A stretch of DNA of 60,919 nt from Macrostomum lignano (lineage: Eukaryota). The notes under the pieces are model-generated. The model was not told the origin of the DNA. It was given only the letters and a program-made list of their open reading frames with translations, and ran no database searches. The stretch covers positions 1 to 60,919 of the forward strand of contig NIVC01000682.1 of the NCBI GenBank assembly GCA_002269645.1. The letters run 5' to 3'. Shown piece by piece: positions 1-60,919 of this stretch. Position numbers and translations under genes: made by a program. The stretch's first letter is position 1. Every line of letters starts with the position of its first letter.

Positions 1-1
1 C

Positions 2-118
2 GAGTTGAAACCGTGTCCAGATGAGATTTCCAAGGTTGATTGGCTGACAGTGTCCCAGCTTGATGCACTGCCTGCCGCAGAGGAGGTGGCCCGATTCTGC
101 GGGCATCTCTGCCGCTGA
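2..118 (+). CDS. 3' terminal coding fragment of a probable Nudix-family hydrolase (gene starts upstream of the window)
   Basis: Frame 2 reads ELKPCPDEISKVDWLTVSQLDALPAAEEVARFCGHLCR* (TGA 116-118). The LxPxPxE-x(4-5)-W-x(4)-L pattern resembles the C-terminal strand/helix of Nudix domains. The Nudix box itself is not in the window. Confidence 0.45.
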   Translation, partial: ELKPCPDEISKVDWLTVSQLDALPAAEEVARFCGHLCR

Positions 119-349
119 TTAGACTCGGATTAAGAAACGGTTTTAAGACGGTCGATATGCAAAGATTTGCATTGCACTCGTTGTATACGGCTAAACGGGT
201 TAGTCTGTATCACAGGCCGTTGCTGGGTGAAGTCGAGTAAAGAGCTTTTTTAATAGCAGCGTAATTTGTAGTTGTTAGTCTATGAATTCTCCTTTTTCTG
301 CAGGGTTTTAATTTCTAACTTTTGGTTTTTAGTTAGTCATCTTGGCTTG

Positions 350-1175
350 GGAGAGTCAGATTCTCGGTTAGTCATCCTGGAGAATCAGATTCTCAGGTAG
401 TCATCCTGGAGAGTCAGATTCTCAGGTAGTCATCCTGGGAGAGTCAGATTCTCAGCAAGTAGTCATTCTGGGAGAGTCAGATTCTCAGGTAGTCAGGTTG
501 GGAGAGTCAGATTCTCAGGTAGTCATCCTGGGAGAGTCAGATTCTCAGGTAGTCATCCTGGGAGAGTCAGATTCTCAGGTAGTCATCCTGGAGAGTCAGA
601 TTCTCAGGTAGTCAGGTTGGGAGAGTCAGATTCTCAGGTAGTCATCCTGGGAGAGTCAGATTCTCAGCAAGTAGTCATTCTGGGAGAGTCAGATTCTCAG
701 GTAGTCAGGTTGGGAGAGTCAGATTCTCAGGTAGTCATCCTGGGAGAGTCAGATTCTCAGGTAGTCATCCTGGGAGAGTCAGATTCTCAGGTAGTCAGGT
801 TGGGAGAGTCAGATTCTCAGGTAGTCATCCTGGAGAGTCAGATTCTCAGCAAGTAGTCATTCTGGGAGAGTCAGATTCTCAGGTAGTCAGGTTGGGAGAG
901 TCAGATTCTCAGGTAGTCATCCTGGGAGAGTCAGATTCTCAGGTAGTCATCCTGGGAGAGTCAGATTCTCAGGTAGTCATCCTGGGAGAGTCAGATTCTC
1001 AGGTAGTCATCCTGGGAGAGTCAGATTCTCAGCAAGTAGTCATTCTGGGAGAGTCAGATTCTCAGGTAGTCAGGTTGGGAGAGTCAGATTCTCAGGTAGT
1101 CAGGTTGGGAGAGTCAGATTCTCAGGTAGTCAGGTTGGGAGAGTCAGATTCCCAGGTAGACATCCTGGAAAAGTG
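350..1175 (+). repeat. 30-bp minisatellite (GGGAGAGTCAGATTCTCAGGTAGTCATCCT)n, ~27 units with 29/33-bp variants
   Basis: Direct tandem repetition; source of the GESDSQVVIL ORFs. Confidence 0.97.
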
Positions 1176-1645
1176 AGATTCTCTCTACCAGTATTTCACC
1201 GCCAGTCATTGGACTGCGGATAAAATAGAATTCAAAGCCCTAACCTAAATTCTCATATTATCCATACGCTTATTTTTCCAGTGCGCTGTACCTACAATGT
1301 ACATGTCTTTTTTAGAACTATAATAGTTTAACAACAATTAGATTGAATCAATTGTAAATTATTTGAAACAAGAGCGTATTAACAATTTGTTGACTCCCAA
1401 CCGATGTCATAACTAAATCGCAAACATCATGCCTTTCTTGTAATATGGTTCATTATATTTATGCTTGTATATCATATCATACAATATATAGTTTTATTGC
1501 AGCAGAAATAAATAAAAACTTGTGTACGTTTTGAACAGACCAGCTTGTCTGAAGCAGTTGGTGGTGACATGCGTATCAAATTATTGTGAAGTTTTGCTGT
1601 TTTTAAGATTTTACACAAGTAGCAGAACAGTGCACAAGTCGGTCA

Positions 1646-2077
1646 CACAGATACTAAAATAACTAGATGGGCCACTCAGACATATATACTTAGCAAAATA
1701 GCTTTGTACTTTCAGTTCAGTAGCAAAGATGAATGCGTAAGCTATTTTATAGGAATAAAGGCAGCTGAAATGACTTTGATAAGTAGGAAGTCCAAGCTTG
1801 CAGGCGTAAACAACTTGCTAATTGGTTCAGCAATAATGTACATTGGCCAGTCCACTGAAATGTACATGGCAGCTTTAGGCTGGAAATCCGAGAACGGCAA
1901 TAAAAATTAGATTGGGGGGGGCGGGGGGGGCGGAAAGGCGCGGTTGGAGGGTTTGAGCTAGGGGGTAAGAGCTTTGGCTTTAAAAATACATTAAAATGCT
2001 TCCGTTTAACTTACTACTGAACTGAAAGTAGCTTACACGCAACTGTGCAGAGTGGCCCATCTATTCTAGTATCTGTG
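1646..2077. mobile_element. 432-bp MITE with CACAGATACTA... TIRs and 8-bp TSD (hAT- or P-element-type)
   Basis: Left end CACAGATACTAAAATAACTAGATGGGCCACTC; right end reverse-complements to CACAGATACTAGAATAGATGGGCCACTC. Perfect 8-bp duplication GTCGGTCA at 1638-1645 and 2078-2085. TACTTTCAGTTCAGTAG occurs inverted near both ends. Confidence 0.88.
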
Positions 2078-2111
2078 GTCGGTCATGAGCATATTTTTAC
2101 ATCAGCTCTTG

Positions 2112-2627
2112 CTAGACTTTTCTCACTGGAATTGGTGGCAGCAGGTTTCGAGCTGCAGCCTTTCTTGCCGCCGCCCTTTCAGCTGCGTAGCTTAATCCAA
2201 CTTGTACAGACGGGTGAAAGGATACAGTCTTCTGTTGGTTGTTGTCGTTCTTGGCATTGCTTGGCTTAGCTCTTTGCTGCTGCTCCTGCTGTTTTCGCGT
2301 CCTTCTTGAAGAAGCTTCAAGTGCTAGGCTAGCCGCAGTCAGGGCTTGCTGTACTAGCATTCTTGGCGACGTGGTTGCTACAGGGATTTCGGCCGCCGCG
2401 TCAGACCAGTGCAGATTTTCGTAATATCCTGATTGCCGGGGTCTCATGGTTCGATTGTCTGGCCTATAAGTTGCTCCAGAATCGCAGAGAAACACTATTC
2501 GACGATGATCGAACAATTGCTGCTGTTTCGTCTCTAAACTTGTTGTCCTCCGCTGCTGCGGTAGGCAGAAGCCTACGGTAGTGTTTGGCGAGTTTAACTT
2601 AGCGTTGTTGTCTAATTCTTGCTGCAT
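2112..2627 (-). CDS. Orphan single-exon 171-aa low-complexity protein (Q/A-rich; KTVSF PP1-docking-like motif)
   Basis: True ATG at 2627, non-repetitive ORF with coding-like GC content, TATATAAA-like box near 2859-2868 upstream on the minus strand. No recognisable domain. Confidence 0.5.
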   Translation of the reverse strand: MQQELDNNAKLNSPNTTVGFCLPQQRRTTSLETKQQQLFDHRRIVFLCDSGATYRPDNRTMRPRQSGYYENLHWSDAAAEIPVATTSPRMLVQQALTAASLALEASSRRTRKQQEQQQRAKPSNAKNDNNQQKTVSFHPSVQVGLSYAAERAAARKAAARNLLPPIPVRKV

Positions 2628-3749
2628 TGTCGCTTGTGATCGTGTGTTTTGTTAAGACAGTCGCAGAACTGGCAATGACTTCACTTGAATACGCTGCTCC
2701 GAACGAATTGGTTATAACAGAGCCTACGGACTGCTGCTTTAATAATAATCTAGCTCGGAGGTTTCTTTATCTTTTAGACGCGAGTTGAATTCAACGACGC
2801 TGAGCGAAAGTATTACAGTGTAATCAGCAAACAAAACTCTTGTTCCAAGTGTGCGGACTTTATATAAACCGACTATAGGCGACGAAAGCTCAACTCACTC
2901 GCTAGGTGCCACTTCAGACAGACTTTTATACTCGTATATGGCACTACACTATATTTAACATGTCTCTCTAGTTCTACCTACACTACATGTAGCGTATGGC
3001 TGCATAAAACGTATAAGACATTAAGCATTCGCTTTGCCAAGCTAAACTCAAGCCAACATTTACTGTCTTACAAAGCGATGAATGTTTAATTAAAACTGGA
3101 CAGACAGAGAGAGAATATGCAGCAGGCTTCTCCATGGGGTATCTTGAATTAATATTCCTTAGCGTGCACGCGAACGTGAAGCCGTAGTAGCTGATCAACC
3201 TTAGGAAGTTATAAAGGTTAAAATGCAGAGTGCCTAGACCATGTACAATGTACGTTGTTACTATATGTGTGTACGTTATCACTGACTTACTTCAGATGAT
3301 CTTTGAGTATATATGCCTGTTATATAGATTTTTTCCGGTCGAATAGCACAAAATCCAACTCCATTTCAACATACGAGTACATAGCCCTCGATCTCAAGTG
3401 CATAAAATTCAGGGGATCTAGCATCGAAAACCCGAACTATCGTAACTCCAAATACGGTGCTAAAACTTTTCCGGTGTTGTGATTTTTCGGGTCTATGATG
3501 GCGACCCAACCGCTACTTAAAAGGCCAAACCAAGTGCGACAAAGCACCACTGCGCACACAACAATATAGATATGCTGTTGCCGAACCAGCCAGAATATCC
3601 GCTGCATGGGGACAGCAACGAGCGAGTCTGCTACTTAAAATGACTAACTAGATGTAGTTACTTGGGCTTTTTTAAACTCTCAATTGCATGACATTTCGCG
3701 GCTTATTTGGCTTGTTGCCGCTAAACTAGAATTGATTATGTCGCATTTG

Positions 3750-5066
3750 AGTTAGCTACCCCCCACCTTGTGACCCCTCGTAGTAATAAATAGTTTTGCT
3801 TCAGGGCGCCAGTCGATCCTGATTGTTATCTTCATAGATTGCAAGAAAGCATTAATTTCGACTCGGTCGTCAGGTCTGTGCTCCCAAATGTGCTCCGTGC
3901 GTACAGCGTGCCAGAGCAGCTGATTTCCGCCATCATGGCGATGTACCCTGATACGAAAGCTGCTGTTTCAACACCGGACGGCCTATCGGACTTCTTTGAG
4001 ACATCCTCCAGAGTGCTTCAGGGAGATACGCTTGCGCCGTTTCTGTTCGTTCTGGTGCTTGACTCGGCGCTGCGGACCGCTCTTCCTACCAACGACGATG
4101 GCTTTCTGTTGCGGCGACGCGAGGGTCGACGTCAACCGGAGAGGCGGCTCAGCGTGCTTGGCTACGACGACGATCTCGCCCCGTTGTCCTCAACTGTCAA
4201 GGGCGCCAAAGCGACAACTGGACAAGCTAGTTGCTGTTGCGGCGAGTCTCGGCCTGGTGGTCAACACGCAGAAGACCGTCGTGCTCTACGTGCCGGACGA
4301 CATCGAGGCTGCGATTTGGTGCCGAGGCGCTGATGAACAGGCGACAGAGCTTCCGCGTTGTCAGCAGTTCGTCTACCTCGACAATCTGGTTCCCGGTGTC
4401 CGCGAGGATTTGCGGCGTCGCCGCGGGCTTGCCTGGGCTGCCTTCCGCTCTGTGAGGGCAGTCCTGCAGTCCGAGGCCGTACCTGACCGCTAGAGGGCGG
4501 CGTTGTTCCAGGCGGTGGTCGAGACCGTCCTGCTGTACAACGCCGAGACCTGGACGCTGACGGAGTCGCTCGAGCAGCAAGTTGACGCGGCGCACGCTGG
4601 CCTGCTGCGCGCCGCCTTCAAGATCGGCTACGAGCGAGTGACCAACGCGGCTTTGTATCGCCGCACCAGCCTGGTCCGTCCAAGCGACCTGTTGCGCCGT
4701 CGGCGACTCCAGCTGGCAGGCCACATCATCCGAGCCGAGCCGTACTGCCCAGAGCCGCTGCAGGAGGTGCTGCTGCTAACGCTGCAGGCACCCTACCGGC
4801 GGGGGCAGGCGCGCACTCGGCGTTTCGTCGACTGCCTGCTGGCTGACGCCGGCGCCCCGGATTCGGCCGGCGGCGTGGCGTTCGTTCGCGACCCGACCTG
4901 GCCTTGAGGCGCGCCCTGTGATGCTAACTACGTATTCTGTTGTTGTTGTTCAGGGCGCCAAAATGAGTTCTAACAACACCGATTCTCAAAATAATGCACA
5001 TCTATGAATTTAGTCATGTACATGTACATGTAGAATCATTGGCTTTGTCCCCCCCACTATAAAATC
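3750..5066 (-). mobile_element. Degenerate copy of the hAT-type MITE of 18738-20169, with one 21-mer seed unit, split by an RTE LINE
   Basis: 3750-3811 and 4951-5066 match the reverse complement of the two flanks of the arrays at 18.7-20.2 kb and 21.3-22.2 kb (GGCGCCAAAATGAGT, GATTCTCAAAATAATG, CATGTACATG, GGCTTTGTCCC). Terminal TIRs are lost. Confidence 0.75.
3812..4948 (+). mobile_element. 5'-truncated, frameshifted RTE-clade non-LTR retrotransposon (RT C-terminal half)
   Basis: RT motifs QGDTLAPFLF and GYDDDL (YADD equivalent), then VLLYNAETW and LQLAGHIIR. One frameshift and one in-frame stop near 4491. (TGT)n tail; 12-bp TSD TTCAGGGCGCCA at 3800-3811 and 4949-4960. Confidence 0.92.
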
Positions 5067-5112
5067 GAAATACACGGATACGAAACAATAGCTACATGTA
5101 TTGATCCGTATT

Positions 5113-5325
5113 GACTCTGCATTGCTTCAGTTCAACTGGGTGCCGCATTAGCTGGGGTAATTGAGGGTGTGTGTGTGTGTGTGGCGACCCCCCCCCCCAC
5201 ACAGTCCTTGGACTGAACAGCCGTACGCAGCCTTCAAATGCACCGCGCAATAGCTGCGGCTGAGCTGTCGGTTGCACATCTGCATGCTCATTAGAGTAGG
5301 AGCAATCAATAATTACTTTTATTGT
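5113..5325 (+). mobile_element. 5'-truncated copy of the tRNA/CORE-like SINE of 6043-6310
   Basis: Near-identical to 6140-6300 (CTCTGCATTGCTTCAGTTCA ... CAGTCCTTGGACTGAACAGCCGTACGCAGCCTTC ... GCTGAGCTGTCGGTTG), with an expanded (GT)n/poly-C segment. Confidence 0.85.
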
Positions 5326-5530
5326 TATTATTCACACAGTTACCGTTTGTTTATTTTTCAGTTTAAAACGTGTTTTAAAGACGACATTTGGCATTGTGTT
5401 TTTTATAATTACGTGTACATACATTATCCTAGACACTTCTGTTTAATGCATTGCATTAATGTACTACAAGTTATGTAAGACTAATAAAAAAGAGTTGTAT
5501 AAAAGGAAATTGGCTAATTTGGACCAAAGT

Positions 5531-11292
<5,762 letters not shown>

Positions 11293-11417
11293 CAATAACC
11301 TCTGAAGTCGCAACTTGTGTCAATGTTGAGCAGTAAAAAATTATTTTTAGAAATAGCAAACACTAGCATTTTATAGCTTTGCCTGCGTTCTGAAGTATTG
11401 TACCCTTTTGTCTATGG

Positions 11418-11776
11418 CAGGAGTCGGCAAACTTTTTGTCTCAAGGACCAGGTAGAGAACCTAAAGCATGACTGCGGGCCTGAGGAGGGGAGAGAGGAAA
11501 TGGAATAGAGAAGAGAGATAGGAGATAGGAGAAAGGAGAGAGGAGAGGAAAGGAGAGGAGAGGAAAGGATAGATCGAGGTGAAGGGAGAGGAGAGGAGAG
11601 GAGAGAGGAGAAAAAATAAGTGTGAGGTGAAGGGAGAGGAGAGATTAGAGAAAAGAGAAGAGGCGATTAGAGAGAAGAGACACCGTGAGCTGGCCGCATT
11701 GCTATTGTGAAGTTTCAAAGAAACCGATCGAGGGTCGGATAGAGAGGCTTCGCGGGCCGGAGTTGGCCGACCCCTG
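11418..11776 (+). mobile_element. hAT-type MITE (CAGGGGTCGGCAAAC family) with a short internal (GGAGA)-rich tract
   Basis: Left CAGGAGTCGGCAAAC, right GTTGGCCGACCCCTG. Flanks GTCTATGG / ATTTATGG (6/8 TSD match). Internal blocks GCATGACTGCGGGCC and ATTGCTATTGTGAAG are shared with 16671-17870. Confidence 0.85.
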
Positions 11777-11963
11777 ATTTATGGTTTTCGGTAGTAAGAC
11801 TTTCGGCAGCAACTCAACTGTTTGCCCGGCTGTTTTTTTATATTGTTTGCCGGGAAATTAGCGGAAGCATTTGGCTAGAGGAAAGAATCGAAAAGTGACA
11901 ACCACGAACATTTGTTGCCAGAAAAGCAACAAAAAAGTAATTTTTTTCCTCCGATAATGATGT

Positions 11964-12287
11964 CTACCTGGCGATTGATGGACGTGGATTCCAGGTGCCG
12001 TTGAATTGCCGCACAAAAACAGATGAGAGACATCGGCGCGTAGCATGTTCCATCCCTGCTTTCGAAGAGATGAATAAAAAATCTTCAGATCGATTAGGAA
12101 TCGATCCGTGGTACACGCTCAAACTCCTGGGAGAGCCCCTGCTTTTTGAGGAACTGGTGGAGCCTTTTCGTTGAGTCTCGGTTGATTTCGGCACACATTC
12201 ATTCTCAACCCGGTCCAGAATTTGCAGATCTGTGCTGGTTAGCTCAGGCAGCACTTGGATACTGGATGATGCATCCAAATTGTTCAT
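11964..12287 (-). CDS. Possible small Ser-rich ORF (107 aa), unknown
   Basis: True ATG at 12287 in non-repetitive sequence; no motif or splice support. Confidence 0.2.
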   Translation of the reverse strand: MNNLDASSSIQVLPELTSTDLQILDRVENECVPKSTETQRKGSTSSSKSRGSPRSLSVYHGSIPNRSEDFLFISSKAGMEHATRRCLSSVFVRQFNGTWNPRPSIAR

Positions 12288-12554
12288 CTACAAAGCTCTT
12301 GCTCCACTCTCGGGTGACAAAAGCCAACTCGTCCGTGGAGAGTCCGAATATTTCTCCGCCAGGAATGTTTTGGTAGCGACAATCATAGCTTCTTTTTCCA
12401 TTGGTTATTTAAATAAAAGCTCAAACTTCACTAGAGAATCAATTGATGACAGTTAGGCTGGTCGCCTTCACTGTCCTTTCCAATTACCATCGACGATTGA
12501 CTGATTATTTTTACTGCTATTTCAAAGTGCAGCAGAATTGACTAGAAATCCGGC

Positions 12555-12830
12555 ACCAATACTGTACTCAGGCCACACGCTCACACGGGCCCTGGCTCTC
12601 TTGGGGGTTGGCTCTCGTGGGTGACCAATTTTCATGCGCACAAGCACCCAATCAATGCGGCCGCTATGGGAATCGAAGCATGGGTCCAAAAGTCCGGCAC
12701 ATTTACCTCTGAGATGCTGTGCTCCTTTACTTCCGAACCTAACCCTAACTTTAATCCTTATTTCCCAAGGCCCAACCCTGTAACTCTAACATTAACCATG
12801 CAGCATGTGAATTGCCGATAGTCAGTTGTC
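12555..12830 (-). mobile_element. Copy of an unclassified dispersed repeat (also at 7678, 14400, 18065, 21100, 55430); CCTAACCCTAAC tract suggests a Helitron/Helentron-like non-autonomous element
   Basis: Reverse complement shares CTTGTGCGC..GAAAAT, CCACGAG..CCAACCCCCAAG and GGGCC..TGTGAGCGTGTG with 14400-14590 and 55430-55565. The class assignment is a guess. Confidence 0.55.
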
Positions 12831-13149
12831 GTGCCCCCGTTTCAATGCTGGTGTGTAGTTCTTAGCGAAAATATCACGATCATGGTAAGAAAGTCATGGT
12901 TCTCTGGCAGTCTGGTGCTCTGATGTCAATAAATTTGACATTTTTATTTTGTTTTACAACTTTCAATCCGAATAAATACTTAACCAGGTTTTAGTATATT
13001 CAGTTTGATTTGTTTAAAATGTTGAAAGTTCTGAACGCATTTTTGCCAAAAATACCTTTATTTAACGACTACTAATAGTAGACAGAACGTAGAACTTCAT
13101 GGATGATTTTTTAAAACCTAAATATACAGCTAAATATACAGGCACACGA

Positions 13150-13890
<741 letters not shown>

Positions 13891-14002
13891 ACTTTCTTAC
13901 TGAGTGACCAAAAAGTTGAGAATTTCAAACAACTCATAGATTTGATCTGCTATATTAACCAGTTATCGAGTTGCTTGAGTACGCATAATACGTCGAACTT
14001 CC

Positions 14003-17000
14003 CTACCACAGGCTGGTTAGCACTGAAGCTACCAAAATACATGTAAATCCAGCCAGAGCCAGCAGTGCCCAGCACCAAACCATACTACTTTCAGCACTAG
14101 GCTTTGTAGCCGTTAAATACTCGTCAGAGCTCCAGCGACCATTTAGCCATCCGTTGTTGATGAAGCGCGCAGCCTCCGGCCAGGCGTGTCGCCCTACCAG
14201 ACGATACTGAGCGGGCAGGCAGGGCTGACACCAGCATCGGAGCGCCAGGCCCAGCGATCGGTGCTGCAGCAGCAGCGACAGCAGGCGCGGTCTGCAGCCA
14301 ATTTCGTCGGCAAGCATGTCCATGACGTCGAGCCAGTGAGTCTGAAATTAATGAGTTGCGCAAATATTTAACGGATGCTGCTCGGGTTCGATGACCACAT
14401 TCATTTTGGGGCTTGTGCGCTCGAAAATGGGCTAGCAGGTGAGCTGTCGAGCAATTCACAGCCACGAGGCCCAACCCCCAAGGCACAAGGTGTACATGTC
14501 TAACGATTACAAGGTCAAAGGGCCGCTGTACACACCCTGTCTGAGCATCTGTATGAGTGCGTACCTGCGTACAGTATTGTATTGTATGTGCTCAGGGGTC
14601 AGCGCAATGGGAAGGAACTGTCTCAGCGGGCAATGTGTGTAGAATGGGACCCCTCAGAAGCGCACAGGCTCATCAACAGGAACGCAACAGTTGGTTGCAG
14701 TTTCACCTCCATAGCGTGTCTATCTGTCCGACGAAACTTGACCCGAATTCGACGCTTTCTTTCGACGATTTCGGCGTCTCTTTTTTCAGTGCCAGGCAGG
14801 AGGTGGTGAAGGTCATCAACTTGACGTTCAGCGAACACCTTGGCGGCCCATCTGGCTTGGGCTTCCAGTACCGGGAAGAATGCTCCAACCACCTGTGTTT
14901 TGGAGAGGCAGGTGTATTTACAGTCAATTGGTTGCGTACAGCATGTGGAATCTTAAATACTTCGTAGCCAACTGTTTTGCACAACTAGATTGACCATTAC
15001 CTGCAAGAGTCCAACTGCAGCGAACGTGTTGTACTCCCGATGGAAGGTGAACTTGTATAGACCTGCCCAACCGTCTGGCTCGATTTCAAGCAGTTCCTTC
15101 GATACGAAAGGCAGAGTCGGTCGATAGCCGGTGGCGAAAATCACTGCGTCCACCGAGGCGCTGCTGCCGTCAGCAAACTCAGCGCGACCGTCGGAAGTGA
15201 ACCGTGTCAGGCCCGGCTTCACAGACACGAATCCGTCAGCTATGCGGTACTGCAGCTGGTCGTGAATTGTTGGATGCGTCGAGAGCACACTGCGGAGCGG
15301 TTGAGGGTCGAGCATGCAGACTCCGTGCTTCCATGCGTTATTTTTTGTCCTCCTGACTATAAGACTCTCAAGACGCTTGAAACTCTCCTGCCTCTTGTGA
15401 CTCTCCTGCCTCTTGTGACTTTCCTGCCTCTTGTGACTCTCCTGCCTCTTGTGACTCTCCTGCCTCTTGTGACTCTCCTGCCTCTTGTGACTCTCCTGCC
15501 TCTTGTGACTCTCCTGCCTCTTGTGACTCTCCTGCCTCTTGTGACTCTCCTGCCTCTTGTGACTCTCCTGCCTCTTGTGACTCTCCTGCCTTTTGTGACT
15601 CTCCTGCCTCTTGTGACTCTCTTGCCTCTTGTGACTCTCCTGACTCTTGTGACTCTCTTGCCTCTTGTGACTCTCCTGACTCTTGTGACTCTCTTTACTC
15701 TTGTGACTGTTATGACTCTTGTGACTCTCTTTACTCTTGTGACTCTCCTGACTCTTGTGACTCTCCTGCCTCTTGTGACTCTCCTGCCTCTTGTGACTCT
15801 CTTTACTCTTGTGACTGTTATGACTCTTGTGACTCTCTTTACTCTTGTGACTCTCCTGACTCTTGTGACTCTCCTGCCTCTTGTGACTCTCTTTACTCTT
15901 GTGACTCTCTTTACTCTTGTGACTCTCTTTACTCTTGTGACTCTCCTGCCTCTTGTGACTCTCCTGCCTCTTGTGACTCTCTATACTCTTGTGACTGTTA
16001 TGACACTTGTGACTCTCCTGTCTCTCGTGACTCTTCTGTGACCCTTTTCATTCTTGTAACTTGCCTGACTCCAATGACCCTAAACCATTTTTAGGCTAAC
16101 TGATTCTTAAAACACTCTCAACTTTTATACTGTACTCGTATAGACTATTTTGACGTTTCTGAGTACCCTATCAACGCACCTATACTCAGGCCTAAGTCCC
16201 AGATGTTGATGGCAGTGCTTGAAGTTAGCAAACGCCCTGACGGCGCACTCCAGAGCCCAGTCGGGCAGCAGCAGCCTCCCTAGTCTAGTGGTAGCCAGCG
16301 CGTCCATCGGCCAACCGAACGGGCCGGTCTTGCCGACGATCCATGACCCGCCGCCTCGACAGCTGAGCATGACTGAACGGCAGTGCCAACTAAGTTCGCA
16401 GGCGATATCGGCGCCCGAGTTTCCTAAGCCGACAACCAGGACTCTCTTGTTGGCAAATCGCTGATAATCGACGTAGCTGCTTGAGTGACAGATGTCGCCA
16501 GTGAAATTGGCAATACCTGACGGCCTCGGACAGTTGGCCTGCCAGTGATGTCCGGTGCAGATCAATACGGCGCCGAATTTGCGTCGTACAGACAGCTGCT
16601 CCGTTCTACCGTCAGCTGTGACGTTGCTGCGATGTCAAAGCAGAAAGATAAACGATATTAAAGCCTAGGACAGGGGTCGGTAAACTTTTCTTACTTCAAG
16701 GGCCGGATATGAGAACCTAGCGCATGACTGCGGGCCTGTTGGAGAGAGTAGAGGGAATCGAGAGGATAAATTGGAGAAAGGAGAGGCCAAGGAATAAAGG
16801 AGAAAAAATGAGACGATAGGAGAGGAGAGAGGAGGGGAAGATGAAATAGAAGAGGAGAAAGGAGAGAGGAGAGGAGAGAAGAGAAGGAGAGGAGAGAGGA
16901 GAAGGAGAGAGGAGGGAAGGGAGAAGGGAGAGGAAAAGGGAGAGGAGAGGAGAGGAGAGGAGAGGAGAGAGGAGAGGAGAGGAGAGGAGAGAGGAGAGGA

Positions 17001-20000
17001 GAGGAGAAGAGAGGAGAGAGGAGAGGAGAGGAGAGGAGAGAGGAGAGGAGAGGAGAGGAGAGGAGAGAGGAGAAGGAGAGAGGAGGGAAAGGAGAAGGGA
17101 GAGGAAAGGGAGAGGAGAGGAGAGGAGAGGAGAGAGGAGAGGAGAGGAGAGGAGAGGAGAGGAGAGGAGAGAGGAGAGGAGAGGAGAGGAGAGGAGAGGA
17201 GAGAGGAGAGGAGAGGAGAAGAGAGGAGAGAGGAGAGGAGAGGAGAGGAGAGAGGAGAGGAGAGGAGAGGAGAGGAGAGAGGAGAAGGAGAGAGGAGGGA
17301 AAGGAGGAGAAGGGAGAGGAAAGGGGAGAGGAGAGGAGAGGAGAGAGGAGAGGAGAGGAGAGGAGAGGAGAGTAGAGGAGAGGAAAGGAGCGGAGAGGAG
17401 AGGAGAGGAGAGGAGAGGGGAGATGAAATAGAAGAGGAGAAAGGAGAGAGGAGAGGAGAGAGGAGAAGGAGAGAGGAGGGAAGGGAGGAGAAGGGAGAGG
17501 AAAGGGGAGAGGAGAGGAGAGGAGAGGAGAGGAGAGGAGAGGAGAGGAGAGGAGAGGAGAGGAGAGAAGAGGAGAGGAGAGGAGAGGAAAGGAGAGGAGA
17601 GGAGAGGAGAGGAGAGGAGAGGAGAGGAGAGGAGAGGAGAGGAGAGGAAAGGAGAGGAGAGGAGAGGAAAGGAGAGGAGGGGAGAGGGAAGGAGAGGAGG
17701 GGAGAGGTGAGGAGAGAGGAGAGGAGAGGAGAGGAGAGGAGAGGTGAGGAGATTAGATGAGAAGAGAGAGGTGAGAGAAGAGAACTGATAAGGGACATAA
17801 ACCTTGAGCGGACGGATTGCTATTGTGAAGCTTCAATTAGGACCCGCGGGCAGCAGTTTGCTGACTGCTGGCCTAGCATGACGGCAATTTACTCTCGTAA
17901 AAAAGTCACGAGGTTCGATCGCTCTCGCGGGCACACGTTGTTCTGCAGTTTATGTTTCGGAAAGCCTCAGACAAGTCGCGCGTGCGATTCACGAAGGCTA
18001 ACACGAAGGTTACAAAGGCTAACACCTAAAGACTTCAAGGTGTACACTGCCTGAAAATGAGGGAGAAAGCCCGGGCCCCCTGTACACCCTGTGGTAGCGT
18101 GCTCAGCAGTCAGCGGAATTGGTACAACTGCTTGTTACTTTGTTGGTTTGCCCTTGGTCTGCTCAAATCTGACACTTTGAGTCGCTAGTTGACTCACCGC
18201 TGATTAACCTCAACAATCCATCGCGTGTTGACATCCGTTGGAAGTTCAGGTTGCACAGACAACACCTGGGCGCCGAAGATGATGCGGCTGGTCAGCTGGA
18301 ACTGCTCAGCGTACAGGCGCAGGTACAGCAGCACCCAGCGGTTGTGCATGAAGGTTGGCGCACCCGCTGGTACAGGGAAATCGCTGAAACACGACATCTG
18401 CTTGCTGCTGATCATGGTGCAGCTGGAGTAGACGGATGCGTTTGATGTCGGATTTTTCGTGTTCCAGATTCCGCCTGATATTAATATTGATGTATGATTT
18501 GATGAAGCGCATGAAACAATTACCATAAAAGCTATTTACATTATAAGTAAACATAAGATATCATGCCTGACTCAAAACACCACCTACACTTTTCAAACAA
18601 GGAATGCTTAACGTGGCTGCATTGTACTCGTATTAAGCATGCTCTAAAGAGCACAGACTCTACATTCTCTAGGTTTGTCTCTCCAGAATTCGCTAATGTG
18701 TTGAGCGGCCTTCTCCGAGGCCACGAAAACCCCGGGACAGAGGCGTCGCCATGGATTTTATCGTGGGTGGGACAAAGCCAAGAATTCCACATGTACATGT
18801 ACAGGATTAAATTCCTACATGTACATTATTGTAAGAATCAGTGTTGTCAGCGCCCATTTTGGCGCCGCGGGCACTCATATTAGCGCCGCAGCCACTCATT
18901 TTGGCGCCGCAGGCACTTTGGCTCCGCAGGCACTCATATTGGCACTCATTTTAGCGCCGCAGGCACTCACTTTGTCGCCGCAGGCACTCATTTTGGCGCC
19001 GCAGGCACTCATTTTAGCGCCGCAGGCACTCATTTTGACGCCGCAGGCACTCATTTTGGCGCCGCAGGCACTCATTTTAGCGCCGCAGGCACTCATTTTG
19101 ACGCCGCAGGCACTCATTTTAGCGTCGCAGGCACTCATTTTAGCGCAACAGGCACTCATTTTGGCGCCGAAGGCACTCATTTTAGCGCCGCAGGCACTCA
19201 TTTTAGCGCCGCAGGCACTCATTTTAGCGCAACAGGCACTCATTTTGGCGCCGCAGGCACTCATTTTAGCGCCGCAGGCACTCATTTTAGCGCAACAGGC
19301 ACTCATTTTGGCGCCGCAGGCACTCATTTTAGCGCAACAGGCACTCATTTTAGCGCCGCAGGCACTCATTTTAGCGCAACAGGCACTCATTTTAGCGCCG
19401 CAGGCACTTATTTTGGCGGCGCAGGCACTCATTTTAGCGCAACAGGCACTCATTTTGGCGCCGCAGGCACTCATTTTAGCGCAACAGGCACTCATTTTAG
19501 CGCAACAGGCACTCATTTTAGCGCCGCAGGCACTCATTTTAGCGCAACAGGCACTCATTTTGGCGGCGCAGGCACTCATTTTGGCGGCGCAGGCACTCAT
19601 TTTGGCGGCGCAGGCACTCATTTTGACGCCGCAGGCACTCATTTTAGCGCCGCAGGCACTCATTTTAGCGCCGCAGGCACTCATTTTAGCGCAACAGGCA
19701 CTCATTTTAGCGCCGCAGGCACTCATTTTAGCGCCACAGGCACTCATTTTGACGCCGCAGGCACTCATTTTAGCGCCGCAGGCACTCATTTTAGCGCCGC
19801 AGGCACTCATTTTAGCGCAACAGGCACTCATTTTGGCGCAGCAGGCACTCATTTTAGCGCCGCAGGCACTCATTTTAGCGCAACAGGCACTCATTTTGGC
19901 GGCGCAGGCACTCATTTTGGCGCCGCAGGCACTCATTTTAGCGCCGCAGGCACTCATTTTGGCGGCGCAGGCACTCATATTGGCGCCGCAGGCACTCATT

Positions 20001-20410
20001 TTAGCGCCGCAGGCACTCATTTTGGCGGCGCAGGCACTCATATTGGCGCCGCAGGCACTCATTTTGGCGCCGCAGGCACTATATTTTGTCGCCCTGAAGC
20101 AAAGTTATTGATTTCCATAACCATAGCTTTTACTGGGGGGACATGTCCCCCCCGGTGGCGACGCCCCTGCCCCGGGGTTAGGGCCACAGGCACTTGATAG
20201 CAGCAGAAGCTACAGTCTATGGTCTCAACTCCGGGGTTTTGGGCTGCAGCCATGCAGCTGAAGTGAACCAGTGAACGCATGATGGAAACTGATCTCACCA
20301 ATATCGTCGCTAAGCTCATAGCAGACACAATCGAGGCCCTCTTCTAAGCAGCTTTTGATGCTCGCCAAGCCGCTGGGACCTGCTCCGATTATGCAGACAC
20401 ATTTGCTCAT
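14003..20410 (-). CDS. FMO: Flavin-containing monooxygenase (dimethylaniline monooxygenase type); 6 exons, complement(join 14003-14341, 14707-14892, 15001-15289, 16180-16626, 18198-18474, 20299-20410), 549 aa
   Basis: FAD motif GAGPSG, GGIWN, FMO fingerprint [11 protein letters not shown] (FxGxxxHxxxY), NADPH motif GLGNSG, FATGY, EAQARW, hydrophobic C-terminal anchor. All introns are GT-AG with compatible phases (1,2,2,0,0); spliced length 1650 nt. Confidence 0.95.
15385..16040 (+). repeat. 18-bp minisatellite (CTCTTGTGACTCTCCTGC)n, ~36 units, in FMO intron 3
   Basis: Direct repetition; source of the LVTLLP ORF. Confidence 0.97.
16671..17870 (+). mobile_element. hAT-type MITE (CAGGGGTCGG family) with a ~1-kb expanded (GGAGA)n tract, in FMO intron 2
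   Basis: Left CAGGGGTCGGTAAAC, right GTTTGCTGACTGCTG. 8-bp TSD GCCTAGGA / GCCTAGCA (7/8). Confidence 0.88.
18738..20169 (+). mobile_element. hAT-type MITE (CAGGGGCGTCGCCA TIR) with a ~58-unit 21-bp minisatellite (GCAGGCACTCATTTTAGCGCC)n, in FMO intron 1
   Basis: Left CAGAGGCGTCGCCA, right TGGCGACGCCCCTG. TSD CCCCGGGA / CCCCGGGG (7/8). Array spans ~18850-20085. Confidence 0.9.
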
Positions 20411-21319
20411 GTTTGTAAAAAGATATTTAAAGAACAGCTGGCTCTTTCGTCTCGTATAGCCAGCTCTATTTTTCCGCTTTAACCTTCACATATATACGTA
20501 ATGGTATAAATAAATGTGAAATCTTTCGGTTATAGAATTTCATTGTTGTTAGCTCGTATCTTACGTAATATCAGTAGGTTGCATAAGCTAAATGCAATAT
20601 AGTTTACACCCAGCTGTGTTCTACAGTGCACCCTGACTGGGCTCGTGCTATACTCCATATTATCAAGTCGCATGGCGCTTTGAGTGACACTTCTTTGCTT
20701 AAGAACGTTTAGTTAAAATCACAGAAATGAATACAATTACATTTGTATACTAGCGTACACAGGTGGACTTAGTGCGCGTTAATATACACACCGGCCGGAA
20801 AAGCTTATAGGTGTCCCTGTTTCTCTATGGCAAAATCCTATGCAGCGTTAATTGCGTTCTCTAGAGATGCTCTGCAGCGATAAAACGGCCTCTCCAGCTC
20901 ATTCCTCAAGAATATCGAGTAATGTCGATCCAGTTGTCCATGAATCGATATATCTATAGCTTGGCAACCGTTGCGCCGACTGCTGCAAGTAGTATCGAAT
21001 GCATATCGACTACGGAATGCCTCTTAGCTCTACGTCTGACATTCTGACTTGTGACTTGAGTTGCTATATTGTTGGAACCAAAGCAGCTGGTTCGATTCCG
21101 TTAGAAAGTCAGGACCGCTGTACAATCTGTGTGAGCGTGTGTGAGGGCGTTTCCCTTGTACAGTATCGGCATTACAGTGTCCACAGCTCACCTGTGAATA
21201 TGTAGCTTATCGATATATGGTCAAAATTTTCCCAATAGAAAAAAATCTTAGTGGCAGTCATGGTGAATAGAAAAAGAAGAAAGAAATGGAAGGAATTGTA
21301 CTCTTGTTCTCTTTTAAAA

Positions 21320-22215
21320 CGCCACGTCACCATGGATTTTATGACGGGGGGACAAAGCCCTCAATTCAACATGTACATGACTAAATTCCTACCTGTCCAT
21401 TATTTTGAGAATCTGTGTTGTCAGCGCTCATTTTAGCGCAGCAGGCACTCATTTTAGCGCCGCAGGCACTCGTTTTGGCGCCGCAGACACTCATTTTGAC
21501 GCCGCAGGCACTCATTTTAGCGCCGTAGGCACTCAATTTAGGGCCGCAGACACTCATTTTGACGCCGTAGGCACTCATTTTAGCGCCGTAGGCACTCATT
21601 TTAGCGCCACAGGAACTTATTTTAGCGCCGCAGGCACTCATTTTGACGCTGCAGGCACCCATTTTAGCGCCGCAGGCACCCATTTTAGCGCCGCAGGCAC
21701 TCATTTTAGCGCCGCAGGCACTCATTTTAGCGCCACAGGCACTCATTTTAGCGCCGCAGGCACTCGTTTTGGCGCCGCAGACACTCATTTTGACGCCGCA
21801 GGCACTCATTTTAGCGCCGTAGGCACTCATTTTAGCGCCGTAGGCACTCATTTTAGCGCCACAGGAACTTATTTTAGCACCGCAGGCACTCATTTTGACG
21901 CTGCAGGCACCCATTTTAGCGCCGCAGGCACTCATTTTGTCGCCGCAGGCACTCATTTTGGCGCCGTAGGCACTCATTTTAGCGCCGTAGGCACTCATTT
22001 TAGCGCCACAGGAACTCATTTTAGCACCGCAGGCACTCGTTTTGGCGCCGCAGACACTCATTTTAGCGCCGCAGGCACTCATTTTAGCGCCGCAGGCACC
22101 CATTTTAGCGCCGCAGGCACTCATTTTGGCGCCCTCAAGAAAAAATTTTTGATTTCCACAACGCGTCGCAAGGTGGGGTGGTGGGACAAAGCATTTTCGT
22201 GTCCTGTCCATAGTT
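21320..22215 (+). mobile_element. Diverged copy of the same MITE with a ~34-unit 21-bp array
   Basis: Left flank CATGGATTTT..GGGGGACAAAGCC..ACATGTACATG..TTATTTTGAGAATC matches 18750-18845. Same repeat unit at 21425-22132. TIRs eroded. Confidence 0.85.
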
Positions 22216-23389
22216 TTCACGAGCTACTGGAGGTTCCGCTCGCAACTATCTGACAGGGAAACGAGGGTTCTACTTAGCTTTAAAACTTCAACTTAATCTC
22301 GCATTGAAACGTACAACTTAAATCCTTGTTAATCAAAGGATCGTGCATTTCTCCAACCAAAGTTGCTTATTAGAATTGAAGCCTCCGAATGTGATAGCAG
22401 ACGGGCCAGAGGCCACACTTAATCAGGTGACATGTTAGCTGCTAACGAAGCAGTTCACAAAGGGGAGGCTTTGAAACACGATCGACATTGGTTAACTAGC
22501 TAAGCAGACAAATTGCGCTGCCACCTCCCTTTGCTTGTTCCAATTCAGCGAGGCGCTACCTGTAACTGAAGTTGAAACTCAAGCTGCAGCAAATTACAGA
22601 AATGACTCAAGAGATGAAGCTTCTCCTCAATCACAACCAGTATAGCTACGGTGGTAGGGTTATCAATTCGAATTTTCTTTTTTCATCTTTTTTACTTCTT
22701 GCATTCAAAACCTCTTGAGAATCCAAAATTAAAAGTCACACTTTTGTTATTCTGCAATCTGCATGCATATTAAAATTTGTATTTCTGTGTTTAAATTTCA
22801 CTCTGGTAAATTTAGTCTACTTTCTATACATCGAATTTATTCACTCTAGTGCAATACTCTCGAGGTCACTCTAGTCTTGTACCTTAGGTCACTCTACTAT
22901 AGTCACTCCAACTTGCTGAGATGCCAAGGCTGAGAGGTCATAAGCTAAATGTAGCTTATTCACAAATGTTTATTACATTCTTTGAACAATTTTACTCTGT
23001 GGACTCTATGGAACAATATGGTGATTTATTAAACTGAAAAAGGAATGCCTTCAAGAATATGTGCATGCTTTCATTTTGAAGGATTCTCATATAATAATTT
23101 TCATCTCTTATCTTTTTTGCTTATTGGGCGCGCGCCCTGAAGGGGGCACTAGATTGCTATAGTCACTCTAAATAGTCACTCTAAATAGTCACTCCACCTG
23201 GCTGTTAACCGTAAATTCCGCACTCAAAAAAATCAGAGTAGAATTCTTAGAAATGCGCTCGAGGCCGCTAGTAGTGTAGTATAGCTTTATGCAGCCCATT
23301 TGGGCTTACGCGCATTGAATTTAATCCAAGATAGCTTTGCCAATGTAACGGAACTTTTGTCTATGGTAGCAAGGCTGGCACAGCGGCAT

Positions 23390-23945
23390 TTAATTTGGTC
23401 CAGCAAGCATCAATTTGGTCCAACAAGCATCAATTGGGTCCAACAAGCATCAATTTGGTCCAACAAGCATCAATTTGGTCCAACAAGCATCAATTTGGTC
23501 CAAAAAGCATCAATTTGGTCCAACAAGCATCAATTAGGTCCAACAAGCATCAATTTGGTCCAACAAGCATCAATTTGGTCCAACAAGCATCAATTAGGTC
23601 CAACAAGCATCAATTTGGTCCAACAAGCATCAATTTGGTCCAACAAGCATCAATTTGGTCCAACAAGCATCAATTTGGTCCAACAAGCATCAATTTGATC
23701 CAACAAGCATCAATTAGGTCCAACAAGCATCAATTTGGTCCAACAAGCATCAATTTGGTCCAACAAGCATCAATTAGGTCCAACAAGCATCAATTTGGTC
23801 CAACAAGCATCAATTTGGTCCAACAAGCATCAATTTGGTCCAACAAGCATCAATTTGGTCCAACAAGCATCAATTTGGTCCAACAAGCATCAATTTGGTC
23901 CAACAAGCATCAATTTGGTCCAACAAGCATCAATTTGGTCCAAAA
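23390..23945 (+). repeat. 20-bp minisatellite (AATTTGGTCCAACAAGCATC)n, ~28 units
   Basis: Direct repetition. Confidence 0.97.
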
Positions 23946-24736
23946 GCTCGTGAGCGATTCGGCAAACTCTTGCCTTCTCGCAACTGTCTGCAGGTTGTTG
24001 CGTACTGCTGGAATGTCAGCGTGTCTACCAACAATTTTCAGTCGCTTTTCCAGAGCTCTGCTCATAGTCGAAATCTGATAACCAACCGGAACTGTTCCTT
24101 CAGCTTCTGCTGCATTTTCTGCACCGTCAACAGAGGGTTTCTCAACTGCATCGAGTAGCAGTGGGACCTGAGGCTCTCGAGCAACTTGCCTTGGCAATTC
24201 CTACCCTTTCGCAGACAATCTCTGCCGGCAGCGCGGCAGTAAACGCGCTGATGGATGCTGTAAATCATATTTTATTTTATATTCAGCAACCTTTTGTTCA
24301 CCCCGAGCTCGATTTCATTCATTTGGTCGAATGGGAACTTGGGAACTCGTGTACGAAAACGGGACTGGGATTTTTTGCGATTTGCGTTCTACACACTGCC
24401 TGACAGAGATGTCGAGAGAGTCAGGGCCACTGTTACACCCTGCTCAGACCGTTCAGGTGCCAGTGGAAATAAATCCTAACAAATCCAATGGTCAATAAAT
24501 CATAAATCAATGTTAGATACAATCAGGTATATGATTACTTAGTCTGAACTTATTCCGACTAATTCGATCATTAAATTGCAATATGTTTGTTTAGCCGTGA
24601 GAATGGGTGCAGACAGCTGATTGGCTGCAGTCCCAACTGGATTTGATGCTCATTTAAAAATAACTCAAATCCAATAAAATTCCCCAGGTGAAATATTTGC
24701 TTGTCTTCAACGAAACGAACTATCAGCGAAATTAAA

Positions 24737-25003
24737 ATGAGCAGCAGAATCGCGGCGATAATCCTGCTTGCCGCCATCCTGACAGTAATTGGCCCAACGG
24801 ACACCGTCGCCCGCTTCCCCCTAGGGAACTCCATAAATATCGGCAATTCTAATCAGTCTCAATCTGAACGCGTGTTAACTTACAGCAAACGTAACTTACA
24901 GAAACGTACAGCAAAAGTGTCTTCAGGAAGGCAAACATATTTAATAGCTCATATAAAAAAGCAAATAATCAAGATAATAGCAAATAACAGCTTGATTAAT
25001 TAG
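24737..25003 (+). CDS. Small signal-peptide protein, N-terminus paralogous to 27599-27934; may splice (donor near 24890) to an exon near 25107-25236
   Basis: ATG at 24737 (MSSRIAAIILLAAILTVIG...). The DNA around the start matches 27588-27660. The downstream structure is uncertain. Confidence 0.45.
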   Translation: MSSRIAAIILLAAILTVIGPTDTVARFPLGNSINIGNSNQSQSERVLTYSKRNLQKRTAKVSSGRQTYLIAHIKKQIIKIIANNSLIN

Positions 25004-26479
25004 CTTCAACCAAGTTTCATCGAACTCTTTACTACAATCACTTGAAAAACACCATAACCCTCTCACCGACAATCTTCACCTTGTCGACAGAACGTTTTTT
25101 CTCAGCAGGTGGTACGGTATCCTGGACCTGTCGATCCAAGAGGTTCAACGCGAACGTCAATCTGTTGAGAGCTGGAGGCAACCAGAGACAAAACAGTTCT
25201 AGGGATAGTGCCATCACTGAGGAGTCTCAGCCATAAGTCGAGCCTGGGAACGAGATGCCTTTATGTGTCGTCCAGATGTCGTTGTAAATCTTCAGCTGTC
25301 AGTATTATTATCAAGCAGTCTCGTAGGTGTGTCATCGTTATTGACTATTGTCGCATCTTGAGCTGGCTCCATATCCATAAATAATTGGTCGCACGACAAA
25401 TCGATTTCGTCAAGATCGACGTAGATTATATATGATTCAGTGGTAGATTATGTAGTATGTTATGGCCATTATTTAACTCCGTAACATACTATATAATTGC
25501 ATTGTATATATAGCATACTACGAGCTAGTAGCCAATTATAATCATTTTATCTGAGTTATGCAATGAAAATTTTTGTCATTGCTTAACTCTGCCTACAAGA
25601 TCGGTCATTACTTACAGCTACTAAAATTAGGCACCAAGTCGACCATAGACAAACTTGAAGGCCTTGGTGCAGTGCGCCATAGACAAAGATTTAGGCCTTG
25701 ACGCGACTGAAAAGTGCCATTCCAGCATCTGTTACAAAAAGCGATAGACTGGAAAGAAAATTTACAGCAACAAAATATCAATTTCACTTAGTCAACAACT
25801 AAGCAGTTTCTACCGATCGAGGAAGCAGATCTGGAAAAAGTCAAGGCGTACTTTGATAGAACCACAGCCGAAACGCTTACAGGACGAGGTGGTATTCGCC
25901 ATTCTCTATATTCTACCAGTACGTGAGAGAGGACAAGAACACCTTAAACATTTGAAACAGCAGTGAGCATTGGTTGCTGGTACCGACTCCGACAGACAAG
26001 AGTACTGTGAACTACCACCACTACCAACAAAGAACCAATCGAGTGACCCAGACAAGTGCAAAGACGACAGAACGAAGCAGGCGCGCATCTACGGAGAGCA
26101 TCGTCAACTGACTGCTCTGTATGAGAGGTCTTTACCTACATGGGTGAAAAACGGCTGCTTTTTTCCGAAGCCTCTTTTGAACGATTCAGAAGACAGGTTC
26201 CGTTTTTGTACGAATCAGGCACGCGGAGTCTTTTGTTTATTGTTTGTTTATGTTTTAAAGTTCACTTTTTATGTAATAAAAATATTAAAATAAATTGTCT
26301 ATGGTCGAAATGTATTTTCAGCGTTAAGCAATAACAAAATGGTGCGTGTTATTATAATACTCTTGCGTATATGTACAATGGTCATCGGCTTGCTTCGCTC
26401 GCCTCGAGACCATTAAATGCGACCTCAGACTTTCTGACCACAGAATGCGCATTATAAAGCTATTATCTTATACATAATC

Positions 26480-27270
26480 TACTGCTAAGATGTCAATTCT
26501 GCTGGGGGAAATTGCTGAGATGTCAAAGTTTATGGGGGTAAATTGCTGAGATGTCAAGGCTTACAGATGGAATTGCTGAGATGTCGACTGTCTGCTGGCT
26601 GACGCCGGCGCCCCGGACTCTGCCGGCGGTGCGGCCTTTGTTCGCGCCCAAGCCTTGAAGCGTGCCATCTGACGCTGCTTTTGCGATCCGGCAGCGTACT
26701 CTGTTGTTGTTGTTGTTGTTGAGATGTCAAGGCTTACAGGGGGAATTGCTGAGATGTCAAGGCTTACAGGGAAAATTGCTGAGATGTCAAGGCTTACAGG
26801 GGGAATTGCTGAGATGTCAACAAGGCTTACAGGGAGAGTTGCTGAGATGTCAAGGCTTACAGGGAGAGTTGCTGAGATGTCAAGGCTTACAGGGAGAGTT
26901 GCTGAGATGTCAAAGCTTACAGGGGGGGGAATCGCTGAGATGTCAACAAGGCTTACAGGGAGAGTTGCTGAGATGTCAAGGCTTACAGGGAGAGTTGCTG
27001 AGATGTCAAGGCTTACAGGGGGGGAATTGCTGAGATGTCAAGGCTTACAGGGAGAGTTGCTGAGATGTCAAAGCTTACAGGGGGGGGGAATTGCTGAGAT
27101 GTCAAGGCTTACAGGGAGAGTTGCTGAGATGTCAAAGCTTACAGGGGGGGGAATCGCTGAGATGTCAAGGCTTACAGGGAGAGTTGCTGAGATGTCAAAG
27201 CTTACAGGGGGGGGGAATTGCTGAGATGTCAAGGCTTACAGGGAGAGTTGCTGAGATGTCAAGGCTGTGA
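26480..27270 (+). repeat. 30-bp minisatellite (GCTGAGATGTCAAGGCTTACAGGGAGAGTT)n interrupted by a LINE 3' end
   Basis: Direct repetition; poly-G length variants. Confidence 0.95.
26586..26719 (+). mobile_element. Severely 5'-truncated RTE LINE 3' end (same family as 3812-4948)
   Basis: GACTGTCTGCTGGCTGACGCCGGCGCCCCGGA matches ~4829-4862; (TGT)n tail; TSD TGAGATGTC at 26577-26585 and 26720-26728. Confidence 0.9.
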
Positions 27271-27598
27271 GGTAAGCATGCAGCTGCAGAAATAGTTTAC
27301 TCAAAAAAATTTATTACTTTTTTGTTGGCTCCCTATTGGGAGGGGGCGCTGGTTACTAGTATGAGTTTATAGATATTGACGTAGGTATAGATATAGATAT
27401 AGATCCTAACGATAGATATTGCTAATCAAACGGCAATAAAGCATCTCCATTCGGCTGGCAATGAGTACAGGTGCTCATGGTGCCTCCTGCTGATTGGCTG
27501 TGCGATCTACCATCAATTATGCTATAGAGCTGCGAAATTTCTCGAGGCCAAATCTTCCAATTGTCACCAATAGAGCACAAATTACCAGCGAAATTGAA

Positions 27599-27934
27599 AT
27601 GAGCAACAGAATCCCAGAGATAAGAGCCGTAATCCTGCTGACCGCCATCCTGACGGTTGGCTCAGAAAAGACTTTCGTCAGTGTTCTGCCGCCGATTAAA
27701 ATCGACACACCTCAGAGCGCCGAAGCGGAGCAGCGTTTTTATGTCAACATATTAATTGCAGTTGCAATTATTCTTGGACTGCTTGGCTTCTACATTTTGG
27801 CTACCTACCTGCTAACCTGCTGCTGCTGCAGGCAAAGCAGCTCTGAGGCAAGGAGAAACCGACAGAACGGTGTGGTTATCAATAAAAACGATTGGACTGT
27901 TCCCATGGTTCCAATGGCTGAGCTGGGTGTGTGA
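27599..27934 (+). CDS. Single-exon 111-aa small membrane protein (signal peptide or N-terminal TM, second TM, CCCC juxtamembrane motif)
   Basis: ATG at 27599; hydrophobic AVILLTAILTVG and ILIAVAIILGLLGFYILATYLL, then TCCCCR. Inverted CCAAT (CTGATTGGCTG) ~105 bp upstream, also present upstream of the 24737 paralog. Confidence 0.65.
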   Translation: MSNRIPEIRAVILLTAILTVGSEKTFVSVLPPIKIDTPQSAEAEQRFYVNILIAVAIILGLLGFYILATYLLTCCCCRQSSSEARRNRQNGVVINKNDWTVPMVPMAELGV

Positions 27935-29427
27935 CGTGCGGCCAGCGTCAGCTTAGAGTTCGCTATATATTTTATCAATTCTTAGTGACTACGTGTTGAA
28001 CTAAGGTTTTAAAAAGTAAATACACCGAGCACTGCTGCAACTACAGTACAGCTATAGATGCACTCTTAAACAAAGCATGATCCTGTCTGAGCTCCGTCGG
28101 AAATTTAGAGTATGAGTCAACCTTTTTTGTGCTTATTATAACTAGCTGGCGTTCAAATGAATGACATTACCCCGGTATATACACGTATGTTGTATTGTAG
28201 GATATGTACTTTTCATTAGCAAGTCAACAAGTTCAATAGTATTTATATGTAAATGTCTCTTTTTGGGGCTCCCCTGTCTCTTGATTGGCGCCCCTGTCTC
28301 TTAATTGGCGCCCGGCCTTGTCTCTGGATTGGCGCCCCAGCTACCCCATATCTTTTAGGCCGGTGGATGCTACTTCTACTACATGTAGGTGTCAAAATTT
28401 GAGCTCACGTGTCATTCGCTTACCAATCTTATTTAGTTTCTAGCACGGACTACTTCAGTAGAAGGACGCGACACGGGCAAAGCGTGCAAATTTTATTGGA
28501 GGCTGAATATTCAATTTTATGTAGTCCGACTTCAGAAACACCGAAGTATAGTTTTTTCACAGGATGCACATTACTTGTCCTTGTTGATGTGAGATATGTA
28601 ATGTATGATTAAAACGATGCAGAAACCTTAGAAATTAGTTTCAAGCGACGAGAACTAGCTTTTGTCTGGTGAGTTTCGAAGTGCGACAACTATATGGCAT
28701 AAATATGGCTCTTCAATTTGATAGTTATAGCACCTACTTTAAACGATGCTTCAGTACACGCCGTTCATTGTAACCGTGCAGCAAACCTTTAATCTGGGCG
28801 TACGAAAAACCTATTGCAGACGTACAGGTATAAATACCACCGGTTCTGTGCCCATCGCATCGGATAAATAGAATCAAAAGACGAAATAAGACAAAAGATT
28901 TTGAGAATAAGAATCTTAAGTTTTAAGTTTATAAGTAAGTTAAGGCCTACAAATGTTACAATGATTAGGGCTTACAATTGTTAAAATAATCTAAAAATTA
29001 GAAAACTGGTGCCTAATTGTGTGCCACTAGTGTGCCTTATGCATTGTATAGTTATAAACTATATGGGTTGAAGAGTAAAGGTTTTGCTTGTTTCATTGTA
29101 CTTCTGTACTATTACTCATCATTTGCCTAGCTAATTTACCTGCCCCCCTCCGCGCCTCACGCCACCTTTTCTCACCGCCTCCATATTGATTTGTTATAAC
29201 GTACATTGCAAGTCATGCACACTTACAACCCCCCGCTAAAGCCTGTGTCAACCCCGCCATATATTATATTGAGAATAAATATACCTAGCTCAAGAGTAGA
29301 CTGCGCGGACCCTTTTGATTTTGTTCTTCTACGATTGTCAATTGCGAGGCGAGCCGCCAAGTGCTGTGTTCTCAGTTCTTAAGAATCTCTTGTTAACATT
29401 TTTGGTAGCAGAGCGTGGTTCAGGTAA

Positions 29428-31578
29428 ATGGCCAGCCACGAATCGAATCAGCAGCAGACTGGCTGCTCAGAAGATGAAGAAGAAAAAGAGATCAGCACTG
29501 AGGAGCGGCTTCGCATCGAACAGTTTCGACGAGTGAAGGCAAGAACGAAGTCTGCAGGAACTAGGAGTCGAAACCGTCTGGTACTGTTGCTACAGAGCGA
29601 CACCGATCATGAAGCGATCCAGCAAGCGTGCGATGCAGCCACTGCAGCACACGAAGAGTGCGTGAAGCTGCTTGACGAATTCTATGATGAGCTCCTTCAG
29701 CAAGAAGCCACAGAAGAAGCTCGAGACAAACTTCTGGACGAGCTGGATCAAGTGGAGCAGCAGTTTCAAGACACTGTGAAATGTGTCACTCAATTCATCA
29801 CTGCTCATCAGACTGCCGTGACAGCTGCGCCTGCGGCGACTGCCGTGACAGCTGCGCCTGCGGCGACTGCCGCGACTGCCGCGACTGCGGCTACGGCCAT
29901 GCCGGTTGTGAGTGCCAGTAGTATTGATGACTCTGTAAGTGAGGCGGGCCATTCTCAGACTAGCAGCGGTGAAGCCGAGTTAGCAAAGGATCTTTGGAAG
30001 ATGCTTCGGCGTGTAGAGATCCCAAAGTTCGGCGGCGAAAAGCAGCAGTACGAATCTTGGAAAGCCGCCTTTACTGCTTGTATTGATAGAGCTCCTGCCA
30101 CGCCGGAGTTCAAATTGCTTCAACTCCGTCAATATCTTCAAGGGCCGGCTTTGAAATTAGTCGAACATCTGGGTCACTCTGCCGCTGCTTACGAGGCTGC
30201 CAAAGACAGATTGGAACGCGAATTCGGGGGCAGCCGCCGACGTATCGCTCTGTATCTTGAAGAGCTCGATAACTTTCCACCCATCCGCTCCACCAATGCA
30301 AAAGAGCTTAAGCAATTCTCTAATCTGTTAGATGTCGCAGTTGTAAATCTCGAAGAGTCTGGTAAGGTCTCAGAATTGACTGACGGGTTGTTGTACGCAA
30401 AGTTGCAGAAGAAGCTCCCTGAGCAGATGGTGGCGCGTTACCGGCGTTGGCTATTCGAAGGACATAGGCAAGAGAGCGTTAAGATGTTACGTGAGTGGGT
30501 GCTTATAGAAGCCGCTTTCCAGACAGAAGCCATGGAGATTGTGCACGGTGTGACGAGTGAAGAGAAGGTTAAGAAGGAGACGCGGTCCAAAACGTTTCTT
30601 GCAGATCATCAACAAGCGTCTCCGTCAAAATCTTGTATGCTGTGTCAAGATCAACATGAGCTGTGGAAGTGTCCAACATTTAGACAGCTGTCAATTGAAA
30701 ATCGGTGGAAGGCTGCGCAAGATTCGAAATCATGCTTTTACTGCTTAGCTCGCAGTCATGCTGCTCGGATATGCCGTCATGGACGCCGATGTGGAATCGG
30801 TGAATGCAACAAGTTTCACCACCGCTTGCTGCACTCTGACGAGGCTGCAAAAACTGAGTCGAAGAAGAATTCTCCGGCCGAAGGAGGCAAAAAGAAGGCT
30901 GAGTCGGGTCGCAAAGGAGCCGCCGTAACTATGATGGCAGGAAATGGAAGTGCAACGTCGCTGCGAACAGTTCCAGTAGTTCTCAAGGCAGGTGGCCGTG
31001 TAGTGAAGGTGAACGCACTGTTGGACGACGCGAGTACAAGGACGTATGTGAATGCAGAAATTGCTGAAGCTCTGGGACTGGAGGGCAATGTGGAGCGAGT
31101 GAAAGTGAACGTTTTGAACGGACAGACAGAGACATTGTTGACAGCTCCGGTTACGATGACGCTCGAAAGTGTAGATGGAAGTCTGAGTCGTCCGATCACG
31201 GCATTCACGACAGACAGCGTCACCGGGAAGCTGAAGGCCACGGATTGGCAGACGACAGCAGTGGATTGGAAACATCTGGAGCGTATTCCATTTCCTCAGC
31301 TCCATGCGCCGCATCTCATAGACCTGTTGATAGGAGTGGATCATGCGGAGTTACATGTGTCCTACCGAGAAGTTCGCGGTGGCCCTGGGGAGCCACAGGC
31401 ACGTTTGACTCCCCTTGGATGGACAGGTGTGGGTCCAGTAGAACAGATTCAGCATCAGACAAACTTGGCCAGCACCTTTTTCTGTCACCAGCGAGGAGAT
31501 GCTGTCACCAGTGCTGCGCAAGTTCTGGGAGGTCGAAGAAATCCGGCCAGCTCAAGATCAAAATTGGACAGCGGATGA
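29428..31578 (+). CDS. BEL/Pao Gag plus aspartic protease ORF (716 aa; the last ~25 codons are out of the pol frame)
   Basis: IPKFGG, LRQYLQGPA (BEL Gag block), three zinc knuckles (CMLCQDQHELWKC, CFYCLARSHAARIC, CGIGECNKFHHRLLH), protease motif ALLDDASTRTYV. Confidence 0.9.
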   Translation: MASHESNQQQTGCSEDEEEKEISTEERLRIEQFRRVKARTKSAGTRSRNRLVLLLQSDTDHEAIQQACDAATAAHEECVKLLDEFYDELLQQEATEEARDKLLDELDQVEQQFQDTVKCVTQFITAHQTAVTAAPAATAVTAAPAATAATAATAATAMPVVSASSIDDSVSEAGHSQTSSGEAELAKDLWKMLRRVEIPKFGGEKQQYESWKAAFTACIDRAPATPEFKLLQLRQYLQGPALKLVEHLGHSAAAYEAAKDRLEREFGGSRRRIALYLEELDNFPPIRSTNAKELKQFSNLLDVAVVNLEESGKVSELTDGLLYAKLQKKLPEQMVARYRRWLFEGHRQESVKMLREWVLIEAAFQTEAMEIVHGVTSEEKVKKETRSKTFLADHQQASPSKSCMLCQDQHELWKCPTFRQLSIENRWKAAQDSKSCFYCLARSHAARICRHGRRCGIGECNKFHHRLLHSDEAAKTESKKNSPAEGGKKKAESGRKGAAVTMMAGNGSATSLRTVPVVLKAGGRVVKVNALLDDASTRTYVNAEIAEALGLEGNVERVKVNVLNGQTETLLTAPVTMTLESVDGSLSRPITAFTTDSVTGKLKATDWQTTAVDWKHLERIPFPQLHAPHLIDLLIGVDHAELHVSYREVRGGPGEPQARLTPLGWTGVGPVEQIQHQTNLASTFFCHQRGDAVTSAAQVLGGRRNPASSRSKLDSG

Positions 31579-32845
31579 GCAAGCTGTAGTCGAGCAAGCC
31601 AAGTCTTCATTAAAGCTAACAAACGGCCGATACCAGATGGGAATTCCGTGGAAGCCAGAGGCGAAAGTTCGCTCGAATAACTATGAGATGGCGATCATAC
31701 AGCTTTGTAACACGGAGACTCGGTTGAAGAAGGATCTGGAGGTGGCAAAGCAATACCAAGCATGCCTAGAGCGATATGGGCAACAAGGCTACATTCGGCA
31801 CGTTGCAGTAGAGGGGTTCACAGCCAGGTGTTTTCTGCCGCATTTTTTGATTATTCGATTCGACAAGCTGACGACAAAGGTTCGAATCGTCTTCGATGCC
31901 TCGGCGGGCGGGAACGAAAAGTCGTTAAACTCTCTGGTCTTCCCAGGGCCGAAGCTTCAGCGAGAATTGTTTGACGTTCTGCTTCGCTTCAGGAGAGATG
32001 CAGTGGCTGTGGCTTGTGACATCTCCGAGATGTACCTCCAGATCGAAATGGCGCCGGAGGACAGGCCGACGCATAGCTTTATATGCCGTGAGATGGACTC
32101 TAGCAAGCCTGTTGAAATTTTTGAGACCAAACGCATCGTTTTCGGAAACTCGAGCTCGCCGTTTCTTGCTCAGTTCGTAGTTCGTGAGCATGCGGAACGC
32201 CTGAAAGAAGAGCTGCCATTAGCTGCAGACGCTGTTCTCAACTCCACCTATATGGACGATTGTTTAGATTCGGTCGGGTCAGAGGCTGAGGCGATCCAGC
32301 TGTTTCAAGAGTTGAAGACTCGCTGGGAGCGTGCAGGCATGGAATTGTTGAGCAGAGTGCCACTAGAAGATCGAGTAGCCGAAGTAACATTGGAAGGGAC
32401 ACCGATGCCATCCATAAAGACGCTTGGTGTAGAATGGAGAAGCGATCGGAACAAGTGCACCTTTAAAGTCGACCAGCCGTTTGCTGCGAACCGCATCAGA
32501 GAGACCAAGTCTGTCACAGATCCGGACCAGTGGAGGTGTGCCAATGCTTTGTCTCGAGGAACTTCAGCGAAGCAGCTGACGGAGGTTGACAGCTGGTGGC
32601 ATGGACAAAGGGTGACTGGTCGGAGCACAGTCGTTAGCATGAATGAGGAACGATCGGCGGTCAGACGATTAGACCCGACCATGGCGACCAGGTTCTCGAG
32701 CTCAAAGCGGCGCATCTGCATGCAAGGCGAGACAGCTCGATTCGCGACCATCTGCTGGCTGCCGCGGAGAGACGGGTGCGAGTTGCAAAAGTGCAGCTGG
32801 TTGGCAAGGCCTCCGCGAGGCCAACTGCGAGGCTGCGTCCGCTAA
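31499..32845 (+). pseudogene. BEL/Pao pol remnant: RT core present; RNase H region and integrase largely deleted
   Basis: RKFWEVE, RIVFDAS, DISEMYLQI, FGNSSSPFLA, YMDD, KTLGVEW, then abrupt jumps to ANRI..SRG..WWHG and RFSS fragments. No DDE integrase core. Frameshifted relative to Gag. Confidence 0.88.
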
Positions 32846-34196
32846 TCACGAAGGGAGGCTTTAGAACTGACTAGTTGAGGTTTTGGCCGAACTTTCTTTT
32901 GTGGCTTTTGAGAGCTTTGCTTCCCTGCGCATTAAATCCAGTTTGGTTCGATCGCATTGTGTTTTTTCACTTCTGCTGTCTATTTTTGGGAGTTTTTGTG
33001 TTTGTTTTTTGTGTCTCTTTTTTTGTTTGTTTTCTTTTTTTGTGTTTTTTGTGTTTTTTTGTGTTTTTTGCTTGTTTGGCGTTTGTTGCGAAGAGGTTTT
33101 GCATACTCTGTTCGGTTAGCTTTCCCATTTTTCAGCGTTTATCCCCTTTGCTCATTTCATCGCACTGTACGCTACATTTCAGGTTCAATCCCGTTTGCTA
33201 ATTCAGTTCGAATATTTATCGCATCCCCGTGATTCGTTTACTAACCTAATTATTTGATCCTATTTTCACTTTGTCATTTTGTCGAGCGTATTGCATCCTA
33301 GCGATTTAACTTTTTTCCTGAAAAGTACGCGGTACTATAATAATTGAATGTTTTAATTTTAAGATCTTTGTTCGAGGTGCTCTTTGTTTTGTTGGCATGT
33401 GCTCATGCCAAGAAGGGAGGTATGGATTGAAGAGTAAAGGTTTTGCTTGTTTCATTGTACTTCTGTACTGTTACTCATCATTTGCCTAGCTAATTTACCT
33501 GCCCCCCTCCGCGCCTCACGCCACCTTTTCTCACCGCCTCCATATTGATTTGTTATAACGTACATTGCAAGTCATGCACACTTACAACCCCCCCCGCTAA
33601 AGCCTGTGTCAACCCCGCCATATATTATATTGAGAATAAATATACCTAGCTCAAGAGTAGACTGCGCGGACCCTTTTGATTTTGTTCTTGCCGCCAAGTG
33701 CTGTGTTCTCAGTTCTTAAGAATCTCTTGTTAACACTATAAATCTTGTAACATTAGAGGTAGAATACCTCTTTACCTCGCTGGGCAAGCTAGAATATCTT
33801 AGTCTAACTCTAAGTCTAGCTAGAGTATAGTATTGTTGTTTATTAGGTATCCAATTTAATTAAAAATAAAGTTTCTAAAATATACTTCCTTGAACTCAAA
33901 ACAATGCAATAATACATACTATCCATGGGCATAGTCAATAGGCCCTAGATAAGATAAAAGTCGGAAGTCTTGCATAGTCAGCCAGGCGTTAAATCTTTAA
34001 AGCAACTGAGCTACTTGGTAGCAAGAATTTGCTTTTACACTTGACATGATTTAGCTTACAGTCAGTTTTTTCGGCAATCTAGTTTTACCGCGATAATTTT
34101 TTTAAAAACTTTAATTGCGAGTTAGTTACGCGGTCTACATGCATAATATGTAAAATAGCTAGGGCTTATATAAATATTATACAGTAAGCTAGGGCC

Positions 34197-34230
34197 CACA
34201 GATACTAAATACCTGTGTTTAGTATCTGTG
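34197..34230. mobile_element. 34-bp minimal TIR element (CACAGATACTAAA-8 nt-TTTAGTATCTGTG) with perfect 8-bp TSD
   Basis: 13-bp perfect inverted repeats; CTAGGGCC duplicated at 34189-34196 and 34231-34238; same terminus as 1646-2077. Confidence 0.85.
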
Positions 34231-37214
34231 CTAGGGCCTAATCTACTCGCTTTAGGCAATTTTGTAAGTAGCTAGTTATGTTTGCCCTTCAAAGTCACTC
34301 TACATCCTACCGTCTAGATAGACGCTATAGACTCGAGTATAGAGCTTACAAATTTTGTCCGACTAGAAGGGATAATGTGCGCTCTACCCGCTCCGCTCTT
34401 AATGAGTGCATTTAATGCACTTTAAGAAAGCAGCAATTTAAAATTCTACTTTGGGCTGTTTTTCTTAAAACATTAAGTACTTTGGTCATTATCCTAACAT
34501 CCGAATAAAATTACACTTTCTCATTTTTATTTAAGTAACTTATAATTTGTTTTATTCCTCTTAACTTTATTGAAAACTGCTTTCCTTGTGATATAGGCCT
34601 ATGTCAACTTGTGCTTCTTTGAAATTTAGCTGTTTTGACTATTTGTGTAGGTTCTTTGCTTTTATTTTTATGGCTATAAAATAAATTTTGCTTATATTCT
34701 ACTATCTATCAAAGCAGCTTAGTATCTTTAATGCTTGATTTCCTTTTTTGTACATTACAACTGATATAACTAATACTATAGCTCTCGTTGCAAAATGTTT
34801 ATTTTTGGTAATGGGTAAATCAATTACAATCTGCAAGTAATTATGTCTAACCAAGCAATTGTATATAGGCCCTAGGCCTATTAGAAGAAGTTAAAAAAAA
34901 CAATAATAACTAGTAATAAGGCTTAAGGCTTTTACTAAAGTCAAGGAATTTTAATCTTTAAGACATAAAATTAGGGGTCACAAAATCCTAGATTCTGTCA
35001 ATCCCAGGGCCAGGATCCTAGGATTAGGAAATGTCAAATCCTGGGATCCCGGGATTATCCCAAGATTAATATTTTTCTAGTACTATCCTTGTCGTAACAT
35101 TGTTATAATGTTATAACAACAATGTGAATTACTTTTTATCATGTGACTAATGTGAGAACATCTGCTAGGCCTATCTGCAAGTTGCAAGTAAAAATAAGCA
35201 AACACTATACTATGCAAAGCAAAATAAATGTTGCTTTTAGCAACATATATTTTTTTAGCAACAACAATACATATATTACATACTATGTAGTAGCATTAGC
35301 AGTATGCACAATACAAAACAAATGCACATGACTCGTGGACATAGTTGTGGAGTCATTGGCCTGTGGCATGAGGCACACTCACAAAGTCACAAGTCACAAG
35401 GACTTACAGTCACAACATAACTCACAACCTATTATCACCTGGGCATTCACGTTGTCACTTCACTTGTCAGTCTAAAGTCTGGACTCGTGTGTCCTATGAG
35501 TTCAAACTTTAAAATCAAATCTCAACATTAAATGATTTAAACAAGACTCAACTCAAACAAGATTAAAGACCTTACAAAGTGGGTAATGGAGAATTGACAT
35601 GTATGTGTGATATTCCATATTTGAACTAACTGCCATTTTATGATAAAATACTTGCAATTATATCAGATATTATAAAAACTTAGCATTAACATTCTAGGAT
35701 TGAATCCCAACCCTGTGAATCCCAGGATCCCAAATCCTGGAAAAAGCGCTAATAAAGTGCTATAAAAAAATAGTATTATATAATAGTTTGTATGTTTTAA
35801 AAATAAAACAATTAAATTATATAGAAGCTTGTGCAAAAAGGTAAATAAACTAAAATTGAAATAGAATATTTTATAGATAAGATAGAAAGCTAATTATAGA
35901 ATATTTTCTGTTTTCTGATCTTACAGTTAATATCAGTGGCTAAGTGGCATGGTTTTATTCAAAGTTAGGACTAGCAATGTCTATATATAAATAAATGACA
36001 AAGGTCTATGACTAGTATTTTTCATTGAGCCTAATCCATAGTTTGGATCCTATCTATATTAATGTATGCCAGGTTTAATGCTAGAAGAAATGATGAGACC
36101 TTGTTTGTATGCTAGGTTTATACATTAATGCAAAAAATTGTCATTTGACATAATGTATCAACTGTTTCATGTATACTAGGATATACCCTAATGTATGATA
36201 AAAAATACCCTTGTTATATGCCAGGAAATCCCAATGTAGATATCACGTTCCAAACTATAAGACCTAATATAATTATTAATAAAAATATATTAATAGACAG
36301 ACTTATTAAAAAAAATTGTAGTAAAAATATGACATAAAAGTATCTTTAAAAGCTTGATATAACAAATTACAAAACAGAATTGAAGCAGGCTACTTTTCTT
36401 TAATAGAGTTGAAAAAGGTAGGAAAATAACATTTTTTGAAAACTATTTAGAATATAAATAAAAGCATAGTGCTTAGTAGGCTACATTAGAATTGTGCAAA
36501 CTTATTTTTCAAAATCACAATAGACCTAGAAACTATGCATTGCATTTGTAGGCCTTGTGATAGCAAACCAATTATTAATTATATTTTCTTTTATTCCAGG
36601 CAACAATAAGTGACTAGTACTTATAGAATCTAAGCAATAAAGAGACAAGGCTAAAATATCAGCTTTATAAAACTCAAATCTGCTTTGCTAGATCAATAGG
36701 ATATTTCTCAGTGACTTTTATATTCAGATCAAAAGATTGCAACTGATTTAGTAGGCCATTGGTAAAAGGCAATTACTGCTGACGCTTGCATGTTGGCTTG
36801 CAATAAAATTTATACACATGTGTAATACCATGCTTTTGTATCTTAGCCATGCAATCTCTGAAAAGTTGCTGAGATGCTCATCTAAGAAAATGGAAAAATA
36901 GAAAAGAAAATTAATCAAGTGCAAGAAATTAATTTATTGTATTAATTTACAAAGAATATTCTACTAATTCTATTCTTACTAGCCAAGCGAGCTACACTAC
37001 CCGATTCTACTAATTAAAAAATGGGCCTAAAGAGAAAATTAAAACTTTTAAGTAAAGTATTAAAAGATTTCAGTCTAAATGTTAACACTAGCAGAAGATA
37101 ATATGAGTTATTGTAAAAAGGTAATACTAAATTATTGAAGCAAATGTGATAGAAAAGTGAACATTTTATTTGTAGTCCTATGTACTCACTTTCTTTAATT
37201 GCTATTAGTTAAGC

Positions 37215-37700
37215 AACCACTCTAGATCCTCAGTTGCTAGGCCAGCCTCCCTGATCCTCAGTTGCTGGGCCAACATCCCAGATCCCCAGTGCTGAGCCAG
37301 CCTCCCAGATCCTCAGTTGCTGGGCCAGCGAGATCCTCAGTTGCTAGGCCAGCCTCCCTGATCCTCAGTTGCTGGGCCAGCATCCCAGATCCCCAGTTGC
37401 TAGGCCAGCCTCCCAGATCCTCAGCTGTTTGTTGGGCCAGCCTCCCAGATCCTCAGTTGCTGAGCCAGCCTCCCAGATCCTCAGTTGCTGGGCCAGCATC
37501 CCAGATCCCCAGTTGCTGAGCCAGCCTCCCAGATCCTCAGTTGCTAGGCCAGCCTCCCAGATCCTCAGTTGCTGGGCCAGCCTCCCAGATCCCCAGTTGC
37601 TGAGCCAGCCTCCCAGATCCTCAGCTGTTGGGCCAGCCTCTCAGATCCTCAGTTGCTGGTCCAGCCTCTCAGATCCTCAGTTGCTGTGCCAGCCTCCCTA
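37215..37700 (+). repeat. 28-bp minisatellite (AGCCTCCCAGATCCTCAGTTGCTGGGCC)n just upstream of the RRM gene ATG
   Basis: Direct repetition, ~17 units. Confidence 0.95.
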
Positions 37701-37771
37701 AATCCCCAATTCAAGGCGTCAATGCTGAACGCCCGCAGCAATCCTATTGCCTATCGCTAACGCCGCAGAGA

Positions 37772-40700
37772 ATGTCCCAGTCGCGTTCTCGTTCGCTGTC
37801 GCGGTCTCCGCGTTCGCCGCGCCTGCTTGAACGCCAGGAACTTCAACGTCGCGGCAGCTTCAGCCGCAGTCGTAGCTGCAGTCCACTAGGCGCTGGCGCT
37901 GCAGTCTTGTCAGCTCCAACGCGATCCAGGCGTCTGCAGTCCAAAAAGGTTGCCATGTTGAATTTGCCCTACAGCATTGAGGTGCTACGATTGAAGAGTA
38001 TTGTTAGAGAGCGATTGGGCTTCACCGGCTACCTCACTCTGTTAGAAGAACAGGGCAGATTCTCCGGCATCGGCTACATGGACTTTAGAACATATGAAGG
38101 CGCTGAGGAAGCCATTCAACGATTGAACGGCATGGACATTGATGGGCGTAGGATCAAGGTAGACTGCTTGTGTTTATCAGCAACATGCTGTGGGGACTAG
38201 TGTTCTTTGTAGCCCAGTTTGACTGTCTATAGTGCCAATCTGACTGTCTATAGTGCCAATCTGACTGTCTATAGTGCCAATCTGACTGTCTATAGTGACA
38301 ATCTGACTGTCTATAGTGGCAATTTGACTGTCTATAGTGACAATCTGACTGTCTATAGTGACAATCTGACTGTCTATAGTGCCAATCTGACTGTCTATAG
38401 TGACAATCTGACTGTCTATAGTGACAATCTGACTGTCTATAGTGTGACTGTCTATAGTGACAATCTGACTGTCTATAGTGTATAGTGCCAATCTGACTGT
38501 CTATAGTGACAATCTGACTGTCTATAGTGACGACTGTCTATAGTGACAATCTGACTGTCTATAGTGACAATTTGACTGTCTATAGTGCCAATCTGACTGT
38601 CTATAGTGACAATCTGACTGTCTATAGTGACAATCTGACTGTCTATAGTGACAATTTGACTGTCTATAGTGACAATCTGACTGTCTATAGTGCCAATCTG
38701 ACTGTCTATAGTGACAATCTGACTGTCTATAGTGACAATCTGACTGTCTATAGTGACAATCTGACTGTCTATAGTGACAATCTGACTGTCTATAGTGACA
38801 ATTTGACTGTCTACGGTATAGTGCCAATCTGACTGTCTATAGTGACAATCTGACTGTCTATAGTGACAATCTGACTGTCTATAGTGACAATCTGACTGTC
38901 TATAGTGACAATTTGACTGTCTACGGTATAGTGCCAATCTGACTGTCTATAGTGACAATCTGACTGTCTATAGTGACAATCTGACTGTCTATAGTGACAA
39001 TTTGACTGTCTATAGTGACAATCTGACTGTCTATAGTGCCAATCTGACTGTCTATAGTGACAATCTGACTGTCTATAGTGACAATCTGACTGTCTATAGT
39101 GACAATCTGACTGTCTATAGTGGCAATTTGACTGTCTATAGTGCCAATCTGACTGTCTATAGTGACAATCTGACTGTCTATAGTGACAATCTGACTGTCT
39201 ATAGTGCCAATCTGACTGTCTATAGTGCCAATCTGACTGTCTATAGTGCCAATCTGACTGTCTATAGTGCCAATCTGACTGTCTATAGTGCCAATCTGAC
39301 TGTCTATAGTGACAATCTGACTGTCTATAGTGACAATTTGACTGTCTATAGTGCCAATCTGACTGTCTATAATGACAATCTGACTGTCTATAGTGACAAT
39401 CTGACTGTCTATAGTGCCAATCTGACTGTCTATAGTGCCAATCTGACTGTCTATAGTGCCAATCTGACTGTCTATAGTGACAATCTGACTGTCTATAGTG
39501 CAATTGACTGTCTATAGTGACAATCTGACTGTCTATAGTGACAATCTGACTGTCTATAGTGCCAATCTGACTGTCTATAGTGACAATCTGACTGTCTATA
39601 GTGACAATCTGACTGTCTATAGTGGCAATTTGACTGTCTATAGTGCCAATCTGACTGTCTATAGTGCCAATCTGACTGTCTATAGTGACAATCTGACTGT
39701 CTATAGTGACAATTTGACTGTCTATAGTGCCAATCTGACTGTCTATAGTGACAATCTGACTGTCTATAGTGACAATCTGACTGTCTATAGTGGCAATTTG
39801 ACTGTCTATAGTGACAATCTGACTGTCTATAGTGACAATCTGACTGTCTATAGTGCCAATCTGACTGTCTATAGTGCCAATCTGACTGTCTATAGTGCCA
39901 ATCTGACTGTCTATAGTGCCAATCTGACTGTCTATAGTGACAATCTGACTGTCTATAGTGCCAATCTGACTGTCTATAGTGACAATCTGACTGTCTATAG
40001 TGACAATTTGACTGTCTATAGTGCCAATCTGACTGTCTATAGTGACAATCTGACTGTCTATAGTGACAATCTGACTGTCTATAGTGCAATCTGACTGTCT
40101 ATAGTGACAATCTGACTGTCTATAGTGCCAATCTGACTGTCTATAGTGCCAATCTGACTGTCTATAGTGACAATCTGACTGTCTATAGTGACAATCTGAC
40201 TGTCTATAGTGACAATCTGACTGTCTATAGTGCCAATCTGACTGTCTATAGTGACAATCTGACTGTCTATAGTGCCAATCTGACTGTCTATAGTGACAAT
40301 CTGACTGTCTATAGTGACAATCTGACTGTCTATAGTGACAATCTGACTGTCTATAGTGACAATCTGACTGTCTATAGTGCCAATCTGACTGTCTATAGTG
40401 CCAATCTGACTGTCTATAGTGACAATTTGACTGTCTATAGTGACAATCTGACTGTCTATAGTGACAATTTGACTGTCTATAGTGACAATCTGACTGTCTA
40501 TAGTGCCAATCTGACTGTCTATAGTGACAATCTGACTGTCTATAGTGACAATCTGACTGTCTATAGTGACAATCTGACTGTCTATAGTGCCAATCTGACT
40601 GTCTATAGTGACAATCTGACTGTCTATAGTGACAATTTGACTGTCTATAGTGACAATCTGACTGTCTATAGTGCCAATCTGACTGTCTATAGTGACAATC

Positions 40701-43700
40701 TGACTGTCTATAGTGACAATCTGACTGTCTATAGTGACAATCTGACTGTCTATAGTGGCAATTTGACTGTCTATAGTGACAATCTGACTGTCTATAGTGA
40801 CAATCTGACTGTCTATAGTGACAATTTGACTGTCTATAGTGACAATTTGACTGTCTATAGTGACAATCTGACTGTCTATAGTGACAATTTGACTGTCTAT
40901 AGTGACAATCTGACTGTCTATAGTGCCAATCTGACTGTCTATAGTGACAATCTGACTGTCTATAGTGACAATCTGACTGTCTATAGTGCAATTGACTGTC
41001 TATAGTGACAATCTGACTGTCTATAGTGACAATCTGACTGTCTATAGTGCCAATCTGACTGTCTATAGTGACAATCTGACTGTCTATAGTGACAATTTGA
41101 CTGTCTATAGTGACAATCTGACTGTCTATAGTGCAATTGACTGTCTATAGTGACAATCTGACTGTCTATAGTGACAATCTGACTGTCTATAGTGCCAATC
41201 TGACTGTCTATAGTGACAATTTGACTGTCTATAGTGACAATTTGACTGTCTATAGTGACAATTTGACTGTCTATAGTGACAATCTGACTGTCTATAGTGG
41301 CAATTTGACTGTCTATAGTGACAATCTGACTGTCTATAGTGACAATCTGACTGTCTATAGTGCCAATCTGACTGTCTATAGTGACAATCTGACTGTCTAT
41401 AGTGCCAATCTGACTGTCTATAGTGCCAATCTGACTGTCTATAGTGACAATCTGACTGTCTATAGTGACAATTTGACTGTCTATAGTGACAATTTGACTG
41501 TCTATAGTGACAATTTGACTGTCTATAGTGCCAATCTGACTGTCTATAGTGACAATCTGACTGTCTATAGTGACAATCTGACTGTCTATAGTGACAATCT
41601 GACTGTCTATAGTGACAATCTGACTGTCTATAGTGCCAATCTGACTGTCTATAGTGCCAATCTGACTGTCTATAGTGCCAATCTGACTGTCTATAGTGCC
41701 AATCTGACTGTCTATAGTGCCAATCTGACTGTCTATAGTGACAATCTGACTGTCTATAGTGACAATTTGACTGTCTATAGTGCCAATCTGACTGTCTATA
41801 GTGACAATCTGACTGTCTATAGTGACAATCTGACTGTCTATAGTGCCAATCTGACTGTCTATAGTGACAATCTGACTGTCTATAGTGCCAATCTGACTGT
41901 CTATAGTGACAATCTGACTGTCTATAGTGACAATCTGACTGTCTATAGTGCTAATCTGACTGTCTATAGTGACAATCTGACTGTCTATAGTGCCAATCTG
42001 ACTGTCTATAGTGCCAATCTGACTGTCTATAGTGACAATCTGACTGTCTATAGTGACAATCTGACTGTCTATAGTGACAATCTGACTGTCTATAGTGCCA
42101 ATCTGACTGTCTATAGTGACAATCTGACTGTCTATAGTGCCAATCTGACTGTCTATAGTGACAATCTGACTGTCTATAGTGACAATCTGACTGTCTATAG
42201 TGACAATCTGACTGTCTATAGTGACAATCTGACTGTCTATAGTGCCAATCTGACTGTCTATAGTGCCAATCTGACTGTCTATAGTGACAATCTGACTGTC
42301 TATAGTGACAATCTGACTGTCTATAGTGACAATTGACTGTCTATAGTGACAATCTGACTGTCTATAGTGCCAATCTGACTGTCTATAGTGACAATCTGAC
42401 TGTCTATAGTGACAATCTGACTGTCTATAGTGACAATCTGACTGTCTATAGTGCCAATCTGACTGTCTATAGTGACAATCTGACTGTCTATAGTGACAAT
42501 TGACTGTCTATAGTGACAATCTGACTGTCTATAGTGCCAATCTGACTGTCTATAGTGACAATCTGACTGTCTATAGTGACAATCTGACTGTCTATAGTGA
42601 CAATCTGACTGTCTATAGTGCCAATCTGACTGTCTATAGTGACAATCTGACTGTCTATAGTGACAATCTGACTGTCTATAGTGACAATTGACTGTCTATA
42701 GTGACAATTTGACTGTCTATAGTGACAATCTGACTGTCTATAGTGACAATTTGACTGTCTATAGTGACAATCTGACTGTCTATAGTGCCAATCTGACTGT
42801 CTATAGTGACAATCTGACTGTCTATAGTGACAATCTGACTGTCTATAGTGACAATTGACTGTCTATAGTGACAATCTGACTGTCTATAGTGACAATCTGA
42901 CTGTCTATAGTGACAATCTGACTGTCTATAGTGACAATCTGACTGTCTATAGTGACAATTGACTGTCTATAGTGACAATCTGACTGTCTATAGTGACAAT
43001 TGACTGTCTATAGTGACAATCTGACTGTCTATAGTGACAATCTGACTGTCTATAGTGACAATCTGACTGTCTATAGTGACAATTTGACTGTCTATAGTGA
43101 CAATTTGACTGTCTATAGTGACAATTTGACTGTCTATAGTGACAATCTGACTGTCTATAGTGCAATTGACTGTCTATAGTGACAATCTGACTGTCTATAG
43201 TGACAATCTGACTGTCTATAGTGCCAATCTGACTGTCTATAGTGACAATCTGACTGTCTATAGTGCAATCTGACTGTCTATAGTGCCAATCTGACTGTCT
43301 ATAGTGACAATCTGACTGTCTATAGTGACAATTTGACTGTCTATAGTGACAATTTGACTGTCTATAGTGACAATTTGACTGTCTATAGTGCCAATCTGAC
43401 TGTCTATAGTGACAATCTGACTGTCTATAGTGACAATCTGACTGTCTATAGTGACAATCTGACTGTCTATAGTGACAATTTGACTGTCTATAGTGACAAT
43501 CTGACTGTCTATAGTGCCAATCTGACTGTCTATAGTGACAATCTGACTGTCTATAGTGACAATCTGACTGTCTATAGTGACAATCTGACTGTCTATAGTG
43601 ACAATCTGACTGTCTATAGTGCCAATCTGACTGTCTATAGTGCAATCTGACTGTCTATAGTGCCAATCTGACTGTCTATAGTGCCAATCTGACTGTCTAT

Positions 43701-46700
43701 AGTGCCAATCTGACTGTCTATAGTGACAATCTGACTGTCTATAGTGACAATCTGACTGTCTATAGTGCCAATCTGACTGTCTATAGTGACAATCTGACTG
43801 TCTATAGTGACAATCTGACTGTCTATAGTGCCAATCTGACTGTCTATAGTGACAATCTGACTGTCTATAGTGCCAATCTGACTGTCTATAGTGACAATCT
43901 GACTGTCTATAGTGGCAATTTGACTGTCTATAGTGACAATCTGACTGTCTATAGTGACAATCTGACTGTCTATAGTGCCAATCTGACTGTCTATAGTGAC
44001 AATCTGACTGTCTATAGTGACAATCTGACTGTCTATAGTGCAATTGACTGTCTATAGTGCCAATCTGACTGTCTATAGTGCCAATCTGACTGTCTATAGT
44101 GACAATCTGACTGTCTATAGTGACAATCTGACTGTCTATAGTGACAATCTGACTGTCTATAGTGACAATCTGACTGTCTATAGTGCCAATCTGACTGTCT
44201 ATAGTGCCAATCTGACTGTCTATAGTGCCAATCTGACTGTCTATAGTGCCAATCTGACTGTCTATAGTGACAATCTGACTGTCTATAGTGACAATTTGAC
44301 TGTCTATAGTGCCAATCTGACTGTCTATAGTGACAATCTGACTGTCTATAGTGACAATCTGACTGTCTATAGTGCCAATCTGACTGTCTATAGTGACAAT
44401 CTGACTGTCTATAGTGCCAATCTGACTGTCTATAGTGCCAATCTGACTGTCTATAGTGACAATCTGACTGTCTATAGTGACAATCTGACTGTCTATAGTG
44501 ACAATCTGACTGTCTATAGTGCCAATCTGACTGTCTATAGTGACAATCTGACTGTCTATAGTGCCAATCTGACTGTCTATAGTGCCAATCTGACTGTCTA
44601 TAGTGACAATCTGACTGTCTATAGTGCCAATCTGACTGTCTATAGTGACAATCTGACTGTCTATAGTGCCAATCTGACTGTCTATAGTGCCAATCTGACT
44701 GTCTATAGTGACAATCTGACTGTCTATAGTGACAATTTGACTGTCTATAGTGACAATCTGACTGTCTATAGTGACAATTTGACTGTCTATAGTGACAATC
44801 TGACTGTCTATAGTGCCAATCTGACTGTCTATAGTGACAATCTGACTGTCTATAGTGCCAATCTGACTGTCTATAGTGACAATCTGACTGTCTATAGTGA
44901 CAATCTGACTGTCTATAGTGCCAATCTGACTGTCTATAGTGACAATCTGACTGTCTATAGTGACAATCTGACTGTCTATAGTGACAATCTGACTGTCTAT
45001 AGTGCCAATCTGACTGTCTATAGTGACAATCTGACTGTCTATAGTGACAATCTGACTGTCTATAGTGACAATCTGACTGTCTATAGTGCCAATCTGACTG
45101 TCTATAGTGACAATTGACTGTCTATAGTGACAATCTGACTGTCTATAGTGACAATCTGACTGTCTATAGTGACAATTTGACTGTCTATAGTGACAATTTG
45201 ACTGTCTATAGTGACAATCTGACTGTCTGTAGTGCCAATCTGACTGTCTATAGTGACAATTTGACTGTCTATAGTGACAATTTGACTGTCTATAGTGACA
45301 ATCTGACTGTCTATAGTGCCAATCTGACTGTCTATAGTGACAATCTGACTGTCTATAGTGACAATCTGACTGTCTATAGTGACAATCTGACTGTCTATAG
45401 TGACAATCTGACTGTCTATAGTGCCAATCTGACTGTCTATAGTGCCAATCTGACTGTCTATAGTGACAATCTGACTGTCTATAGTGACAATTGACTGTCT
45501 ATAGTGACAATCTGACTGTCTATAGTGGCAATTTGACTGTCTATAGTGACAATCTGACTGTCTATAGTGCCAATCTGACTGTCTATAGTGCCAATCTGAC
45601 TGTCTATAGTGACAATCTGACTGTCTATAGTGACAATTTGACTGTCTATAGTGAAAATCTGACTGTCTATAGTGGCAATTTGACTGTCTATAGTGCCAAT
45701 CTGACTGTCTATAGTGACAATCTGACTGTCTATAGTGACAATCTGACTGTCTATAGTGACAATTTGACTGTCTATAGTGACAATCTGACTGTCTATAGTG
45801 ACAATCTGACTGTCTATAGTGACAATTTGACTGTCTATAGTGACAATCTGACTGTCTATAGTGACAATCTGACTGTCTATAGTGACAATCTGACTGTCTA
45901 TAGTGGCAATTTGACTGTCTATAGTGCCAATCTGACTGTCTATAGTGACAATCTGACTGTCTATAGTGACAATCTGACTGTCTATAGTGACAATCTGACT
46001 GTCTATAGTGACAATCTGACTGTCTATAGTGACAATCTGACTGTCTATAGTGACAATCTGACTGTCTATAGTGACAATCTGACTGTCTATAGTGACAATC
46101 TGACTGTCTATAGTGCCAATCTGACTGTCTATAGTGACAATCTGACTGTCTATAGTGACAATCTGACTGTCTATAGTGACAATCTGACTGTCTATAGTGA
46201 CAATCTGACTGTCTATAGTGACAATCTGACTGTCTATAGTGACAATCTGACTGTCTATAGTGACAATCTGACTGTCTATAGTGCCAATCTGACTGTCTAT
46301 AGTGCCAATCTGACTGTCTATAGTGACAATCTGACTGTCTATAGTGACAATCTGACTGTCTATAGTGGCAATTTGACTGTCTATAGTGACAATCTGACTG
46401 TCTATAGTGACAATCTGACTGTCTATAGTGACAATCTGACTGTCTATAGTGACAATCTGACTGTCTATAGTGACAATCTGACTGTCTATAGTGACAATCT
46501 GACTGTCTATAGTGACAATCTGACTGTCTACAGTGCCAATCTGACTGTCTATAGTGACAATCTGACTGTCTATAGTGGCAATTTGACTGTCTATAGTGCC
46601 AATCTGACTGTCTACAGTGACAATCTGACTGTCTATAGTGACAATCTGACTGTCTACAGTGACAATCTGACTGTCTATAGTGCCAATCTGACTGTCTATA

Positions 46701-49700
46701 GTGACAATCTGACTGTCTATAGTGACAATCTGACTGTCTATAGTGCCAATCTGACTGTCTACAGTGACAACTTTCTATTTTCTATTAGTAATAATGTATC
46801 TATACTACTAACTGAACAGGTACGCGAAGAGGTGCCTAGCGATCGGGGACGACTAGAAAGAATGGAACGCGAATCCGCCGCAGGTATCGGACGGGGAGGC
46901 GGAGGTGGAGGTGGCGGCAGGGGCAGGGACGGTGGATCCGGCTACAATCGAAGAAGCCCAGAAAGAGCCGACAGAGGATCTGGTGGCGGCAGCGGCGGCA
47001 GTGCTCAAGCTCTGCTCAATCAGCTGGGCATTCGAGGACCAATTAGTAATAGCGTGTTTGTCAGCAATTTGGATTCGAGGTAAATTTATTAATTAATATT
47101 GTTAGCTTGATTCTGTAATATACTGTTACTGCCATTTTGATCTATTGTTTCCTTCCATTCACTGAGAGTCACTCTTGATCCGCCCCTATCCTGAAAGTCA
47201 CTCCTAAACCGCCCTTTTCCCTGGGAGTCACTCCTGATCCACCATCCTCACTGAGAATCACTCCTGATCCGCCATCTTGACTGAGAGTCACTCCTGATCC
47301 GCCATCTTCACTGAGAATCACTCCTGATCTGCCATCTTACTGAGAGTCACTCCTGATCCGCCATCCTCACTGAGAGTCACCCCTGATCCGCCATCTTGAC
47401 TGAGAGTCACTCCTGATCTGCCATCCTCACTGAGAGTCACTCCTGATCCGCCATCTTCACTGAGAGTCACTCCTGATCCGCCATCTTCAATAAGATAAGA
47501 ATCACTCCTGATTCGCCATCTTCACTGAGAGTCACTCCTGATCCGCCCTTTTCCCTGAAAGTCACTCCTAAACCGCCCTTTTCCCTGGGAGTCACCCCTG
47601 ATCCGCCCCTCTGAGAGTTACTTCTGATCCGCATCCTCACTGAGAGTCACTCCTGATCCGCCATCCTCACTGAGAGTCACTCCTGATCCGCCATCCTCAC
47701 TGAGAGTCACTCCTGATCCGCCATCCTCACTGAGAGTCACTCCTGATCCGCCATCCTCACTGAGAGTCACTCCTGATCCGCCATCCTCACTGAGAGTCAC
47801 TCCTGATCCGCCATCCTCACTGAGAGTCACTCCTGATCCGCAATCTTCACTGAGAGTCACTCCTGATCTGCCATCTTCACTGAGAGTCACTCCTGATCCG
47901 CCATCTTCAATAAGATAAGAATCACTCCTGATTCGCCATCCTCACTGAGAGTCACTCCTGATCTGCCATCCTCACTGAGAGTCACTTCTGATCCGCCATC
48001 CTCACTGAGAATCACCCCTGATCCGCATCCTCACTGAGAATCACTCCTGATCCACCCCCTCATGCGAGAATCGCTGCTATATCTTTAGCTTGATCCTAAG
48101 GTAAGTGGGATCTTGATTCCTTTAGCTTATTTTTTAAAGTAAACCGCACTAATTCAAACCTGCAGCGTGAACTGGCAGAAGCTCAAGGACGTGTTCCGCT
48201 TAGCCGGGCGGGTAGTGAAGGCTGACATCATCGGCGATCCTCGCAGCTCATCGGGCAAGGTGGCCGGCCTCGTTCAATTCGAGACCCCATTAGAAGCCGC
48301 TCAAGCGATCAGCATGCTAAACAATCAGATGCTTTACAATAGGCCCATGCGAGTTAGAATGGACCTGCCGGAGGGTGAACGGCCCGATGGTAAGCACCGT
48401 GGAGGCAGCAGCGGCCTGCCTGAAGGTCTTGGCGGCGTTGGAGCGGCACTGGATCAGGCCACGGCTCGGGAGCTGCAGGGCATGCTTGGCGGAGGTACGT
48501 AACTTCATTTTTCATGTGCGATTTTAACTGTAGATATCAGATTTGTCAGGCTCAAGCTAGGGGGTCAGGAGTGGTTCTCAAGCTAAGGGTCAGGAGTGAT
48601 TCTCAAGCTAAGGGTCAGGAGTGATTCTCAAGCTAAGGGTCAGGATTGATTCTCAGTCGGTTAGGAGTGATTCTCAAGCTAAGGGTCAGGAGTGATTCTC
48701 AAGCTAAGGGTCAGGAGTGATTCTCAAGCTAAGGGTCAGGAGTGATTCTCAAGCTAAGGGTCAGGATTGATTCTCAAGCTAAGGGTCAGGAGTGATTCTC
48801 AAGCTAAGGGTCAGGATTGATTCTCAGTCGGTTAGGAGTGATTCTCAAGCTAAGGGTCAGGATTGATTCTCAGTCGGTTAGGAGTGATTCTCAAGCTAAG
48901 GGTTAGGAGTGATTCTCAAGCTAAGGGTCAGGATTGATTCTCAGTCGGTTAGGAGTGATTCTCAAGCTAAGGGTCAGGAGTGATTCTCAAGCTAAGGGTC
49001 AGGAGTGATTCTCAAGCTAAGGGTCAGGATTGATTCTCAAGCTAAGGGTCAGGAGTGATTCTCAAGCTAAGGGTCAGGAGTGAATCTCAAGCTAAGGGTC
49101 AGGAGTGATTCTCAAGCTAAGGGTCAGGAGTGATTCTCAAGCTAAGGGTCAGGAGTGATTCTCAAGCTAAGGGTCAGGAGTGATTCTCAAGCTAAGGGTC
49201 AGGAGTGATTCTCAAGCTAAGGGTCAGGATTGATTCTCAGTCGGTTAGGAGTGATTCTCAAGCTAAGGGTCAGGAGTGATTCTCAAACTGAGGGGTCGGG
49301 AGTGATTCTCAAACTAAGGGTCAGAAGTGATTCTCAGGCGGTCGGGAGTGAATCTCAAGCTAAGGGTCAGGAGTGATTACCAGGTGCCGGATACAATGGT
49401 AGTCTTTTAGTGCAATGATGCTTCAAGTTCATAACAATACCTAATATAGTATCGCAGTGAGTCATATAGTTTTGTGAAATCTGGATGGCATTAAATCGTT
49501 AATCAATCGATGCACTCGCTGTGCCGTCTGGTGACATCAGCAGATAGTCGTCATCGCAGAGGCGGAGGAGGCGGCGGAGGAGGAGGCGGCGGAGGCGGAG
49601 GCGGAAGCACGGACACAGTGTTTGTTAGCAATCTGCCTTATAGCTACGATTGGAGCAGTCTTAAAAAGGCGTTCCGCGGCGTTGGCGGAGTTCGATTTGC

Positions 49701-49842
49701 CGATGTTGACATTGGGCCGGACAAGCGTAGTCTGGGCACCGGCCACGTGCAGTTCAGCAGCTCGTCGGATGCTCGCAGAGCCGTGTCGATGATGGACGGC
49801 GTTAAAATTGAAGGCCGATCTATTCGTGTAGCGCTGCGATGA
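37772..49842 (+). CDS. hnRNP M/MYEF2-type three-RRM RNA-binding protein with N-terminal RS-rich region; join 37772-38158, 46820-47079, 48166-48494, (49384-49398?), 49544-49842
   Basis: GT-AG introns with compatible phases (0,2,1). Spliced junctions restore RRM text: GRRIK|VREE and VFVSNLDS|SVNWQKLKDVFRLAG (characteristic of the hnRNP M family). RRM3 reads VFVSNLPYSYDWSSLKKAF..GTGHVQF. Gly-rich linkers. Confidence 0.88.
38200..46772 (+). repeat. ~8.6-kb 21-bp minisatellite (CTGACTGTCTATAGTGACAAT)n, ~400 units, filling intron 1 of the RRM gene
   Basis: Direct repetition with GAC/GCC/GGC and CTG/TTG variants plus occasional short units. Source of the LTVYSDN, HYRQSDC and TIDSQIV ORFs. Confidence 0.99.
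47160..48060 (+). repeat. 30-bp minisatellite (CCTCACTGAGAGTCACTCCTGATCCGCCAT)n in RRM gene intron 2
   Basis: Direct repetition with a higher-order duplicated segment (TCAATAAGATAAGAATC occurs twice). Confidence 0.95.
48555..49378 (+). repeat. 25-bp minisatellite (CTCAAGCTAAGGGTCAGGAGTGATT)n with a 21-bp variant, in RRM gene intron 3
   Basis: Direct repetition. Confidence 0.96.
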
Positions 49843-52479
49843 TTGGATCGTTCGGTCGGTCTGAGTGAAAGGGTGGGGTCGATTTCGACTGTGGAATATA
49901 ACAATGAATCGGTTTTCTTTTAAAATTGTTTTTGTTTCTCTGTCATTTATTATAACATTTTGCATTCTAGTTGGCCTGTGTTGTGTTCAGTATGGGGTCG
50001 CTTTAACGAGCTTATAGAACTAAGGACGGAAATTTCAATATAAATATTTTACTTAATTAATTGCACGGTTGTCGAAAGACCTAAACAAGAAATCTAAAAC
50101 TCGGTGTTTTTGGCACTTCCGTATAGTATAGGGCTATAATAATTTATAGTACATCCTTACTTACTGCTAGAACAAGCGCAGGTCTAGCCCGTTTTGGTTT
50201 TTTTACGTTTTATAAATTATTTACTATTACTATAGTACTAGTGTATAATACCCTATTAATAGTGTCGCTTTTCATATTTGGGTTTTATTCAATTTCACTT
50301 GCACTGTCATGCATTAATAAGTTTTGTTAGTACTCTTACGTGCCCATTGTAGTTGACGTTTCTCCCATTTTTGATGTCATCTCTTTGTGTGGTATTTTTC
50401 TCTACGTCACTCTGCTGTATTGGTTTCTACGAAAGTGATGGGTCAGTCGCTCGATCGGTGTGACGCGCCGTTGATATTTGGGTCTTGTATGCTGTTATCC
50501 GATGGTGTCGTATGGAGGTTTTTGCGCTTCGATAATGTTGGCTACGCCTTGGGCTCAGTTCGTTCGTTAAAACTGGTTTCGTATTATAACAAAAAAAACG
50601 TGAGCGTTCGGACTGCACTGCAAAACGCTATTACAACTTTTCTTTAATACATGGCGTGGCTGATGCGTTTAACGTCCGTAAAATAAGCCGTTTAATGTGC
50701 TCGCTGTGTAAAAAAACCAGATGTTGATGATTTTGAACTCGTTGATCCATTGCTATTAGAAGAGAGGAAGAACTAACGCAACGTACTTTAGATTGTCGTA
50801 TAACTGCAGCAGCAAATATGGAGGCTATGGCTGGTCTGTCATCATGTCCCGTGGAGAGGATGATAACTGAGCCTAATGCAGACTTAAGGCGACTCAAGCA
50901 AGTTCAACAGCAGGCACAAAAAGCAGCCCAATAATAGTTTGCAGCTGTCGACACGATGCTTGTACAGGTTGGTTGGTAGTACAAATGACAAGATTCGAAG
51001 CTGGTTATGAAGCTGTAAAAGGATAAACTACCTGATGAGATGAGATGAGTCTCCAGGTGCGAAAGATTTAAATGGTATGGCGGCCGTATAGTGAAAAGTA
51101 CCTCATGCAACATTGCAACTGGGGTCTTCGATGGTCTGCAAAACTGCGTTGATAAGAGTGTCCTTGGCTGTTTGTTTGCAAATTTAATAATCGAGAGAGC
51201 GCGTACGCATGAAGGTCTGGACACCTAAAAAGCTCAACAACTTCACCACCTACGTCTACATATTGTATTCTTTTATTTGTAAGAGGTCGTTCTTTACGAT
51301 TGGGGAGTTTACTGCGTTGGTAAATTTAGATGAGTTTGGCGAGCTTCCAGAGGCTGGTCATTGGTTTTCTAAGAATTGTAGACGAATTCGGTCTAAAAGA
51401 CTTACAGTCAATTCATTGATCGTTTGTTTTATTTATTGATCAACAGCAGACTTCGAATTTCAGTGTTTCCATCTGTGTCGACAAGTTGGCTCGTTTGGCA
51501 GTAAGGCGACTCGCGGTTCGGCTTTGGTTGGGTCTGCTGTCTGGTGTGGCTGTCAACTCTTGTAGCACCAGCCTGGTGTTCTGTCGGTTTTCGGTCGAGC
51601 ACGAGTATTCCTCGAAGGTTGTCGGATTATGATGCGTTTTCTTAAAATTCTACTTATTTCGATGCTTCGTAAGTAGCATCATGCGGCTGCAGAATCTGCA
51701 TTTATATTGCTCAAAAAATGGATCAATTTGGTGGCTAATAGCTTGTTACAAATTTTATCTAGATGTGTTTAACTTCAGTAACTAATTTTTCGCGTTTTTA
51801 AAAGATTTAATTTTAATGTCAAATCTTTCGTGTTAATCTTTCAACAGTTTATCGCATTCTTTCTTGTTCGAATTTCTGCATTTTTAAATAGTGACCGCTT
51901 TTTATAAAAAATGCTAGTTTTTATTAGTATCTAATTTATGAGTACATTGGCGTTTATTAATTTTTAATATTTAAATATTACTCGGCTATTCTTGTTTATA
52001 GCTGTTAATTAAATTTTACCTGTGGAAATGGAAACCCGATTCCTGAACATTTTACATGGTTATTAACTAAGTCTTCTAATGGACTCATTTAGAGGTTATA
52101 TCTATTCGTAAAGGCGGCCACACTTCACAACTCAAGGCTCATGGGAGAGTTGCTGAGTTGCTGTGGCTCATGGGTTTGCTCAGATACTTTGAGTTAAAGG
52201 CTCATATGGTATCTGATATCTTAGGCCAGATAGCGCAGCAAATGCGTACACGATCAAAAGCTACATGTAGTTTATTTGTTTTTTAGCACAAAAATACCAG
52301 ATTAAATTTATTCAAAAAAATGTGCCGGTTAAAAATGACCAAAATTAAGTTGTGTTTGTGTCTGCTTGTTCTTGATCTGGGATTAAAAGTTTGGAAACTT
52401 TCCGGACACGCTTCAATCGTACTCAGATGTTCAATGTCCAATTGTCCATGTTGAGCGTAACTAAAGCTATAAGCCATGA

Positions 52480-52968
52480 GGGCCCGCGGGGCACATGCGG
52501 CTCTCTCATATCCCCTCTCCCTTTCTCTCTCCTCTCCTCTTCCCTCTCCTCATCTCTCCCCTCCTCTCTCCTATCCTCTCATCTTGATCCCTTCTCCCCT
52601 CCCCTCTCACTCTCATCATCTCTCCTCTCCTCTCCACTCTCCCCTCCTTCCCTCTCCCCTCATCTCCTCTCTCCTCTTCTCTACCTTCTCCTCTCTCCCC
52701 TAATCTCCATTCTCGTCTCTCCCCTCCTCTCCCTTCTCTCTCCTATCCTCTCATCTCGATCCCTTCTCCCCTCTCCTCTCTCCCCTTCTCTCTCCCCTCC
52801 TCTCCCCTCTCTCCTCTCTCTCCCTTATCCTCGTCCTCTCTTCTCTCTCCCTTCCTCCCCTCTCCTCCTCTCCTGTCTCCGCTTTCATTCCCCCCTCCTC
52901 TCTCTTCTTTCTCTTGCCCGCAGTCATGCGCTATATTCTATATTTGGCCCTATGATCGCCGACCCCTG
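52480..52968 (-). mobile_element. Third copy of the CAGGGGTCGG hAT-type MITE with a (GGAGA)-rich interior, reverse orientation
   Basis: Ends CCCGCAGTCATGCGC...GCCGACCCCTG, the reverse complement of the left end of 11418 and 16671. The other end is degenerate (GGCCCGCGGGGCACATGCGGC). Confidence 0.75.
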
Positions 52969-52975
52969 TTACGTT

Positions 52976-53375
52976 CTTTTTTCGTTCTAATTCGATAAAA
53001 ACTGCATTCAATTTCGGCAAACTGTCTTTCATTTTCGGCATCAGCTACGGCCGCACATCCAAACTGCATTCGAATTCGACAAACCGCGAGAACCGATTTC
53101 GGCAACTCGAGTTTCTATTTAGACAAACTGATATACAAACTCGGCAAACTGTATTAAAACTGCATTGGCGCTGTCGAAATTGAGCGCAGTTTGCCGAAAT
53201 TGAAAATCAGTTTTTGGGTTTAGATGCGCTTTTATTTCCGTAGACAGTCTGTGGCACGAGGCGCTTGCTGCAGAAATTGAATGCAGTTTTGGATGTGCGG
53301 CCGTAGCTGATGCCGAAAATGAAAGACAGTTTGCCGAAATTCAATGCAGTTTTATCGAAATAGAACGCAAAAAGG
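52976..53375. mobile_element. ~400-bp foldback MITE with ~95-bp terminal inverted repeats
   Basis: CGTTCTAATTCGATAAAAACTGCATTCAATTTCGGCAAACTGTCTTTCATTTTCGGCATCAGCTACGGCCGCACATCC is mirrored almost exactly at ~53280-53370. TSD not clear. Confidence 0.85.
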
Positions 53376-54054
53376 TGTATAAGTTATAAGCTAAAGTGTA
53401 AATTTGAAAATTGTAACCATTCTAAGAGTGTAAAAGTTAAAAAGGTAGACAGGTAGTTGGCATATTCGGTACAACTGCCGTTCGATTCTCCGGAAATCAA
53501 GAGCAACGATGTAGCCATTGTTTGCTAAAAATGAGAAGTCGTGTCAGCCTAGTACAAGAGAAGAAATCGAAATTACACTGAGACTAGCAGATAGCTAGCT
53601 ATTGCATTAACGGATTGGTTTATTCTCGCTTTCTCATTTACCCTTCAAGTCTCATTTCCTATCTGAGAGGATTCTCTTTCAACCGCGCATGACAGCTCTT
53701 GCGGATGTGTTCTAAAGCCAATGGCTATTGTGTGCGGTCTGGTGCATGCATGCATGCATGTGCCTCCCCTGTATGTTTTTTTCTATTTTAGCTGCACATG
53801 TAATTCAATCGTTTCTAGCTATACTCCTGTAGCTCTTTTAGACTTTTTTCTCACGAAGTCTGAATTCATGCAGTCTTCATGATCTGATGGGCTTGTATGC
53901 AACGTAAGTCACGTTTTGTGGGAGTAGCTATATATATACATGTAGTAGAGAGCTTGCTAAGACACGCAGCTTTTGTCTACCAACCAAAAAGTTTTGTTTA
54001 TGCTTTAAGCCGTAGCTGCAGTATACTCATACACTGTATAGCCATTACAACTCC

Positions 54055-54508
54055 GAAAACTCGTACGAAGTCCTTCAGAGACTCGTAAGAAACCCTTTGA
54101 CGACTCGTAAGAAACCATTTAAAGACTCGTAAGAAGCCCTCCAAAAACTTACGAAGCCCCCGAGGACTCGTTAGAAACCTTCCAAAGACTCGTAAAGGAA
54201 ACCCTCTGAAGACTCGACGAAACCCTCCAAAGACTCGACGAAACCCTCCAAAGACTCGTAAGAAACCCTTTGACGACTCGTAAGAAGCCCTCCGAAGACT
54301 CGTACGAAGCCCTCCGAAGACTCGTACGAAGCCCTCCGAAGACTCGTAAGAAACCATTTAAAGACTCGTAAGAAGCCCTCTGAAGACTCGTACGAAGCCC
54401 TCCGAAGACTCGTAAGAAACCATCTGAAGACTCGTACAAAGCCCTCCCAGGATTCTTACGAATCGGCTTTCCGAAAAAGCTTCGCGGGCCGGAGTTTACC
54501 GAGCCTTG
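54055..54508 (+). repeat. ~22-bp degenerate minisatellite (GACTCGTAAGAAGCCCTCCGAA)n followed by a hAT-like right end
   Basis: Tandem units 54055-54450; CTTCGCGGGCCGGAGTTTACCGAGCCTTG matches the right end of 11418-11776. Confidence 0.8.
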
Positions 54509-55569
54509 GTGTAGGCGCTCTCTAGTAGTGTACATGTACTTACATATTAACAGCGATCGTTCAAATTCCGCTTAACTTATCCCATGCTCGACTAACCGAC
54601 AAGCTATAAACTATTGCTGTCAAAAATGGCCAAGAATCTGATTGTGAGGTCCGAAGTCTCCCAAAAAGGATACTAAAGTGGCCAGGTGCGTGTACAAGCC
54701 AACACAAAGTTTATTTTTCAAAAAAATAATCTGTGAATATAAATATTTTATCGCCTCAAGAAAACAGTATTATAATTAACGACGTGTCATTAAAAATCAT
54801 AGAATTTTGAAACATAGATGGAGCAAAGATGGGGTTGATTACATTAACTAGCGAGAGCTCCAGCTAATAGCTATCTCTCTCATACACCCGGACCCGGGTG
54901 TGAAGGTAAAAAAGCTGTTATAGCTGTATTTCGGCTGCCTCAGCTGCTTCTGTGCACAGTTTGCTTCACACCTCTTCTTTTGCAACGAGGCTTATGGGAT
55001 CGCGATTTTAGAAGAAAATTAAAGTAGAAAAGACCATCGAAAAAAACGGTAATTGTCTTCCTTTGAACAAACTAAAGCTAGGGGGTCTTTGGGTTATGAA
55101 AATAGGTCATGTGATTATTAATTGAATTTTTCTGTCTAACAGTCAAATTGCTTTTGGAAAGCGGATGCAGAGTAGCGGAGTGATTTCCGGTATTGGCTGC
55201 AGACAGAATCAGAGCTGCAGGCGGGGTCTCAGACCGCGGTAAGTGCATTAGCTAGCTGGCCGCATTGCCGTATCCGCAGCTGATAGAATGCCTTTTAGCC
55301 ATCTGCCATCTGCTCTCCTAAAATCTGTTGTGTGGTTGATTTCGTGTAGCTATGGGCCAAGGTCGATTCACTGACTATGTGCAATAATGCAGTTTGACTC
55401 TACTCATTTTTAGATCATAAAGGCATTACATAGGGATGGAGGCAAACCCCTAAGTCACCAGAGTGCACACAGCTCGAACCTTGACTGACGATTCGAAAAC
55501 CAGGGCCGCTGTGCATCCTGTGTGAGCGTGTGCACTGTATGAGTGCGTGCCTGCGAACACGATTGACGC

Positions 55570-55835
55570 AAGAGTCAGTCAGAGTCAAATCCAGAGTCAG
55601 CTAAGAGTCAATCAATACTCAGTCAGAGTTAATCGAGAGTCAGCTACGAGCGCGTAAGAGTCAATCAATACTCAGTCAGAGTCAATCGAGAGTCAGCTAA
55701 GAGTCAATCAATACTCAGTCAGAGTCAATCGAGAGTCAGTCAGGTCAATCGAGAGTCAGTCAGAGTCAATCGAGAGTCAGTCAGAGTCAATCGAGAGCCA
55801 GTCAGAGTCAGTCGAGAGTCAGTCATTCAGAGTCA
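55570..55835 (+). repeat. Degenerate ~21-bp minisatellite (AGAGTCAATCGAGAGTCAGTC)n
   Basis: Tandem AGAGTCA-rich units. Confidence 0.85.
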
Positions 55836-56367
55836 AGCGATAGTATGAGAGCTCGTTCTCTGCCGCTATAATCTGAACAAACGGAAAGGGATAGGTGGGG
55901 TGAATCGAACAATAGCAGGGCCAGGAAGTAGGGAGATTTTTTGCATAGCTGCATGGACCTCATGCAAACGTATATGCATGTATTTGCCTAGCCTGAGGGG
56001 CCGCAAGCAAGCTGTGGAAGATGTCTCCGCGGACCTCCGTTCTCATTGGCCAGCCGATTTTGGTCCGATGCTAACCCAGATCTGCTAGATGACGGAGACT
56101 GGGGGTTGGGGGAGGAGAGGATGTGGTAGGATCTGCCAAGGGGGAACAGTGGGATGCTGCATCTTATGTAGTAAAAGGAGGCGATGAAAAGAGATATCCC
56201 TTCCTATGTCCAAGTGTGCGCGCCACTCAGCTCTGTTCCAGAGAGTCAGTCAGACAGACAGATAGAAGAAAGAGGAGAGCTGTTGTGCAGTTTTCACTCC
56301 CACGCAAATTTTCAAACTTCAAACCAGCGGCTCCAGTCGAAGTCCGATCGGCCTCAACTGAATATGA

Positions 56368-56579
56368 ATGCATCAGTCTAGCGGTGACGTCATCGAGGAG
56401 GCCTGGTCGCCCGCGGCGTCTGGCTGCGGCGTTGCCATGGAAACAGACGACGCCAGCCCTGAGATTGAAGTTCGAGCCGAGGAGGAAATACCATATCCAG
56501 GATTTTATCCCATTGTGCTGCGCTACCTGCATCAGCGGCACCCAGTGCGAGCCTGGTGCCTACGCGTCATCACTTGGCC
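56368..56579 (+). CDS. First coding exon of a T-type voltage-gated calcium channel alpha-1 subunit (Cav3); the rest lies beyond the window
   Basis: IPYPGFYPIVLRYLHQRHPVRAWCLRVITWP resembles the Cav3 pre-IS1 segment ([31 protein letters not shown]). The exon ends mid-Pro codon at a U12-type donor CC|ATATCCTTT. The start could be ATG 56368 or ATG 56437. Confidence 0.8.
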
Positions 56580-56589
56580 ATATCCTTTT
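56580..56589 (+). other. U12-type (minor spliceosome, AT-AC) 5' splice site ATATCCTTTT
   Basis: Exact match to the RTATCCTTT consensus at the point where Cav3 similarity stops. Confidence 0.8.
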
Positions 56590-57629
56590 TCACTCGTGGT
56601 TTGTGCTCAACTTTCATTTTGTGCCGATACTCATTTAACTTCAACCTGCGATTTTTTTCGGGGGCGGTTTCACCACAGGACCTCAATATCAAACTCGATC
56701 CATACTGACCCGGTTCAAAAACTCGAAATCGACACGAGAGTTTGTCGACAGAGCTCACCAGTAGAAAAATAAGCAAACAAAACAAACTGCTCACCAGTTT
56801 CTTCAAGACTTACTCATTCGAGAGCATCCCATATGGAGCTCATATCGTTAATTCAAATAAGCCGAACCGGCTCCCAGAAAGTCTCCATGCCATAATCCGT
56901 TTAACTATTTATTCAGTACACAAAACCAAACCTTTTGCCAACTGCACTGCAGTGCAAACTCCAGTATATACTCTGCTAGGAAACCCCCCTCCCGCTTTTT
57001 CTAGAAGCCGCTTTCTAGTCTCGCTGCGTAAATACTGGATAAAGCAAAGTTCCAACTTCTACCTTCTGGCTAGGACCATGCAGTCTGTCCAACTTCCTGG
57101 ATGCTTTAAACACACACACAGACCCACGGCTCAATTGCATCTTAATCTTATTCAATTCCCTGGCTCCCTGCGATTGAATGTACGTTGAAAACTGGCGAAG
57201 TCATTAATTCTCAGGTCACAGGGGTTTTTGAAAGGCTGGCTGCGTAGAGAGAAGAAGAACGGTTGAACAGATCTGAGGCGTCTCACCTGATTTCCCGTTT
57301 TCTCTGCACAATTTCCATGACATGCAGCTCAACTCAGTTAGAGAGGGAAATTGAGAGAAAAAATCAGAGAGGGGGGGTACGCTCGTACCTTAGCAGAGCA
57401 GTTTAGTAATGGGACAAGAACCCGCCATCAGCAGGGTTCTGACGCATCCTGGTATTTGTTGGGCCTCAGTTGAGAAGTTGTTTCTTTACAAGATTCCTTG
57501 CTTTAACAACAACAATGGATTGGCGCGATCTATTGTGTGCCACTGCCTCGGCGTGACAGCTCCGACTGCTGGCTGCTGACTGCGTCTGAACTGATAAACT
57601 TTTGACCTGACACTCTATCTCAAAGTCTC

Positions 57630-58725
<1,096 letters not shown>

Positions 58726-60152
58726 GACAGGCGCCGAAAAAAATATTACGATACTGTTAAGCTTGGTTTAGGCTACTGAGAGCGAAAGTTAAATCGGTTG
58801 TAAAGTTCGAATCGGGTTCGATCAGTTTTTGGTTAGCACCGTGAGACATTAAATTTAACGTCCTGCATGCGGGCAGAACGAGAACGAGTTTTATTACCTT
58901 ATTTTTTTAGCCGGACTCTCGATCTAAGCAGAGTACTCGTAGCAGGCAGGGCTGAAAAGTGAAATTGAGCAAAGCATACCAACGAGGGAACGGAAGGGTA
59001 ATGCGGTGATTGAAGCGGAAATGCGAAGCATGAATTCACGAGCGAATATTATAGGCGAGAATTGAGGGGCTCCCCTTATTCTTTCTCTCCTCTGTCTGTC
59101 TGCCCGCCTCTTGCCTGCAGCCGGTTGTTCGTCTCCATTTCGCTTCCTTCATTTCTCTTCGGCCCACTTCCCACTTCCCCGGGGCAATAAATATTCATCC
59201 TCTAGATAAGGGTAAGGCGGAGGCGGATGGTGGCAGAGGGGGGCCCGCAGACGTGCTCCACTGAGCAGTCTGGTAAGCACTCAACGCTTATGCGCCTCAG
59301 ATTCCCATTGGTAATTCCCCCGACAATAATGATAATGAAAATAAAAGGACGCCAGTTTCCTAACAACATTTCGTTCACCTGGAGTATAGTTAGTTAACTG
59401 CCCAGAGGCGCCACTTAAATTCGATTGAGTGTCCGGGAAGCGGACTGAATTTTTTTTTTCATTAAGCATCGCCAATTTGTCACGGTTCAGTTCAGAAGCC
59501 CATAAGGTACTTTTCGTTTTTGTGCTCCAAGATGATTTTTGTGCAACAAGATGATTTTTTATAAGTAGTTGTTTAACCACTTCTGCAAAAACTATCAGTG
59601 TAAGTATATTTAAAGTAACTAAAGTTATGCCACAGTCTTTGGAGTACGAAAATAGCTAGGTTTTAATCAGAATTATAGTTTTATTCAAAATCAGAAAAAC
59701 TCCTTCTTTAGGCTGCGAATTTACCGATTTCTGTGCAAAACAGACAAAAAAAACGGAGCAACGTTAAAGTCCACAAGCCCTACTCAATGCAAGATTCGAT
59801 CTCAAATGTGGTTCGTATTTGCAATGCAAAAGTTTCCTAAAGCACGGAGTCTGCCCACTTTCCCGATTAACCGTAATAAGTTAGAGAGCATGCAGAACAT
59901 TGATTTGTTTCATAGCAGCTGGGCAAAGGCCCAACAGAACTATGTGAATCACTTATGAACGCTGATTCATTATATTGGTGGTGTCTGCTGGGAATTTCCA
60001 CCTCCTAATCACTGTTATTATTGCTGTACTCATTACCATTACTTTCACAAGAGTTTATACATAATTTATCCATCAAGAATAAAAATTGCAGGCCTCATAA
60101 TAACTCACTTGTCCGACAGTGCAAGCTTATTCACATCGTTTAAAATATATAT

Positions 60153-60678
<526 letters not shown>

Positions 60679-60919
60679 TACAGTTTCGGATGCCTTGAAG
60701 CCAGGCGCTAATCGGGATGGTCAAGGCAATTCCAAAATCTTGCACTAAATCATGACATTTCCTATTCTTCCCATTGCCAAGCAAAACCAGATCGCTTCCA
60801 AACCTGTCGCACTCGAAGTGGACGGCTTACTACATATGCCACCAAATTATAGCTTGTCAAATGACCAACAAAAAGGTGAAATCAAGCCATCGAATTGCGT
60901 GACGGTCAAAAGAGACACG

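What the first reader, a model, noticed from the sequence alone, without database searches (positions are those of the whole stretch)
18738..20169. A hAT-type MITE family acts as a minisatellite vector: the same 21-mer occurs at 1, 1, ~34 and ~58 units in four copies
Seen: four copies share the unique flanks of one element (3750-5066, 5914-6032, 18738-20169, 21320-22215). Two carry a single GGCGCCAAAATGAGTGCCTGC-type unit and two carry long arrays. The 18738 copy has intact CAGGGGCGTCGCCA-type TIRs and a 7/8 8-bp TSD. Known: 8-bp TSDs with CAGGG termini are typical of hAT elements. Inference: the element disperses a seed that then expands locally, which would explain how introns in this genome acquire arrays. 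This is the best candidate here for a systematic, possibly undescribed process.
Basis: partly seen in the sequence, partly recalled or inferred. Interest (0 to 1): 0.7.

Follow-up and report, generated by a model that had tools for sequence, protein, structure and literature searches.

The report
Decayed hAT-like MITE carrying a minisatellite
Four worn copies of one small non-autonomous DNA transposon carry the same 21-base motif as 1, at least 1, 34 and 59 tandem units, which is a new example of the already described way that transposons spread tandem-repeat arrays.

Summary
Four copies of one element lie at 3744-5079, 5913-6039, 18738-20169 and 21321-22195, with arm matches of E 1e-15 to 1e-43. 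The 18738 copy has 14-bp inverted ends (13/14) and an 8-bp flanking duplication (7/8). It fills 78% of intron 1 of a flavin monooxygenase gene. Its array has 59 units and the 21321 array has 34.

Only one copy is intact, so the hAT assignment rests on three CAGNG termini and one duplication. One "single-unit" copy (5913) is truncated exactly at the array edge, so its unit count means little.

The two long arrays have the same 21/21 consensus, the same deviant first unit and the same G-type last unit. Their arms are only 71-84% identical. Their common progenitor therefore already carried at least 2-3 units, not a single seed. Later growth at each site is real: 62-74% of units are array-private types, and one 8-unit block is repeated at 167/168.

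No other copies could be fetched, so the genome-wide claim is untested. MITEs that carry one monomer or a variable array are already described (miDNA4, Xstir, DTC84). This is a new member of a known kind, of modest interest.

The parts
18738..20169 (+). Copy A: the only structurally intact element (1432 bp). It has a 5' arm, a 59-unit 21-bp array and a 3' arm. It lies in intron 1 of an FMO-like gene that is read on the minus strand.
18730..18737 (+). Left target-site duplication of A, CCCCGGGA
   Evidence: matches 20170-20177 at 7/8
18738..18751 (+). 5' TIR of A, CAGAGGCGTCGCCA
18846..20093 (+). Array of A. The first unit is deviant (GTCAGCGCCCATTTTGGCGCC). Units 2-6 are degenerate. About 52 units are in register with consensus GCAGGCACTCATTTTAGCGCC. 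The last unit is degenerate.
20094..20169 (+). 3' arm of A with a subterminal palindrome (GGGGGGACATGTCCCCCC) and the 3' TIR (20156-20169)
   Evidence: fold z = -3.7
20170..20177 (+). Right target-site duplication of A, CCCCGGGG
21321..22195 (+). Copy B: 5' arm (21321-21419, outer ~6 bp of the TIR lost), 34-unit array (21420-22133), 3' arm remnant (22134-22195, no TIR). It lies 910 bp upstream of the FMO start codon.
3744..5079 (-). Copy C: 5' arm (5079-4976), a single first-type unit (4975-4955), and a 3' arm remnant (3806-3744). It is interrupted by a retroelement and has no recognisable TIRs.
3812..4948 (+). 5'-truncated non-LTR retroelement (RT fragment, (TTG)n tail) inserted into copy C at the junction of the unit and the 3' arm. 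Its TSD is TTCAGGGCGCCA (3800-3811 and 4949-4960).
   Evidence: RVT_1, E 1.3e-4
5913..6039 (-). Copy D: TTGTC, one array-type unit (6034-6014), a full 3' arm and the 3' TIR (CAGTGGCTTCGCCA at 5913-5926). The 5' side is missing and a SINE abuts at 6040.
20299..20410 (-). FMO-like gene, coding exon 1 ([15 protein letters not shown]...DDIG). Its splice donor is at 20298-20297.
   Evidence: (PF00743 positions 2-37, E 8.6e-12)
18197..18474 (-). FMO-like gene, exon 2, with the acceptor AG at 18476-18475. The low-coordinate end given here is where the open frame ends; the exon's own end was not mapped. Intron 1 is 18475-20298 (1824 bp), and copy A makes up 78% of it.
   Evidence: (PF00743 positions 37-126, E 1.4e-17)

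Best explanation
This is an old, mostly decayed family of small non-autonomous DNA transposons (MITEs), about 250 bp long without the array. Its termini and target duplication fit the hAT superfamily. The element has an internal 21-bp motif that ends in the palindrome GGCGCC.

Proposed history:
1. In a progenitor copy the motif duplicated and the new unit diverged, from GTCAGCGCY... to GCAGGCAC....
2. A short proto-array of at least 2-3 units then rode on the element to new sites by cut-and-paste, using a transposase supplied in trans.
3. After insertion each array changed length on its own, by replication slippage and unequal exchange of single units and multi-unit blocks.
4. The termini decayed, which leaves immobile minisatellites such as B.

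Shown directly: the family relationship, the termini, the TSD, the unit counts, the shared array architecture, the array-private variants, the block duplication and the intronic position.

Inferred: hAT membership, mobilisation in trans, the order of events and the slippage or exchange mechanism.
For: - Arm homology links all four copies.
- All three available termini read CAGNG, and A has an 8-bp TSD at 7/8.
- A and B share a first unit of the type seen in C, an identical 21/21 array consensus that differs from that first unit, a G-type last unit, and the GA and GT site variants. Their arms are only 83.5% (5') and 70.6% (3') identical.
- 33 of 53 units in A and 25 of 34 in B are of types private to that array.
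- In B, units 3-5 plus 8-12 recur as units 17-24 at 167/168 identity.
- A shows periodicity at lags of 3 and 7 units, and B at about 12-14 units.
- Units differ from their own consensus by 6-8%. I compare this with the roughly 8-12% per-copy arm divergence that I estimate from the 16-23% pairwise 5'-arm divergence, and conclude that the arrays are old rather than recent bursts.
- The published miDNA4 model is the same: a monomer or a variable array inside a MITE, followed by loss of the terminal repeats (PMC12628747, PMC9659126).
Against: - There are only four copies and only one is intact. No external copies could be retrieved.
- A and B lie 1.15 kb apart in the same orientation. Gene conversion between them could have produced the shared consensus and shared variants.
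- The TSD of A is palindromic, and it fits neither of the two published hAT target consensus patterns (from my own knowledge).
- No hAT transposase or autonomous partner is present in the window.
- The unit does not form unusually stable single-strand structure (z = +0.47), so no intrinsic driver of slippage was found.
Confidence: 0.6

Rival explanations
1. The element disperses a single 21-bp unit, and each long array is an independent expansion from that one unit at its own site.
For: - Copy C has exactly one unit between both arms. The clean 12-bp TSD of the retroelement inserted there shows that nothing was deleted.
- Most units in A and B are private variants.
Against: - Expansion of the only unit, as seen in C, would give arrays of first-type units. 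Instead A and B both keep one first-type unit followed by units of a different type.
- The two arrays have an identical 21/21 consensus although their arms differ by 16-29%.
- Both arrays end in the same G-type unit and share the GA and GT variants.
- The unit in D is array-type and sits at a truncation point.
Confidence: 0.15
2. Long arrays were transposed essentially intact. The one-unit copies are secondary collapses or truncations.
For: - D has an array-type unit directly at a truncation point.
- An in-register collapse between the first and last unit would rebuild exactly the one-unit form seen in C, so a collapse would leave no trace.
- The arrays are old, with units 6-8% from their consensus.
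Against: - A and B differ in length (59 versus 34 units) and share only three exact unit types, which account for 20 of 53 units in A and 9 of 34 in B.
- The duplicated block in B is made of B-private variants.
- The unit in C has no array-type character.
- In the 5' arm, where only A, B and C can be compared, C is the most divergent copy. That fits an older form that predates the array.
Confidence: 0.15
3. A and B are not separate transposition events. They are related by local duplication, or are kept alike by gene conversion, because they flank exon 1 only 1.15 kb apart. On this reading the shared array architecture says nothing about the mobile progenitor.
For: - They have the same orientation and lie 1.15 kb apart.
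- B lacks both termini and has no TSD.
- C and D also form a close pair in the same orientation, 834 bp apart.
Against: - There is no homology outside the element boundaries.
- A has its own TSD.
- The arms are 16-29% diverged, and the 3' arm of B is closer to D than to A.
- Private variants dominate both arrays, which argues against ongoing conversion.
- hAT elements are known to reinsert nearby (from my own knowledge), and that would equally explain the pairs.
Confidence: 0.1

Closest known systems
miDNA4, a Tc1/mariner MITE of Xenopus tropicalis that carries a satellite motif (Scalvenzi & Pollet 2014, as summarised in PMC12628747 and PMC9659126)
   Same: A MITE with an internal motif that exists either as a single monomer or as an array of variable copy number. 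Arrays lengthen inside the element. Decay of the terminal repeats leaves ordinary tandem arrays. Copy B here looks like that end state.
   Different: The superfamily differs: Tc1/mariner with a TA target versus CAGNG termini with an 8-bp TSD here. The unit here is a 21-bp minisatellite, not a satellite-sized monomer. Only four copies could be examined here, against a genome-wide analysis for miDNA4.
DTC84 and pearl-type tandem-repeat-containing MITEs of bivalves (PMC3879986); Helentron-borne satellite-like arrays of the Pacific oyster (PMC7492417)
   Same: A central array of core repeats sits in a 'cassette' of flanking arms. Repeat variants hold fixed positions (here the first and last units). 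A palindrome lies at the unit junction (here GGCGCC). Every copy has a different repeat number.
   Different: DTC84 has up to five core repeats, a linked microsatellite and a putative AA target duplication. The pearl-type and oyster elements are linked to Helentrons. Here the arrays reach 34-59 units and the termini are of hAT type.
Xstir / Xmix MITE-derived tandem repeats of Xenopus (Hikosaka & Kawahara 2004, as cited in PMC12628747)
   Same: Tandem repeats ride on a MITE. Three states coexist: the MITE alone, a composite of MITE and array, and an array alone.
   Different: In Xstir the repeat unit derives from the TIR or the whole internal MITE sequence, through a proposed stem-loop mechanism. 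Here the unit is a short internal motif, and it shows no excess folding.
hAT superfamily non-autonomous elements (for example the Mar MITEs of Drosophila, cited in PMC9659126)
   Same: An 8-bp TSD, short TIRs that begin YARNG, small size and no coding capacity.
   Different: No transposase partner or dimerisation-domain remnant is available to test membership. The single TSD does not fit the usual hAT target consensus patterns.

Membership tests
hAT superfamily (non-autonomous member / MITE) | 8-bp target-site duplication | tested here: met
   Copy A has CCCCGGGA and CCCCGGGG, 7/8. This is a single copy. The sequence is palindromic, so it is also complementary. The boundary is confirmed independently by copy D, which ends at CAG with an unrelated flank.
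hAT superfamily (non-autonomous member / MITE) | Short TIRs beginning 5'-YARNG (Rubin et al. 2001, from my own knowledge) | tested here: met
   The three available termini read CAGAG (A, 5' end), CAGGG (A, 3' end) and CAGTG (D, 3' end). The TIR is 14 bp and matches at 13/14.
hAT superfamily (non-autonomous member / MITE) | An autonomous partner with matching TIRs that encodes a hAT transposase (DDE/RNase-H-like core and a C-terminal hAT dimerisation domain) | not testable with these tools
   No such ORF is in the window. No further sequence from this species could be fetched.
hAT superfamily (non-autonomous member / MITE) | Target-site consensus nTnnnnAn (Ac type) or nnnTAnnn (Buster type). 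This is typical but not defining (from my own knowledge). | tested here: not met
   CCCCGGGR fits neither pattern. With one copy, and a feature that is only a statistical tendency, this carries little weight.
MITE (miniature inverted-repeat transposable element) | Small, non-coding, TIR-bounded, TSD-flanked, and present in multiple dispersed copies | tested here: met
   The element is about 250 bp without its array. It has no ORF other than repeat-derived frames. There are four copies in 61 kb. One copy has both TIRs and a TSD, and one copy has one TIR.
Tandem-repeat-containing MITE / TE-borne satellite seed (miDNA4-like model) | The same internal motif is present as a monomer in some copies and as arrays of variable length in others | tested here: met
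   The counts are 1 (C), at least 1 (D, truncated), 34 (B) and 59 (A) units.
Tandem-repeat-containing MITE / TE-borne satellite seed (miDNA4-like model) | Array length changes after insertion (growth specific to each locus) | tested here: met
   Array-private unit types make up 62% of A and 74% of B. An 8-unit block is duplicated within B at 167/168 identity.
Tandem-repeat-containing MITE / TE-borne satellite seed (miDNA4-like model) | Genome-wide relation between unit number, copy age and integrity of the termini | not testable with these tools
   Only the 61-kb window is available.

The most novel reading that the evidence does not exclude
In this unidentified invertebrate-like genome, which is extremely rich in minisatellites, mobile elements that carry short proto-arrays could be the main systematic source of intronic and intergenic minisatellites. 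Most arrays would then trace back to a few TE families whose termini have since decayed. Two independent families in this one window already show the pattern of shared flank and variable unit number: the 21-mer MITE, and the 20-mer at 6775-7643 and 28254-28338.
Probability: 0.15. Interest if true: 0.5.

Novelty: new member of a known kind. Interest (0 to 1): 0.27.

Why it matters
The finding gives a clean local example of how a transposon can place a minisatellite in and next to a gene. One insertion enlarged FMO intron 1 from about 0.4 kb to 1.8 kb. A second array lies 0.9 kb upstream of the start codon. The two arrays have the same orientation and flank exon 1, so they are a possible substrate for recombination that would delete it.

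If the family is abundant, it would help to explain the unusual minisatellite load of this genome. It would also offer a system for studying array growth in which the age of the arms serves as a clock. Conceptually it adds nothing beyond the published MITE-to-satellite models.

Tried and rejected
- More copies outside the window. Exact-pattern scans with the unit, a unit dimer and a degenerate 5'-arm pattern found 0 hits in metagenome, prokaryote-genome and viral contigs.
- More sequence from the same genome through proteins. The BEL/Pao gag ORF is not on record. The FMO exon gave no hit at E <= 1e-10. The BEL/Pao pol has its best hits at 51% identity or less, in molluscs, sponges, crinoids and corals. 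The RRM exons have best hits at 46-55% identity. The species is therefore not identified, and no related loci were worth fetching.
- Rfam and tRNA scans of the window found nothing.
- A literature search for the unit and TIR strings found 0 papers.
- The rest of copy D beyond the SINE. No 5' arm is detectable there; alignment scores are at shuffle level.
- TIRs around the other 20 arrays. None is convincing, with z <= 3.4.
- The 30-mer array at 26.5-27.3 kb as a retroelement-tail array. Rejected: the array was there first, and a 130-bp retroelement tail inserted into it with its own TSD.
- Hairpin-driven slippage. Rejected: the unit tetramer folds no better than shuffles.
Full report
**1. What is in the sequence**

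The window is eukaryotic and very rich in tandem repeats; TRF returns 60 rows. The region of the finding holds a 1432-bp element, copy A, at 18738-20169.

- It begins with CAGAGGCGTCGCCA and ends with TGGCGACGCCCCTG, whose reverse complement is CAGGGGCGTCGCCA. The inverted repeat is 14 bp and matches at 13/14.
- It is flanked by CCCCGGGA (18730-18737) and CCCCGGGG (20170-20177). A match of 7/8 or better at a fixed position has a chance of about 4e-4.
- Between a 108-bp 5' arm and a 76-bp 3' arm lies a 21-bp array.

Searches with the arms by BLAST and by nhmmer profiles find three further copies and nothing else in the window.

- Copy B is 21321-22195 on the plus strand.
- Copy C is 5079-3744 on the minus strand.
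- Copy D is 6039-5913 on the minus strand.
- E-values run from 1e-15 to 1e-43, so the family relationship is not due to chance.

**2. Anatomy of the copies**

Only copy A is intact.

Copy B keeps the inner part of the 5' TIR (CGTCACCATGG against CGTCGCCATGG). It has lost the outer ~6 bp, and it ends after GGGACAAAGCATT in the 3' arm, with no 3' TIR.

Copy C has both arms but no recognisable TIRs.
- It is split by a 1137-bp, 5'-truncated non-LTR retroelement at 3812-4948. This has an RVT_1 match and a (TTG)n tail.
- The retroelement's 12-bp target duplication, TTCAGGGCGCCA, shows a clean insertion.
- With the insert removed, C reads 5' arm, GTTAGAACTCATTTTGGCGCC, CTGAAGC... and so has one unit.

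Copy D has the full 3' arm and a TIR (CAGTGGCTTCGCCA).
- On the other side only TTGTC precedes its single unit, GCAGGCACTCATTTTGGCGCC.
- A tRNA-headed SINE then begins at 6040, and no 5' arm is detectable beyond that SINE.
- Its unit count is therefore not interpretable.

Because the TSD of A is a palindrome, it could in principle be an extension of the TIR. Copy D ends at the same CAG with an unrelated flank, which supports the boundary.

**3. Gene context**

A flavin monooxygenase gene is read on the minus strand.
- Exon 1 (ATG at 20410, ending at 20299) matches Pfam FMO-like positions 2-37.
- Exon 2 (starting at 18474) matches positions 37-126.
- A further exon matches positions 147-272.
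- Intron 1 is 18475-20298, or 1824 bp. Copy A makes up 78% of it.
- Copy B lies 910 bp upstream of the start codon.

**4. The arrays**

A unit-by-unit parse gives 59 units in A and 34 in B. Several features are shared.

- Both arrays start with a deviant first unit. This is GTCAGCGCCCATTTTGGCGCC in A and GTCAGCGCTCATTTTAGCGCA in B. It is the counterpart of the only unit in C.
- The remaining units have the same 21/21 consensus in both arrays, GCAGGCACTCATTTTAGCGCC.
- Both arrays end with a G-type unit (...TTTTGGCGCC). Copy D's single unit is of the same G type, and C's single first-type unit ends in the same TTTTGGCGCC.
- Both contain the TTTTGACGCC and TTTTGTCGCC site variants.

In contrast, the arms of A and B are only 83.5% (5') and 70.6% (3') identical.

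An array grown from the single unit of a C-like copy would consist of first-type units. It could not reach the same different consensus twice. The array-type unit therefore existed before A and B separated. With the shared A-type majority and G-type end, their progenitor most probably carried at least three units.

The unit in D is also array-type. This places D with the array-bearing lineage. C looks like the older form that predates the array, or else like a fully collapsed array; the two cannot be told apart at one locus.

**5. Local growth**

Growth at each site is nevertheless real.
- Only three exact unit types are shared. 33 of 53 in-register units of A and 25 of 34 units of B are private types.
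- A is dominated by a private ...GCGCA|ACAGG... unit junction and by GGCGGC units.
- B is dominated by GTAGG, GCAGAC and CACCCA units.
- In B, units 3-5 plus 8-12 recur as units 17-24 with one difference in 168 bp. Part of the block recurs a third time.
- Unit autocorrelation shows weak higher-order periodicity, at lags 3 and 7 in A and 12-14 in B.

This is the signature of slippage or unequal exchange involving single units and multi-unit blocks.

Units differ from their own consensus by 6-8%. From the 16-23% pairwise 5'-arm divergence I estimate roughly 8-12% divergence per copy, which is similar. The arrays are therefore old rather than recent bursts.

The unit tetramer does not fold better than shuffled sequence (z = +0.47), so no structural driver was found. 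The palindrome GGCGCC lies at the unit junction, as noted for DTC84 core repeats (PMC3879986).

**6. Most likely mechanism**

- The element is a non-autonomous, hAT-like cut-and-paste transposon.
- An internal motif duplicated in a progenitor copy.
- The resulting proto-array was carried to new sites.
- Each array then expanded and turned over locally.
- The termini decayed, which leaves immobile minisatellites.

The hAT assignment rests on three CAGNG termini and one 8-bp TSD. No transposase partner is available, and the TSD does not fit the usual hAT target patterns.

The main alternative for the A/B similarities is gene conversion or local duplication, because the two copies lie 1.15 kb apart in the same orientation. 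Against this are the lack of flank homology, the divergent arms, and the dominance of private variants.

**7. Generality**

- Of 21 arrays in the window, only A shows flanking inverted repeats (z = 8.7; all others z <= 3.4).
- Of 13 minisatellite motifs, only two recur elsewhere in the window.
- The second is a 20-mer present as 43 units at 6775-7643 and about 4 units in reverse orientation at 28254-28338. The two sites share a left flank of about 75 bp (score 24.5 against a shuffle maximum of 17.5).
- This is a second instance of a shared flank with variable unit number. It does not show that the process explains most arrays.

**8. External evidence**

None could be obtained.
- Pattern scans of metagenome, prokaryote-genome and viral contigs gave no hit.
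- Protein searches gave only distant relatives, at 55% identity or less, among marine invertebrates. One named hit is a bivalve.

**9. Comparison with what is known**

The pattern is already described.
- miDNA4 is a MITE whose satellite motif [quoted passage not shown]. Longer arrays later lose their terminal repeats (PMC12628747; also PMC9659126).
- Xstir/Xmix shows tandem repeats riding on a MITE.
- DTC84 and pearl-type elements of bivalves have ordered core-repeat variants in a flanking cassette (PMC3879986).
- In the Pacific oyster, Helentron elements carry satellite-like arrays (PMC7492417).

What differs here is the superfamily signature (hAT-like), the short 21-bp unit and the long arrays of 34-59 units.

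**10. Verdict**

The element does act as a vector and the arrays did grow locally, but what was dispersed to A and B was already a small array.
- The process is not new. This is a new member of a known kind, with interest about 0.27.

Noticed in passing
6775-7643 (+) and 28254-28338 (-), with flanks 6700-6775 and 28338-28420: A second dispersed family has the same behaviour. The 20-mer GGGGCGCCCACCAAGAGACA is present as 43 units at one site and about 4 units, in reverse orientation, at the other. The two sites share a left flank of about 75 bp (...GTAGCATCCACCGGCCT...). No shared right flank or TIR was found.
   Followed up: partly
3812-4948 (+) and 26586-26715 (+): One non-LTR retroelement family with a (TTG)n tail has inserted twice. 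The first insertion is in MITE copy C (TSD TTCAGGGCGCCA). The second is a 130-bp tail fragment inside the 30-bp minisatellite (TSD TGAGATGTC), so that array is older than the insertion.
   Followed up: partly
6040-~6320 (+) and 5107-~5330 (+): A SINE with a tRNA-like head and an (ATT)n tail is present as one full copy and one 5'-truncated copy. Each lies beside a MITE copy on the same side: the full copy abuts D, and the truncated copy starts 27 bp beyond C. The SINE contains TGGCGACCCCCCAG, which matches the MITE 3' terminus TGGCGACGCCCCTG at 12/14. ARAGORN and Rfam do not call it.
   Followed up: partly
52976-53374: A foldback or MITE-like element of about 400 bp has TIRs of about 100 bp that match at 94%. 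The TIRs are themselves built of ~21-bp subrepeats (AAACTGCATTCAATTTCGGC / AAACTGTCTTTCATTTTCGGC).
   Followed up: partly
29062-33735: A BEL/Pao-type LTR retrotransposon has LTRs that are 98.5-100% identical (29062-29398 and 33421-33735). It has a gag/protease ORF (716 aa; DUF1759 and Asp_protease_2 matches) and an RT ORF (448 aa). It looks young. Its best database relatives are 51% identical or less.
   Followed up: partly
38220-46770: An 8.5-kb minisatellite of 408 units of the 21-mer TGACTGTCTATAGTGACAATC (95% matches) lies between ORFs that look like RRM exons of an hnRNP-M-like gene. No solo unit or second array of this motif occurs in the window.
   Followed up: no
18846-20093 and 21420-22133: G-type units contain TTTGGCGC, which matches the E2F-site consensus TTTSGCGC (from my own knowledge). 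Dozens of such motifs therefore sit in intron 1 and 0.9 kb upstream of the FMO start codon. No functional test was possible.
   Followed up: no
20132-20155: The 3' arm of copy A has a perfect 18-bp palindrome, GGGGGGACATGTCCCCCC, next to the TIR. The arm folds far better than shuffled sequence (z = -3.7). Copy D has a longer G-run/C-run hairpin at the same place.
   Followed up: partly
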